58,106 bases of DNA from a virus. Its lineage: Duplodnaviria; Caudoviricetes. This document shows positions 1 to 58,106 of the stretch, piece by piece. The notes below the pieces were generated by a model, which worked only from the letters and a program-made list of their open reading frames with translations, was not told the DNA's origin and did not search any database. The translations under genes and the position numbers were made by a program. Position 1 is the first letter of the stretch. Every line of letters starts with the position of its first letter. Where the stretch lies: positions 1-58,106 of the IMG/VR virus record IMGVR_UViG_3300030329_004093, one strand, 5' to 3'.

Positions 1-99
1 TGAACAATCTACTGTTTTAATTACTTCGTTAAACACATCTTGTAATCTCTTATCACAAGTTGCTAATTTCTCTTTACTTCTTTTGCCAAACTTTGCCAT
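1..99 (-). CDS. Endolysin, peptidase M15 (L-Ala-D-Glu peptidase-like), N-terminal part, truncated by window edge
   Basis: Manual translation MAKFGKRSKEKLATCDKRLQDVFNEVIKTVDCS with SD (GGAG) upstream; typical N-terminus of phage M15 endolysins. Confidence 0.8.
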   Translation of the reverse strand, partial: MAKFGKRSKEKLATCDKRLQDVFNEVIKTVDCS

Positions 100-116
100 T
101 GTTTCTCCCTTTTTAT

Positions 117-1967
117 TTAAAATTTAAAGTGAGGAGTATCGTCAGATATAGAGCCAGTTCCTCTTACTGTTCCAGATAAATTAACACCTATCATTGTATT
201 AGTATGATAATGAATACCTCCTCCTAAATATTCCATGCTTGTTGATTGCCCAGAACCATTTGAAAATGCTGTTATAACCAATCCAGCGGTACTAGTAGGT
301 TGAACTATTGTATCTATAGTAATTTCACCAGATTGATTGTCGTCATATATAGTAACTCCTCCAAAAGTAATTGTGTCATTAGATGTAGAGTTTTGAGTGA
401 CATTTAACCACAGTCTAACTCTATATGGATGTCCAATAGCAACTATTCCACCGTCAGCTCCATACCATCTATATCTACTTGCATTTAACGCAGGCGTATA
501 ATTATATCTACCACTTGGTTGAGTTGCACTTATCCACATATCATTCGTTAAAACTCCTGGACTTGTTTGCCCAGAACCATCTCTTACAAATTTTCTATCA
601 TATTCATTTGACCCGTCATCATAAGTCCATCCATTAGTTGCTGTGCTATAAGGAGAAGTGTCATGAGTAGGGTCAGTATTATCAGTATCAGAATTATAAT
701 AATTAAGCCTACTATGTATAGAATCTGAATGTGAATAATTATTTTTATTTTGGTTCCTCCATTCCGATGCTGTGCCAGCTAGTAGTCCATCACAGCTCAA
801 AGGGTTTAAACCTCCCGTTATGGAATAATTAGCCATTCCATACATATAATTTTGAGAATATATAAATCTTATTTCATTACTACCAATTTTATCGAAATCC
901 TTATTATTGGCTCCAGTTATCCATTTTCCTCCTTTTGACCAATTACCTGAATCAGTTTCAGTGTCAGGATAAAGCCATTGACCTTCGTTGTCTCCAAAAT
1001 AAAAAGTAGAATCAATTCCTGTAGTATTTCTATAACTTGGCCAACTAATCCCAGTTCCATGAGACAGATACCATACAGCATTTCTGTCAACATTCCTGTA
1101 AGAAGTGCCAGGGTAATATGCACTGATACCAAAATGACTTATAGAGCCATAAAAAAATTCGCTTGCAGTACTTCCATCCATTTTTGCACCAATATAACTT
1201 TCTGTTTTATTAGCATGAAGTATTTTAGTATGAATTGCAAAATCAGTATCATTCTTTACATGGTAATAATATGTCATAAGGGTTTCTTCATCATCGGTCC
1301 ATTCTGACAATGGTTTACTTGGAGTCCATCCATCCCAACCTCCTGCATATCTGAAAGCACTATTTTCATTGGGATGATAATAACAGTCTTCATGGCCATT
1401 CTCTACATCTTGATGTCTAAGCCATCCTAATAATTTATTTGTATAAGTATTCCAGCACAGATAAACAAAATGCCATACACCTTCATTAACTGTACCTTTA
1501 AACGTTAAAACATCATGAGCATATGTACCAGCGCTGCTATTATGACAACCAATAAGCAGTTTTAATTTATTGCCTCCATTTTCAAAATATAACTTAAATA
1601 CACCTGAATTTACGCCAGTTATATTAGACCCATTGTGATATAATACTTGGGTGGTTCCTGCGGTATTATTGTGGCTAGTTTTTTTAAACCAGAGAGCCAC
1701 TTTTTTATGATGACCTTTATACTGCATTGTAGAAGCATTGTAATAATTCCAATTATGTGCAGTACTAGAAGGTTGTACAGTCCAATCAGAAGGCTGTCCA
1801 TCATTACAATACCATCTTAACTCATTAAAGGTAGAATACATTTTACAATAATCTCCATCACCAGATAAATTTAAACTAGTAATAGGAGGGTCAGGGTCTG
1901 GTTGCATTTGCCAATCTTCTCCATAATGACTATTTGAATATGATAATATAGCAGTTTTAGAAAACAT
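117..1967 (-). CDS. Tail fibre/spike protein with N-terminal LamG/concanavalin A-like domain
   Basis: 616 aa; LamG-like motifs (VALWFK, GVWHFVYLCW, YIGAK...FFYGSISHFGI); Gly/Ser/Asn/Trp-rich; in structural operon. Confidence 0.65.
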   Translation of the reverse strand: MFSKTAILSYSNSHYGEDWQMQPDPDPPITSLNLSGDGDYCKMYSTFNELRWYCNDGQPSDWTVQPSSTAHNWNYYNASTMQYKGHHKKVALWFKKTSHNNTAGTTQVLYHNGSNITGVNSGVFKLYFENGGNKLKLLIGCHNSSAGTYAHDVLTFKGTVNEGVWHFVYLCWNTYTNKLLGWLRHQDVENGHEDCYYHPNENSAFRYAGGWDGWTPSKPLSEWTDDEETLMTYYYHVKNDTDFAIHTKILHANKTESYIGAKMDGSTASEFFYGSISHFGISAYYPGTSYRNVDRNAVWYLSHGTGISWPSYRNTTGIDSTFYFGDNEGQWLYPDTETDSGNWSKGGKWITGANNKDFDKIGSNEIRFIYSQNYMYGMANYSITGGLNPLSCDGLLAGTASEWRNQNKNNYSHSDSIHSRLNYYNSDTDNTDPTHDTSPYSTATNGWTYDDGSNEYDRKFVRDGSGQTSPGVLTNDMWISATQPSGRYNYTPALNASRYRWYGADGGIVAIGHPYRVRLWLNVTQNSTSNDTITFGGVTIYDDNQSGEITIDTIVQPTSTAGLVITAFSNGSGQSTSMEYLGGGIHYHTNTMIGVNLSGTVRGTGSISDDTPHFKF

Positions 1968-2518
1968 TAGTCTTTAATTACTCCAACTCTTATAGATAAA
2001 GTTGCTCCAGCATAACTATTTGTACTATTAGCCATAGCCCATACCCATAGACTTTTTGAATTAGGTTCAGCTTGAAGCATTAAACCACAATTAATTTTTT
2101 GTTGAATACATAATTTTCCCACATCAAAAGGACTAGTCATTTGAATTATTCCACATACACTTTCAGCATCAGCTCTTACAAAATTCGTCATACTACTAAC
2201 AGCGTCACTTAATTCTTCAGTATTATTACCATCTGGCATGTCACCTTTAGATTGAAATATTAGTGTTATTGGACCTTGAGCATTTGAACCATCTCCTGAA
2301 GCATCATCTGCATTATCAGTTGCTACAGTTATAACAGAATGCAATAATGCGGTTCCTCCATTTACTGATACACAATTTGGTATCTCAATTGGTAACATCA
2401 TTATATCGCCATCTGCATAATTAGCGTTATAAAGAGTGCCTTGTACTGTTATAATATCAGCATCCATTTTGTTTAGTTTTTCTTGGACTGTAAAGTCTTG
2501 TAATTTTGTTTCAGCCAC
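1967..2518 (-). CDS. Virion structural/adaptor protein, paralog of 4503..5042
   Basis: Shares QEKLNxMD, IxNxVxxxGGxALLHS, NCGxxL and GxIKD motifs with 4503..5042; TAATG overlap with downstream LamG gene. Confidence 0.6.
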   Translation of the reverse strand: MAETKLQDFTVQEKLNKMDADIITVQGTLYNANYADGDIMMLPIEIPNCVSVNGGTALLHSVITVATDNADDASGDGSNAQGPITLIFQSKGDMPDGNNTEELSDAVSSMTNFVRADAESVCGIIQMTSPFDVGKLCIQQKINCGLMLQAEPNSKSLWVWAMANSTNSYAGATLSIRVGVIKD

Positions 2519-2535
2519 TTTTTTTACCTCCTTTA

Positions 2536-4503
2536 TTAATTATAAATTCTTGAATCAGGTTTATCATAAGCCCAAGAATTAGCTCCTGGGGTCGATATAT
2601 CTAAATTATTACCATAAGCAACAGAGTTTGGAGCAGCAACACAATTAATAACTTGCATTCCATGATTACCTCCAGAATCTGCTCCTCTATGTATTAACAA
2701 TACATTATGTGTTCTTTTTAATCTCAAATTATTTATTTCACAATATTTTCCACTTGTGCTACTTGTTAACTGCAAAACAATAAAAGCTTTAGCACCAGGA
2801 GCTTTAAAATCATATAACAATGAATGTCTAATTCCTTTTCCAATGTTTGCTACTTTATGGTCTACACTAGCGTCGTATGCAGCTGAAGTATTAATACATG
2901 CATTTAAATTAGAGTTTCCTCCTACAATATCAAAAGTTAATTCATATATATGTCCAGCAGTAGTATCAAAATCTATAGATACAATCCCTTGAGAATTTGC
3001 TCCATTTTCTAATCTTGCTCTTTTAGAAACTATAGTAAAAGCAGCGCTAAGGTCTGCTGTAAATTTATTAGTACCTACTAAATTAAAAGCACTTGCAGTA
3101 TGACAATCTAATATCTTATCATCTGATGACAAAACATCATGTAATGCAGTCTTTTGATTAGAGCTTAAAAAAGAATCCATTTCATCTAAAACAGGTTGTC
3201 TAACATATGTATTTGAAAACGAATGTATATTTGTAGTCCCAGTTGTAATTTCTAATACTTCCTTTAATTTTGCTCCATATAAAGAAAAATAACTAGTATC
3301 AGCAGTTGGTTGTGTAGAAAAGGTTGGAGATGTATATATTATAAAAACAATTCCCATCATTGTATGTGCATATTCTTTATTTACACCAGTAGCTATATCT
3401 TGACTTAACTCTCCAGGAGTAGATGAGCCTAAAAGTCCTCCCAAAGCCCTATAATATAAATTACCAATCTCGTCCCAATTAGAACCATTGCCTTTATCAT
3501 TTACATCCCAAGCACTATTATCTATACCATTATACGTTATTTCATCTTCAAATAAATCATATTCAGCTGCCCAATGGCTTAGGTCAGGGCTACCAAAAGT
3601 TGAGTCATAAGTCCAATCCTTATAATGACTTCCTTTTTTACATCTATCAATAAATATACATCCATCCCCAACTTTTAAGCTATTAAAATCAAAGTCATCA
3701 TCTCCAAGAGGAAAAGAACATAATACATGCGGTTGGTTAGGATTAATAGAACTATCTAAATTACTAGCAAGATAACCTTCTCTAGCAGATGGTTCTTTAT
3801 GGTCTGAACTAGCTTTATAAACTCCAAAATCTCTTATTGTTATATTTGCAAAATCTTGAGGAGCTCCATTTCCATATTTTCTAGCTCCTATAAATTGTAA
3901 TTGAGATAATTCTTCGTTAGTTCCACCATTTTCAAAGTTAAAATCATATGTAGTAGTTTTATATCCAGCTTCCGACATTCTAGGTATACTACCTTCATTA
4001 GGTACAAAATTATTTTTAGAACTATCTGATTTTTGAGCAATCCAAGAATAAATTCTATCTCCACTGGATGCTTGACCACGTATACTTACTTGTAAAAAAT
4101 ACCAAATATTAGTTTGAATAGTTTCATTTTCAGGTTCAGGTATTAAAGTTGTTGTTTCACTACCTAAGCCATATCCTGTATCTATTTTTAAATTACCACT
4201 ACTATCTACATATATATTTAATTGATGTTCTGCTTGATGGCCAATAGAAAATATTGTGCTATCTCCACTTAGTGCATTAAATCTAATCCAGCAAGAAATA
4301 GTAAAAACTTCATCTATAGACCATCCTCCTGATTGTGCGCTTGAAAGATATTTAGGTATATTTTTATTACATACGGTAATATATTGGTCAACACCATCTA
4401 ATTTTACAGAACTCCTATTAATACCTTGATAATCACTTTCATAATAATTACTTATCTTAGAACCTGAACTAAAAACTTTTGTTTTATATTGAGATTTGAA
4501 CAT
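2536..4503 (-). CDS. Tail fibre/spike protein with LamG/concanavalin A-like domain
   Basis: 655 aa; LDGVDQYI, FTISCWIR, NIWYFL, FIGAR...ITIRDFGVY are LamG-3-like signatures. Confidence 0.7.
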   Translation of the reverse strand: MFKSQYKTKVFSSGSKISNYYESDYQGINRSSVKLDGVDQYITVCNKNIPKYLSSAQSGGWSIDEVFTISCWIRFNALSGDSTIFSIGHQAEHQLNIYVDSSGNLKIDTGYGLGSETTTLIPEPENETIQTNIWYFLQVSIRGQASSGDRIYSWIAQKSDSSKNNFVPNEGSIPRMSEAGYKTTTYDFNFENGGTNEELSQLQFIGARKYGNGAPQDFANITIRDFGVYKASSDHKEPSAREGYLASNLDSSINPNQPHVLCSFPLGDDDFDFNSLKVGDGCIFIDRCKKGSHYKDWTYDSTFGSPDLSHWAAEYDLFEDEITYNGIDNSAWDVNDKGNGSNWDEIGNLYYRALGGLLGSSTPGELSQDIATGVNKEYAHTMMGIVFIIYTSPTFSTQPTADTSYFSLYGAKLKEVLEITTGTTNIHSFSNTYVRQPVLDEMDSFLSSNQKTALHDVLSSDDKILDCHTASAFNLVGTNKFTADLSAAFTIVSKRARLENGANSQGIVSIDFDTTAGHIYELTFDIVGGNSNLNACINTSAAYDASVDHKVANIGKGIRHSLLYDFKAPGAKAFIVLQLTSSTSGKYCEINNLRLKRTHNVLLIHRGADSGGNHGMQVINCVAAPNSVAYGNNLDISTPGANSWAYDKPDSRIYN

Positions 4504-5042
4504 TAGTCTTTTATTAATCCTATTCTAAATTTAGATAAACTTAGACCATAATTATCAGAGGATAGTGCTATACCCCACATATATACATCTCTACTGCCAG
4601 ATTCAGCTTTTAAAACTATACCACAATTAGCCTTATGAGATAAAGCAACCCTACCTAAATCTATTATATTATTCATATGAACAACACCGCAAGTATTGCT
4701 AAGTACGTCAGAAGTAATTGAAGCTGTAAGTAGAGAAGAACCAAGACCTATACCTGTCCCATCAGAACTAGAGGTAAATACTAATGAATAAGGATTTTGA
4801 ATCAATGCAGCGTCACTTAAATTTTCATTTGTATTGGAAAAAGTTAAACCTACTATGGAATGTAATAGAGCGCTACCTCCTTCAATAGGCACAGCATTCT
4901 CTATTTTAATAGGGTCGTTCCACATAAAAGTATTTGCTGTCGCAGAATTTGTAGTTGCCCCGCTAGTTACAAGTATGGTATCAACATCCATACTATTTAA
5001 TTTTTCTTGCATTGTCCTTTTCTGCAAGTCAGTTTTTGCCAT
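4503..5042 (-). CDS. Virion structural/adaptor protein, paralog of 1967..2518
   Basis: Same motifs as 1967..2518; SD GGAGG upstream. Confidence 0.6.
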   Translation of the reverse strand: MAKTDLQKRTMQEKLNSMDVDTILVTSGATTNSATANTFMWNDPIKIENAVPIEGGSALLHSIVGLTFSNTNENLSDAALIQNPYSLVFTSSSDGTGIGLGSSLLTASITSDVLSNTCGVVHMNNIIDLGRVALSHKANCGIVLKAESGSRDVYMWGIALSSDNYGLSLSKFRIGLIKD

Positions 5043-5086
5043 ATTACCCTCCTATCCTAAGCACTGGCAGTGCGTGAATGGATTAG

Positions 5087-5494
5087 TTATCTTATTGCAT
5101 GAGAGCCAGGAGAAGTTATTCTTAAACCACTTATTCTTGAATTCTCCCATTTTTCTACCATTTTTCTAAATTCTCTCATTGCATATTCTTTTAATTTAAT
5201 TTCTCCTTCATCTTCAGCTAATTTAGCTTTTACATAATAAACTAAAGCTTTCTGAAGATAAACAGGTAAATCGAACTCATATGATTCATCTTCTATATCA
5301 CTATTTAAACTAATTGTATAAGTAATTTTTAAACCATCAGTTACAGATTCTTGTGGAGATTCCCAGGCACTTTTTACTACTCCAGGGCCATACTCTTTGC
5401 TAGCAACATTATTATTAAAACTAACGTTTTTTTGAACAATAGCAATTTTATTTCCTTCTAAGTAATAAGCATACTGTTTTACTGAATCTGCCAT
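5087..5494 (-). CDS. Putative head-tail connector/ring protein (C-terminal-like half)
   Basis: LPVYLQKALVYYVKAKL resembles the C-terminal helix of tail tubular/adaptor proteins; coupled to 5494..5775. Confidence 0.45.
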   Translation of the reverse strand: MADSVKQYAYYLEGNKIAIVQKNVSFNNNVASKEYGPGVVKSAWESPQESVTDGLKITYTISLNSDIEDESYEFDLPVYLQKALVYYVKAKLAEDEGEIKLKEYAMREFRKMVEKWENSRISGLRITSPGSHAIR

Positions 5495-5775
5495 TATACA
5501 TCATCCTCATCTTTAATTGGTGGCTTATGAATCATTCTAGGTATGGTTCTGTATTCATCTTTAGCATTTAAATGGTTTTTAGCTGTTATATCAAGCATTT
5601 GAACCATATCGTTTGGCATAGAATAAAATCTTTTATCTTTAACTATATCAATACTAGTAACTTCAGTACTGACTTCAGTAAGCATATTAATTTCTTCTAA
5701 ACCATCTTTTACATAAGCTATAGCTTTTCCAGTTTCAACCATACCTATTCTTTCCATGAGTTCTTTTAATTTCAT
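5494..5775 (-). CDS. Putative head-tail connector/ring protein (N-terminal-like half)
   Basis: MKLKELMERI...YSMPND resembles adaptor N-termini; TAATG overlap. Confidence 0.45.
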   Translation of the reverse strand: MKLKELMERIGMVETGKAIAYVKDGLEEINMLTEVSTEVTSIDIVKDKRFYSMPNDMVQMLDITAKNHLNAKDEYRTIPRMIHKPPIKDEDDV

Positions 5776-5777
5776 TC

Positions 5778-6071
5778 TTATGGTTTACCTTTCACAGGAA
5801 CCTTTCCAGCAACATTAGGCGAAGATATTTGCCCAGCCCCAGCTGGTTTACTTGGTTTACCCATTGATTTTGGTTTTTTACCTGTTTGTGCTTCAGTAGT
5901 TTGTCCTGGTCTACTGCCAGAACCTCTTTTACCAGTAGGTTTATCTAATTTACCTTTCATATCCTTACTGAATTTTGCCCAAGATGATGAAGCCTTAGCT
6001 TTACCACTACCACTTTTTCCTTTACCTTTCTTTTTGCTCCTTCTTCTTCTTTTTAAGCTTAATTTAGCCAT
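5778..6071 (-). CDS. Small Lys/Arg/Gly-rich basic protein
   Basis: KRRRRSKKKGKGK; SD AAGGAG upstream. Confidence 0.55.
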   Translation of the reverse strand: MAKLSLKRRRRSKKKGKGKSGSGKAKASSSWAKFSKDMKGKLDKPTGKRGSGSRPGQTTEAQTGKKPKSMGKPSKPAGAGQISSPNVAGKVPVKGKP

Positions 6072-6090
6072 TATTATACTCCTTTTATTG

Positions 6091-6435
6091 TTATTTTCCT
6101 TTATAAACTAATAATTTCATTCTATTTCCAGTATTTGCAGTAATGTTTACATAATTAAAACATCCCCAAAACATATCGCCAGGAAATAAGCTTGTAGAAC
6201 CTAAATCATCTCCATTCAAACTTTGAGCGGTAAAGGTAATTACATCACTAGCTTGAACAGTAGGTAAAGCACCTACAGCTTTAATTGCAACAAAAATATA
6301 TTCTCCACTTTTATTCCCAGATTCTCCTATACTTGCTGTTACAGTAAGTTGTTCTACTCCTAAACCTCCTATAGCAAGATTACCTGCTTCTTCACCACTA
6401 TAATGTCTCAATCCTTTATGTTTATGAATACCCAT
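6091..6435 (-). CDS. Small virion protein, paralog of 6438..6779
   Basis: Shared GLRxY..NxAxG, IKAVG, GD...LFPG..F..V.ITAN motifs. Confidence 0.55.
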   Translation of the reverse strand: MGIHKHKGLRHYSGEEAGNLAIGGLGVEQLTVTASIGESGNKSGEYIFVAIKAVGALPTVQASDVITFTAQSLNGDDLGSTSLFPGDMFWGCFNYVNITANTGNRMKLLVYKGK

Positions 6436-6437
6436 AA

Positions 6438-6779
6438 TTAACCCCTATAACATAAAATTTTTAAAGCATTTGTCGGAGCAGCTACAGTTCCAGCCCCATT
6501 AGCTGTTATTTGAACGCTACTAAATGGACCAAAAACTGAACCTCCAGGAAAAAGAACAGTAGTTATAGGTGTATCTCCTATTTTATTTATAGTAGTTACT
6601 TGAATATATGCAGTTGATACCAATGGATGTGTAACTATATTAGCAGCATCACCTACAGCTTTTATTAAAGTAAAATCACCTGTCTTTGTACTTGTACCTG
6701 TACATTCTACAAAACCAGCTTGCCCTAAAGCAACATTACTTATTACATCACCAGCATATTCTCTTAATCCAGAAAACAT
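6438..6779 (-). CDS. Small virion protein, paralog of 6091..6435
   Basis: Same motifs as 6091..6435; in late operon. Confidence 0.55.
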   Translation of the reverse strand: MFSGLREYAGDVISNVALGQAGFVECTGTSTKTGDFTLIKAVGDAANIVTHPLVSTAYIQVTTINKIGDTPITTVLFPGGSVFGPFSSVQITANGAGTVAAPTNALKILCYRG

Positions 6780-7267
6780 TAGCTACTTACTACTCCTATT
6801 ACGTCAGCGCTTATTATTTCAGCTCCTGCAGAAGAAGCTATTCCACCGCCTATATAATTTACGCTAGCACATCTTAAATCAGCTACAGTTACTCCATTTA
6901 ATTTTAAAACTAATATTTCTTTAGGACCAATAATTAAATTATTAGTATTAGCTCCTCCAGTACCATTATATAATGGATTATTTGAGCCAAAACTTAACAT
7001 TATACTTTCAGAAGTATTTTCTCCGCTAGAATTTTTACCAGTATGTTTTATGCAAATCCAACAAACTTGTTTGGCTGTAGTTAAATTAGTATTTAATTCT
7101 AAGTATTTATCAGATGTATTAAATAAAGTACTAGAATTGCCTATTGTTCCTTTTTTATAAACCCAAGCTTCATCCGAATTAATAACATAACTACAATTTC
7201 CTCCTAATTTTGTTTGTAATAAACCTGGTAAAACTTTTGCATTTGTACTTGATGTTGCATTTGCCAT
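6779..7267 (-). CDS. Putative virion structural protein
   Basis: Beta-rich composition; overlapping start/stop codons in structural operon. Confidence 0.5.
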   Translation of the reverse strand: MANATSSTNAKVLPGLLQTKLGGNCSYVINSDEAWVYKKGTIGNSSTLFNTSDKYLELNTNLTTAKQVCWICIKHTGKNSSGENTSESIMLSFGSNNPLYNGTGGANTNNLIIGPKEILVLKLNGVTVADLRCASVNYIGGGIASSAGAEIISADVIGVVSS

Positions 7268-8349
7268 TATTCTTCTTCCTCATATCTTTCTTGTTCTTGT
7301 GGTTTCATAGCCTTTGGAGGTCTTCCAGGGCCTGGTTTTTTAGGTTGACCTAACATTAATGTTATTCCATCAGTATATTCTTTCATAAAAAATGAATAGT
7401 TATCTATATACCATTTATATGAAGTAAACTTTTCTTGCAATTCTTGTGAATATTGAGATATTTCATATTGATATTTATATAAATGACTTCTATATTCAGT
7501 TATTTCTTTTTGTAATTTAGAATCTGAATTTTTACTTACAACTTCTAAAGCTGATTTGAATATCTCAGAATCTCTTTCATATTGTTTTTCTGCCTGCTCA
7601 TTATTATCTTTTTGTATCTCCAGCTCTTTAGTAACTATATTTTCTAATTTTTCTGCCATATCAAAATCTTCTTTATTAATAGCCAATTTCATATTTGCTA
7701 TCTCTCCACTTACATTTACTTCCTTAGGAAGATAAAACGGAACATCTGGTAAAGATATATCAGTTTTTGAAAAAGAAGGAGCAATTGGAGCTATAGGAAC
7801 TTCTGGCATATTTTTTTGTATATCAGAAGCTTTAGCTAAACATGTCATTGCAGCAGAATAATACATAATTAAATGAGTATATTCGCTTGGGAAATTATCA
7901 AAAGTACTATCAGAAGAAGAATCAACATCGCTGTCATAAAATAATTGTGTTATTTCAGCTGATTCAGCTAAAGATGGAATTGGAGATACATATATCTTAT
8001 TATCTAAAATATAAAATGCAGGATTATAAGCACTTCTATAATTAAAACTTTCTGGATTATTTACCTCACTTCTTAATATAGCTGGTATTTGAGTGGCGGG
8101 TCTATTATAGTTACGATAATTTCTAAGCACTCCAAGAATTTTACCATTTAAAGATAGACCGTTACCATCTTGAAGTAATGATGTTGTTGTAAATTTAACA
8201 GCATCATCTGGTCTTAAATTAGTAATTTTATTTACAGTGCATGTAATAGCATCTTTAATAATACTATCTAATTCAACTTTACTAGGACTCGTAGATGCCC
8301 CAATGGATATTTGAGTCATCCCCTCAATTTGTGCTTGAAATGTTGCCAT
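7267..8349 (-). CDS. Putative head-tail adaptor / tail tubular protein with coiled-coil extension
   Basis: PAFYILDNKIYVSPIP and FPSEYTHLIMYYSAA resemble podovirus/crAss-like ring proteins; C-terminal coiled coil. Confidence 0.55.
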   Translation of the reverse strand: MATFQAQIEGMTQISIGASTSPSKVELDSIIKDAITCTVNKITNLRPDDAVKFTTTSLLQDGNGLSLNGKILGVLRNYRNYNRPATQIPAILRSEVNNPESFNYRSAYNPAFYILDNKIYVSPIPSLAESAEITQLFYDSDVDSSSDSTFDNFPSEYTHLIMYYSAAMTCLAKASDIQKNMPEVPIAPIAPSFSKTDISLPDVPFYLPKEVNVSGEIANMKLAINKEDFDMAEKLENIVTKELEIQKDNNEQAEKQYERDSEIFKSALEVVSKNSDSKLQKEITEYRSHLYKYQYEISQYSQELQEKFTSYKWYIDNYSFFMKEYTDGITLMLGQPKKPGPGRPPKAMKPQEQERYEEEE

Positions 8350-8825
8350 TATACACTAGCTACAAATATCTCTAAATCAACACTTGCTGTATCAGCTTGA
8401 GCATAGACATTTGTTAAATCAGCTAATTGCCCAGAACTTGCAGCTCCAGCTGTATTTGCATCAAATGTATCTACTACTCCACCTGATAAATCAGCATTGT
8501 ATACAAACGATTGACCAAAATCTAGTTTTACAGCAAATTCATCATTGCTTTCATTTTTAAAGAATAAAACTACATGATTAGCATTATCTTTATTTGTAAT
8601 TCTAATATATCTTATATTAGCTTCCAAGAAACTTCCTCTATCTGTTCCTGATGCAATAGCAGCAAATAATTCGTTTCTATCGGTAGTGCATGTAACTATA
8701 TGTTTAAATACTTCGTTTACATTAGAAACAGTAAAACTATTTGAAGCACCTTGTTGTGAACCATTTAAATTTACACTTTCTGTGACCGTTACAGTCAAAT
8801 CGGCATTTGAAATTGTACTTGCCAT
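8349..8825 (-). CDS. Virion structural protein
   Basis: YIRITNKD..NHV motif, beta-rich, downstream of capsid genes; SD AAGGAG. Confidence 0.55.
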   Translation of the reverse strand: MASTISNADLTVTVTESVNLNGSQQGASNSFTVSNVNEVFKHIVTCTTDRNELFAAIASGTDRGSFLEANIRYIRITNKDNANHVVLFFKNESNDEFAVKLDFGQSFVYNADLSGGVVDTFDANTAGAASSGQLADLTNVYAQADTASVDLEIFVASV

Positions 8826-8852
8826 TTATTTAATCTCCTTTAATTTTAAGTT

Positions 8853-8901
8853 AGAGTCTACCCCCCTTTTTGGAGAAACAACCAAGAAGGAGGGCAAACT
8901 C
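8853..8901 (-). terminator. Intergenic stem-loop (possible terminator or processing site after capsid operon)
   Basis: Minus-strand GAGTTTGCCCTCCTTCTTGG...CCAAAAAGGGGGGTAGACTC forms an imperfect hairpin. Confidence 0.45.
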
Positions 8902-8909
8902 ATTGTTAT

Positions 8910-9236
8910 TTAAGCATTAATACCAACTGCGACCCAGCCACTAGTAGTACCATCATCTACCCATGTAAATAGGCAAGCTTTAGTATTAGCTATAGCTACG
9001 CTTGATAATCCTATCATTGTTGCAGGTGTAACTGTTTTGTTTCCACCTCCTCCAGAATTAACAATAAGCGCCATTTGGCCATTATAAGAACCGTCTGCTA
9101 ATGTCATAGCTTGAGCTCCACTTCCAGTACAAAGAGTTGTACCTTCAACAGAACACGCTCCAGCAGTAGCTTGAGATTTTACAACTTGCCAATGAGGATG
9201 TACAGCAGGCTTACTAACCTTTGCTAATATTGCCAT
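8910..9236 (-). CDS. Putative capsid decoration/auxiliary protein
   Basis: TLADGSYNGQ...GWV motif, small, downstream of MCP; SD GGAGG. Confidence 0.45.
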   Translation of the reverse strand: MAILAKVSKPAVHPHWQVVKSQATAGACSVEGTTLCTGSGAQAMTLADGSYNGQMALIVNSGGGGNKTVTPATMIGLSSVAIANTKACLFTWVDDGTTSGWVAVGINA

Positions 9237-9247
9237 TACCTACCTCC

Positions 9248-9790
9248 TTACGCATTAGTTGCTGATGTTTTAACGAAAGTACATATTACGTCAACTGTGC
9301 CAGTAGCAACTAAATCATTATTTAAAGGTGTGAACCTAAAATGAACGTCTCTAGCACCAGCACTATATAAGTCTCCTACTACAGGACTTGCTTCAGAAGT
9401 TGCTGTGCCAAGACCTACAAAAGCATTAGCACCTTGACCTAAACCACCTGAAATCACCTCATAAGCAGCACCAGCTGTTAATGAAACAGAAGCTCCATCA
9501 ATTAATGCTTTAGCAGCAAGGATTTGAGCACCACCAGCAGCAGTACCCATACTAAAATCCAGGTCATCAGAACCACCACTATCAGAAGTTATTACGCTTT
9601 GAGGAGAAATTATAACACTTCTCAAAGTAGTTCCTGCAGGTTGAGCAACAGTACCATCTGAATTAGCTGCTGCAGTAGCAGTAATAGCTTTTGAAGTCTT
9701 AACTACAGTTTTTTCAAGAATAACATGATTACTTTTAATACTATCAATAAGTCCATCAGCTTTATTTTGTCCATACATTGGATTTGCCAT
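9248..9790 (-). CDS. Putative auxiliary capsid protein
   Basis: MANPMYGQNKAD N-terminus, Ala/Gly/Thr-rich, immediately after MCP. Confidence 0.5.
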   Translation of the reverse strand: MANPMYGQNKADGLIDSIKSNHVILEKTVVKTSKAITATAAANSDGTVAQPAGTTLRSVIISPQSVITSDSGGSDDLDFSMGTAAGGAQILAAKALIDGASVSLTAGAAYEVISGGLGQGANAFVGLGTATSEASPVVGDLYSAGARDVHFRFTPLNNDLVATGTVDVICTFVKTSATNA

Positions 9791-9801
9791 AGTTTACCTC
9801 C

Positions 9802-11379
9802 TTACAGCCAGATAGCATGAGATTCAGGCATTGACCATTCCATCCCAGCTTCTGTTAAGATTAAGTCTACTCTTCTGTCGACCCCAGAGTTTTCAAGTGT
9901 TTGTACACCAACGTAGATTGAAGTATCTCTATCAAGACCATTTCCAACTAAAGGTCTATAAGCAACATTCTTCATATTAACACCAAGTATTTTAACATTT
10001 GTTCCATCTAAGTGGATATTTCTAGCAACATTCAAATCACCATAAGGTGTAGAGAAAGTACTAATATCAACGCCAAATACTTTTTTCTTACCAGTCATAG
10101 CTAAGTCAGCTCTAAATTGAGAAGAAACTTCAAGATTATTCTTAAAGTATCCACCTAATTTATGTAGCCAATTATATACAGCTGTATTTACGAAAAATAC
10201 ATTAGCATTTCCGTTGTTATATCTTGGGTCTAAGAAATTAGACATATCATCCAAGAAATCATCGGAAGTTTTAGTAGCTGTATCCAAACTAAATTGGTTA
10301 CCATAACTTGTAATGAAATCAACAGCACCTTGTGTTGTATTATAAGTTGCACTTTGTGAACCAAACAATAAAGAAGCCTCAATATCCCATTTATGTTCAA
10401 TTAGCTTTTCTTTCCAAATACGTGCCCACTCGTTACCTTCATATTTTAATGAAGTTGCGCGAGCTGTATTTGTCATAGCCATTGAAGTTTTCCAGATTTG
10501 AGTATTTCCATATTGAGTACTATATGGTTGGTCTTTCCATGTTTCGGGATAACCTTCACCTTCACCATGAGCAGAACCAACAACATAAGAACGATTAGCC
10601 TCTAGTTCACCTGAAATGCTTCTATCAGATACTTGCTCATCATCAGATGTAGCAGTTCCAACACCACCAGCAGAAGGTGTATCGTTATAGAATGATGCAT
10701 ATTCAGGAGCAGCACTATCAAACTTAACAATAGTTCCTGATAATTTAACACATTCTTTTGCTGAGCCACCACCAGCTACTTTTGATAAACTATCTACCAC
10801 ACTTTCTACTTTTAAAATGTGATATCCTGAAGTACCAGTTGATGTTGGTAGAGCTTTACCAGGTATTTTAACTAATTGACCAGGTAAAAAGAATGCTGGT
10901 CTTGTACCTGCGTCACCAACATCTATTTTAACACCTGCAGCATTGTTATTGTATATGTTTTGAATATTGCCTGATGATAGGTAATCTGTAGACATAAATA
11001 CAGAAACTTGGTCACCTACAGCAGCTATAGCTCCAGATGAGTCATCTTTAACGATTTCTGAATTATTAAATGTTTCTACACCATTAGCTACATGCCCTAT
11101 CACATAAGCATATCTTTTATGCCACGAATGCCTTTTTTCAGTAAATTTGAAAGTAGGGTCATTTGTGGGCTTTTTTCCAACTTTGTTTATGAAACGAAAA
11201 AATGGGTCTTGCGCAATTGCAAGTTCTGAAACTCTGTCACCAAACGCATACTTACGTCTTAAGTCACCAGTATTCGGATTATTCGTTGAATCACCAGCTC
11301 CTCTAGACAATACGCCTCCAGTGTCTAAGGCAGTTCCCGCACCCAATTCGCTCAATTGAACGTAATCATTTAAAGCCAT
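9802..11379 (-). CDS. Major capsid protein (HK97 fold)
   Basis: 525 aa after portal and scaffold; NTQIWKT...KLIEHKWDIEASLLFG, TPYGDLNV, YRPL, LILTEAG motifs typical of crAss-like/N4-like MCPs. Confidence 0.85.
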   Translation of the reverse strand: MALNDYVQLSELGAGTALDTGGVLSRGAGDSTNNPNTGDLRRKYAFGDRVSELAIAQDPFFRFINKVGKKPTNDPTFKFTEKRHSWHKRYAYVIGHVANGVETFNNSEIVKDDSSGAIAAVGDQVSVFMSTDYLSSGNIQNIYNNNAAGVKIDVGDAGTRPAFFLPGQLVKIPGKALPTSTGTSGYHILKVESVVDSLSKVAGGGSAKECVKLSGTIVKFDSAAPEYASFYNDTPSAGGVGTATSDDEQVSDRSISGELEANRSYVVGSAHGEGEGYPETWKDQPYSTQYGNTQIWKTSMAMTNTARATSLKYEGNEWARIWKEKLIEHKWDIEASLLFGSQSATYNTTQGAVDFITSYGNQFSLDTATKTSDDFLDDMSNFLDPRYNNGNANVFFVNTAVYNWLHKLGGYFKNNLEVSSQFRADLAMTGKKKVFGVDISTFSTPYGDLNVARNIHLDGTNVKILGVNMKNVAYRPLVGNGLDRDTSIYVGVQTLENSGVDRRVDLILTEAGMEWSMPESHAIWL

Positions 11380-11438
11380 TTCTAACTCCTTTTTGGGTTA
11401 TATTAAATTAATAGAGTTAAAAAGCTATAATTATAAAA

Positions 11439-12332
11439 TTAATCAGAACCTAATAACTCTTCTATATTTCCATCTGAATTAAGAAGTGTGTCAAATATTT
11501 CATCGCTAGGATTTTTAGAAACTTCTCCTGCGTTATTTGAAGCACCTTGGCTAGTAGGTATGTCTCTAACATTTTTCATTTGATTGAGCATATCTTGTTT
11601 AGTAGAATTAGCAACATTTTGTGCTGCTTGACCCTTGTTAATAATTAACCACATATCATCGAAATTCATGCCTTCATTTTGAAATTTACTCTGAGCTTTA
11701 GCAACAAAATCATTAAATTGCTCTTCAGATAAATTATTGTTTCGCATAAATTCAGCAGCTTGCTTATTTAAAGAATTTTTATATTCTTCCTCTGCATTCT
11801 GCCTTTCCATATTACTTAACATTTGGCCTGTTCTTTGTTGAACAATGTTATCTACCATACTATTAAAAACTTTTCTAGACTCTCCTTTTGAATTATTTAT
11901 CATATCATCTGCATCAAATTCAAAGTTTTCATCTAGATTAAGTTGCTTTTTAATATCATCAGATACTTCTCCACCTTTTTCAAAATAGTTTCTGACATGA
12001 TTTACTAAGCCATTATCTTTCTTCATTGCGTCTAACACAGGGACAAAAGGTTTCAACTCATTAAGTTGGGCTTTTAAATTCTGTGCTTCACGACTTGAAT
12101 CGCTATACCTCTTCCTCATATTCTCTAATTCAGAGTTCTGCGAGATGTCAGCCTTTGCCTCTACATTGCCAGCGTCCCTTGTGGGAGTTACTGATGTTTT
12201 AGCCTCTGGCGAATCACCCTCTGCAACCATTCCATTAACAGAATCGTCCAGAGCCGAAAAGAAATCATCACTATTGGAGCCAACTACATTATCTTGAACT
12301 GTACTTGGGTTACCTTGTGTATCATCTTTCAT
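11439..12332 (-). CDS. Capsid scaffolding protein
   Basis: Acidic, coiled-coil, KRYSDSSREA motif, between portal and MCP. Confidence 0.7.
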   Translation of the reverse strand: MKDDTQGNPSTVQDNVVGSNSDDFFSALDDSVNGMVAEGDSPEAKTSVTPTRDAGNVEAKADISQNSELENMRKRYSDSSREAQNLKAQLNELKPFVPVLDAMKKDNGLVNHVRNYFEKGGEVSDDIKKQLNLDENFEFDADDMINNSKGESRKVFNSMVDNIVQQRTGQMLSNMERQNAEEEYKNSLNKQAAEFMRNNNLSEEQFNDFVAKAQSKFQNEGMNFDDMWLIINKGQAAQNVANSTKQDMLNQMKNVRDIPTSQGASNNAGEVSKNPSDEIFDTLLNSDGNIEELLGSD

Positions 12333-12355
12333 ATTATTTCTCCTTTATATTGCTT

Positions 12356-12363
12356 GTAATATA
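12356..12363 (-). promoter_or_regulatory. Candidate late promoter motif TATATTAC
   Basis: Same 8-mer upstream of minus-strand genes at 17860-17867 and 49201-49208. Confidence 0.4.
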
Positions 12364-12365
12364 TA

Positions 12366-14654
12366 TTAATTATTATTTAATTGCAAATTCTTTTCAAATT
12401 CTTTTTGTTTATCATCACTTCTTTTGATTTTATATTTAGAATCTTGGTCCATTGCATTCCTTAAATTTCTCTGCATTGCCTTGGTTTCAAGTTCATCTTT
12501 ATAAATAGAAGCTTTAGAATCTTGAACTTTTTTATTTACTTCAACATTACCTTGCATAATTTTATTTTTAATACCTGCTTGTACTAATTGTCTCTCTAAT
12601 GTTTCAATAGTACCAGCTTGGTCTTTAATTTTTTCTTCTTGAGAAGATAGTTGATTTTGAAGTTGCGAATACAGAGATTTTCTTTGAACAATTTTATCTT
12701 TATTTTTAATATCTGTTTCAGCAAGTACTGCTATATCATCTACAACATTAAGTTGCATCAATTGTTTTAATTCTTCTAGATAAGCCCATCTATTTACAGG
12801 TAAAGTAGAACCAGCAACTATTTTAACATCAAATTTAGACGATTCATAATCTCTCCATTTACCTACAGCTTCACCAAAATCATTATATATTGGAACATTG
12901 ATTTCAACTCTTTTATCTTCTTGTATTGCATTTGGTTGAACAATTCTAAATACTTTATGTGCGGTATATATAGCTTGAGAATATTGTTTAACTACTTCAC
13001 CTACTTGTCGTAATCCTGGTTCAATGCAATGTTTTAACCAATATTTAATTCTTCTAGTTCCGTATTCATCCATTGCTAGCATACCTTTGTAAGGCATATC
13101 TTTACTTGCTCCAGTATCTCCCATTTGAGATGAAAATATACCAGCTAAATATTCCATATCTTGTTTGCCAGTTTGTGTCAAACTAAAAAATGCATTATTT
13201 AACTGAAAAGGTTGGACAGGAGTAGGGGGATTATATCCCTGTCTCATTGGAAGCAAAGCTCCAGGAGCACTTGAATATTTTTCCCAATAATCTGTATCTA
13301 CACTACCTTCTTCGTACATCCACCTTAAAGAACTACCAAGAGATGCATTATGTATCATCAATTGGTGAGCTTTATTCATTTCCCGTTGTTTGCCTATTAA
13401 AGGGGATACAGCACTCATAGGAAATGGAGTACCTGTCCATTTATAATGAAACGGTATTATAGGATATTCAGTAATAGGTAACCATTTTTCATAAATAGTT
13501 TTATCTCCTATAACACAACATTGTTTAATCCTATTTTCATAAAATTTAATAGCATCTACTATTTTATTCTGCAAATCAGGATTTTTCATCATTATTTTAA
13601 ATTCTTTTTCAGATATAATTTTATTTTCAACCTTAGAAGCTTCTTCTTGTAATCTATTTTCAATTTCAATAGCGAAAGATTGTAATTGTTGTTCCATCAT
13701 TTCTTGTTCTTTTTGCAATTCAAGTTGCATTCTTTCTGGTAGCATTTCTCCTGCTTTAACAGCTGCTTCCATTTGAATTTTCTTTTCTTTCATAGATACA
13801 GCCATTTCTTGCTGCATTTTCTTAATTTGGATTTGAGCTTCTTGTTTTATTTTAGCTAAAGTTTTTGCATCTGGTGGTACTTGATAAAAAACATTCATAT
13901 AAGCTATTTTCTCTTTTTCATACAATTCAAAAAATTCAATTAATTCATTATCTTTATCTGACCATAATGAATTATTATTAATCATTTCTTTATATCCAAA
14001 ATCGTGTTGGTCTCCATCTATAGACTTTTCACTGTAATTTTCATATCTATTCTCATTAGAGGATGCTGCCATGATTGCTTTTTTGCTGTCAGGGAACAAT
14101 TGAACTAGGTGTCCTTTGGGGAGTATTTTTCGGATTAGAATATAGGCAGCATCTCTAAATAATATATCTCTTGATTTATTGTCTACAAATACATCGAATG
14201 GTTCTGGTTGCTGTATAACTACTTCTCCCATTCCTCTATCTGCATCATGGTCTACTGTAACCATTAAATAACCTAATGATTTAGTTACAGCATCATTAAC
14301 AGCATTTGAAAATAATGTATCGCCCTCAGAGTTGTGCCATATATAATCAGATATATCTGAAAATACAGAAGCAACATCACTATCACTACCTTCCGCTCCA
14401 ACAGCTTGCCATCTAGGTGTTTTTGCTGTTGCATAAAAATTTAACATTTCTACTACAGGTATAATTCTATTTATAGTAAAGGTTGGCATTCCTTGTTCTT
14501 CAAGTAAAGTTTTTTCTTCTTGACTTAATTGATTATCATTAGCAAAATCAAAACCTTTTTGGTTAATATACTCCCACTGAACTCTATTATTAGTTTTAGA
14601 ATATTCAAATATTTGCTTTACTTTTTCAGCTGTTTTATCTTTTCTTTTTGCCAT
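12366..14654 (-). CDS. Portal protein
   Basis: 762 aa downstream of TerL; P22-like portal motifs (DFANDNQL...INRIIP, YPIIPF, LIGKQREMNK, FDVKIVAGST). Confidence 0.85.
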   Translation of the reverse strand: MAKRKDKTAEKVKQIFEYSKTNNRVQWEYINQKGFDFANDNQLSQEEKTLLEEQGMPTFTINRIIPVVEMLNFYATAKTPRWQAVGAEGSDSDVASVFSDISDYIWHNSEGDTLFSNAVNDAVTKSLGYLMVTVDHDADRGMGEVVIQQPEPFDVFVDNKSRDILFRDAAYILIRKILPKGHLVQLFPDSKKAIMAASSNENRYENYSEKSIDGDQHDFGYKEMINNNSLWSDKDNELIEFFELYEKEKIAYMNVFYQVPPDAKTLAKIKQEAQIQIKKMQQEMAVSMKEKKIQMEAAVKAGEMLPERMQLELQKEQEMMEQQLQSFAIEIENRLQEEASKVENKIISEKEFKIMMKNPDLQNKIVDAIKFYENRIKQCCVIGDKTIYEKWLPITEYPIIPFHYKWTGTPFPMSAVSPLIGKQREMNKAHQLMIHNASLGSSLRWMYEEGSVDTDYWEKYSSAPGALLPMRQGYNPPTPVQPFQLNNAFFSLTQTGKQDMEYLAGIFSSQMGDTGASKDMPYKGMLAMDEYGTRRIKYWLKHCIEPGLRQVGEVVKQYSQAIYTAHKVFRIVQPNAIQEDKRVEINVPIYNDFGEAVGKWRDYESSKFDVKIVAGSTLPVNRWAYLEELKQLMQLNVVDDIAVLAETDIKNKDKIVQRKSLYSQLQNQLSSQEEKIKDQAGTIETLERQLVQAGIKNKIMQGNVEVNKKVQDSKASIYKDELETKAMQRNLRNAMDQDSKYKIKRSDDKQKEFEKNLQLNNN

Positions 14655-14669
14655 TATATAACCTTTATT

Positions 14670-15005
14670 TTATTTGTATGGTTTCCAAAACTTATCTTTA
14701 GTTCCAATCATAGGCCAATCATCTGGAATTCTACCTTCACCTTTAGGAGTTCCTAAAACTTGAGCTATACCTTCATCTAATTGTTGTTTAATTAATCCAA
14801 GTTGAGTCATAGTTGCTTCTAAAGCACCAGGTAAAGGTTCAGCTTTTTGTTCTGGAGTTTGATGCAGTTTATGTCCTTCTGGATACTCAATATAACCAAG
14901 AGAATCTCTTTCTATTCCAGCATATTCGTCAACTCCTGGAAACTGATACTTTCTTTGTTGCTCTCTTTGACTTTGTTTTAATCTTTCTTTAATCCATTCC
15001 CACAT
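14670..15005 (-). CDS. Hypothetical protein
   Basis: ORF with SD AAGGAG between TerL and portal. Confidence 0.55.
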   Translation of the reverse strand: MWEWIKERLKQSQREQQRKYQFPGVDEYAGIERDSLGYIEYPEGHKLHQTPEQKAEPLPGALEATMTQLGLIKQQLDEGIAQVLGTPKGEGRIPDDWPMIGTKDKFWKPYK

Positions 15006-15015
15006 AATATTCTCC

Positions 15016-16581
15016 TTAAGCTATGACCCAAGATTTGGCTTGAGGTCTATGTTTAAAAAATCTTTTATCTTTCTTTTCTTCATGAACACCTATAGGAGGA
15101 TTAGCATATTTACATGCATAAGCCAATGCATCTATAGTATCATCATGTCCCATACGAGGACCAAAAGTTGTTATTTCATGCTCTAAATCATAATCATTTT
15201 TCCTTAAATGAATCTGACCTATAGCAAATCTTTGTGCAAGTATCTCTTGTATTCTATCTCTTTTACTCATTCTTGTTCCAGGTTTTTCTTCTTTAAATCG
15301 AACTGTAAAATCATTTCTCCTTCTAGTTTCAGCTCTTAAAGTTTGAAATATAGGTTTACTCATAGTAGTATCTTCTACTACGTATAAACTGGGATGATAC
15401 ATTTTTGAATACTCAAACATATAGTCTACTATCCCTTTATTTCTTTCTCCTGGAATTCCAAGTACTGGAATACCTCTTTTTCTTATATAGTCAATAATAT
15501 AAATATTATTATCAGAATCAACTCCTATAATCATTATAACACTATAGTCTGCATCTCTTCTTTGACTATCTGTAGCTGGGTCTACCCCAGCAAAAATATT
15601 GACAGGTTTATGTTCTCCATCTATTACTATAAATGATATATCAGTTTCTTCATCATATTTATATTTACCCTCATGATACCTTATATGGTCTCTAGTAAAT
15701 ATAGAATCATCAGCAGACTGAACTTCCATCATATATTCTTGGTAAAATTTATATGGTTGACCTGAATCTGCGTAGAACTTCTTTTTACGCTCCATTTCTT
15801 TTTTACCGAACCAGCTATTCCATAGCATGGTCCCATCATCCATTATAGCTTTCTTAAGAACAACATCCCAAGAAAATTCTTCACCTTCCTTAACAGATTT
15901 CTCATAATTGACGATGAGATTATTAATGAAACTATCATAGTGAACAGGTGTACCATTAATTCTAAGCCTACCAGTAGCAGGTTCCAAAGCAGGGAACACA
16001 ACAGCAGTAATAAGGTTCGAGTTTTTTGCTCGTGCTTCTGGGGTAATGGTATTATTCTCGTCCTCAAAGTCATCAAGTATTACCAAATCATATCTTTTAT
16101 GCAGTTTTGCACCACCTCTAATACCTGAGATGTTTGATTTCGAAATAAGTTTACACCCATTTGTTGTCTCTACGTCTGTTTCTGTCCATTTTGTACCTTT
16201 TAAACTACCGAAATAATACAAAATTCTTTCATTAAATTCCAAATGATATTTAATATAATCCATATTACCAGTTGCAAGTTTAGCAGTTGCAGATACCCAT
16301 CCATAAAATAGTGGTTCTTTTGTAAAACAAAAAGATTGCAGTATATCACATTTAGTAAGAACTGTTTTTCCATGCCCTCTAGGTAGTATAATAGCTACCT
16401 GTCTTTTATCTTTATTTGTAATATTATCGGCAATTTCATAATGAAACGGAGGAGTTTCAGACCTGAGGAAGTCATCTTGCAGGAATAATTTTCCGAAAGC
16501 AATTAAATCCTTTGAGGCTAATTGAAGTGCCTCCTCCTGTTTCGATAATTGTTTAGGTGAGTATTTATTAATATTTGCCAC
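15016..16581 (-). CDS. terL: Terminase large subunit
   Basis: Walker A PRGHGKT, Walker B LVILDDFE, GTP coupling motif, RNase H nuclease GVDPA...DYS and HDDTIDALAY. Confidence 0.93.
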   Translation of the reverse strand: MANINKYSPKQLSKQEEALQLASKDLIAFGKLFLQDDFLRSETPPFHYEIADNITNKDKRQVAIILPRGHGKTVLTKCDILQSFCFTKEPLFYGWVSATAKLATGNMDYIKYHLEFNERILYYFGSLKGTKWTETDVETTNGCKLISKSNISGIRGGAKLHKRYDLVILDDFEDENNTITPEARAKNSNLITAVVFPALEPATGRLRINGTPVHYDSFINNLIVNYEKSVKEGEEFSWDVVLKKAIMDDGTMLWNSWFGKKEMERKKKFYADSGQPYKFYQEYMMEVQSADDSIFTRDHIRYHEGKYKYDEETDISFIVIDGEHKPVNIFAGVDPATDSQRRDADYSVIMIIGVDSDNNIYIIDYIRKRGIPVLGIPGERNKGIVDYMFEYSKMYHPSLYVVEDTTMSKPIFQTLRAETRRRNDFTVRFKEEKPGTRMSKRDRIQEILAQRFAIGQIHLRKNDYDLEHEITTFGPRMGHDDTIDALAYACKYANPPIGVHEEKKDKRFFKHRPQAKSWVIA

Positions 16582-16705
16582 GTTTCCTTGTTTTCGGCTT
16601 AGTGGATTTTTTGGTTATTCTCTTTCCTGTTCTCTTAGCATACGCTTTAGCTGCAGCTTTACCCTTCTTTGAATAGCTGAACTTTTTTCCTCCTACTTTC
16701 GGCAT
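16568..16705 (-). CDS. Small highly basic protein (45 aa)
   Basis: Manual translation MPKVGGKKFSYSKKGKAAAKAYAKRTGKRITKKSTKPKTRKRGKY; SD GGAG, TAATG coupling. Confidence 0.6.
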   Translation of the reverse strand: MPKVGGKKFSYSKKGKAAAKAYAKRTGKRITKKSTKPKTRKRGKY

Positions 16706-16905
16706 TATACTTTCTCCTTCTTTGGTTCTAAGTCATCTAAAGTTATTATATCATCATAACTAATCATATTTTCCTCCTTTACATGTTTTTTATAACATTC
16801 TTCTATCTTAGGATTAGAATTTAATAATTTAATCCATTCCTCTAGTGGTATCTGTTCTGATAACCACATATCTAAATATTCCTTAGGTGTTACTTTATTT
16901 CCCAT
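16705..16905 (-). CDS. Hypothetical protein
   Basis: Probable start MGNKVTPKEY at 16905; also has an internal strong SD before MISYDD. Confidence 0.45.
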   Translation of the reverse strand: MGNKVTPKEYLDMWLSEQIPLEEWIKLLNSNPKIEECYKKHVKEENMISYDDIITLDDLEPKKEKV

Positions 16906-17620
16906 TAATTTTCTTAGGCCTTTCGGCAGCTTCAATCATATCATCTGTTAATCCTTGAAACTGAACTCCAGTAATCTGCTGAACCTTAGCTGAATTCTTA
17001 TCTTCTAAGTCAAGTATATCAGATAGTTTAAATAGAGCTTTAAGTTTAGTATCATCTTTCTCAGCAGTTTGAGCTACTATTTTAATATTTTCTAATACCA
17101 TTTTTTCACTTATTTCTAACTCTTCTAGTATAGGTTTTAATTCTTCTTTCACAGCAGTCTTAATCCTTTCTGTTTTAATTAAATTAACAGCTTTCATCCT
17201 AGCGTATCGTTTATTATTAGTAGGAAAAGCCTTAACATATGCATCCTCAGGGGATAAACCTTGTGATATATAAGTAACAAACAACTCCTCATTAGCTGTC
17301 ATATTCCTTCTGTTAGCTACTACTTGTTCAGGAGTAGAATTACCTCCAAACGAGTATATATTAGTTCTTCTATCTGTATCCATATAAGTATCTTTTGAGA
17401 CCGTAAAAGTACCAGTACATGTACCTATATAGGCCATATCTCCGTTCTTTCTAAGCATAGTACCTTTACGAAGTATCTGTATAATAGACTCATCATCTGC
17501 AAGTACCCAATCTCCTATATTGCCTTTTCTCCAGTCCTCTACGACTTTAATAGAAGGAGGTACTTCAGATAGAGTTTCATATACAATGTGATTAACTCTA
17601 TTTACCTTGTAAGTTCTCAC
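16895..17620 (-). CDS. Putative terminase small subunit
   Basis: C-terminal half has HTH-like AYVKAFP and helical LKALFKLSDIL segment typical of TerS; upstream of TerL. Confidence 0.55.
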   Translation of the reverse strand: MRTYKVNRVNHIVYETLSEVPPSIKVVEDWRKGNIGDWVLADDESIIQILRKGTMLRKNGDMAYIGTCTGTFTVSKDTYMDTDRRTNIYSFGGNSTPEQVVANRRNMTANEELFVTYISQGLSPEDAYVKAFPTNNKRYARMKAVNLIKTERIKTAVKEELKPILEELEISEKMVLENIKIVAQTAEKDDTKLKALFKLSDILDLEDKNSAKVQQITGVQFQGLTDDMIEAAERPKKINGK

Positions 17621-17856
17621 TAAGATTCTCCAACTTCATATAAGTCACCTAATAGCTTTATATCTTCATCATCCCAATAATCAGCCAAATAATCAAAGTT
17701 AGAATCTAGTGGGAGTGCTTCTCCAACTTCATCTATAACCTCAACTATATATTCAACTGTATCACTATCAGGATTGACAGCTATTTCAAGTGTATATATA
17801 AGAGTACCTTTCTTTAGTTTCTTACGTTCTTTTTTAAGTTTATCTGATTTAATCAT
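17620..17856 (-). CDS. Hypothetical protein, first gene of late operon
   Basis: 78-aa ORF, basic N-terminus and acidic C-terminus; no SD; TATATTAC 3 nt upstream. Confidence 0.5.
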   Translation of the reverse strand: MIKSDKLKKERKKLKKGTLIYTLEIAVNPDSDTVEYIVEVIDEVGEALPLDSNFDYLADYWDDEDIKLLGDLYEVGES

Positions 17857-17859
17857 GTA

Positions 17860-18300
17860 GTAATATAAGAAATGTGAATCAATTTCCCAAAAAAAATTGA
17901 TGAACTCGTATCAAAAGGGCGTAGGTTCCCCCTGATAAAAAAAATTAATTTTAAATTTCACTTAAGCCAGTACTCTAAGACCCATACCTAAGCTTATATT
18001 AAAACAATTTGTGGAACTATCGGGGACAAACCTGAACTCTATTTGAGGGGCTACCCAACTTCTGAACCTCGAAGCAGAACCATTGCAGGGGTACTTAAAG
18101 GCTGATAAATTATAAATATTACAACTTGTTCCGCATCAAATTTACTGTAGCTTAATTTAAAAACCAAATAAAAAAGGTTAACTTTCAAAAATTTGTACAA
18201 AATAATATACACACCAATTATACTTTTAAGGCCACCCAATTTCCCTTTTTTTATATGGGAATTGCGTTATAATTCATTTCAATTAGGAATAGAAAGGACG
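17860..18300. promoter_or_regulatory. Divergent control region between late (minus) and early (plus) blocks
   Basis: Strand switch; AT-rich tracts; TATAAT at ~18267; hairpin CAATTTCCC...GGGAATTG at ~18237-18265. Confidence 0.55.
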
Positions 18301-18304
18301 ACAT

Positions 18305-18646
18305 ATGTCAGATTACATCGCACTTAAACTTGAGAAGAGAGAGTGGACTTCCAAGACAACAGGTGCTTCAGGTTCCACTTATTGCTTCAACAACCAGAAC
18401 AACTCTACTATTAATTTTGGTGGTCATAGCGTATCATTGAGCATACTTGACGGTACTACTCAACAAGCCAAAGAGCCAAAAGTATTTGGTTGGGTTAATG
18501 AGATGACTGATGCACAGTATGAGGCATTTATAGAAGAATATGGTGACACAGTATATATTCATACACCAACAAAAGAAATGATTACTCAACAAGAGTATGA
18601 TGAACTTGGAGTTGAAGAAACTGTACAACCAACAGCATCATTTTAG
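18305..18646 (+). CDS. Hypothetical early protein
   Basis: 113 aa, SD AAAGGA; first plus-strand gene. Confidence 0.6.
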   Translation: MSDYIALKLEKREWTSKTTGASGSTYCFNNQNNSTINFGGHSVSLSILDGTTQQAKEPKVFGWVNEMTDAQYEAFIEEYGDTVYIHTPTKEMITQQEYDELGVEETVQPTASF

Positions 18647-18822
18647 TTAGATGAGCCATACATTGTCATAGGTAGCAGGTGATAGAGTTACCGTTATGTA
18701 TCATCTTTGAGGGTTTAGATAGTGTATTTCCACGCTATCTATTCCCTCGCATACTCTACTATATATATAAATAAACAGCCCCTAAACAAGGGCATATTTA
18801 AAAGAATTAGATGTAAACAATT

Positions 18823-19590
18823 ATGTGGTGGTATCGCATCGCATATAAAACACAAGGATAAGTGTAGTAATACATAAAAGTAGCAACATGTTACAGTGTT
18901 GTAGCGCCTGTAAAGGTCCAGAGATACAAGCCTTGTTCGTTAATGTCTCAAACTCAGTGCCTAACGGTGAGAGTGACAGATGTTAGTACCCAAGATGGTA
19001 ATTGGGTTGAGTGTGGTGACACACAATAGATTAAAAGGTAGGAGTTTAAGCTGAACTATGGTGGTAAGGCTGTTCTCCATTGTTAAGGTTGTATGTCTCG
19101 AGTGATTGAGATGTATATAATTATGCCTGAAACAAATTGTTTGATGATACCAGTCATTAAATAAAGGTATTGAGTGTAGTATTTATTGTCCCAAAAGGAT
19201 AGTAAGCTACTTGTTAAGCACTCGAACCAACTTGCCCGTTAATTAACTTAACTAAATAGCCTAATCGGCTAACAATTAAATGAATAACGATAAAAAACGT
19301 AAAAGACTTAACACGATTAGGAGCATAGGGCTCTAATACCTCACACATTGTGAATGAGGTGCATCAAAGACCACAAGTCGGAGATGTTTTGTGATGAAAG
19401 ACACTAGTAGTGGGTCGCTCCTGCTATCTGCGTTTATTAGTCGCTGAAATAACCTAATCGATAAGAGTGATAGTCTATAACTATTGAGCCTGTTGTGATA
19501 CTAGTGTGCAAACATTAGTGGATACGAGACAAACCCTCGGGAACTTAACTCAAAAGACACAACATTAAAGAGTATAATCTCAACTCTCAA
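18823..19590 (+). ncRNA. GOLLD-like large structured RNA (boundaries approximate)
   Basis: ~770 nt ORF-free with many hairpins. GAGTGTAGTATTTATTGTCCCAAAAGGATAGTAAGCTAC...GCACTC and the 3' end TACTAGTGTGCAAACATTAGTGGATA...AAAGAGTATAATCTCAACTCT resemble my recollection of the conserved GOLLD 3' domain; phage location near a tRNA fits. Confidence 0.65.
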
Positions 19591-19614
19591 ATTTATTTAA
19601 AAGGAGGGAATGCA

Positions 19615-20046
19615 ATGTCAGATAAATGTATCATTTGTGATGTAGATGGCACTGTAGCACTAATGAATGGTAAAAGAACACCATTTGAATGGGATAAAGT
19701 GATGTTAGATGACCCTAATAATTGGGTTATATCATTAATAAGAGGATATTTATCATCAAATCCTGGTGTTAACCTGATATTCTTGTCAGGTAGAAGCGAA
19801 GAATGTTATGGACTAACAGATAAATGGCTTCAAGATTGGTTTGGAGATATTAAATATTCATTATTTATGAGACCACTAGACCAATTGTATGAACCAGATG
19901 CTAAAATTAAGTATGAATTGTATTATAAACATATCAGACCTAATTATAATGTACAATTTGTAGTCGATGACAGAAAACAAGTAGTTGAGATGTGGCGAAG
20001 AGTAGCAGGTCTACCAGTTGCTCAAGTTGCAGAAGGTAACTTTTAA
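19615..20046 (+). CDS. HAD-family polynucleotide 3'-phosphatase (T4 PNKP/PseT phosphatase-domain-like)
   Basis: DVDGT, SGR, LFMRP, K, VVDDRKQVVEMWR, QVAEGNF motifs; no kinase domain. Confidence 0.85.
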   Translation: MSDKCIICDVDGTVALMNGKRTPFEWDKVMLDDPNNWVISLIRGYLSSNPGVNLIFLSGRSEECYGLTDKWLQDWFGDIKYSLFMRPLDQLYEPDAKIKYELYYKHIRPNYNVQFVVDDRKQVVEMWRRVAGLPVAQVAEGNF

Positions 20047-20062
20047 CTAACACGAGGTGAAG

Positions 20063-20188
20063 ATGATTAAATTCTTCAATAAAGACCCATTACATTTAAT
20101 ATCAATATATTTAAATATAGTACTAAATATGTTGTTAATAACAGGTATCATATGTTTATTTAAATGGTGTTGGTCTCTCGTGCTATAA
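20063..20188 (+). CDS. Small membrane peptide (41 aa)
   Basis: SD GAGGTG; hydrophobic MIKFFNKDPLHLISIYLNIVLNMLLITGIICLFKWCWSLVL. Confidence 0.45.
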   Translation: MIKFFNKDPLHLISIYLNIVLNMLLITGIICLFKWCWSLVL

Positions 20189-20272
20189 ATATTGTCTAAT
20201 GACAATGTTGTGGCTCGTAAGACAGAAAGGCTCGTTCTTAATTGAGTGGGCCTTTCAAACATAAGGAGGAAT

Positions 20273-20515
20273 ATGAAATTAAAAAGAAAATTTGAATCAT
20301 TAATCACTATTCACGGTGAGATATTAAACAGCAATTGCCCTGAATGTGATGGAGAAGGTGTATTTTTAGATGATTATACTAATGCAAGTGGTGGTGAAAT
20401 GATACCAAGACTATGTGGATATTGTGATGGTGATGGTGTTATTACTGAAGATAAGGTTGATGCTGTAAATTATGATAAAGAAGGACAACCTCATATAATT
20501 TATAAAAATAAATAA
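20273..20515 (+). CDS. DnaJ-type zinc-finger protein
   Basis: Two CxxCxGxG repeats (CPECDGEG, CGYCDGDG); SD AAGGAGG before ATG 20273. Confidence 0.65.
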   Translation: MKLKRKFESLITIHGEILNSNCPECDGEGVFLDDYTNASGGEMIPRLCGYCDGDGVITEDKVDAVNYDKEGQPHIIYKNK

Positions 20516-20529
20516 AAGGAGTACGAGCT

Positions 20530-20985
20530 ATGGGTATGGATATAAGTGGTAAAAATCCTGTAAGTAAAACAGGTGATTATTTTAGAAATAATTGTTGGTG
20601 GTGGAGACCATTATGGAGTTATTGCTATCATGTAGCACCTGATTTAATAGATGAAGATACATATGTAGGTGGTGGCTATAATGATGGGTGTGGATTAGAT
20701 GCAAAAGGCGCTGCCAAATTAGCTGTCATATTAGAGACTAAAATAGCAGAAGGACATACTAAAATATGGAAAAAAGAAAGAGATTTATATCTTGATTCTT
20801 TAGAAGATGAGAATTGTGGTGTATGTAATAATAACAATAGAGGGCATAAGAAAAAGAAAGATTGCTTTGCTTGTAAAGGTAAAGGAACAAGAGATGCCTG
20901 GGAGAAATCTTATCCATTTGATGTAGAGAATGTAGAGAATTTTGCTAAATTTCTTATAGATAGTGGTGGATTTGAAATATGGTAA
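20530..20985 (+). CDS. Conserved phage protein with CxxC zinc ribbon
   Basis: YFRNNCWWWRPLW, CGVC...CFACKGKG, GGFEIW C-terminus. Confidence 0.65.
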   Translation: MGMDISGKNPVSKTGDYFRNNCWWWRPLWSYCYHVAPDLIDEDTYVGGGYNDGCGLDAKGAAKLAVILETKIAEGHTKIWKKERDLYLDSLEDENCGVCNNNNRGHKKKKDCFACKGKGTRDAWEKSYPFDVENVENFAKFLIDSGGFEIW

Positions 20986-20994
20986 AGTAATTAT

Positions 20995-21065
20995 AGCGGA
21001 GGAGTGAAACGGTTCACGCTTGGCTCATAACCAAGAAATATTGGGTTCGACTCCCATCTCCGCAA
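20995..21065 (+). tRNA. tRNA-Met(CAT), initiator-like, atypical
   Basis: Acceptor (A)GCGGAG/CTCCGC(A), D arm GTGA/TCAC, anticodon arm CTTGG-CTCATAA-CCAAG, T loop TTCGACT; no encoded CCA. Confidence 0.85.
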
Positions 21066-21660
21066 CAAAATTGAGTATGATTAGCGTCATACAAAATAGT
21101 TGTCAGGTGGACAAAATACTCACGACTGTTAAACATTGGTAGTCCTAGGATGCCATAGAGTACATCTCACGTATTGCCACAACTCCTGAAACAGGATGAA
21201 CTAACTACCTAGACGATTTATCGACTAAACTGTTAGCAGTCTTTAAGCACAGATATGTGTAAACCGCAGTTGATTCCTTCTTAGACTGGCTGTGGACTAG
21301 AATTATATAATTGAGAGTCAAGATATAAGCCTTGTTCAATATTACGAGATTAGTATATTGATGAAAAATGGTGTAGTGTACTTAATTGCCCACCTGTAAT
21401 GATGAAGTTGGGTCATGACCTGAATGCCAGTTGAGCATAGTATTTTCAACTCTGGTCATCAGATAAAGACTGGCAGCCATGCAATAAAACTAGACACGAG
21501 TGGCGGTCTAGCACGACTCTCATATTATTGAGAGCCAATAACTGGTCCTCCTCAAGAGCCACCTCCAACAAAGCTGAGGTGAGAGGGTAAATAAGTCCTT
21601 ATGAAGTACCTGAAAATGAACTGGTGAAGAAGGCAAAGGAATATGTGAGGCTCTCATACA

Positions 21661-21883
21661 TTTGAGGGAGAGTATATATCGTAAGAATATACAACAATGT
21701 TAATAAGACCCAAGTTCACAGATATTATTAGCTTTGTGTTTCACTCCCTCAATAAACTTATAAACCGAGGGATAGGAGGGAGATATACCAGGTACAGAGG
21801 AAGCGCTACTTAGTAGCAAACCAGAAGTCGCTGTATATCGAGGAAAAAGTGTAGGTTTATATAAATTAGTTTGAGGGAGAGTA
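21661..21883 (+). repeat. 14-nt direct repeat TTTGAGGGAGAGTA (21661-21674 and 21870-21883)
   Basis: Exact match read from sequence. Confidence 0.8.
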
Positions 21884-21963
21884 ACGTGGATAGAGAGAAC
21901 TTAGGTTCTGTGAGGGGAGGGTGCAAATCCTTCGTGTAAAACTAATAAAATTGTATACAACAG

Positions 21964-22031
21964 ATAAAGCAGGTGAGCTTGGATAGCACTCATCGCGTTG
22001 AGGAGGGTTCGATTCCTTTAACCTGCTTTAT
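21964..22031 (+). ncRNA. Minimal tRNA-like element
   Basis: 11-bp closing stem ATAAAGCAGGT/ACCTGCTTTAT, T arm GAGGG-TTCGATT-CCTTT, small arms GCTTGGATAGC and CTCATCGCGTTGAG. Confidence 0.5.
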
Positions 22032-22166
22032 TGATTAAAGAATTACAGGTAGTTGCCGTAATGAATCTAGAGTCCTGTAATAACAGAGATAGTTTAGAAA
22101 TAAACTGTAATGTCAATGAGGGTAGGTAGTCGGATACTTACCCTCAAAATTTAAAAGGAGAGTCAC

Positions 22167-22469
22167 ATGATAAAGTTAAAAGATGTATTAGATTTTATCT
22201 TAGCAACTAAAGACAACGAAGTTCTTGTTGAAATAAATGATGCTGTTAAAGATAAATTTAAAACTAACTCCAGTTATCTTAAATGTAAGCTAATGCCTGG
22301 TGATAAAGTTAGAATAAATGGTAGTGGTAAAATAGAAAAAGGCACTATTATTAAAGTTAATAGAACAAGAGCTTTAGTTAAATGCTGGAATGAAGAAAAA
22401 CAATGGAATGTAAGATATAGCGTTCCATTTACAATGATAACAAGGGAGGCAAATGGCAAAGAAATATAA
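22167..22469 (+). CDS. Hypothetical protein with SH3/KOW-like C-terminus
   Basis: PGDKVRI...GTIIKVNRTRALV; SD AAGGAG. Confidence 0.6.
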   Translation: MIKLKDVLDFILATKDNEVLVEINDAVKDKFKTNSSYLKCKLMPGDKVRINGSGKIEKGTIIKVNRTRALVKCWNEEKQWNVRYSVPFTMITREANGKEI

Positions 22470-22737
22470 TTTATTGAACCCAGAAGAAAGAACTGCTTAC
22501 TGGACTGAGTTTGTTAAAAAGAGATTAATAGGTAAGACTATTGTAGATGTAGAATATTTAACTAATAGTGAATGTAAAGATTTAGACTGGTATTGTAGAC
22601 CAGTAGCATTCAAATTAAATGATGGTTCTTGGGTATATTCTCAAAAAGATGATGAAGGTAATGATGGTGGTGCTTTATACTATCATCAAGAAGATGATTG
22701 TACAGTATTTCCTGTATTGGGAAGAGAGGATGGATAA
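22453..22737 (+). CDS. Conserved phage hypothetical protein
   Basis: LIGKTIVDVEY...DDEGNDGGAL motif; SD GGAGG. Confidence 0.6.
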   Translation: MAKKYNLLNPEERTAYWTEFVKKRLIGKTIVDVEYLTNSECKDLDWYCRPVAFKLNDGSWVYSQKDDEGNDGGALYYHQEDDCTVFPVLGREDG

Positions 22738-22907
22738 TGGTTACAGAAAATCAAATAAAAGACCAAATAGAAATAGCTATAACCAAAGCAGAACAAATGG
22801 AATATTGGGACGGAGAGCCTGATTTACAATATAATGATGGTTATATAAGAGCTTTGAGATGGGTTATAGGTAAAGCTTATTCACTTTATAATAAGGAGGA
22901 TATATAA
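22737..22907 (+). CDS. Hypothetical protein
   Basis: Start MVTENQ via TAATG; GYIRALRWVIG motif. Confidence 0.5.
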   Translation: MVTENQIKDQIEIAITKAEQMEYWDGEPDLQYNDGYIRALRWVIGKAYSLYNKEDI

Positions 22908-23077
22908 TGATAAATGAAGAACAATGGAATGAATATAGAGACGTACAAGATAGTGGTATGTTTAACATGTTCAGCCCAAGAGCAAGAGAAATGACATCTT
23001 TAACAAAAGATGAATGGATATATATCCTTAAAAATTATAATAAACTAAAAAAACAATATGAAGGAGACGAGTCGTGA
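22907..23077 (+). CDS. Small DUF5049-like phage protein (56 aa)
   Basis: Manual translation MINEEQWNEYRDVQDSGMFNMF...; SD AAGGAGG. Confidence 0.55.
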   Translation: MINEEQWNEYRDVQDSGMFNMFSPRAREMTSLTKDEWIYILKNYNKLKKQYEGDES

Positions 23078-23595
23078 AATCATTATCAAAGCAACAACGT
23101 GATTACTTTATTGATAGAATAAGAGGTGAAATAAATAAAGAAATATCAATACTAGAGCAAATACATGCAACTGGTATAGAAACAGTAGCTAATAAACAAT
23201 ACAAGTCTTATTTAAAAGAGACTGGCTTAGGTAAAATCTTTAAAGAATATGAAGCAGCTGAAACTAAATGGAATAAAGTAAGAGATAGAATGCAGACTAT
23301 ATGCAAAGCATTACATGAGAAGACTGAATATCCAGGTAAAGATAGTTATTTTCATGCACCATATGATAGTCAAGGTGTTGAAAAGTTCTTAAGAGAGATA
23401 TGCAATGCATTAGCAAGAGATAATTTCATTAATACTCCTAAAGGTAAAAGATTAAAAGAGCTGGAAGATAAAAGAACAGCTGCAATCGATACTGTTATGG
23501 GTATGACTGAAACTGAACCTCTTGTTCAAGCTCTTAATAAAATCTTTAAAGGCACTAATGTTCCTTTATTAGGAGGTAGCAATGGCCAAAAGTAA
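23074..23595 (+). CDS. Hypothetical helical protein
   Basis: 173-aa ORF, GTG start with SD GGAG. Confidence 0.6.
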   Translation: MKSLSKQQRDYFIDRIRGEINKEISILEQIHATGIETVANKQYKSYLKETGLGKIFKEYEAAETKWNKVRDRMQTICKALHEKTEYPGKDSYFHAPYDSQGVEKFLREICNALARDNFINTPKGKRLKELEDKRTAAIDTVMGMTETEPLVQALNKIFKGTNVPLLGGSNGQK

Positions 23596-23752
23596 AATAA
23601 ATACTTGGGTAAGTTATCTTTGGAGAATGAATAAAGATGAAAGCGATGAAGTATTGTGCGAAATAAGAAACTTTTTATTTCAATTTAGAAACAATGCTCA
23701 AAAAGAATATTCATTAATTAAGGAGGATTCTAATGGCAAAGAAGATGAGTAA
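23582..23752 (+). CDS. Hypothetical protein (56 aa)
   Basis: SD AGGAGG before ATG 23582; fills the gap in the operon. Confidence 0.45.
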   Translation: MAKSKINTWVSYLWRMNKDESDEVLCEIRNFLFQFRNNAQKEYSLIKEDSNGKEDE

Positions 23753-23972
23753 ACAAGAGAAAGTCTTAATGTATCTTCAAACTTATGGAAGTATTACTCC
23801 TCAGGATGCTTATGAGCTCTTTCAATCCATGCGATTGGGAGCTCTAATCCATAACTTGAGACATAACGAGCCTTATTATAATATAACATCTAAGTTAGAA
23901 GGTAAAGCTGGTTATGCAAGATACACACTTGAAGATGGAGTATATAAGGATTATGATTCGGATAATTCATAA
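23733..23972 (+). CDS. Winged helix-turn-helix DNA-binding protein
   Basis: QEKVLMYLQTYGSITPQDAYELF..MRLGALIHNLR...YARYTL, typical small phage wHTH. Confidence 0.7.
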   Translation: MAKKMSKQEKVLMYLQTYGSITPQDAYELFQSMRLGALIHNLRHNEPYYNITSKLEGKAGYARYTLEDGVYKDYDSDNS

Positions 23973-24013
23973 TTTTAACGTAAATTACAAGGCTGTCAAA
24001 TAAAGGAGAATAA

Positions 24014-24760
24014 ATGAAAACATTACTCATTGACCTTGAGAATGGATATAAATCTATCGGCGGTAAAGACACAATAGAAGAGAAATTTGGGTTACCATTA
24101 TTAAACTTCAATGACTTTACATCCTTTAGGAATTTTATAAGCCAGCTCTGGTCTCGTAAAATGATTGAAAAAGATGTTAAAGTAGGTAATATATCTATTC
24201 CACAGAAATCATACCAGATAACAGCAAAAGATGGTGTTGAGGTGGATTGTATGGTTATAGATACAGGTAGTGAAATGGCTAAGAAATATGCTAGAGAGTT
24301 AAAAGGTAAAGCTGAATCTTTACAACTTAAACAATGGGGTAAGCTTAAAGATACTCTTGATAATTTCTTTTCATTTACTAACGCTATACCTGCTAGTTTA
24401 ATAGTAAATTGCCATTCTAAAATGCAAGAAGACCATGAGAATGGTGTAGTTAGAGTTATGCCTTATATCGAAGGTTCTACTAAAGTAGATGTCGGTAAAT
24501 GGTTTGATTTTGTCTTTTATACAAAAGTTCATAAAAGTAAAGATGGCTCACGTAAATATATGTGGGTAACAGCTAGAGATGAACATTTTTGTCACGCTAA
24601 AGACAGAACACAGTTATTAGATACTGAAATACCTCAAGATTATGAGATAGTATTTAATGCTGTAAAGGAAAAAGGATGGGATACTGCTAAGGTTCTTATA
24701 ATAGGAGAACCAGGTAGTGGTAAAACATTGAGTTTGAAAACATTAACAAAAGTCAAGTAA
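24014..24760 (+). CDS. AAA_24/Sak4-like ATPase, apparently circularly permuted
   Basis: TLLIDLENG, Walker B MVIDTG, WGKL, NCH, AKDR motifs; Walker A GEPGSGKT at the extreme C-terminus. Confidence 0.8.
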   Translation: MKTLLIDLENGYKSIGGKDTIEEKFGLPLLNFNDFTSFRNFISQLWSRKMIEKDVKVGNISIPQKSYQITAKDGVEVDCMVIDTGSEMAKKYARELKGKAESLQLKQWGKLKDTLDNFFSFTNAIPASLIVNCHSKMQEDHENGVVRVMPYIEGSTKVDVGKWFDFVFYTKVHKSKDGSRKYMWVTARDEHFCHAKDRTQLLDTEIPQDYEIVFNAVKEKGWDTAKVLIIGEPGSGKTLSLKTLTKVK

Positions 24761-24770
24761 AGGAGAATAA

Positions 24771-25289
24771 ATGGCTATAACAGTAACTAAGTCAAGTGGT
24801 GGATATGATGAAGGTTGGAAAACTGTAACTATATCTAGCGCTGTAAAGGGTGATTTTAGTGGTTCTAAATATATAGACCTTTTCTTTGAAACTTATCCAG
24901 AAACTCTTAAATGTAGAATCTGGGAAGCTAGAAATAAAGATGGAGAGGAATTTTCTGTATCAAATATGGTAAGATATTCTAATCCAACTGTATTGGAAGA
25001 AATGGACAAAGATGGAACAACAGCTGCAAGTCTTGATGATTCGCCAACAGGTTTAAAAGGCAAATCTCTTCAAGTGTTATTCTATAAAAAGGATAATGGA
25101 TATTCTGATATATCTCAAAAAGTAGCTCCAGCTGAACCATTTCAAAACATAGTAGATAATTTTACCGAAGATAGAATATCTAGGATAAAACAATCTGCAG
25201 AGAAATATCAAGCTAACAGAAAGGTAGTATCTAATGGCGTAGAAACAACTGATTCAACATCAGATTCTACTAATGATATGCCTTGGTAA
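24771..25289 (+). CDS. Putative single-stranded DNA-binding protein
   Basis: Follows Sak4-like gene; beta-rich N-terminus; acidic tail ending DMPW. Confidence 0.6.
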   Translation: MAITVTKSSGGYDEGWKTVTISSAVKGDFSGSKYIDLFFETYPETLKCRIWEARNKDGEEFSVSNMVRYSNPTVLEEMDKDGTTAASLDDSPTGLKGKSLQVLFYKKDNGYSDISQKVAPAEPFQNIVDNFTEDRISRIKQSAEKYQANRKVVSNGVETTDSTSDSTNDMPW

Positions 25290-25299
25290 TAATAATTAA

Positions 25300-25360
25300 A
25301 GTAAAGGTAGTAGCTAACTTATACTGCTTTAAATGAGAGAACAAGAACTCAGCCTTTACT
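25300..25360 (+). promoter_or_regulatory. Structured leader upstream of primase-helicase
   Basis: Closing stem AGTAAAGG/CCTTTACT with two inner hairpins, ending just before the SD. Confidence 0.35.
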
Positions 25361-25378
25361 CTAATAAGGAGAAATAAT

Positions 25379-27130
25379 ATGGTAAGAGAATTTGCATTCG
25401 GACTATCAAATAGGCATCACTTTTTTCCTAGCGATAATTCAGTAAAATGGGAAAATGTTGCTAAAGATACATTTCTATCCTTATATGGCTATGATGAAAC
25501 AGTAAAAGAATACTTCGATAAAAACAAAACACTATCAGGCTTTGATGGCAATATATATATGCCTAAAGAGTTTATGTTAGATGTGGACGGTTCTGAAATA
25601 AAAGAAGCTCAAGATAAAACTATTAAATTAGTTAGCATCTTAGATGATTTAAAAGTACCTTGCAATATTTATTTTAGTGGTAGAGGATTTCATATTGGAA
25701 TACCAGATACTGCTTTTAAATGGAGACCAGGTAAGAATTTACATCTTAGAGTTAAAGATGAGCTTGATAAAAGAGGAGTATACGAATACGCTGATGTTTC
25801 AGTAACTGATAAAACTAGAATAATTAGATTAAATAATACTTTAAATTGTAAATCTAGATTATGGAAGATTTATATAAAGAAAGAAGAGTTATATAATCTA
25901 AATGCTTTAGGGATATCAGCCTTAGCAAACAAACCAAGAATGATAAATATACCTCAATTACAATGTGAGCCAGTATTTGATGTAACTGAAAGGGAGATTA
26001 AAAAGCAAACTATCAAGTTTAAAGAAACTATAGGTAGTGAGCCAGACCCTATGTTATATCCATGCATACAAACAATGTTAGGTGGTTCTTCTTATGGAGG
26101 GAGACATGCAACAGCATTACGTTTAGGTGCTTGGCTTAGATGGAGGTATCCAGAGAATGTAGTAAGATTAATCATGGAAGACTGGCGTAAAAGGGTAAGT
26201 ACTTTAGAACATCCTTTTAAAGAAGATGAAATGAATAGACTTATTACTGATTGTTATAAAGGTCATGGAGGTAGTGGATATAGATATGGCTGCAATGATA
26301 AAATAATGGATAAACATTGTAATTCTACGTGTACTTTATTTAAAGCGAAAAAATCTCAAGGTGTCATGAGTGCTGAAGATATGGAAGAAAATTTAATAAG
26401 TTTTCTAAAAGGAGATACTAAACCTATAAATCTAGGTAGATTATATGGTAAAGACTTTCCTATATATCCTGGCGAATTAGTAGTAATCCAAGCTCCACCT
26501 AAATCTATGAAAACTATGTTAGTTCAAAACTGGGTTAATTCCCTTAAAAGACCTACATACTTTCTTGAAATGGAAATGTCTGCAAGACAAATGTGGCAAA
26601 GATTCATTCAAATAGAAGAAGGATGGAGTGAGGAGCAACTAAGAGAGCACTATGCTAATACTAATTATAAACTAGCTAATAAATTTAAATGGTTAAACAT
26701 GGATTATCAACCTTGTTTTGCTATTGAATTAGAAAAGCGGTTAAGTATATTGCCAGTTAAACCAGAAATTGTAGTTATAGACCATATGGGATTATTACTC
26801 TCTAAACATAGAGACCTTAATCTTAAAATGGAAGAAATATCTGGAGCATTAACTGAAGCTGCAATAAAGAATAATATAGTAGTTATAGCAATATGTGAGA
26901 TTACTAAGCAAGCAATGACTGAAGGTATGGGAATATCTTCTGTAAGAGGTTCATTTAGAATCGCTTACAATGCAAGTAAAATAATGTCTCTAACAACAGC
27001 TAAAGATACTGAAGGTAATGTTAATACTATGGTAATAAAGACTGAAGCTAATAGAGAAAGAGGTTCACTTGATGTATTGCTTAAAGTAAATGGTTTAAGG
27101 ATAGATACTAAAGGAGGTGAATATGCCTAA
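25379..27130 (+). CDS. Primase-helicase fusion (AEP primase + Cys-rich domain + SF4/DnaB-like helicase)
   Basis: AEP motifs LDVD, FSGRGFH, D..RIIRL; Cys cluster; helicase YPGELVVI-APPKSMKT, LEMEMS, VVIDH. Confidence 0.8.
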   Translation: MVREFAFGLSNRHHFFPSDNSVKWENVAKDTFLSLYGYDETVKEYFDKNKTLSGFDGNIYMPKEFMLDVDGSEIKEAQDKTIKLVSILDDLKVPCNIYFSGRGFHIGIPDTAFKWRPGKNLHLRVKDELDKRGVYEYADVSVTDKTRIIRLNNTLNCKSRLWKIYIKKEELYNLNALGISALANKPRMINIPQLQCEPVFDVTEREIKKQTIKFKETIGSEPDPMLYPCIQTMLGGSSYGGRHATALRLGAWLRWRYPENVVRLIMEDWRKRVSTLEHPFKEDEMNRLITDCYKGHGGSGYRYGCNDKIMDKHCNSTCTLFKAKKSQGVMSAEDMEENLISFLKGDTKPINLGRLYGKDFPIYPGELVVIQAPPKSMKTMLVQNWVNSLKRPTYFLEMEMSARQMWQRFIQIEEGWSEEQLREHYANTNYKLANKFKWLNMDYQPCFAIELEKRLSILPVKPEIVVIDHMGLLLSKHRDLNLKMEEISGALTEAAIKNNIVVIAICEITKQAMTEGMGISSVRGSFRIAYNASKIMSLTTAKDTEGNVNTMVIKTEANRERGSLDVLLKVNGLRIDTKGGEYA

Positions 27131-27611
27131 AAGAAGTCTAAACCAAATAAGTAGTGATATTATGTTAGTACAAAATAGTTTCGAGCTAACCGAGCAAGAA
27201 ATAGACGAGCAACTAGATATACTACATACTGAACTACATGAAAAAGAAAATGGAGTTTACTGGTTTTATAGGAATCTCGATAGTAAAATTGATTTAGCTA
27301 AAGAGTATAAAGAAAAAGCAGATGCAGTAATTAAAAAGCTTAAATATACTCAAGAAAAACTAAAGAAATTAGTATTAGAAGCTTATTCAGCTAGTAGTCA
27401 ACTCCCATCTCATGATGAGTTCAATCCTATTAAGATAATAGAAATGGGTAAAGTAGAGATAATAGATGAATCTAAAATACCAGATGAATATTATATTGAG
27501 AAGATTGAGACCAGATTAGATAAACGTAGAATACTTGAGGAATTAAAAGAAGGAGTAGAGATTCCTGGAGTAACATTAAGGAAAAACAAACATGTCAGGG
27601 GGTTAAAATGA
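27123..27611 (+). CDS. Siphovirus Gp157-like protein
   Basis: Coiled coil followed by VEIIDESKIPDEY...LDKRRILEELKEGVEIPGVTL; SD GGAGGTG. Confidence 0.75.
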   Translation: MPKRSLNQISSDIMLVQNSFELTEQEIDEQLDILHTELHEKENGVYWFYRNLDSKIDLAKEYKEKADAVIKKLKYTQEKLKKLVLEAYSASSQLPSHDEFNPIKIIEMGKVEIIDESKIPDEYYIEKIETRLDKRRILEELKEGVEIPGVTLRKNKHVRGLK

Positions 27612-28405
27612 TAAATCCTTATGGAGAAATAAGAAAAGTACCTTTAGATTATCAAGGTATTACATCTTCAGCTTATGCAGTACAAAGACAAGAGCTAAAA
27701 GATGAGAAACTTATGTGGAAAGAATGTGGAGTAGTTGGTAGTAACTATCTTCTTGTTCCTAACACAGAGGTAAGGGACCTTGCAAATGAAATAGCATCAG
27801 AATCTAACCATGAATGGGAGCCTATGAAAACTTTCTTTGATGGTAAAAGATTTATTTATTTCATGCAATCTAAGTCAGAGACTACTCAAATAAAAGAGGG
27901 TGATGATGTTGCTCTTGGTATGGGTTTCTGGAATAGTTATGACGGTTCTACAGCGTTACAATTTAGAACGTTTCTTGTAAGATTATTATGTACTAATGGT
28001 ATGATAACTAAAGACTTCATGAATTTAATGAGGTTTAAACATAATAATAAATCAGAAGGTTACGAGGACCAGATAATAAACGCTGCTAAAGTAGTTGACA
28101 ACTGTGGAGAGGATATTGAAACAGTTGCACAAAGGATGAGGAAAATGGTAGAAACTCCACTTAATTTAAATGAACTAGCTTATATGAGAAATCATGACTT
28201 AGCTCATTTACCTGTTACATTATGGGGTAAGATTAGTACACACTTTATGAATAAAGACCGTGAGAAAATCTTAAATAATGATGTAAGTATGTGGGATTTC
28301 TACAACGCATGTACGGATGTACTATGGCACGATGAGAAACCTACTATGGCCTCATTTGAGCATAATCAGATAATAACTGATAACTTGCTTCAAGCTATGG
28401 CTTAG
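27608..28405 (+). CDS. DUF932-like phage protein
   Basis: GVVGSNYLLVPN, NSYDGS, RLLCTNGM, WDFYNACT motifs. Confidence 0.75.
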   Translation: MINPYGEIRKVPLDYQGITSSAYAVQRQELKDEKLMWKECGVVGSNYLLVPNTEVRDLANEIASESNHEWEPMKTFFDGKRFIYFMQSKSETTQIKEGDDVALGMGFWNSYDGSTALQFRTFLVRLLCTNGMITKDFMNLMRFKHNNKSEGYEDQIINAAKVVDNCGEDIETVAQRMRKMVETPLNLNELAYMRNHDLAHLPVTLWGKISTHFMNKDREKILNNDVSMWDFYNACTDVLWHDEKPTMASFEHNQIITDNLLQAMA

Positions 28406-28420
28406 GAGGAACGCACCAAA

Positions 28421-28454
28421 AGGAGAGGGGGTACTCGTCCTACCTCCTCTCTTT
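28421..28454 (+). terminator. Stem-loop after DUF932-like gene
   Basis: GGAGAGGGGGTA...TACCTCCTCTCT followed by TT. Confidence 0.5.
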
Positions 28455-28472
28455 AACTTAAAAGGAGATAAT

Positions 28473-28637
28473 ATGGCAAAAAAGAAAAAAAGTGAAATAG
28501 AAGAAATATATGAGGAATTAGATGAACATGCAGAAGCGTTAGAGATGTTCGCTGGTGATATTAATAAAATAGTACCTAAATTAGAAGCAATTGATGCTGC
28601 TATGAAAAGAATAATGAAAAGATTGGGGATGAGTTAA
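28473..28637 (+). CDS. Small coiled-coil protein (54 aa)
   Basis: Manual ORF with SD AAGGAG. Confidence 0.5.
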   Translation: MAKKKKSEIEEIYEELDEHAEALEMFAGDINKIVPKLEAIDAAMKRIMKRLGMS

Positions 28638-28936
28638 TGAAAAAACCAACTATAAAAGAACTTAAAACAGAGATAGATAAAGAAAGAGAAAGACTTGATT
28701 TAACAGTAAGGCAACTTAATTTTAGCACAAGAATGTTAGATAGTATAGGTATTGCTTTTAGTAATTATGTTAAGTATAAAGGTGATGAGCAGAACTTTAA
28801 AGATTATTTGGAAAATAATAAAAACTTACATAAATTAAACAAGGAAGAGGATGAAGACAGAAAAAAAGGACATCTTGAAGGAATTAATACTGTATCAGAT
28901 AAGGAAGTACGGGAAGAAAGCTCTGGAAAAGAATAA
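28637..28936 (+). CDS. Hypothetical protein
   Basis: Coupled ORF (TAATG). Confidence 0.5.
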   Translation: MKKPTIKELKTEIDKERERLDLTVRQLNFSTRMLDSIGIAFSNYVKYKGDEQNFKDYLENNKNLHKLNKEEDEDRKKGHLEGINTVSDKEVREESSGKE

Positions 28937-28938
28937 TA

Positions 28939-29187
28939 TTGATTGGAGAAAATATGTTCAAGAAATGTCCTAAATGTGGGTGGAGTATGCCTAAATATCT
29001 TGAAAACATAAGTTCACCTTATACTAAATATGAAATAGCATGGGCTTATACACCCACTGAAAATAAAGATAAATGGCATGCTTTAAAAAAAGCAAGAATA
29101 CGTGCAGAAATAGAGAAAAGGAGACTCGATGAATTGGAAATTTTGGAAAAAGAAACCAAAGCAACCAAAGGAATTAAAACCTTTTAA
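28939..29187 (+). CDS. Small CxxC protein
   Basis: CPKCG; probable start MFKKC after SD GGAG. Confidence 0.45.
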   Translation: MIGENMFKKCPKCGWSMPKYLENISSPYTKYEIAWAYTPTENKDKWHALKKARIRAEIEKRRLDELEILEKETKATKGIKTF

Positions 29188-29308
29188 AAAGAAAGATACT
29201 GTAGACATGAAATTAGCCAAGATTGTTGAAGAACAGAATCGGTTAAATATGAGAATGGATGGTATAGATAATGTTTTTAAAAGAATAAGAAACCGAATAG
29301 GAATATAA
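29129..29308 (+). CDS. Small basic protein (59 aa)
   Basis: Manual ORF MNWKFWKKKP...RIGI with SD AGGAG; C-terminus resembles 28473..28637. Confidence 0.4.
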   Translation: MNWKFWKKKPKQPKELKPFKKKDTVDMKLAKIVEEQNRLNMRMDGIDNVFKRIRNRIGI

Positions 29309-29547
29309 TGAGTAATGTAAATGCACTTATAGAAAGAGCTGAAAATCTAGTTGAATTCGCAAGACATTCTAATGATAATGAGCTTGACATTGTAGTTAAA
29401 GAGATTGTAAATTTCGTACAAGAACAAAGATTAGAAATGCTGTCTGAAGTTCTACAATTAATTAAACAAAGAGGTCAATGTGAAGCCATCGTCAAGGAAA
29501 GGCAAGGGGAGGAGACTTCAAAACTTTCTAAAGGAAGAACTCTATAA
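29308..29547 (+). CDS. Hypothetical protein
   Basis: TAATG-coupled ORF. Confidence 0.4.
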   Translation: MSNVNALIERAENLVEFARHSNDNELDIVVKEIVNFVQEQRLEMLSEVLQLIKQRGQCEAIVKERQGEETSKLSKGRTL

Positions 29548-29824
29548 ATATTTCCCTTCATTAAGAGAAGGTGATATAAAAACTGCTGTGATGGGAGAGT
29601 CTGGTGAAGACATCATTCTCTCTCCAGCAGCCAGAGATTTAATACCATTTAGTTTTGAATGTAAGAATCAAGAAAGACTAAATATATGGGAATCTCTAAC
29701 TCAAGCCGAAGAAAATTCAAACAATTACACACCAGCTGTAGTATTTAAAAGAAATCGAACTAAAACATATATAACTCTTGAATTAGAAGAGTTTCTTAAA
29801 ATTATAGGAGAGCTAAATGAATAG
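29480..29824 (+). CDS. Holliday junction resolvase-like PD-(D/E)xK nuclease
   Basis: SRKGKGRRLQ, GEDI, FSFECKNQE, PAVVFKRNR motifs. Confidence 0.8.
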   Translation: MKPSSRKGKGRRLQNFLKEELYKYFPSLREGDIKTAVMGESGEDIILSPAARDLIPFSFECKNQERLNIWESLTQAEENSNNYTPAVVFKRNRTKTYITLELEEFLKIIGELNE

Positions 29825-30002
29825 AGAAAAAAGAATGGCAAAAGAATTTGAAAACAGTATTATTAAATGCGCTATTATTGATTTTTTAATAGAAGAAATA
29901 ATGCTAAAGGGTAGTTATGAAAAGCTTTCTTATTGGGATAAAACTGCTGTATCGAAATTAGTTGGTAAAAAACTTTATTTATTTGGAAGAGTTACTGCTT
30001 AA
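29817..30002 (+). CDS. Hypothetical protein
   Basis: Last plus-strand ORF, SD GGAG; converges with 29999..33598. Confidence 0.45.
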   Translation: MNREKRMAKEFENSIIKCAIIDFLIEEIMLKGSYEKLSYWDKTAVSKLVGKKLYLFGRVTA

Positions 30003-33000
30003 TCTTCATCAATCAAACTCTGTAAAGCATCCTTAGATAAACCATGAGTTGTTGCACTTGGGAAAACTGGTCTTGCAATATCCATAAAACTATTAGCTGC
30101 TAACTCACCTCTTTCTAAAGCAATATGGAATATTAATAATAACCAATCCATTGTCCATGTTACTCCATATCCAAATGGTGCATTCATAACAAATTTTCTC
30201 ATAAATCTTGATGTTTCTTCCCACTCATCATCATCGTCATCAAAACCTGCTGCTGCTTGGATAGCAAATACTAAAATACTCGCTAATCCTTGAGCATACA
30301 TTGAAGGTAACCCTCTAATCATACCACCTAAACCTACTGCTCTAGCTGTATTTTTTATAACACTTAACATAGCTAGATTACCTAAAGGACCCCATATTAC
30401 TAAATCCATTAACGCTGCTGTTAAAACTCCAGTTGTCAGAAACTTATACATTTGAGCTACTTCTTTTTGAGCTATATTCATCTTATTATAATTATGTAAA
30501 CTCCAATAAGAATACTTGCCAGGAACTGCTCCTTTTTTAATTATTTTAGTAACTGCTTTGGCCCAAGGAAAGAATCCAGTTTTATGCAAATCAACAAGTC
30601 CCATTTGAGTTATAGCGGCGTTTTTTGTAACTCTCCAATCACGACCATTCTTTTGAAATCCCCAATAATTAAATTTTTGTAACCATTTACCTAAACTTCC
30701 ATAACCTGCAGCTCCCATATCAGTGCTAGATAAACCCATATTTGAATACTTAGATATTTTCCTGCCTATTTCCATAGCTTTAGATAGCTCTTCACCTTCT
30801 AATTCCCACATATGAACGCTACTATCTATATATCCTAATCTTTGAGCTTGTAGTACACCTACTATAAATGATATACTTCTAATCCAAGATTCACCTGCAG
30901 ACATAGTTAAATTAGCTGATTTATATATCTCACCCTTAGCTTTCCACCAAACAGATAATCCCTTATATATATTAGCAGGAGTTTTATATTTCCAATTAAA
31001 CATAGAAGCGAAATGATTAATCTCATATTCCTTAGTTAGTGCATATTCAACCCAAGTATTTAAAATTGCATCTAATTTTTTACTTATAATATTTTGTTTT
31101 CTTATTTTAATATCATCTTTAGCTAATATTTTATTAACTTCTAGATTATAAGCTGGTGAGTTTTTCATTATATCTTTAACAAGAGCTCTAAATTCTAATA
31201 AAGATAGTGTATTAACCATATCTTCTTTAGATACACCTTCTGTAGCTAGTTTAACTTTCTTCATTTGAGCAATTAATGCACTTTTACTCATATTGGAAAA
31301 CATTTCTTTTGTAGCTGGATGATTTAACATAGCAGCATATATCTTCTCAACACTATGATTATCCATATTAAATCCAACTTTATCATTAACAAGAGATTTG
31401 CTAAAGAAATCTTGGAAAGCAGCAACTCCAGATTTAGCTATAAACATAGCAACTTCTTCAGGATGTTGATTCATGTATTCCTGAGCATCTTGAACAGCAT
31501 TAAAATTCCAATCTTGAACTGTTTGCATAATAGCTACTTTATTGATTATAGCTGTGCTCATTCCTCCTAAAAATGTAGCACTAAGTACTTTATTAATTCT
31601 ATTAGATATTCTTTGTATATTATGAACATCCATTCCTAAGGCATTGGCTATTTTTTGGTCAGATATACCTAAAGGACCTTCAACAGTAGGTGAATTAAAT
31701 GGTACTTTATAGTAATTTATTATACCTTTTTGAACAGATTCACTTTTAGTAAGCAATAAAGCTTCTAGCATTTCAGCTGTTAGTTTATTCCTATTAATGG
31801 CAGCAAATGTTTCATTTAAATGTTCATAATAAACAGCTTTATCTACATTAAGATTACGTATATCAAATGCATTAGTAACTCTCTTTAAATGTTTATGATG
31901 CCTAACAAATGGCATTTCCTCGCCTCTTACCATATCTTCTGGGTATATACCATCTTTCATTTCACTTATATTTCTAGCTCTTTTTAACTGGCTTTGTGTG
32001 ATACTTAATTTTTCATTTACATATTCAAGTTCATTTCTAGGAGATTCAAATTTCGCACTAGAATAAGGTAAATTATTTTCTATAACTTTTATTATTTGGT
32101 TTCTTCTTTTTTTCCAGCCTGCTTCTTCTTTCTCTAATCCATCTATATAACTATCCCACATAAGTTTAAAGGTTTGATTGGGATACCTTATTGGAAAGTG
32201 ATTTCTTCTATATTCAGATTCATTTGCTTGATTTCTAAACATTTCAACTTTAGCAATATTGCCAAAAGTTTCTTTAAAAGTATTATATTTTTCCATATAA
32301 GATGTTTTATGCTTATCGTCTAAATATTTTATTCTATCTAATATTTTCTTCCTATCTTTAATTTTCCATTCTTCAAAAAATAAAGTAAAAACCTCACCTT
32401 CACTTAAATCAGGAAAATGTTTTCTTAATGCTGATTTCATTGCATCAACAGATTCTAAAAACTCTTTTCTTGAATGTTTATATAAAGCATCTTCAATTTT
32501 TCTCGCTTCCTTAGTCATACTTAAGAATGATTTTATTTGAGTTTTAGTAAAAGGTATATTAAAAGAACCGTTTCTAAAATCTTTCAAATCTACTGGGTCA
32601 CTAAATGCAAATATAGGCTTTTTAGTTCCTTCATAAAACTCACCTGTTGTACCCCAGTTTTTATTTGCTTTAAATTGGGTACCATCAAATTCAATTTCAC
32701 CTATCATGTATCTTATAAAGAACTCTATCATTTTTTGCTTTTTAGTTAGCATTTCTCCCTTAGGTAGTTTCCATTTTTTTATATTAAGAACCATATCTTC
32801 TAAATCTTTAAAAATATCAGACATACCTTTAAATTCAACTTTAACAGATTTACCTTTTATTCTTTTAGTAACTGTTCTTTTATACATGAAATTACCAATA
32901 TCATTTTCTACAGATTCATAGTATTTATCCATTTGTTGAGAAAACTTAAAATATGCTCCACTTCTTTCTTTTTTACCTAATTCTTTTGGAGTAGTCCATC

Positions 33001-33598
33001 TAACCATAAATTTACCAAAAGCTCCTTTAGCAAATGTATTCTCATCAACAAAATCTTCTTTAGCAGTAGCCCAATTCCATGCTTTTCTATATATAACTTT
33101 CAAGGTTCCTACAGGTTGTACTCTTAAAATTTGTTTTAATTGTTCTTCTTTACTTAATTTATCGAAATCTTTTTTCTCTAAACCACCTTTACCAAATAAA
33201 GATGACTCTATAGATTCACTGCTAGGGGCCCATGGAAGAGCGCTTTTTCCCTTTTTACCAGAAGGCATGTGTCTCCATAACTCTTCTTGTACCATATCTT
33301 TCATTAATGGATTAGCAATAAATAGAGTAGCTATTTTAAATGCAAGTAAATATCTTTCACCTTGAGTACCATATTGTTGGTTAATAAAATCTTCTATCTC
33401 ATTCTCTGGAATAACATCATATAAAAGCTCTTTTATAGCTTCTTCACTAGCGGTTTTAAAATGCTCATCTACTTGCTGAACAAGTTCTTTCATGCCTATT
33501 ACATCAGCTTCTGTTATAATAGCATCTTGTATAGCCTGTTCAATAACATCTAAATCATTATGACCATCTTTTACTATTTGACAATTACTTTTAGCCAC
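29999..33598 (-). CDS. Large internal virion/ejection protein
   Basis: 1199 aa, helical, hydrophobic C-terminal segments; directly downstream of the giant RNAP gene. Confidence 0.55.
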   Translation of the reverse strand: MAKSNCQIVKDGHNDLDVIEQAIQDAIITEADVIGMKELVQQVDEHFKTASEEAIKELLYDVIPENEIEDFINQQYGTQGERYLLAFKIATLFIANPLMKDMVQEELWRHMPSGKKGKSALPWAPSSESIESSLFGKGGLEKKDFDKLSKEEQLKQILRVQPVGTLKVIYRKAWNWATAKEDFVDENTFAKGAFGKFMVRWTTPKELGKKERSGAYFKFSQQMDKYYESVENDIGNFMYKRTVTKRIKGKSVKVEFKGMSDIFKDLEDMVLNIKKWKLPKGEMLTKKQKMIEFFIRYMIGEIEFDGTQFKANKNWGTTGEFYEGTKKPIFAFSDPVDLKDFRNGSFNIPFTKTQIKSFLSMTKEARKIEDALYKHSRKEFLESVDAMKSALRKHFPDLSEGEVFTLFFEEWKIKDRKKILDRIKYLDDKHKTSYMEKYNTFKETFGNIAKVEMFRNQANESEYRRNHFPIRYPNQTFKLMWDSYIDGLEKEEAGWKKRRNQIIKVIENNLPYSSAKFESPRNELEYVNEKLSITQSQLKRARNISEMKDGIYPEDMVRGEEMPFVRHHKHLKRVTNAFDIRNLNVDKAVYYEHLNETFAAINRNKLTAEMLEALLLTKSESVQKGIINYYKVPFNSPTVEGPLGISDQKIANALGMDVHNIQRISNRINKVLSATFLGGMSTAIINKVAIMQTVQDWNFNAVQDAQEYMNQHPEEVAMFIAKSGVAAFQDFFSKSLVNDKVGFNMDNHSVEKIYAAMLNHPATKEMFSNMSKSALIAQMKKVKLATEGVSKEDMVNTLSLLEFRALVKDIMKNSPAYNLEVNKILAKDDIKIRKQNIISKKLDAILNTWVEYALTKEYEINHFASMFNWKYKTPANIYKGLSVWWKAKGEIYKSANLTMSAGESWIRSISFIVGVLQAQRLGYIDSSVHMWELEGEELSKAMEIGRKISKYSNMGLSSTDMGAAGYGSLGKWLQKFNYWGFQKNGRDWRVTKNAAITQMGLVDLHKTGFFPWAKAVTKIIKKGAVPGKYSYWSLHNYNKMNIAQKEVAQMYKFLTTGVLTAALMDLVIWGPLGNLAMLSVIKNTARAVGLGGMIRGLPSMYAQGLASILVFAIQAAAGFDDDDDEWEETSRFMRKFVMNAPFGYGVTWTMDWLLLIFHIALERGELAANSFMDIARPVFPSATTHGLSKDALQSLIDED

Positions 33599-36500
33599 AA
33601 ACTTCCTCTATATGTTTTTCAATCATTAAATCACCCACTCTATTAAATCTTTTTTCCATGTTCCTATTATTAGCAACTTCTTTATTATACAGCTCAGCAA
33701 ATTTACTCAATATTTTAGCATCTAACAATTGCTTTTCTGATTTAGACCTACTAGCTGGAGGTATATGAGTTCTTGTTTTAGTACCATCCCATCCTTCAAG
33801 GAAATGATATGTAGCAGCTACTTGAGCTACCCTTGATAATGCTTTAAAATCTTTATCAAAATTTGTTTTCCAAACTACAATTGGTTCATTTCTTTCCATA
33901 AAAGTAGGACTATCTGCTGATTTATCATTTGCATCTATAATACCTTTAAATCTACCCAACATATTTCTAGCATATAATTCACCTTTATCCCACTCAGATT
34001 TAGCCCAAGCACTCTTTTTACCCTGAACTAATCCTGATTTAGTATCCTCTAAAAATGCATCTCTTAAATATTGCTGCGCTATAGAAGGTAATAGGAAGTA
34101 TTCAACTGCTCTATCATGTGCATTTCTGTGTACATTATAATGCAATTTAATAGGACTACCATCAGAACCTATAATATTATATTTATTTTGCCATATTTCA
34201 TACTCTACATAAGGAGCAATAGCTATCTCTTCTATAGGAGTTAGTATGTTTGATTTAAAAGATACTCTTATATCTGGAGCAATACCTTTTATATAAGACT
34301 CTCTGTCTCTGGTATACTGATAGTAAGTAGAACTCTCATCTATTGTATCACTTAATCTTAACTTACCTTCTTCAAAATCAAATCCACTTCTAACTTTATT
34401 AGGAGTTTTCAAAAATTTCAAGTATGGTTTAAGCTTTTTAAATGCTGTTGCTGAGATAGTTTGACCTGCTTGAGGATGACCTTCTCCATATTTAAATAAT
34501 GAACGAGATAAACCATCATATGTATAGTTCCATTGTTGCAATAACATGTATTTAGCATTATCTACAGCAGCCTGAAGATATATCCTGAGTATTTTAGATA
34601 CCGTAAATGTTGGTATTTTACCATCTATTTTACCTACATTAAATTTAACCTTTTCATCTGGTTGCTTTAATTCAACTCTACCTACACCTGTTACGTTTAT
34701 ATGGTCAATTGTATTGACAAGTAATCCATATATAGATTGTATATTAACTATTTCACCTTGTTTATTATAGGTCATAGCTTCCATTAGCCTAAACCTATCA
34801 TCAGCCTTAGATAAATCTAATTGCCCTAATTTAGAATCAAATTCATTTAAATTAATACCACCTACCTCAAGTTCTTTAAAGAATTCAATAAAAGTATCTT
34901 CTATCTCTGATACAAATTTACCATCTGTATACTCATAAGGTAGCATTTCAAGTGATACCCAATCTCCATCATAATCTCCTTCAAGTCTTGCAAATACATC
35001 ATAAGGACTAAGCTCTATTAATCCACCTCTATTAAATAATCTTTTAATTCTAATTATCATAGCTCCACCAGCATGTGGTATAGGAGACCTAGCCATAAAC
35101 ATATTTACTGGATTTTCTGCAAGCCATTCATTTATTTCAGAAACATCTGTATCCTCAGCAACTTTCAAAGATATATTTTTAGCTGTTGCAAACTTAAGTA
35201 ACACTTGTTCTGCATTAGATTTCGAAAGCGCTGCTTCCCCTCTTTTTAAATCTCCTCTTAAATTAGGAGCTAAGTCAGCTTTAGTTCCTGGTTGTCTTTT
35301 AATCTTTAAGGTAGGAGTCATTTCTTTTGTTTGATATAAAACATTTAACATTGGTTCTAAATGCCATACAAAACCAAGTTTATTTAATTCTACTAGAGTA
35401 TTTCTAAATCCTATTTCATCATTTATATCTATTTTCTCAATTATATCAGATACTCTTTTAGATGCTGATTTAACAGTGGTGTCAGAGAAATCTCTATATA
35501 TACCAGCTATTTGAGCCTTAACATTAGATAGTATGTGATTTTTAAATGCACTTATTACTCTGGAGTCTGTTATGTGATTATACCACTGCATCATATGATT
35601 GCCAGTAACAGCATATTTTTCATCAGCATATTTAGTAAAACCTATCTCTCTTCCACTTACAGTAATACCTTTTTTACTAGTAGCTCCACCATACACCCAC
35701 TTAGCTTCATCTTGTGTTATAATCATATCCATACCTGCTGCTTCACCATCAACGAAGTTACCATTTTCATCTACTCTAGCAAGTAAAGTATCTCCCTCCC
35801 ATATCTCTATGCCCGATTCGGGCTGATAATGTTGGTGTTTAACTGCAACACCTTCCCCATCCCTATTCTTATATATAACAGTTTTAGCTTTAGCTTGTCC
35901 AGGTGTTAATCCATGATGTAATTCAAATGCTTCAAATAGTTGCCTAGCAGTAATACTACCACCATCTCCTATATAAAGATTGTCTACAGTCTCTACTAAT
36001 CTATATCCTTTGTTTGTTTTCTCTCTATATTTAAATACTAATTTTTCTTTATCTGCGATATACATATTAACATCAGTCATAGATGGGCTAATAGTCATAG
36101 GAGTAAAAGGTAGCTTTATTCTTTTACCTACAGTAGCAGCATCCATATCTAAATAATCAGGAAATATACTAGTCATAGCACTATGAACAGCTAATTCCTG
36201 AGCTGAATCAAATCCCATACTTTTATAATAAGCTTTATGATTATCAGTAACATCTACTATTAACAGCTTATCTGAATCACCTCTTGACATAACTATAGTT
36301 TTACTATGCTGAGTATAAAGCTCATCATTTAAAGTAGAAAGCTCATCTGCTGTAAAGAATCCATATCTAGACTTTTTATTCTGAAGAACATCTTTACCGC
36401 TTATAAAGGATATTAATCCACCACGAATACTCGTTAAATGTGTATACTTTTCATTATTATTAAGCTCAAATGGTGTTATTTTATCTGTAGAATTATTCTT

Positions 36501-39500
36501 TCCTCCAAGTTTGCTATCTGGTCCTTTTAATTCTATGCTCATTTCCTTAGCTACAGTACCTGCAAAATTACCTTCTGAATCAGTTATTACATCGTATTTT
36601 GTAATAATAGCATAAAAATTATCTCTAGCATTCATTTTACCACCTTCAGAATTGATAGTTAAACTGCTGAATAATCTATTAAACTTTTTAATTTGTTTTC
36701 TTGTCATACTAGGAGGGTAGCTTGCTCTTTTACCTATAATTTTAGAAACTTCTTTAACCCAAGTATCGAATTTATTCTCTATACTTAAATCTCTCATTAT
36801 ACTATAAGCTAGTTTATTTAATTGTTTAGCTACGTCAAAATCAACATGTACTCCAAACTCATCTCTATATGCAAAATCATTAGAACTTAAAGACCTTTCG
36901 TCACTTTCATTTTTATCTATTAAACCAGCCCAGCCTTCTCTATTTGCTCTCTCTATTTCAGTTAAAAAGCTAGATACTCCCATATCTATTTCTTCCTGAG
37001 GAACTAAAGTTTCTTGGGCTTTTCCAACAGCTGTATCTTTATAAGCTAATGAAGAATGCTTAGAGAACATAGTATCATACCAGAAAGAAAACTTAGAATG
37101 CAATTCAGGTGGTAACATGCTCATCATAGCATGTCTAAAATATTCAGGATGCACATAAAACTTTCTGGCTAATGCTTTATTTGTTTCATTCATCACTATA
37201 TTTAAATCTAACCATGCATTTTTAAATATTCTATTTATCTCTATATTTTTAGACAAATTAGGGTCTTCAATTTTCTGGTATCTTATCTGGTTATTAATTT
37301 TATTACTAAGTTGATTTAAATCTTTAGGAGTAGATGATTCGGCATCATGCTTTTCAATTACTTTCTGCATTCTAAACGTCTGATATGAAAGGACCCCTGG
37401 TATATTAAGGTATGTAATTTTCATAGTCTGACCTTTGCTCCAAGAAGGAGTGAGTATTTCATAATCAATCAAACCTTGTTTCTTCATATCTTTAACTATA
37501 ATATTTAAATCTTTTATAAATGGACCAGTTTTACCTTTTATCATAGGAAGCTCAATAGTCTCACCTGTTTCTTTTGATTCAACTTTCTTTATCTCTCTGT
37601 AATGCTTTAATACTAATTTTTGAGCTTCAGACCCTCTCCATAAAACTGCATTAGTTTTATTATTATGCTGTGGTTCATAATAAGCTTCATATAAATCTTT
37701 ACCAATCTCATCTTTTTGTGCATTACTTAAAAAATCAAATTTATCTACAATATTATTTACTATACTGCTTGCTTTTTCAACTCTAGACATTGTTTCTCCA
37801 CGACCATCTGGAAAACTTGCAGTTGAGAGATGTTCTCTGAATACATTCATCAAATAATTCCAAGCAGATTCATCAGCAGTATTGTAAAAGCTAAATGCTA
37901 AATCATTTCCTTGAATCATAAGATTAACTGCACCTAATCCAATATGTAATGATGGCTTTCCGTTTGCTGCTGAACGTTGTATTGAATTTAATATACGTAT
38001 TTTATTTAAACTTTTCTTTAAAGTGACTAAGTTTTTAGCAGGGCCTAATACGCCTGGAAGAATCTCATCTATCTGACTATCAATATTTTCTTTAGTAGCA
38101 TCTTCAGTTACAATATCTTTCATAATTTCAAGTGATTTATTTCTAAACTCAGTAATAGGTATAACTTGTCTTGTTAAATTACCTATCCTTTTTAAAAGTC
38201 GTTCTTGAAATATCATTCCAATAGAACCTGATAATTGCATTTTTCTTATAGATAAAAATTCATTAAAATCTTTGTCAAATTCATTATTCTCTTTTTCAAT
38301 CTCTTTAAAATGAACTAAGTTTTTAAATCTATTTCTTAAACCAAAAATAAAACCATAAAAACCTCTATCATTATCTCTGAATGTCTCTATTAGCTTTTTC
38401 TTAACAATACCTTTTTTTCCTTTTATAACAACATTCAAGCTATCCTCTAAAAGTATTTGTAATTCATAATTTACCTGATTTAATTTTATCTTAGGTATTT
38501 TAAACATTCGGCTTAATTCAATATCATTAATTTTCATTAAATCATTTTTAGAAGATATTCTATTTTTTAGAACTTGATTGTATTTAAAAATCTTTTCGTT
38601 AAGCCAATCTTCTATAGCAGAATCTTTTAAAGCTCCTTTATTTGACAGGATGAAATCAAAAGCATCAACCTCTTCTATATATCTTATATTTAAAAGATTA
38701 GAATAAAGTTCTTTAGGCGCTCTTCCAGTAACTATTTCATCTAATATTTCTAGAGACATCTTATTCAAGGTATGAGTTAATATTTTACTTGAATTAGGAG
38801 CAAAGTAATCAAACATTATATTACCAGCTTCTCTGTAACCTATATTCGTATTAGCTTGCTCAACAGAAACGAAGGATTTATTCCATATTATATCACTAAG
38901 TTTCTCCCAATTTAAATTTGAATACTCTTTAGTTAATGCATATATATATAATTTTTCAATTTCAGATATTCCAGATGATGATTTCATATACTTCTCTGAT
39001 GACGATGATGAATCAGATAAATATCTTTTTATATTTTCAGGAGAAAAATCTAATTTATCAACAGCATTTCCAAAATGTGATATATTTTTATTTAACCACT
39101 TTGTTTTAATAACAGACATTATCTTAACTTGACCATTCTCGCTATTAACTATATTATTTAAATGTTTAGATATTAAATTAATTGCATCATCAGTCCATGT
39201 AACCTCAAATACATTCAAACTTTGACCTGCAGGCAATCCGTTTAAAAGCTTACCGTACCAACCATATCCTAAAGATTTAACTACTTTTTCTTCTAATACT
39301 TCAATATCTTTTGTGATTAAATCTGTTTCACCAGTTAATCCAGTTTGCTTTTCTTCATTTCTTTTTTTTATATATTTATCTGGATTTTCAACATACTCAT
39401 AAATTTCATCTTTTATTATTTCATCATTAGCAGCTATAACATCAGTCTGATATTCATGAGCAATATCTGTATCTTCTATATCAGGAGGTAATGTCTGAAC

Positions 39501-42500
39501 TCTGTACCAACCAGCTGCATTAACAGCTCTATCCGTAGTCTCTGTATCTCCAAATTTTCCTAAATGTATATTATGACCTATGCCTTGACCACCATGTTTC
39601 TCATAAGTATCATAAGCTTTACCTGCAAAGAAATAAATCTTCTTGCTAGGTAATGGTCTTCCTATTTCTAATTCAATAGGCTCATAAAAGTTGTCTTCAT
39701 CTTCTTGCTCAATGTTTTGAGGGATGGTTAAATTAGAGCTTTCATATAATTCTACTGCTTCTGAAGTAAAAGCACTTTGAACTGTAACGTAATCTTGATG
39801 ATAGCTACTTTCAGCAGCATGTATATTATAATTTTTCCTCATAAATCTTGTATACATGTTAACCCATGCATCAAAAGATAAAGGATTATCATCGTTTACT
39901 ATTTCAGACCACTCTACAGTTCCTAAGCTTTCAATAAACTCATTAAATATTACTTGTTCTTGAGTCTTGATAGGCTTTTTACCTTTAAAAGAAGTTAATA
40001 ATTGAGAATAACTAATCTTAGTATCTTTAGTATTCAATTGCAATTGTTTTATTCTATCTACTACAGCATATTTAAAAGAAAGTTCTATTAATTTATATTG
40101 AACAGCATTGCTAACTTTACTTACCCACCCATCACCAAAAGCTACTGGAGATTGACCAGCTGCTTCGTCAGATGTAGGAGGTATTAAACCAACATCTTCT
40201 AATCTAGTAAATACTAATTGGTCTTGTAAATGATTCAAAGAAGATACTAAAAGCCTATTATCTCCATCTAATAAATCAGATTTTATTTGAGCTTTGTAGT
40301 TTTCTAAATGTTTAGATAGCTTTTTTTCACCCCATAGAGATTTAGGCAAACCTATTTGTTTTAATAATCTATCATGTATTTTCTTAGGAAGTTCTTTTAA
40401 CTGAGCTTGAGCTCTTCTATAAAGTTTTCTTTCTTTTGGTTTTAAGCTGCTTAAATCTTTACCGTATTTTCTTAATTTTTTTATACCATCTATAATCTTA
40501 TCAACTTCATCATTAGCTATATTCATATAAGCTGGAATAACTACTTTTGTATGATAATTATATTCAGCATTACCGTATTCTATAATATCATCTTCAAAGC
40601 TAATATCTGTATTTTCTCCAAATTCTTTTCTTAGTGATTCAAATTCTTTAGTATCCAGTATTAAACCTTGTTTAAGCAATTTATCATATTGAATTGCAGT
40701 AGTTACGCTGGTAGGTTTTAAATCATCTAATATAGTATACCTATTATCGTCAAGCATCATATCAACAACTTTACCTAAAGTCATATTATCTTTAGCAAAA
40801 TCATAGAAATCAACATCAAGATTGTATTTAGAGTTATCTCCGAATAAAAATCTCTTAACTAAATCTAAAAACCTTTTCCATGCATTTATAATACCAGACC
40901 ATTTACTATTTCTTTGCTGATAATCAGATAATTGTTTAGCTTTCTTAGCTGCTTCTCCAAAAGTCTCGGCTAAAACTTCTTCTATAAATCCATCACTACC
41001 CTCTTGAAGTTCAGGATATTCTTTTAAAACCCATGCATATAATTTCTTTCCTTCATCATCTTTAATAATATCTTTATATATATCTAAAACACTACCCTTA
41101 ACCTGTTTATTATTTAGTAATGCTCTAGCAATAACATGCCCTATCTCATGAAAAGGAGTACTCATAGTCATGTACTTAGGGTTTAACCAAATAGTATCTG
41201 TATCTGAATCATATGCACCTCTAAAATTATAGAGACTACTATTTCTTTCATTTTCAGGAACTAATTTAAATTGAATTGTTTTTGAAGTATCTACATCAAG
41301 TGCATCTTGTAATGGAGTTTTTGATATAGTTCTAGAGAATTTTTTATTTAAAATATCAATAGATTGTTGTATAAATACTTCTTTTTCTTCTTCAGCTAGC
41401 TTCTTAATATCTTCTTCAGATAGAACCTTTTGTTTTCGAGACTTTTCAGAAACAGGCAATTCTAGGCCTCTTTTTTTCAACTCAGCCTTAATAGAGGCTT
41501 TGTTCATTTTAGCGGCCATATTGCCCCTTTTTTGGCTTTCTAAAACAGAACCTTTAAAGGATTTCAGTAAATCTTCATCAGAAAGGTCTTCCCAACTAGC
41601 TTTTTCTTTAACCTTTTCTAAATAAAACTTAGAGTCAGTTTCATCACCAACTTCAGGAGTTTTTTGAGCACTTATCTTTTGTTTTACTTTTTTAGTAACC
41701 CTAGGTAATGGTAAACCTCTTTCTTTTAATTCAGTTCTTATAATAGGAATTTCCATATCTACTCCACCCTTAGCTTTTCTTTCAAGATATTCATCTTTAA
41801 GTTCTTGGTCTGAGTATTGTTTATATTTTCCTACATCTACTTCTGTTTTTATATCCTCTCCAACTTCTACAGTTTTTTCATCTAATAAATCTTCTCTTTC
41901 TATAACTGTATCAGGAGATATATCTTCTTCATCTTTTTCAATTAAATCTTCTTTAACAATCTTTTTACCATCAGGATTTACATCCATATCTTCTGCCTGT
42001 TCGCTTTCAGTAGGAACTTCTAATAAATTATCTATTTTACTAAACTCTTCAGCATAAACTTGCTCCCACATATTATCTTTCATAGCAGATAGTAAGTCAG
42101 ATTTTTTAACTCCAGCTCTATTTAAAATTTCAAATGCATTACCTGTTTCCTTTTTAGACTTTTCTAATATTTCTAATATCTTTTCAGGGCTTCTTTTATT
42201 ATCATCTAGATTGTCATAAAAGTCAAGTTCATCTCCATCCTCTAGCATATTAACAAACCCAGCTAATATATTAGCATCTTCATCTACATTCATAGTACCA
42301 TCTTCATTATAAGTAACAGTACTTTTTCTTCCAGCTTTTCTTTCATTAAAATCTGCATTTTTCTCAGCTTGTTTTTCTACGCTATTAATATTTAACTTTT
42401 CTTGTCTTTCAAAATTCCAAGCTTTTTGAGCAGTATCAAATGTAACACTATTAAGTAGATTTCCATTTGCTCCAATAATATCTACAATATATTTCTTACC

Positions 42501-44822
42501 TACTTTTTTTATTTCAGTTTTAGCGCCTATATAATCTTTAAATACTTCTGGCTTATTTTTATCTAAAAACTCAGAAGTAAATTGTCTTTCTAATTGTTTA
42601 ACTCTTTGATAAGATTCTTTAAATGTACTAAATGTTTCTCCAGTATCAAATTCTTCTACAGGTCCTTCAATTTTATTCCCATCTTTATCTAATTTATAAC
42701 TACCATCTTTATTTCTTTTAAATGTAGCTGAAGAATAAAATACATTATATGTATTATCTTCATTCTTTTTAGAGAATACCTTCAAGAATTTATTCTTATT
42801 ATTTAATTTGTTCCAATTATCTAATCTATCTTTAATAGTCCCTGTATATAAAGCAGACGCTCCACCTAAAGCACCACCCATAGAAAGTCCACCCCAAGCA
42901 GTTTCAGCTAAAGTATTCCAATTAAATTCATCTCTAAATCCTTCTTTTTTATATCCACCAGGACCTATAGTAGCGAAGAATATTTGAGAAACATATTGAG
43001 ACATTTCCTCAGCTGCATTACCTCCCATAGATAAAAACATTTTAGTTAGAACATTTGAGTTTGTGGCATCCCATCTTCCTAATTTTCCAACAATAGGTAA
43101 TTTTCTAGTTTCTTTTATAAGGTAATTAATAGAACTTCTATTGGCTCCCTTACGCATTAAATCCTTACCACCAAAACCCCATATTTTACCTATACCATCT
43201 AATAGAGATTTTTCTAACATATATGTAACACCTGTAGAAAACATTAAACTAGTACTAGCTATTTTAAATGCATCAGATGGATTCATTCCTTTTTTCATAA
43301 CATTTTTACCACTTACAATATAATTATCATTTTTATATTGCTCTATCATGCTATCTATTATATAAGGCTCATAACCTTTTTCATATAATTCATCTTTATA
43401 TTCATTTAGTTCTCCATTCATAATATCAAGATTTATAAATTCAGGTGCTGTTTGATAGGTAATTGCTTCTCTAGCCATAGATTCCATTTCCATACTAGTT
43501 AAGTAAGCAGCTCCTGCTCTAGTACTTTTTGTAAGTCCAGTTACAGCAATGGCTTGAAAAGCACTTGTAAGAGCTCCATAAGTACCTGCCCATAATCTTT
43601 TCCATCCAGTACCATCTCCAGCCATTACATCTCTTATAAAATTTTCACTTTTATTATATTCATTCCATTTGTCTAAAGCTTGATAATGAGGGTCATTATG
43701 TAATTTATTTTCTATATTCTCACCTATCTCTTTATAGAGCTTATCCATTTTCTCATTATAAGTTTTATCCTTAATATTTCTTTCCCAATTATGATATGGT
43801 AAAGTATATCTCAAATCATTAGTCATATCTACCCTATCCTTTAAAGGCAAGTGACCGAAATCTGTCTCTGCAATTATTTTAGCATAACCATATTCTGCAG
43901 ATTTCACAACAGCTTCAACTAAACTTGCATCAGGTATAGGTTCTCCATTTTTAAGAGATTCATTGTATTCATATACTTTATTAGCCATAATCAACCAATC
44001 TTCTCCTAACGGATAAAGAGGATGAGATGTATCTGAAAGAATATCATTAAATTTATCGCTATGTAAAATTTGGGCTTGTTCGTTAATATTTGCTAAAGCA
44101 TCTGTAAGATTAAAATCTTTATCTATATTTTTTCTTTTATGCATCATAGAATCAATTTGAGCTTGATTCTTACCTTTCATATTTACTTCATCTGATTCAG
44201 CTTTAAAAGAACCAGTATACTTATCAGGAAAGTAATCAAATAAACTTGTTTGCATTTTATATTTACTATATTCACTATCTTCCCAGAAAAATGCATCCTT
44301 AAAGGTATTTTTAAAGTTATCCCAACTATAAAAAGGGCTTAGTTTTTTTCGTTCTTCATCAGGAAGGTCCCTTAATTGGTCAACTGTTAATCCAGTTTCA
44401 CTATGCTTATATCCTTGCCATTTACTTTCACCTCCAAATAATGTATAAACTCTATCAATAGGTTTAACAAATGGCTTAGTATATTTATCTACCATTCCCC
44501 ATATAGTAGGAGATACGTGAGTTTCTAGAGTAGACCTATCTTCAGAAAAAGGATTTATAACTTGAGGAGCTTTGAATAACATTTCTTTAGGCATTTCAAG
44601 AGCTGTTTTTGTTTGACCTTTAAGAACATCCATACTATATTCAGGTTCATCTAAAACTTCATCCCATCCACCTAAATTATCCATTAATTCTGGTTGATAG
44701 TCTTTAAAGTAATCGATTAATTCTAAATCGGATAATCCTTGATACTCTGGGTTAGGATAATATAGTCTAATTAAGCCAGCTATTTCGGAAAGATTTAAAC
44801 TTTCTTCACGTCCATATGACAT
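33591..44822 (-). CDS. Giant polyvalent virion protein: putative virion RNA polymerase with zincin-like protease domain
   Basis: 3743 aa; HEIGH...EEVLAE at aa ~1225; MARSP followed by GDYDGD at aa ~3283, the DxDGD active-site loop of double-psi-barrel polymerases. Confidence 0.75.
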   Translation of the reverse strand: MSYGREESLNLSEIAGLIRLYYPNPEYQGLSDLELIDYFKDYQPELMDNLGGWDEVLDEPEYSMDVLKGQTKTALEMPKEMLFKAPQVINPFSEDRSTLETHVSPTIWGMVDKYTKPFVKPIDRVYTLFGGESKWQGYKHSETGLTVDQLRDLPDEERKKLSPFYSWDNFKNTFKDAFFWEDSEYSKYKMQTSLFDYFPDKYTGSFKAESDEVNMKGKNQAQIDSMMHKRKNIDKDFNLTDALANINEQAQILHSDKFNDILSDTSHPLYPLGEDWLIMANKVYEYNESLKNGEPIPDASLVEAVVKSAEYGYAKIIAETDFGHLPLKDRVDMTNDLRYTLPYHNWERNIKDKTYNEKMDKLYKEIGENIENKLHNDPHYQALDKWNEYNKSENFIRDVMAGDGTGWKRLWAGTYGALTSAFQAIAVTGLTKSTRAGAAYLTSMEMESMAREAITYQTAPEFINLDIMNGELNEYKDELYEKGYEPYIIDSMIEQYKNDNYIVSGKNVMKKGMNPSDAFKIASTSLMFSTGVTYMLEKSLLDGIGKIWGFGGKDLMRKGANRSSINYLIKETRKLPIVGKLGRWDATNSNVLTKMFLSMGGNAAEEMSQYVSQIFFATIGPGGYKKEGFRDEFNWNTLAETAWGGLSMGGALGGASALYTGTIKDRLDNWNKLNNKNKFLKVFSKKNEDNTYNVFYSSATFKRNKDGSYKLDKDGNKIEGPVEEFDTGETFSTFKESYQRVKQLERQFTSEFLDKNKPEVFKDYIGAKTEIKKVGKKYIVDIIGANGNLLNSVTFDTAQKAWNFERQEKLNINSVEKQAEKNADFNERKAGRKSTVTYNEDGTMNVDEDANILAGFVNMLEDGDELDFYDNLDDNKRSPEKILEILEKSKKETGNAFEILNRAGVKKSDLLSAMKDNMWEQVYAEEFSKIDNLLEVPTESEQAEDMDVNPDGKKIVKEDLIEKDEEDISPDTVIEREDLLDEKTVEVGEDIKTEVDVGKYKQYSDQELKDEYLERKAKGGVDMEIPIIRTELKERGLPLPRVTKKVKQKISAQKTPEVGDETDSKFYLEKVKEKASWEDLSDEDLLKSFKGSVLESQKRGNMAAKMNKASIKAELKKRGLELPVSEKSRKQKVLSEEDIKKLAEEEKEVFIQQSIDILNKKFSRTISKTPLQDALDVDTSKTIQFKLVPENERNSSLYNFRGAYDSDTDTIWLNPKYMTMSTPFHEIGHVIARALLNNKQVKGSVLDIYKDIIKDDEGKKLYAWVLKEYPELQEGSDGFIEEVLAETFGEAAKKAKQLSDYQQRNSKWSGIINAWKRFLDLVKRFLFGDNSKYNLDVDFYDFAKDNMTLGKVVDMMLDDNRYTILDDLKPTSVTTAIQYDKLLKQGLILDTKEFESLRKEFGENTDISFEDDIIEYGNAEYNYHTKVVIPAYMNIANDEVDKIIDGIKKLRKYGKDLSSLKPKERKLYRRAQAQLKELPKKIHDRLLKQIGLPKSLWGEKKLSKHLENYKAQIKSDLLDGDNRLLVSSLNHLQDQLVFTRLEDVGLIPPTSDEAAGQSPVAFGDGWVSKVSNAVQYKLIELSFKYAVVDRIKQLQLNTKDTKISYSQLLTSFKGKKPIKTQEQVIFNEFIESLGTVEWSEIVNDDNPLSFDAWVNMYTRFMRKNYNIHAAESSYHQDYVTVQSAFTSEAVELYESSNLTIPQNIEQEDEDNFYEPIELEIGRPLPSKKIYFFAGKAYDTYEKHGGQGIGHNIHLGKFGDTETTDRAVNAAGWYRVQTLPPDIEDTDIAHEYQTDVIAANDEIIKDEIYEYVENPDKYIKKRNEEKQTGLTGETDLITKDIEVLEEKVVKSLGYGWYGKLLNGLPAGQSLNVFEVTWTDDAINLISKHLNNIVNSENGQVKIMSVIKTKWLNKNISHFGNAVDKLDFSPENIKRYLSDSSSSSEKYMKSSSGISEIEKLYIYALTKEYSNLNWEKLSDIIWNKSFVSVEQANTNIGYREAGNIMFDYFAPNSSKILTHTLNKMSLEILDEIVTGRAPKELYSNLLNIRYIEEVDAFDFILSNKGALKDSAIEDWLNEKIFKYNQVLKNRISSKNDLMKINDIELSRMFKIPKIKLNQVNYELQILLEDSLNVVIKGKKGIVKKKLIETFRDNDRGFYGFIFGLRNRFKNLVHFKEIEKENNEFDKDFNEFLSIRKMQLSGSIGMIFQERLLKRIGNLTRQVIPITEFRNKSLEIMKDIVTEDATKENIDSQIDEILPGVLGPAKNLVTLKKSLNKIRILNSIQRSAANGKPSLHIGLGAVNLMIQGNDLAFSFYNTADESAWNYLMNVFREHLSTASFPDGRGETMSRVEKASSIVNNIVDKFDFLSNAQKDEIGKDLYEAYYEPQHNNKTNAVLWRGSEAQKLVLKHYREIKKVESKETGETIELPMIKGKTGPFIKDLNIIVKDMKKQGLIDYEILTPSWSKGQTMKITYLNIPGVLSYQTFRMQKVIEKHDAESSTPKDLNQLSNKINNQIRYQKIEDPNLSKNIEINRIFKNAWLDLNIVMNETNKALARKFYVHPEYFRHAMMSMLPPELHSKFSFWYDTMFSKHSSLAYKDTAVGKAQETLVPQEEIDMGVSSFLTEIERANREGWAGLIDKNESDERSLSSNDFAYRDEFGVHVDFDVAKQLNKLAYSIMRDLSIENKFDTWVKEVSKIIGKRASYPPSMTRKQIKKFNRLFSSLTINSEGGKMNARDNFYAIITKYDVITDSEGNFAGTVAKEMSIELKGPDSKLGGKNNSTDKITPFELNNNEKYTHLTSIRGGLISFISGKDVLQNKKSRYGFFTADELSTLNDELYTQHSKTIVMSRGDSDKLLIVDVTDNHKAYYKSMGFDSAQELAVHSAMTSIFPDYLDMDAATVGKRIKLPFTPMTISPSMTDVNMYIADKEKLVFKYREKTNKGYRLVETVDNLYIGDGGSITARQLFEAFELHHGLTPGQAKAKTVIYKNRDGEGVAVKHQHYQPESGIEIWEGDTLLARVDENGNFVDGEAAGMDMIITQDEAKWVYGGATSKKGITVSGREIGFTKYADEKYAVTGNHMMQWYNHITDSRVISAFKNHILSNVKAQIAGIYRDFSDTTVKSASKRVSDIIEKIDINDEIGFRNTLVELNKLGFVWHLEPMLNVLYQTKEMTPTLKIKRQPGTKADLAPNLRGDLKRGEAALSKSNAEQVLLKFATAKNISLKVAEDTDVSEINEWLAENPVNMFMARSPIPHAGGAMIIRIKRLFNRGGLIELSPYDVFARLEGDYDGDWVSLEMLPYEYTDGKFVSEIEDTFIEFFKELEVGGINLNEFDSKLGQLDLSKADDRFRLMEAMTYNKQGEIVNIQSIYGLLVNTIDHINVTGVGRVELKQPDEKVKFNVGKIDGKIPTFTVSKILRIYLQAAVDNAKYMLLQQWNYTYDGLSRSLFKYGEGHPQAGQTISATAFKKLKPYLKFLKTPNKVRSGFDFEEGKLRLSDTIDESSTYYQYTRDRESYIKGIAPDIRVSFKSNILTPIEEIAIAPYVEYEIWQNKYNIIGSDGSPIKLHYNVHRNAHDRAVEYFLLPSIAQQYLRDAFLEDTKSGLVQGKKSAWAKSEWDKGELYARNMLGRFKGIIDANDKSADSPTFMERNEPIVVWKTNFDKDFKALSRVAQVAATYHFLEGWDGTKTRTHIPPASRSKSEKQLLDAKILSKFAELYNKEVANNRNMEKRFNRVGDLMIEKHIEEVCG

Positions 44823-44823
44823 A

Positions 44824-46392
44824 TTACTTACCTGAATTGATTAAATGTATGAGTTCTTTGAATTTCGGGTCTATTTTAGTTGAGTCTGATTGTTGTACAA
44901 GTTTCATTAGTTGTTCCATTAATTCGTTGTTTGATGAAGTTTTACCAGGATTTGCTATTATCATATTTTGATAATCACTTGCTTCATCTGTAGTTATATT
45001 ACCTTGTTTAAGCATACCAGCAACAAACATCATATCTTTTTTTTGTTCTTCACTTAACCAACCACCACTATCTATAGCATTTTCTTGTAAATCTTTAGCA
45101 AATTCTAAATCCCTTTTAAGCATAGCTTTATGAGTAGCATTAAGGCTTGTAGCTGTTAGTGCTGCTTCATCTACATACCATTTTCCAATAGGGTCACCCT
45201 CTTTATTTTTATTTGTATTTTTAATAAGAGCTCCTTCTTTACCTTTTTTTCCTATCCAAAATTCAACAGGGTCTCTATTTACGGAACTATAATCATCGCC
45301 ATACCATTGGTCACTATTTTTTTGCCACTCATTCATTAAGGGTTTATCCCACCAATGGTCAGAGGCATGACTAGTCATAACTTGTATATTTTTACCAAGC
45401 TTATCGTATAAAGCCCATTTTTGTTGTTGATTTTTTTCAAGATTATAGCCCATTTCTTTAAAACTTTGTATTTTAAGGCCAGATATATCGGAATAACCTT
45501 TTTTCCTTACCCTTTCAGCAACAAGATTATAATCACTTGTATTGTAGTTACCAATTCTTTGCTTATATAAATTGTTTTGAGCAGTTTCATCTAATTTTAT
45601 TTCATTAAATTTAGCTATATTAGCATCATCTGTAGGTAGATAAGTTCCTGGGTCAATACCTCTAGCCATTAATTCTTGATTGGTATATTCTATTTTAGAG
45701 CCATATCTTCCTATTTTAGCATCTTTTCCTTGAGGAGTTTTAAATGCAGTAGCCAGATAATTATCTACCCATATTTTTTTACCTTCATTAAGAGGGTCAT
45801 CAACTTCTTTTTTAAATACATTTCTATATTCAGGATTATCAATCATTGCTTCTAAATCCATTATATCTACTACATTCTTAATACCTTGTTCTGTACCAGC
45901 TTTAGCATAATAATTAGGAAGTTTATCTATTTCTCCTGTCATATTATTAAGAACACCCATTATTTCTCTATTCTTTTCAGATGCTTTTCTTACAGTATCA
46001 AAGTAATCATACTTATCATTTAAATCATTAGCTTGATAAAAATAACCATTTTTTAATTCAACATTATAATCTTCCATTAAAGCTTCAGCATCTCTAGTAG
46101 TATGTTTTCCATCAGAAGATATATTATTCTTTAATTCAGTTTCGGTTAATCCATATAAGTTTAATTTATACAAACTTTGATGTATATCTTTTAGTCCTTG
46201 AGTATATTCATTCATTACCAATTGCTGTTCTTGACTATACTCTCTGTCTAAATTTTTACTTAATTGTTGAAGTTCGAAATGATTTTGTTGTTGATTTTCA
46301 GCAGCTTGATACTTTTCCTCTAAATCATCCTGTCTCCAGATGCCTGTAGTTATAGTTTCAATAAGATTTAATGCATTAGTTAAACTAGACAT
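44824..46392 (-). CDS. Putative internal virion/ejection protein
   Basis: 522 aa, Gln-rich coiled-coil N-terminus, upstream of giant protein. Confidence 0.5.
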   Translation of the reverse strand: MSSLTNALNLIETITTGIWRQDDLEEKYQAAENQQQNHFELQQLSKNLDREYSQEQQLVMNEYTQGLKDIHQSLYKLNLYGLTETELKNNISSDGKHTTRDAEALMEDYNVELKNGYFYQANDLNDKYDYFDTVRKASEKNREIMGVLNNMTGEIDKLPNYYAKAGTEQGIKNVVDIMDLEAMIDNPEYRNVFKKEVDDPLNEGKKIWVDNYLATAFKTPQGKDAKIGRYGSKIEYTNQELMARGIDPGTYLPTDDANIAKFNEIKLDETAQNNLYKQRIGNYNTSDYNLVAERVRKKGYSDISGLKIQSFKEMGYNLEKNQQQKWALYDKLGKNIQVMTSHASDHWWDKPLMNEWQKNSDQWYGDDYSSVNRDPVEFWIGKKGKEGALIKNTNKNKEGDPIGKWYVDEAALTATSLNATHKAMLKRDLEFAKDLQENAIDSGGWLSEEQKKDMMFVAGMLKQGNITTDEASDYQNMIIANPGKTSSNNELMEQLMKLVQQSDSTKIDPKFKELIHLINSGK

Positions 46393-47866
46393 TATTGCCT
46401 TGTAAATATGACGCTACATCTGAATGTTTTATATTTCCTAACCAATCTTGGAACTGTTTAAACTTATCAATCTCAGTAAGACCTGCTGTAAATGGTGCAT
46501 AAGCTTGAGGGTAAGGGTCGCCAGTTGGCTTAGAACCTCCTGGCTTAATATCTTGTCTATATTCATCATAATACCCTGGCATATATTCATCAGTATCACC
46601 TCCTATAAATATGTCAGACTCACCAAACTTTTTACCTCTATAGCCTATATCACCTGTGCCTGGAGTCTCTGTTCTACCAGCAATATGCTCTCCAAATTTT
46701 TTATGCTCATCATATAAATCACTCATCATATTGTCCATTTGTGTATAAGCTTGACTAGCTCCACTTGTCATACTTTCCAATCCCTCACCAACATCTTCAC
46801 CAGCTTCAGTTAATATTTTTTGTGCATCACCTCTCTCATCTTCAATTCTTGATAATTCTCCTTGATATAAATCTTCTATATCTCTTTTTTCTAAAACAAT
46901 ATCTCTTAGAGTTTTATCTGAAACTGCTTGTTCTTGAAGAACTCTTTCCGCTGCAGGCGCAGAATAAGCCATTCCAGTTCTAGCTATATTAGCTTGTTGT
47001 TGTTCTATGTCACTAGGAAGTCCTCCGATAATTTCTTTTCTAGCTAAAGTTTGAAGATAATCAGCTTTTTCTTTATCCTGCTCTGCTGTAATTTCTTGTT
47101 CATCAAGGTCAGTAAGTGTATCATGATAATCCGTCTCTGCTTGAGCATAGTCATCCATTAAGTTGCCTGCTGTACCTAAATCTGTTTTTAAAATTAATGG
47201 GTCACCGCTTGAACCTGCAAATTGAGATAAACTACCTCCAGCTAAAGTCTCTAGCATTGTACGTACTTGTTGATTGATAGCACTTAAAGGTTCAAATACT
47301 GCCCCTATATCTCCAGCACCTCCAATTGTTTGTGAAATAGGGTCTGATAAAGCTGTTCTTAAATATGGTTTATAATAACCTTCTGCAAATCCTTCTGAAT
47401 ATTTTTGCATTCTCTCTTTCATGTCATCACCCTTAGGATATGTAGCGTCATTTTGGAGAGCATTACCACGATGTTTAGTATCACTTGAATATATTCTAGA
47501 GCCATCTAATTTTGTACTCCAAGGAACTGTAGGTCTACCTGTAACCCATCCTGATTCAGGAGGTGTAGGAAATTCACCAATCTCATGAGGAATATTTTTT
47601 CCTTCTGGACTAAATCCCTGATAACCTCCCAGACCACCAGCATAAGGTATTTGCTTAGGAAAACCAAAATCATAATCTTTAAGTTTAAATGCAGTTCTTC
47701 CAATATCTGTTGCACCACTACCAAAATCATAACTATGAGATTTGCCAGTAAAAAATTCTTTACATTCATCTATAGGTCCGTTATATTCACGAGAATCAGA
47801 AGAAACCTCAACCAATTTTCCTTTATTATCATCCCATTTAAAATTTACTTCTGTATATATCTTCAT
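46385..47866 (-). CDS. Putative internal virion/ejection protein
   Basis: N-terminal MKIYTEVNFKWD...YNGPIDEC leader; acidic coiled coil; RTGMAYS motif. Confidence 0.5.
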   Translation of the reverse strand: MKIYTEVNFKWDDNKGKLVEVSSDSREYNGPIDECKEFFTGKSHSYDFGSGATDIGRTAFKLKDYDFGFPKQIPYAGGLGGYQGFSPEGKNIPHEIGEFPTPPESGWVTGRPTVPWSTKLDGSRIYSSDTKHRGNALQNDATYPKGDDMKERMQKYSEGFAEGYYKPYLRTALSDPISQTIGGAGDIGAVFEPLSAINQQVRTMLETLAGGSLSQFAGSSGDPLILKTDLGTAGNLMDDYAQAETDYHDTLTDLDEQEITAEQDKEKADYLQTLARKEIIGGLPSDIEQQQANIARTGMAYSAPAAERVLQEQAVSDKTLRDIVLEKRDIEDLYQGELSRIEDERGDAQKILTEAGEDVGEGLESMTSGASQAYTQMDNMMSDLYDEHKKFGEHIAGRTETPGTGDIGYRGKKFGESDIFIGGDTDEYMPGYYDEYRQDIKPGGSKPTGDPYPQAYAPFTAGLTEIDKFKQFQDWLGNIKHSDVASYLQGNNV

Positions 47867-47880
47867 AAAAATCCTTTCTT

Positions 47881-49167
47881 TTATCCTATCCTTTTAAAAG
47901 GAACGTCTATTTTATTATAATCTACCATTTCATAGCCAGTATTGTGAACTGACGTAGCCCAAGGTACATCCTTAGATAAAACTCCTAAATATCTACCTTC
48001 TAAGCCCTTATAATCAAAACTATAAACAGGTATACCAGATTTAGATTTACCTTTATATTCAATATTTTCTTTTAATCTAACATCACTAAATATTTTACCT
48101 AAAAATGTATGAGGTTTAGCTAAGCCTCCTAATAAATTTAATGCCATCATAGCCCACCCAACAGGAGTCATGCCTTTAAGTAATCCTCCTGGAGCATTTG
48201 CTAAATTATGAAATAAACCTTTTTTTGTAGGATTTAAAGTTTTAGCTAAACCTTTACCCCAATATTTAGGATTTGATTGAAACCCTAATTGTTGAGCGAA
48301 TCCACCTTTCCCTACATTGCCCATCTCCTTAGCATATTTTAATGCTTTAATTGCTGGAAATACTGGTTTTGTATCAGAAGCAACATTAGAAGCATTAGGT
48401 CCAAGTCTACTAGTAGCACCAACTTCACTATATTTAAGAGGAATATCAGTCGATATTGATGCTAAACTATCAGAAACCTTCACACCTTTAGGGTCAAATG
48501 TTTTATATCCTTCAACTAAAGCTTTCTCATAAGCATTTTGTCCTATATCAGCTGTTACTTTATCTGTAACTTTTTTACCCTTAGGTTTAAATATTTTTTT
48601 AAGTCTTTTTCCAAAATTTTTAAAAGGAGTTTTTTTAGGATGTAAACCAGGAAGTAATTCGCTTCTTAAAGACATAGGTTGACCAGTAGACTCTAAATAT
48701 TTATCCATAATTTCTGGAGTCCAATGTGTATGAGCAAATTTAGCCCCTTTTGACTTTTGATTAATCCAAGGCATATAACGTGACATTTGCTTTCTATGTG
48801 CATCTGTTATTGGAGTTAATGCCTCTCCTTTATTCCAACCTAATGTGAGAGCTTCATTTATTTTCATTTGCTCTTCAAATGGTTTAAAAGTTGATTTAAC
48901 TTTACCACCCCACGCACCAGATGGTTTATCATGCATTAATATAGAAGTTGATGCACCTGTGCCTTTATCTCTATCTATTATTAATTTAGGGTCAGCTTCT
49001 AAACGTTTAGCTGCTTGTATAGTGTCTCTTCTTCTATCTTCTGCTATCTCTATTACACTCTTTAATACTTCTAAATTATCACCACTAGTATCGCTTTTAG
49101 GAGTAATAGCTTTTTCAGGGGTTGTATATTTTTGATATCTATAAGGTCTGATAGTTACTAAAGACAC
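47881..49167 (-). CDS. Virion protein with C-terminal peptidase S74 / intramolecular chaperone domain
   Basis: SDVRLKENI...GIPVYSFDYK...GVLSKDV...GYEMVDYNKI; hydrophobic segment before it. Confidence 0.75.
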   Translation of the reverse strand: MSLVTIRPYRYQKYTTPEKAITPKSDTSGDNLEVLKSVIEIAEDRRRDTIQAAKRLEADPKLIIDRDKGTGASTSILMHDKPSGAWGGKVKSTFKPFEEQMKINEALTLGWNKGEALTPITDAHRKQMSRYMPWINQKSKGAKFAHTHWTPEIMDKYLESTGQPMSLRSELLPGLHPKKTPFKNFGKRLKKIFKPKGKKVTDKVTADIGQNAYEKALVEGYKTFDPKGVKVSDSLASISTDIPLKYSEVGATSRLGPNASNVASDTKPVFPAIKALKYAKEMGNVGKGGFAQQLGFQSNPKYWGKGLAKTLNPTKKGLFHNLANAPGGLLKGMTPVGWAMMALNLLGGLAKPHTFLGKIFSDVRLKENIEYKGKSKSGIPVYSFDYKGLEGRYLGVLSKDVPWATSVHNTGYEMVDYNKIDVPFKRIG

Positions 49168-49234
49168 GATATTCTCCTTATTGTATTAAAATAATTCATT
49201 GTAATATAAAATACTCTCTTTATATATACAACAT

Positions 49235-50524
49235 TTAAATTGTAAATTCTACGGTTAAACTTCCTTTTATATTTTTTGTACCAACACCACTAGTATATCT
49301 AAATACTAAAAACAATGCATCTCCTGCATTTATTACATGGTTTATATCACTCACATTTAAAATTTGCTTCCATGTTGAAGCAGTTACTGAACCAAGATTA
49401 TATGCAGACCCTATTCTTGCTGCTGTAGAAGCTGCTGCATTACCGTTATTAATAACTACATCCCATAATTCAGCACTATAACTAGCAGTACTATCTACAG
49501 CTCCTACCCATCTTATATTATTTATAGTTGAATTTGTAGTCGGCACAAAAATAGCTTTTTCTGCTATACCATAACCACTCCCTAAATCCCAATCAGAAGC
49601 TGATAAAGAACCTGTAGTTCCTAAATCTGTTCCACCAGCATGCCAATTACTATTAGTAAGCCTACTTGATACTTCTTTTGTTAAATAATGCTTATTAGCA
49701 CTTATATCTGCTCTAAGCTCATCAGGAGTTCTATGTTTTATATAACCTCTAGTAGTATTATCTGTTACTAAAATCTTATTACCAGACACGCCTGAAGGTA
49801 TAGTTCCTACTTGAAGCCATCCTCCAGAAGTAATAGCAAGCCTTATTGCGCTATCAGCAGAAGATGGAGTTAAGTCAGATAATTTTCCAGCTATACCAGC
49901 ACCGCCTCCACCACTTCCTGTCTTCTGCATTAGTTTAAATTTATTTTCGGATGTATCTAATCCAAGAACCCAAGCAACTGTTGAAAAAGTTTCTGGATGA
50001 ACTGTTCCAAAGCTACTAAATTGGTCCCATTTATCAGTACCTGTATCAGCATCTTTATGTGTAAAAAACCTCATATGAGCATGTCCTGTATTTTCAATAA
50101 GAAAAGTAGGGTCTTTAGACTCATCATCAGTCATACTCACTTTGTCATCTCTTTTGAAAAAAGCTGGTGTTTTTAAATCTGCATTATTATCTTTATCTAT
50201 AGAAATTAAATGCTCTACTTTTTTTCCTTTATAAATCTTAGTTTTATTATCTTTATCTAAACTTATTTCACCAGCTTTACTTGGTTTTCTACCAACAGGT
50301 AAATATACAGGCTCTTGTCGTTCACTCCTTTTTGAAGTATATAAAGACATTCTACTACCATACCAATTTTCACCCCATTTGTAAAAAAAGAATAAACCTC
50401 TTCCAGGTACATGTCTTATAGTAAAATCACCATCCCTACCTTCTCTATTAGCAGGAATTCCTTCACCTCTTGTAATAAGTTTTTGTTTTAATCTTAATTC
50501 AGCTTTTAAATTTCTAGTCTTCAT
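49235..50524 (-). CDS. Putative tail/fibre-associated protein
   Basis: GIPANREGRDGD...YKWGENW N-terminal motif; beta-rich C-terminus. Confidence 0.5.
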   Translation of the reverse strand: MKTRNLKAELRLKQKLITRGEGIPANREGRDGDFTIRHVPGRGLFFFYKWGENWYGSRMSLYTSKRSERQEPVYLPVGRKPSKAGEISLDKDNKTKIYKGKKVEHLISIDKDNNADLKTPAFFKRDDKVSMTDDESKDPTFLIENTGHAHMRFFTHKDADTGTDKWDQFSSFGTVHPETFSTVAWVLGLDTSENKFKLMQKTGSGGGGAGIAGKLSDLTPSSADSAIRLAITSGGWLQVGTIPSGVSGNKILVTDNTTRGYIKHRTPDELRADISANKHYLTKEVSSRLTNSNWHAGGTDLGTTGSLSASDWDLGSGYGIAEKAIFVPTTNSTINNIRWVGAVDSTASYSAELWDVVINNGNAAASTAARIGSAYNLGSVTASTWKQILNVSDINHVINAGDALFLVFRYTSGVGTKNIKGSLTVEFTI

Positions 50525-50954
50525 CGTGTTTATTTGTAGAAATATCTCTTCTAGTTACATATTCTAACCCAAAGTCATTTATAAATAAATTACCTGGCCA
50601 TACAGGAGAAAAAAACTTTAATTGAGCATCTTTTACTGATAAATTTAAATCAGATAAATCTACTTTATAATAATATGCACCTCCAGAAGTTCCTTGTCTA
50701 ACAAGGTCAGAATTAGTCATAGAAAAAAGAGGAATAGAGTTTTCTCCAATTATACAAGATACACTTAAATAAAAATCATTTGATTCTAATACTCCATATT
50801 CATCATATATTTGAGGACCATAAAAAACATTAACATAAGCTCCTGTAATTCTTTTCTCACTATTTACAACACCTAAATCTGTAAGCTTTGTGATAAACTT
50901 CCAGTGTGTACTTACAGGTTTTGAATTCCATATTTTAGCAGATACAACCTTCAT
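50514..50954 (-). CDS. Hypothetical tail-associated protein
   Basis: Overlaps nozzle gene; TKLTDLG...K and INDFGLEY resemble tail tubular B C-termini. Confidence 0.45.
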   Translation of the reverse strand: MKVVSAKIWNSKPVSTHWKFITKLTDLGVVNSEKRITGAYVNVFYGPQIYDEYGVLESNDFYLSVSCIIGENSIPLFSMTNSDLVRQGTSGGAYYYKVDLSDLNLSVKDAQLKFFSPVWPGNLFINDFGLEYVTRRDISTNKHDED

Positions 50955-53900
50955 CTTGTTTCCTTAGTCCCATCTAAATGATTCGGGCTTCTGTGACCAG
51001 TATTAGTAATAAACAAAGGAGTACTTGATTCTACACCAGCACTAATAACATTAGTCATATTATTACCATATCCATTATTAATTCTTTTTTCTCCATATGT
51101 CCAGTTTTTTGTATTTAAACTATAAATCATAACATTACCACCTATCATCGAAGAACCCGATAATACATTAGATGCTTCAAAATCTTGTCCAACAATGCAT
51201 TCCATTGAGCTAGAATTATATATTACAAAAACTTCAGTATCTTCACCTGCTCTTTCGAAGATATTTTTCCAATGATTAAATATACTGCTATCAAGCCTAC
51301 CAGTATTATCTGCTCCTGTAATTTTTCTTTCTTTTTCATCATCGTCACCTGAATAATGTAAATTATTTACTTTATCTCCATCATATAAATAAGCTCCATT
51401 TTTATTTACCCAAAATAAACCTTCTTCAGTTTCTACTACATGATGTTTACTAGATATTCCTTTATATTTATGTCTTTCTTCAACAAAGAATTCAGAAGGA
51501 ATTCCAGAAGATATATTAAGTATATACATTATATTCTTTTTAAACTGAACAACTTTATCACCTATACTCATTAAAGATACAATTTCATCACCATCAGATA
51601 TATCTAAGTCTAATACTCCATAAGGATAAGGGAATGTATCTAATTGGTTAGCTGGACTTAATACTACTCTATCATTAAAATAATCATAACTACCATCTAT
51701 TCTTTTTACTGCAATATTTCCTACAAAACTTCTTCTGCCTGCTATACAATGAGTTTTATATCTTATATCTGTTGTATAGTTTTTAGTAGGAGAAAATCCA
51801 TTTGTTTTTTCAAAACTATCTATTTTAGGCATAGTATAAAAATCTATTGCTCTTGTTGAATCACTTGGTGTGCCATCTTGATTTTGAATATATGCAATAG
51901 TTGAATTTCCAGAACCTTTTAATTTCCATTTATAGACTTGACCGAGTCCAGTATCAAATCCTGGAGTAAATACTTCATTAGCTTTATTAAATCCAGAATC
52001 CCAAGTTACTTTACCTAAACTCCAAAATGTTTCATGCCCTTCTTCAGAGCTAGTATAATAGATATGTATTCCTTTTACATTTCTATTGAAAATATAATCA
52101 TCTCCACCATTATTAGTTGGTTTAACTGCTATTTGAATGCGAAGATGATGGCCATCTTCAACTCCAAGTGTATCTCCAAATTCCATAACATTACCACTAC
52201 CTGAAGTTTGAAAAGTATGAGCTGGTATACTTTCTCCATCATCTTGGAAAATAGCTGCAGCATAAAATATACAATCGCCAATCCAATCTATTCCATCACC
52301 ATCATCTACTTTAGTAAATTGAACACCCATATTTGCTACATCATTATAACTACTTGCAGTAAAAAAGTAATCAATATCTGAAGTGTAAGTACGCAAACCA
52401 TTGTATCTATTTTGTGCGGTTTGACTATCATCATAAGTGAATATCCAATCTCTCGTATTGTCTTCAAGATAATATCCAGTTTTAGTTAAATGTCCAGTTG
52501 GGTCCCAAATATCCCATTGAGATGCTAAATCAGCTAAAGTATCCCATCCAAAAAACCCACTACGTAAATTGTCATAATATTTTAACTTGTAATTAGGATT
52601 ATTAAGAGCGAAATTACTTTCACATAATCTTAATTCACTTCCTTCATTCCAAAAAACAGGTTTTGTATTTTCACCAGACTCATAATACCATGGCAAAGAA
52701 TCTTCATATCCAGTTTTCCACATACCTTGGTGTTTGCTATATAAATTTACATATACTCTATAATTAGTCATGCCTGAGTCATAACCATTATCAGATGAAC
52801 TAACAGCTACTTCACTATTAGTTAGTAATAATGTTATTTCTTCAGAAATTCCTTGAACCACCTCTCTAGAACTATCTGGATTATCATTAAGGTCTACTAT
52901 AACTTCAAATTGAGAATTTTGACCAGCTGCGTCTGATGTAATCTCTATATAAGTATTTGGATTTGAATGAGTAGCTGTTATTCCCGTATAATGGTCATTT
53001 ATATAATCTTTAATAGCTGGTAAATCTATAGTCCAAGTATTGTTTAATCTATATTCATTTCCTGACTGAAATAACGGATGAGATGTTAATCCCTGAGTAC
53101 CACTTCCATAAATAACACCACTACCTGCAGTATTTCCATTTTTAATTATTATATTAAATAAATCTCCAGAGTATTCAACTCCTAGAAAATCTAATTTCCA
53201 TTTGTCTTTTGTAGTAGAAACACCACCACTCATTAATCTGCTTTGTCTATTAAAAAATCCTGAACCATAATCTCTATACTTAGCATTTTCCCAATCATCT
53301 TTCATTGTCTCTGTTATTTCTCCAGTATTTTCTGGACACCAATGAACCCACTCATTACCATCTTCACTTATTGGATGATAACCATATTTATGTATAATAG
53401 AACCAGCTGCATGAGAAGCTGCAGTCGTATTGCTTCCTGTAGATTCATCATATTGAGCTCTTCTTACTTCTAAATAAAATCCTCTTGATAAACTATCATT
53501 ATTTAATATAAGTGGATATACATGATTTAAAATTTGATGGTCATAATTAATACCATGTACTGGTCCTTGCTTATCAACTACTAAAAATACTTCACTATTT
53601 ATTTTAAACTTTTCTCCTACTCTAGTTCTAAGCCAAAATTCTTTAGTTATACATAAAGCTCCATCTGATACTCCTCCATTCGCGTAATTGGAAAACGGTG
53701 TATATACAAATAATTTTTTAACAGAGGCAGTAAGAGCGTCAGCTGCAACAGTATTGCTAGGCCAATAGGCCCTCCAATTAATTGTTTGAGATGCATATGG
53801 TCCTTGAGTAATTACTCCCTCCTCCGATGTATTATCTCCCGCACTTTCTACATCGTATCCATAATAATTATCTACAACTCTTTCTACAGCTCTAGTAACT

Positions 53901-56227
53901 CCCCATACTTTTCCAGTATCTGTTCCCCAATAATCATCAGAATAATAATTTCTACTATCAACTGCTGTGCCATCAGTATACCACTGTTTACCAAGCATTG
54001 GAAACCAAGTTCTTTCTGGTACAAGTAAATCATTACCACTTCCAGAAGCATTTTTTAAATTTGCTCCAGTACAATGAACAGTTAATTGTTTTCCATTTAA
54101 ACTACCCATATCAAATTCTTGACTTCTTATAATCAAATAATCATTAATATAATTAGTAAAATGCTTTATTTCATTATAGCCTTGTTCGGGGTCACCATAT
54201 ACTTTTTCATAATCAAAATTAGCAAAATAAGCTTCATACTTATCTGTAGAATCACTACCAGGATAATCATTAATTGCTTTACATATATGCATTAATAAAG
54301 ATAATTTAACTAATTTAGCTGAGCTTCTTTCCCAAAGACTTTTAGAAGGAATAAAATTTTCATTATTATTATCTACATACCAATCACACATTTCTTTAAA
54401 ATTAGCTAAATGAGGTTGAGGAAAATTAATTTCAGATGTTATTTTATAAGGAACGTCGCCTTCTGGACCTGCATCACCATTTTGACTATCGTGAGTTCCT
54501 GGATATGTATATAAGGCTCCTGATGCAGGATATCGATAATCTTGAGTATCTTGCCATAAATCAGAATCATAAGGTTTTCTATTTTTGTTAATATGTTTTC
54601 TTGAAACGTATTTATGATTTTTTCGTAAGTTACCTCCATCATTATTAAATCCTGAAAACATATGAAATCCTATTGCACTTCTAGCAAATGGTGAATTGCT
54701 GTAACCATGTACAAACCTACTGTCATTCCATACAGCATAATCTACAGCATAATGACTATCTTTTGTTTCATACCAATCAACTCCTTGCGCAGATTTAACT
54801 AAATATTCTCCACCAACATCTGGATTACTTCCAGTTGAATTTCCTCCTCTGTGGTCAAAAAATGTAAAATAATAAGGACTAGGATTTTCTTGCCAAAAAT
54901 ATCTAACTATAGGTTCTCCAATAGCCCCTTCTCCATTTAGTCCAGCATTATATCCCCAGATTGGCTTTTTATCATGGGAAGGACCAGGTAAATCTTGCCC
55001 TATATTATTTAACATTATTAAACTACCAGTTGTAGACTGACATGGAGCATTATGTCCTCTAGCTACAAAAAAATCCCATTCAACTTCATCTGCAAAATAA
55101 CGACTTAAATTTGGAACAGAAGAATTTTGATAAAATGATGTACTATTATCTGCAATATACATATCCTTACCGAAATAAGTATGTGGTCTTCTTTGTCCAC
55201 CAGCTCCAGATAACCCAGTATATAATTCCTCCATTATAGTTTCTGCATCAATATCTGTAGAAGGTGAATGAAGATTTGCGTCAGCCCAATTATCGCCTTG
55301 ATAGTCTGGCATTGTATAGTCATGCCAATCTACATTAGTTCCACAAGGATAAACACCAAATATTTTTTCCTTAAAAGTATAAGCTATATGAACATAATAT
55401 GGAGAATCCCAAGGATATGGATAAGGAGTAAAGTAACCTCCTGTTATACCTGCTTTCATACTATATACTGGAGAGCCTTGATAATTCATTTGATGTCCAG
55501 GCCATAATCCTATTTGACCATCATGTGCTGGAAAATTATAATCGTATCCATCACTTGGTGTTGGGTCACTTGAATTAGACATAGGTATAGTAGAATATAC
55601 ATTGTTAATAGGACCAGATTCCCCATCAGGTGTTTGTGGAGGTTGAGTACAATAATTCCACCAGGTAAAGTCTCTAAATTTATCAATACCATCAGCATCT
55701 CCTGTTCCTCCAGTTAATCTAAATCCATTAGCTAAACTCCCTTCTCTTACAATAAGAGGGTCCATTATAGCAACACCGTTGACTTTAAGTTGTATTTTTA
55801 ATTGACCAGATTTTATAGTCTGACTTTTTTTATGCAAGTTTCCATCAACTGCTTTAGATACATCTTTATCATCTTTAAATAACCATAAAAGACTTAAAGG
55901 GTCAAAAGCTACATGACAAGGTTCTCCTGGAGTATAATACTCTTCATGATTAACTCTAATTCTAGCATGTTGAGCGCCACCAGGAGTAAATGTATAATCA
56001 GAAAAAAAACTTGCTAATCCTTCTCCTGGAATAATGTCTCCATATATACTAGTTTCTGGGACAAAGTTTTCATTCTTTTCAGCTATACCTAAAGTTTTTA
56101 AAACACCTAATTGGTCTACAGCAATATTTTCTAAATGCTGAAATTCATTAGAATTAATATCTTTAGGATTTGAATAATTACTTAATCCTCCTGAAAAGTC
56201 ATTAAATTTCCATATTTCTTTAGCCAT
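50951..56227 (-). CDS. Tail nozzle / tubular protein B-like (stabilisation protein) with large insertion
   Basis: FNDFSGGL...NPKDI...ENI N-terminus and beta-propeller-like C-terminus (GRRSFVGN, DGDEIVSL, GLFWVNKNGAYLYDG). Confidence 0.7.
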   Translation of the reverse strand: MAKEIWKFNDFSGGLSNYSNPKDINSNEFQHLENIAVDQLGVLKTLGIAEKNENFVPETSIYGDIIPGEGLASFFSDYTFTPGGAQHARIRVNHEEYYTPGEPCHVAFDPLSLLWLFKDDKDVSKAVDGNLHKKSQTIKSGQLKIQLKVNGVAIMDPLIVREGSLANGFRLTGGTGDADGIDKFRDFTWWNYCTQPPQTPDGESGPINNVYSTIPMSNSSDPTPSDGYDYNFPAHDGQIGLWPGHQMNYQGSPVYSMKAGITGGYFTPYPYPWDSPYYVHIAYTFKEKIFGVYPCGTNVDWHDYTMPDYQGDNWADANLHSPSTDIDAETIMEELYTGLSGAGGQRRPHTYFGKDMYIADNSTSFYQNSSVPNLSRYFADEVEWDFFVARGHNAPCQSTTGSLIMLNNIGQDLPGPSHDKKPIWGYNAGLNGEGAIGEPIVRYFWQENPSPYYFTFFDHRGGNSTGSNPDVGGEYLVKSAQGVDWYETKDSHYAVDYAVWNDSRFVHGYSNSPFARSAIGFHMFSGFNNDGGNLRKNHKYVSRKHINKNRKPYDSDLWQDTQDYRYPASGALYTYPGTHDSQNGDAGPEGDVPYKITSEINFPQPHLANFKEMCDWYVDNNNENFIPSKSLWERSSAKLVKLSLLMHICKAINDYPGSDSTDKYEAYFANFDYEKVYGDPEQGYNEIKHFTNYINDYLIIRSQEFDMGSLNGKQLTVHCTGANLKNASGSGNDLLVPERTWFPMLGKQWYTDGTAVDSRNYYSDDYWGTDTGKVWGVTRAVERVVDNYYGYDVESAGDNTSEEGVITQGPYASQTINWRAYWPSNTVAADALTASVKKLFVYTPFSNYANGGVSDGALCITKEFWLRTRVGEKFKINSEVFLVVDKQGPVHGINYDHQILNHVYPLILNNDSLSRGFYLEVRRAQYDESTGSNTTAASHAAGSIIHKYGYHPISEDGNEWVHWCPENTGEITETMKDDWENAKYRDYGSGFFNRQSRLMSGGVSTTKDKWKLDFLGVEYSGDLFNIIIKNGNTAGSGVIYGSGTQGLTSHPLFQSGNEYRLNNTWTIDLPAIKDYINDHYTGITATHSNPNTYIEITSDAAGQNSQFEVIVDLNDNPDSSREVVQGISEEITLLLTNSEVAVSSSDNGYDSGMTNYRVYVNLYSKHQGMWKTGYEDSLPWYYESGENTKPVFWNEGSELRLCESNFALNNPNYKLKYYDNLRSGFFGWDTLADLASQWDIWDPTGHLTKTGYYLEDNTRDWIFTYDDSQTAQNRYNGLRTYTSDIDYFFTASSYNDVANMGVQFTKVDDGDGIDWIGDCIFYAAAIFQDDGESIPAHTFQTSGSGNVMEFGDTLGVEDGHHLRIQIAVKPTNNGGDDYIFNRNVKGIHIYYTSSEEGHETFWSLGKVTWDSGFNKANEVFTPGFDTGLGQVYKWKLKGSGNSTIAYIQNQDGTPSDSTRAIDFYTMPKIDSFEKTNGFSPTKNYTTDIRYKTHCIAGRRSFVGNIAVKRIDGSYDYFNDRVVLSPANQLDTFPYPYGVLDLDISDGDEIVSLMSIGDKVVQFKKNIMYILNISSGIPSEFFVEERHKYKGISSKHHVVETEEGLFWVNKNGAYLYDGDKVNNLHYSGDDDEKERKITGADNTGRLDSSIFNHWKNIFERAGEDTEVFVIYNSSSMECIVGQDFEASNVLSGSSMIGGNVMIYSLNTKNWTYGEKRINNGYGNNMTNVISAGVESSTPLFITNTGHRSPNHLDGTKETR

Positions 56228-56374
56228 TTATTTTTTTATTTTATCCAATATAGGTTTTAATACCATATCGAAAATCAAATCATCTTTTTTAGATGGACTT
56301 AATTTTATACCTTTTTCAAGCACATATAATGCTAATAAAAAATATTCCCAATTTGATGTAATTAATTCTATCAT
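56228..56374 (-). CDS. Small membrane protein (holin-like), 48 aa
   Basis: Manual ORF MIELITSNWEYFLLALYVLEK...PSKKDD. Confidence 0.5.
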   Translation of the reverse strand: MIELITSNWEYFLLALYVLEKGIKLSPSKKDDLIFDMVLKPILDKIKK

Positions 56375-56661
56375 TTTCTAATCTCCCTTTTTTCTATTTT
56401 ATTTATTCTTTTTTCAAGTTTTCTATAATCACCTTTGGTAAATACAGGAGGATGAGAGTCTGCTTTAAGTATAGCTACATTCTTCTCAAGTTCTTCTATA
56501 TATCTACCTTGTCTATTTACTACTTTTCTTAATTGCTTTACTTGTATATCAAGCTCATTAGGTTCTTCAACATATTTTTGTATGTTTTTAACAACCTTCT
56601 CTTTTAACACTTGTTTAGCAATATTTCCAAGTATTTTTTTACCTATTATTTTTCCTATCAT
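56371..56661 (-). CDS. Hypothetical coiled-coil protein (possible spanin-like)
   Basis: In lysis cluster; YVEEPNELD, DSHPP. Confidence 0.45.
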   Translation of the reverse strand: MIGKIIGKKILGNIAKQVLKEKVVKNIQKYVEEPNELDIQVKQLRKVVNRQGRYIEELEKNVAILKADSHPPVFTKGDYRKLEKRINKIEKREIRK

Positions 56662-56670
56662 AATATCTCC

Positions 56671-56847
56671 TTAAAGGTTTTTTATTTTAGCATATAAAGT
56701 CATAGAACCTATAACTATTCCAATCCCTAAAGATATAAAAGTTAATACAGGATTCAAAACTTTTAAAACACCAATTAATGTAGATAAAAAGCTTGTTCCA
56801 ATACCTATTTCAGGATTACTAGCTAAAACTTTTAAAGTATCTTTCAT
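56671..56847 (-). CDS. Holin-like membrane protein (58 aa)
   Basis: Manual ORF with two hydrophobic segments and a basic tail; SD AAGGAG. Confidence 0.55.
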   Translation of the reverse strand: MKDTLKVLASNPEIGIGTSFLSTLIGVLKVLNPVLTFISLGIGIVIGSMTLYAKIKNL

Positions 56848-57209
56848 TTTCTCTCCTTACAATCATCCCATTTTTTCAAGTCTAGCATTGGTAAAGGCTT
56901 TTCTATCATATGGTCTTTTAATTTATCATTTTGTATTGCAACTTTATTTCCACCTTTAATAAAAGGTTTACCATTAGTGCAACCTACTTCATATACGAAT
57001 AATATCGTTTTCCAAAATCCTACTCTAACTACTCTTGCTGGTCTATCATCAAATATAATTACATCATCTGTATTTAAATCATCACCAGCAAAGACTTTAA
57101 TAGCCTCAATGGTAGATTCAATTGTCTTTCTTCCAATTAAGAACACAAAAGCTAATACAGCCATCCAACCATATTGTCCAATTAAATTCTCTATTGCTTC
57201 TTGTTCCAT
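56844..57209 (-). CDS. Membrane-anchored hypothetical protein
   Basis: N-terminal TM segment and small beta domain reminiscent of the MscS middle domain. Confidence 0.5.
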   Translation of the reverse strand: MEQEAIENLIGQYGWMAVLAFVFLIGRKTIESTIEAIKVFAGDDLNTDDVIIFDDRPARVVRVGFWKTILFVYEVGCTNGKPFIKGGNKVAIQNDKLKDHMIEKPLPMLDLKKWDDCKERK

Positions 57210-57218
57210 AAATCTCCA

Positions 57219-57986
57219 TTATTTATTTCCGTCTATTAACTGCCCCCATACTGTTGCTTTACCATCTATTATCTGCACAACATCTACAGTGAATTTACCT
57301 TTATCGTAAAAATCAATTATTGCAAATGCATGAGCCCAATTAATTTTTCTATGTCCAAGCCATTCATTAGCTTCATCAGACATATCTTTTAAACAACCTA
57401 TACTCCAAGCTCCTTTAGGTCCATCAATATGTGTAGCAGTCATATGCTGTAAATCATGCCAATGCCCATACATTATATTACCACCTAATTTTCTTAAATG
57501 ATTAGCTGTATGATATTGACCACCATAATGATGACCATGATAAAAATTCATTTTACCGACCTTTAAGTACTCACCCATAGGATAGTACTTATAACCTCTT
57601 TTATCAAGTTTAAGAGCGTTTTTTGCTAAGTATTGAGGTAAATAAGGATGCTCTTCTACTAATAAGTTAAGCCAATTCTCATGATTTCCCTCACAAAAAT
57701 ATTTTTCTTTACAATTTACTTTATCAAGAGATTCGTCAATAATATCCATACCTGCATTAACATTTTTAATATCTCTATCATAAGTATCTATTAAATATTC
57801 TAAAGGAGGTTTTGTTTTACCTCTCCACTTATGTTTAGAAAAAGCTTCCCATTCTCCTGTATCACCTAAATCAATATATATATTAGGCTCTACCAATTCT
57901 ATTGCTTTGCAGACTGCTTTAATAGCTGGGATGTCTGCATGAGGAAAATGTTTATCTGGTGTAACTACTGCTCTTTTCTTAAGCAT
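57219..57986 (-). CDS. Calcineurin-like metallophosphoesterase
   Basis: DKH, LGD, GNHE, HGH, GHWH motifs. Confidence 0.85.
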   Translation of the reverse strand: MLKKRAVVTPDKHFPHADIPAIKAVCKAIELVEPNIYIDLGDTGEWEAFSKHKWRGKTKPPLEYLIDTYDRDIKNVNAGMDIIDESLDKVNCKEKYFCEGNHENWLNLLVEEHPYLPQYLAKNALKLDKRGYKYYPMGEYLKVGKMNFYHGHHYGGQYHTANHLRKLGGNIMYGHWHDLQHMTATHIDGPKGAWSIGCLKDMSDEANEWLGHRKINWAHAFAIIDFYDKGKFTVDVVQIIDGKATVWGQLIDGNK

Positions 57987-58105
57987 TAATCCACCAACTC
58001 AAAATGAGGAAAATCATCAAACTTATTGTCATCTACCTCAAAGTTCATATTCCAGTCTCCTCCCCAGCGAAGAGTAATACCCATCCTATTAGCCACCCCA
58101 AGGAC
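57986..58105 (-). CDS. Endolysin, peptidase M15, C-terminal part, truncated by window edge
   Basis: VLGVANRMGITLRWGGDWNMN...FDDFPHFEL*, the WGGDW...DxPHFE M15 signature. Confidence 0.85.
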   Translation of the reverse strand, partial: VLGVANRMGITLRWGGDWNMNFEVDDNKFDDFPHFELVD

Positions 58106-58106
58106 A

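Follow-up and report, generated by a model that had tools for sequence, protein, structure and literature searches.

The giant 3743-aa protein (P0001) encoded at 33591..44822 on the minus strand of the window, the whole 58,106-nucleotide stretch of viral DNA that was analysed, is very probably a polyvalent cargo protein of a short-tailed phage, which would be packed and ejected and would carry a C-terminal two-barrel RNA polymerase (RNAP) for early transcription as well as a zincin. In the proposed mechanism, the protein would be synthesised late, alongside the structural proteins, enclosed in the capsid and passed as a thread into the host when infection begins. The C-terminal ~900 residues fold as a single-chain two-barrel RNA polymerase in which D3283, D3285 and D3287 would hold the catalytic Mg2+; once injected, this polymerase would transcribe the earliest phage genes with no need of the host's own enzyme. 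After entry, the zincin at aa ~1182-1332 would most likely cleave either the polyprotein itself or a barrier or host protein.

The giant protein and its polymerase core

The giant gene has an ATG start and a stop-free translation, and it takes up 11,232 of the 58,106 bases (19.3%) of the single contig that makes up the whole window, close to the ~19% given in a preliminary description of this DNA. The reading frame and all motifs quoted there were found at the same positions in the ORF list and the translation: FMARSP at aa 3242-3247 (nt 35082-35099), DYDGD at aa 3283-3287 (nt 34962-34976), with 38 residues from R3245 to D3283, and HEIGH at aa 1225-1229 (nt 41136-41150), with EEVLAE, which includes E1282, ~55 residues downstream. 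From the N terminus, and always on the minus strand, the protein contains a Gly-rich conserved module at aa ~350-800 (42423..43775) common to 5-10 collected homologues, a zincin-like metallopeptidase block at aa 1182-1332 (40827..41279), a variable middle region at aa ~1400-2250 (38073..40625) kept only in the closest two or three homologues, a moderately conserved region at aa ~2251-2849 (36276..38072) which may house accessory RNAP domains, and the polymerase core at aa 2850-3743 (33594..36275). A transmembrane reading of the Gly-rich module was ruled out, as no 19-residue window in it reaches a Kyte-Doolittle value of 1.2.

The core was modelled by AlphaFold2 with high confidence (pLDDT 90.2, pTM 0.87). 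A Foldseek search of the PDB with this model returned 38 matches at E<=0.001, and all of the matches listed are two-barrel RNAPs or RNAP complexes. The top match is 6vr4_A, gp66 of phage phi14:2 (E 1.7e-10, TMq 0.47), followed by QDE-1 (E 1.8e-6) and then RDR2, P74 gp62 / P32 gp64 and bacterial beta'; the superpositions on gp66 and QDE-1 have modest TM-scores (0.41-0.47) and a large rmsd. In BFVD, the first two ranks are taken by close family members (TMq 0.89 and 0.90) and ranks 3-7 by weaker, unnamed matches, and named crAss-phage proteins appear from rank 8 on, at E 1.8e-9 and above. The preliminary description had proposed a two-barrel polymerase, to be given up if no double-psi barrel were predicted around DYDGD; the AlphaFold2 and Foldseek results place this segment in a two-barrel fold, and the confident model, which is best matched in the PDB by gp66, QDE-1, RDR2 and beta', supports that proposal.

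The second (beta'-like) barrel is assigned to aa ~3240-3304 (34911..35105, minus strand) and contains RSPIPH (R3245, P3247) and EGDYDGD (E3281, D3283, D3285, D3287), the three Asp sitting in a strand-rich segment of the model. All six of these residues are invariant in 44/44 rows of one alignment of relatives and likewise in 16/16 rows of a second, which places the RxP...DxDGD signature beyond chance. A beta-rich region at aa ~2978-3075 (35598..35891, minus strand) was assigned as the first (beta-like) barrel by secondary structure and order only, and K2980, K2995, H2996, D3038, E3039 and K3041 are invariant in it. The lysines K2980, K2995 and K3041 lie in a beta-rich segment ~250-300 residues upstream of the Asp triad and are candidate counterparts of the beta-subunit lysines.

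By sequence, the core has no significant similarity to known RNAPs in Pfam, PHROGs, phmmer, family-profile or hhalign comparisons. For the whole giant protein, Pfam gave just a sub-threshold DUF5858 match (E 0.092) and no PHROG matched; the only phmmer matches among PDB sequences were to FabG and due to chance, and the family profile gave two chance matches to PDB sequences, neither of them relevant. The sole hhalign match to a crAss RNAP profile (E 0.41) aligns R3245 with R1322 of gp66 and the three Asp with its D1361/1363/1365. Neither the Pfam RdRP model nor QDE-1 was matched by sequence in Pfam, phmmer or profile searches, so that this likeness is structural only, and a T7-type palm/fingers polymerase domain had no Pfam match, the predicted fold being two-barrel instead. 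A scan of 39 further ORFs, among them all those of at least 240 aa, revealed no other RNAP family. Fold and Asp triad together support membership of the core in the two-barrel RNA polymerase superfamily, with enzymatic activity predicted.

The giant protein family is a sequence-orphan with respect to Pfam, PHROGs, PDB sequences and 50,697 GenBank phage records, the last of which gave no tblastn match to the core. The contig search of the genome collection for related loci returned 0 relatives and a related-locus search with a single protein query had no match; the IMG/VR relatives came from a search with a 6-row alignment as query. In metagenomes the family comprises 177 clusters, and in IMG/VR 30 contigs of at most 59.3 kb; its genome size is ~52-59 kb. 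The protein atlas gave matches to viral clusters only, all unnamed, in which 20% of members had an LPD23 lead and 12% an LPD22 lead. The giant proteins of more distant relatives carry helicase, AlkB-like, cpYpsA or GNAT domains elsewhere along the chain, which is a further likeness to polyvalent proteins.

The zincin-like block

Of the 40 database homologues that have at least 1500 aa and carry DxDGD, 36 show an HExxH upstream of that motif, as do 27 of the 30 IMG/VR giant ORFs; composition alone would give 0.046 occurrences per 2500 aa. The block was aligned with DNA references cut from related loci, as a global MAFFT alignment of the fragment against full-length relatives scattered the fragment. 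In this alignment, the H, E and H of the motif (H71, E72, H75) are invariant in 17/17 rows, and the Glu E128, which is E1282 of the full protein and the candidate third ligand (nt 40977-40979), is conserved in at least 90%. The predicted structure has strands at 29-33, 48-51 and 56-59, an HExxH helix at 68-82 and a Glu-bearing helix at 123-143. This agrees with the zincin topology that Iyer et al. (2017) described for polyvalent proteins, namely a three-stranded sheet, an HExxH helix and a Glu on a later helix (PMC5512222).

Foldseek with the zincin model gave 0 matches at E<=0.001; most of its top 30 rows are zincin-type metalloproteases (best E 0.062), and the best of them are M34-type zincins, a group that Iyer et al. 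linked to the domain in N4 (PMC5512222). Profile comparison by hhalign matched the block to crAss gp65/gp49 (E 6e-4) and to p-crAss gp45 (E 0.0044), both being single-pair E-values, and no Pfam or PHROG model recognises it. The zincin named in the preliminary description is thus supported by motif conservation, predicted topology and weak crAss-zincin profile matches, and aa ~1182-1332 can be regarded as a zincin-like metallopeptidase whose fold statistics are weak.

As for what this block does, a reading other than self-processing has to be taken seriously even though we do not favour it: the HExxH block might be a peptidase for the cell wall or for host proteins, or a zinc-binding structural module. 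The weak fold matches leave room for this, and Drobysheva et al. are reported to leave the role of the crAss zincin open between RNAP activation and peptidoglycan digestion. Against it, the block lies between conserved modules of one chain, and for polyvalent proteins Iyer et al. consider processing of the multidomain polypeptide the most likely task of the zincins (PMC5512222).

Late operon, cysteine pattern and packaging

The giant gene is located near the end of a late operon, downstream of the terminase, portal and capsid genes. It is followed by the last gene of this operon, which encodes a 1199-aa protein (29999..33598, minus strand) and whose GTG start overlaps the codon of Cys3742 (33597..33599, minus strand), the sole and penultimate Cys of the giant protein. 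On the other side lie four upstream genes for proteins of 522, 493, 428 and 429 aa (44824..50524, minus strand), with 1 Cys in 1872 aa. A C-terminal stretch of the 428-aa protein matches the PHROG families 'virion structural' and 'DNA ejection protein', and the four products are probably further internal or ejection proteins. Comparison of the 1199-aa protein with gp65/gp49 by BLASTP and hhalign was not significant; the same short acidic C-terminal stretch was aligned twice, which is a hint only.

The giant protein has 1 Cys in 3743 aa where 29 would be expected, the probability of at most one being 7e-12, and the 6,814-aa block around its gene has 3 Cys as compared with 52.8 expected. Suppression of cysteine has been described as a trait of the ejection proteins of N4-like phages (PMC11445570). 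From late-operon position, synteny and this extreme depletion we infer that the giant protein is packaged and ejected; DNA-dependent early transcription and proteolysis would then be its tasks in the cell.

The same evidence bears on whether a real two-barrel RNAP might be neither packaged nor injected, acting instead as a non-virion polymerase, such as P23-45 gp64 or SPbeta YonO, or as a primer-maker for replication. The genome contains a primase-helicase but no recognisable DNA polymerase, the core has structural matches to, among others, the small phage RNAPs 8f5m and 8f72, which are non-virion enzymes, and packaging is deduced indirectly. We consider such a role improbable, as the gene belongs to the late structural operon and as a zincin within an N-terminal extension of ~2,850 residues is the arrangement of ejected polyvalent proteins (PMC5512222). 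Moreover, cysteine depletion of this kind has been reported for ejected proteins (PMC11445570), and the terminal-Cys pattern described below is common to proteins of phi14:2 and crAss001 reported as proven virion components by mass spectrometry. That the C-terminal domain is a catalytically dead polymerase relic kept as bulk cargo, plug or needle component is very improbable: phi14:2 gp66 was reported to crystallise in a self-inhibited state, so that such folds can be inactive as packed, but here the three Asp, RxP and several basic and acidic residues stay invariant even in relatives with as little as ~21% identity, as is expected of an enzyme maintained by selection.

As the penultimate residue of the giant protein is its only Cys, so the only Cys of the next protein is residue 6 (Cys6, nt 33581-33583), and this terminal-Cys pattern holds family-wide and in the four Crassvirales genomes sampled, one of them with a fused case. 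The pattern suggests a head-to-tail linkage of cargo proteins. A tentative proposal, to which we give somewhat less than even weight, is that the cargo proteins of this lineage and of Crassvirales are joined in the virion through the C-terminal Cys of one protein and the N-terminal Cys of the next, by a disulfide or a shared metal, into one covalent 'train' which is drawn through the tail in sequence and comes apart once it meets the reducing cytoplasm. If this were true, gene fusion and cysteine linkage would be interchangeable routes to the same cargo chain, and the pattern offers a concrete hypothesis for the order and release of metre-scale cargo chains. Complex prediction with the last 300 aa of the giant protein and the first 300 aa of the next, run without controls, scored 0.00, which speaks neither for nor against binding.

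In the 58,106-bp contig, neither a terminal repeat nor an end overlap was found, and a repeat scan of the early region (16.5-30.1 kb) yielded no convincing shared promoter motif.

Relation to Crassvirales and other polymerase-carrying phages

The closest structural relative, phi14:2 gp66 (6VR4), resembles the giant core in being a single chain with both barrels, and in both proteins RxP stands 38-39 residues ahead of the Asp triad, which is followed by ...MLP. The crAss phages and the present phage also share a zincin block within the same cargo set, with weak profile matches between them, an RNAP gene that lies close to the late operon's end and precedes a gene for a ~1,100-1,400-aa protein, and terminal Cys paired across consecutive cargo proteins. 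By sequence, gp66 and the giant core were not matched by tblastn or by the PDB-sequence profile search, and hhalign gave E 0.23 and 0.41. The catalytic motif differs, being DxDGD with an invariant Gly (44/44) here and DFD(I/V)D as reported for all crAss-like phages, and the His after RxPxx in the giant core is absent in gp66. The zincin is upstream in the same polypeptide here, whereas in crAss phages it belongs to the downstream protein.

The major capsid protein (MCP) is of phrog_1328 here and of phrog_11589 in phi14:2, with no BLASTP match between them. The terminase was closest to other podoviruses (best 25 of 431 records, 24-28% identity), with no Crassvirales among the matches listed, and the portal had 2 weak matches, neither labelled crAss. 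The comparison with crAss-like phages made in the preliminary description stands for the fold, which is closest to gp66, and for a genome much smaller than is typical of them (~52-59 kb versus ~90-105 kb). It does not extend to affiliation, as the catalytic motif, the capsid protein and the terminase matches listed all speak otherwise; judged by the capsid-protein test, the phage is not a member of Crassvirales.

N4-like phages (Schitoviridae), podoviruses as the present phage is, provide a parallel in architecture, since gp50 of N4 and gp71 of DEV are giant (~3,400-3,500 aa) ejected proteins with a polymerase and a zincin domain (PMC5512222, PMC11445570). The N4 polymerase differs from the giant core in being a T7-like single-subunit enzyme rather than a two-barrel one. 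N4-like genomes fall in the ~60-70-kb class. N4 gp50 has been reported to have no Cys and its homologues almost none (0.00075%; PMC11445570), whereas the present family keeps exactly one, at the C terminus. In Thermus phage P23-45, gp96 is reported to be a two-barrel RNAP which is fused to a tape-measure virion protein and is released from the particle when infection starts; the small RNAPs related to it, 8f5m and 8f72, matched the core more weakly than gp66 did, and P23-45, unlike the present phage, is a siphovirus with an N-terminal fusion to the tape measure protein. The RNAi RNA polymerases (QDE-1, 2J7N and 7Y7T; RDR2, 7W84) form the second-best structural group (E ~2e-6, TM ~0.4). QDE-1, whose catalytic motif is DYDGD, is likewise a single chain with two barrels, and the giant core differs from it in being encoded by a phage and in forming one chain with ~2,850 residues of cargo protein.

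The two-barrel injected RNAPs so far characterised come from Crassvirales and one Thermus siphovirus; a widespread, marine-type phage lineage with genomes of ~55 kb can now be added to these. With ejection deduced as above, the polymerase-injecting way of starting infection would be present in a second, unrelated-looking phage lineage. In its head genes no affinity to crAss phages could be detected, yet fold, zincin and Cys signature of its cargo module are common to both; this module is either much more ancient than Crassvirales or mobile among phage lineages. In addition, the giant core retains the canonical RxPxxH...DxDGD of cellular polymerases which the crAss enzymes have lost. Eukaryotic RNAi polymerases also use this signature. 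It has been proposed that RNAi polymerases derived from a phage, and the giant core, having kept the canonical signature, supplies one more data point of use to that proposal.

The giant protein and its C-terminal polymerase domain

The giant protein that the preliminary description had proposed as a virion protein with a two-barrel RNA polymerase (RNAP) and a zincin is encoded by a single ORF (33591..44822, minus strand) that translates cleanly into 3,743 aa, and the motifs claimed for it are all found in the translation: HEIGH at aa 1225-1229 (nt 41136-41150) with EEVLAE about 55 residues after it, FMARSP at aa 3242-3247 (nt 35082-35099) and DYDGD at aa 3283-3287 (nt 34962-34976). The claimed genome share of about 19% is likewise accurate, as the gene takes 19.3% of the single 58,106-bp contig, which is identical to the window and showed neither a terminal repeat nor overlapping ends. 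Pfam gave only one sub-threshold match to the giant, PHROGs gave zero matches, tblastn matched nothing in 50,697 phage records, and PDB sequences gave chance matches only, the family profile performing no better. A word search of 5.8 billion proteins recovered 9 proteins, including the window's own, while an exhaustive HMMER search of 1.84 billion representatives returned 177 matches at E<=0.001, 61 of them at E<=1e-30. The part widely common to relatives is aa ~2870-3725, and a 44-row alignment (fragment position + 2849) showed R3245, P3247, E3281, D3283, D3285, D3287, R3413, Q3417, D3421, W3431 and C3742 to be invariant.

The AlphaFold2 model of the RNAP core (aa 2850-3743), made from this alignment, reached pLDDT 90.2 and pTM 0.87, and Foldseek matched it to 38 PDB entries at E<=0.001. 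The top match was gp66, the virion RNAP of crAss-like phage phi14:2 (6vr4_A, E 1.7e-10, TMq 0.47), followed by QDE-1 (best E 1.8e-6, TM ~0.4) and plant RDR2, with the small Thermus-phage RNAPs 8f5m and 8f72 and then bacterial beta' at lower ranks. In BFVD, the two top-ranked proteins were close relatives from the same family, without names (identity 37% and 29%; TMq 0.89 and 0.90), ranks 3-7 were weaker, unnamed proteins, and named crAss-phage proteins appeared from rank 8 (E 1.8e-9), with phi14:2 S0A2C3 at E 3.2e-6. The C-terminal domain is thus predicted to have a two-barrel RNA polymerase fold, and the preliminary claim of a double-psi barrel around DYDGD withstood the structural check.

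By analogy, the predicted polymerase would work like a gp66-family enzyme. Both proteins have the Asp triad, RxP ahead of its first Asp (by 38 residues in the window, 39 in gp66) and MLP after it, and hhalign of the family profile against a four-sequence crAss profile gave a single match, the segment from RxP to the Asp triad in register, at a non-significant E of 0.41. The fourth motif position is an invariant Gly in the window's family, whereas Drobysheva et al. (bioRxiv 10.1101/2020.03.07.982082) report Ile or Val in all crAss-like phages. The family also has a His after RxPxx, which is absent from gp66 and crAss001 gp50. This Gly and this His are canonical in cellular beta', and the same features are canonical for eukaryotic RNAi polymerases too. 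Moreover, the capsid protein of phi14:2 belongs to phrog_11589 and that of the window to phrog_1328, and BLASTP between the two found nothing. Because of these motif and capsid differences, the phage was left outside Crassvirales and the enzyme outside the gp66 family. Giant polyproteins that combine a zincin with an injected two-barrel RNAP are already known as a kind; what is new here is a sequence-orphan family with the canonical active-site motif, in another phage lineage and genome size class, and our literature search found no paper describing this giant-protein family.

Zincin block and family distribution

An HExxH motif lies upstream of DxDGD in 36/40 long database homologues and in 27/30 giant ORFs from related IMG/VR loci, against a chance expectation of 0.046 per 2,500 aa. 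An HMM of the zincin block (aa ~1182-1332) matched 18/30 of these ORFs, and a 17-row alignment cut from the window and the loci showed the H, E and H of HExxH to be invariant and E1282, the candidate third ligand, nearly so. In the AlphaFold2 model of the block (pLDDT 79.7), three strands precede the helix with HExxH, and a Glu sits on a helix further on, an arrangement that Iyer et al. (PMC5512222) give for zincin domains of polyvalent proteins. Foldseek returned zero matches for it at E<=0.001 (best E 0.062), its top 30 rows being mostly zincin-type metalloproteases, such as M34-type catalytic domains, Pro-Pro endopeptidases and IrrE/PprI. In profile comparisons, the block aligned with phi14:2 gp65 / crAss001 gp49 with HExxH in register (single-pair E-value 6e-4) and, over 148 columns, with the end of p-crAssphage gp45 that carries its zincin (single-pair E-value 0.0044). 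The giant therefore likely contains a zincin; the earlier claim is supported by conservation, model topology and weak matches to crAss-zincin profiles, while the structural search fell short of significance.

The giant family is polyvalent and occurs in ~55-kb phages. A Pfam scan of 16 members found an SF1 (Pif1/RecD-type) helicase in 3/16, cpYpsA in 2/16, an AlkB-like oxygenase in 2/16 and GNAT in 1/16. Carriers of extra enzymes include the database homologues P0006-P0010 and others in the 16-row alignment A3, and the window's own giant has no such Pfam match. All 30 related IMG/VR loci have the giant ORF (read as 1,239-4,199 aa, with some truncated where the contig stops), followed directly downstream by an ORF of ~1,100-1,400 aa in 28/30; 11/30 contigs measure 51-59 kb, and all 30 stay within 59.3 kb. 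No relatives were found in one genome for each of 185,579 prokaryotic species.

Cysteine depletion and terminal cysteines

The giant has 1 Cys in 3,743 residues where 29 are expected from the rest of the proteome (0.77% Cys, 105/13,558; P(<=1) = 7e-12), and across the 6,814 aa of the six-gene block from 49235-50524 through 29999-33598 there are 3 Cys where 52.8 would be expected. Cysteine suppression is described for the N4-like ejection operon in PMC11445570; N4-like proteins have essentially zero Cys, whereas the window's family keeps one at the C-terminal end. Exactly one Cys, within the last six residues, is present in 48/50 DxDGD proteins of at least 1,000 aa (the window's own counted), the exceptions being P0046 with two Cys and the truncated P0098 with none. 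The same single C-terminal Cys is found in 29/30 IMG/VR giants, L025 being truncated where its locus stops. In 28/28 loci the downstream protein carries a Cys near its N-terminus, at position 4-8; this Cys is the sole one in 26/28, is invariant in a 20-row alignment and corresponds to Cys6 in the window. The two codons lie at 33597-33599 (giant, C-terminal) and 33581-33583 (downstream protein, N-terminal), and in the window neither protein has any further Cys.

Crassvirales cargo proteins show this arrangement too: C1797 (last residue) in phi14:2 gp67, C3 and C2179 of 2180 in gp66 and C3 in gp65; C2339 of 2341 in crAss001 gp47, C5, C2404 and one internal Cys in gp50 and C5 in gp49; C2220 of 2222 in DAC15 protein 61, C5, C2265 (last) and three internal Cys in protein 63 and C4 and one internal Cys in protein 62; and C1956 of 1957 with two internal Cys in p-crAssphage gp45. 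p-crAssphage gp44, whose annotation describes the RNAP as joined to the next subunit, is the only fused case in this comparison; it begins with C3 and has no C-terminal Cys. A nucleotide-level cause is argued against, because crAss001 gp47 lies on the opposite strand. This sequence pattern supports a cargo module that is shared by the window's family and Crassvirales and probably ejected, and its boldest reading suggests that consecutive cargo proteins might be linked head-to-tail. Disulfides are reported to form in crassvirus virions by PMC10172136, whose main text lacks the word cysteine, and the gp66 preprint (bioRxiv 10.1101/2020.03.07.982082) mentions neither cysteine nor disulfide. A literature search covering the main text of papers found no description of the terminal-Cys pattern. 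In addition, p-crAssphage carries a thioredoxin gene and a truncated one (L033 24369-25636) about 2-3 kb from its RNAP cargo genes, which may bear on the cysteine pattern.

Genome context and proposed role

The window is a phage genome, with minus-strand genes matching PHROGs for the small terminase (16895-17620), large terminase (15016-16581), portal (12366-14654) and major head protein (9802-11379). The terminase matched 431 phage records, and the 25 listed were Lentibacter, Roseobacter, Vibrio ICP2-type and similar podoviruses at 24-28% identity; the portal had just 2 weak phage matches, and a single one was obtained for the capsid protein. Only a 1,199-aa gene separates the giant gene from the end of its long minus-strand operon, and the 39 other ORFs scanned, including every one of at least 240 aa, matched no other RNA polymerase family and no DNA polymerase family.

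It is quite probable that the giant is a polyvalent protein that would be made late, packed in the capsid, unfolded and ejected, its C-terminal two-barrel polymerase then initiating phage transcription. The zincin would probably process the giant's own chain, or it might instead cut a barrier or host protein; this second role is possible but somewhat doubtful. That the polymerase is a non-virion enzyme is unlikely, and that a domain with an invariant Asp triad is a dead relic is highly improbable.

The plus-strand replication block at 18-30 kb (18000-30000) has primase-helicase, Sak4, Gam-like, RusA-like and polynucleotide kinase genes only, with no DNA polymerase recognised there. A single tRNA-Met (CAT) gene lies in the early region (20996-21064, plus strand), where the surrounding 1.2 kb has no ORF of at least 80 aa. 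Cysteine depletion does not extend to the 1758-aa protein upstream of the Cys-poor block (50951-56227, minus strand), which contains 13 Cys, matches no family and so delimits the block; it is probably an external protein of the tail or a fibre. The 1199-aa protein (29999-33598) aligns at aa ~1081-1140 with phi14:2 gp65 aa ~1287-1333, over a hydrophobic stretch and an acidic cluster near the C-terminus, with non-significant E-values of 3.5 (BLASTP) and 0.11 (hhalign). The last ~60 residues of a 428-aa protein (47881-49167, minus strand) are 46% identical to structural proteins of Brucella Tb-type podoviruses, and this stretch has further matches among PHROGs annotated as virion structural and as DNA ejection protein. 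As well, a metallophosphoesterase gene lies in or beside the late operon both in the window (57219-57986, minus strand) and in phi14:2 (g063 and g075; L031 73-582 and 28230-29153).
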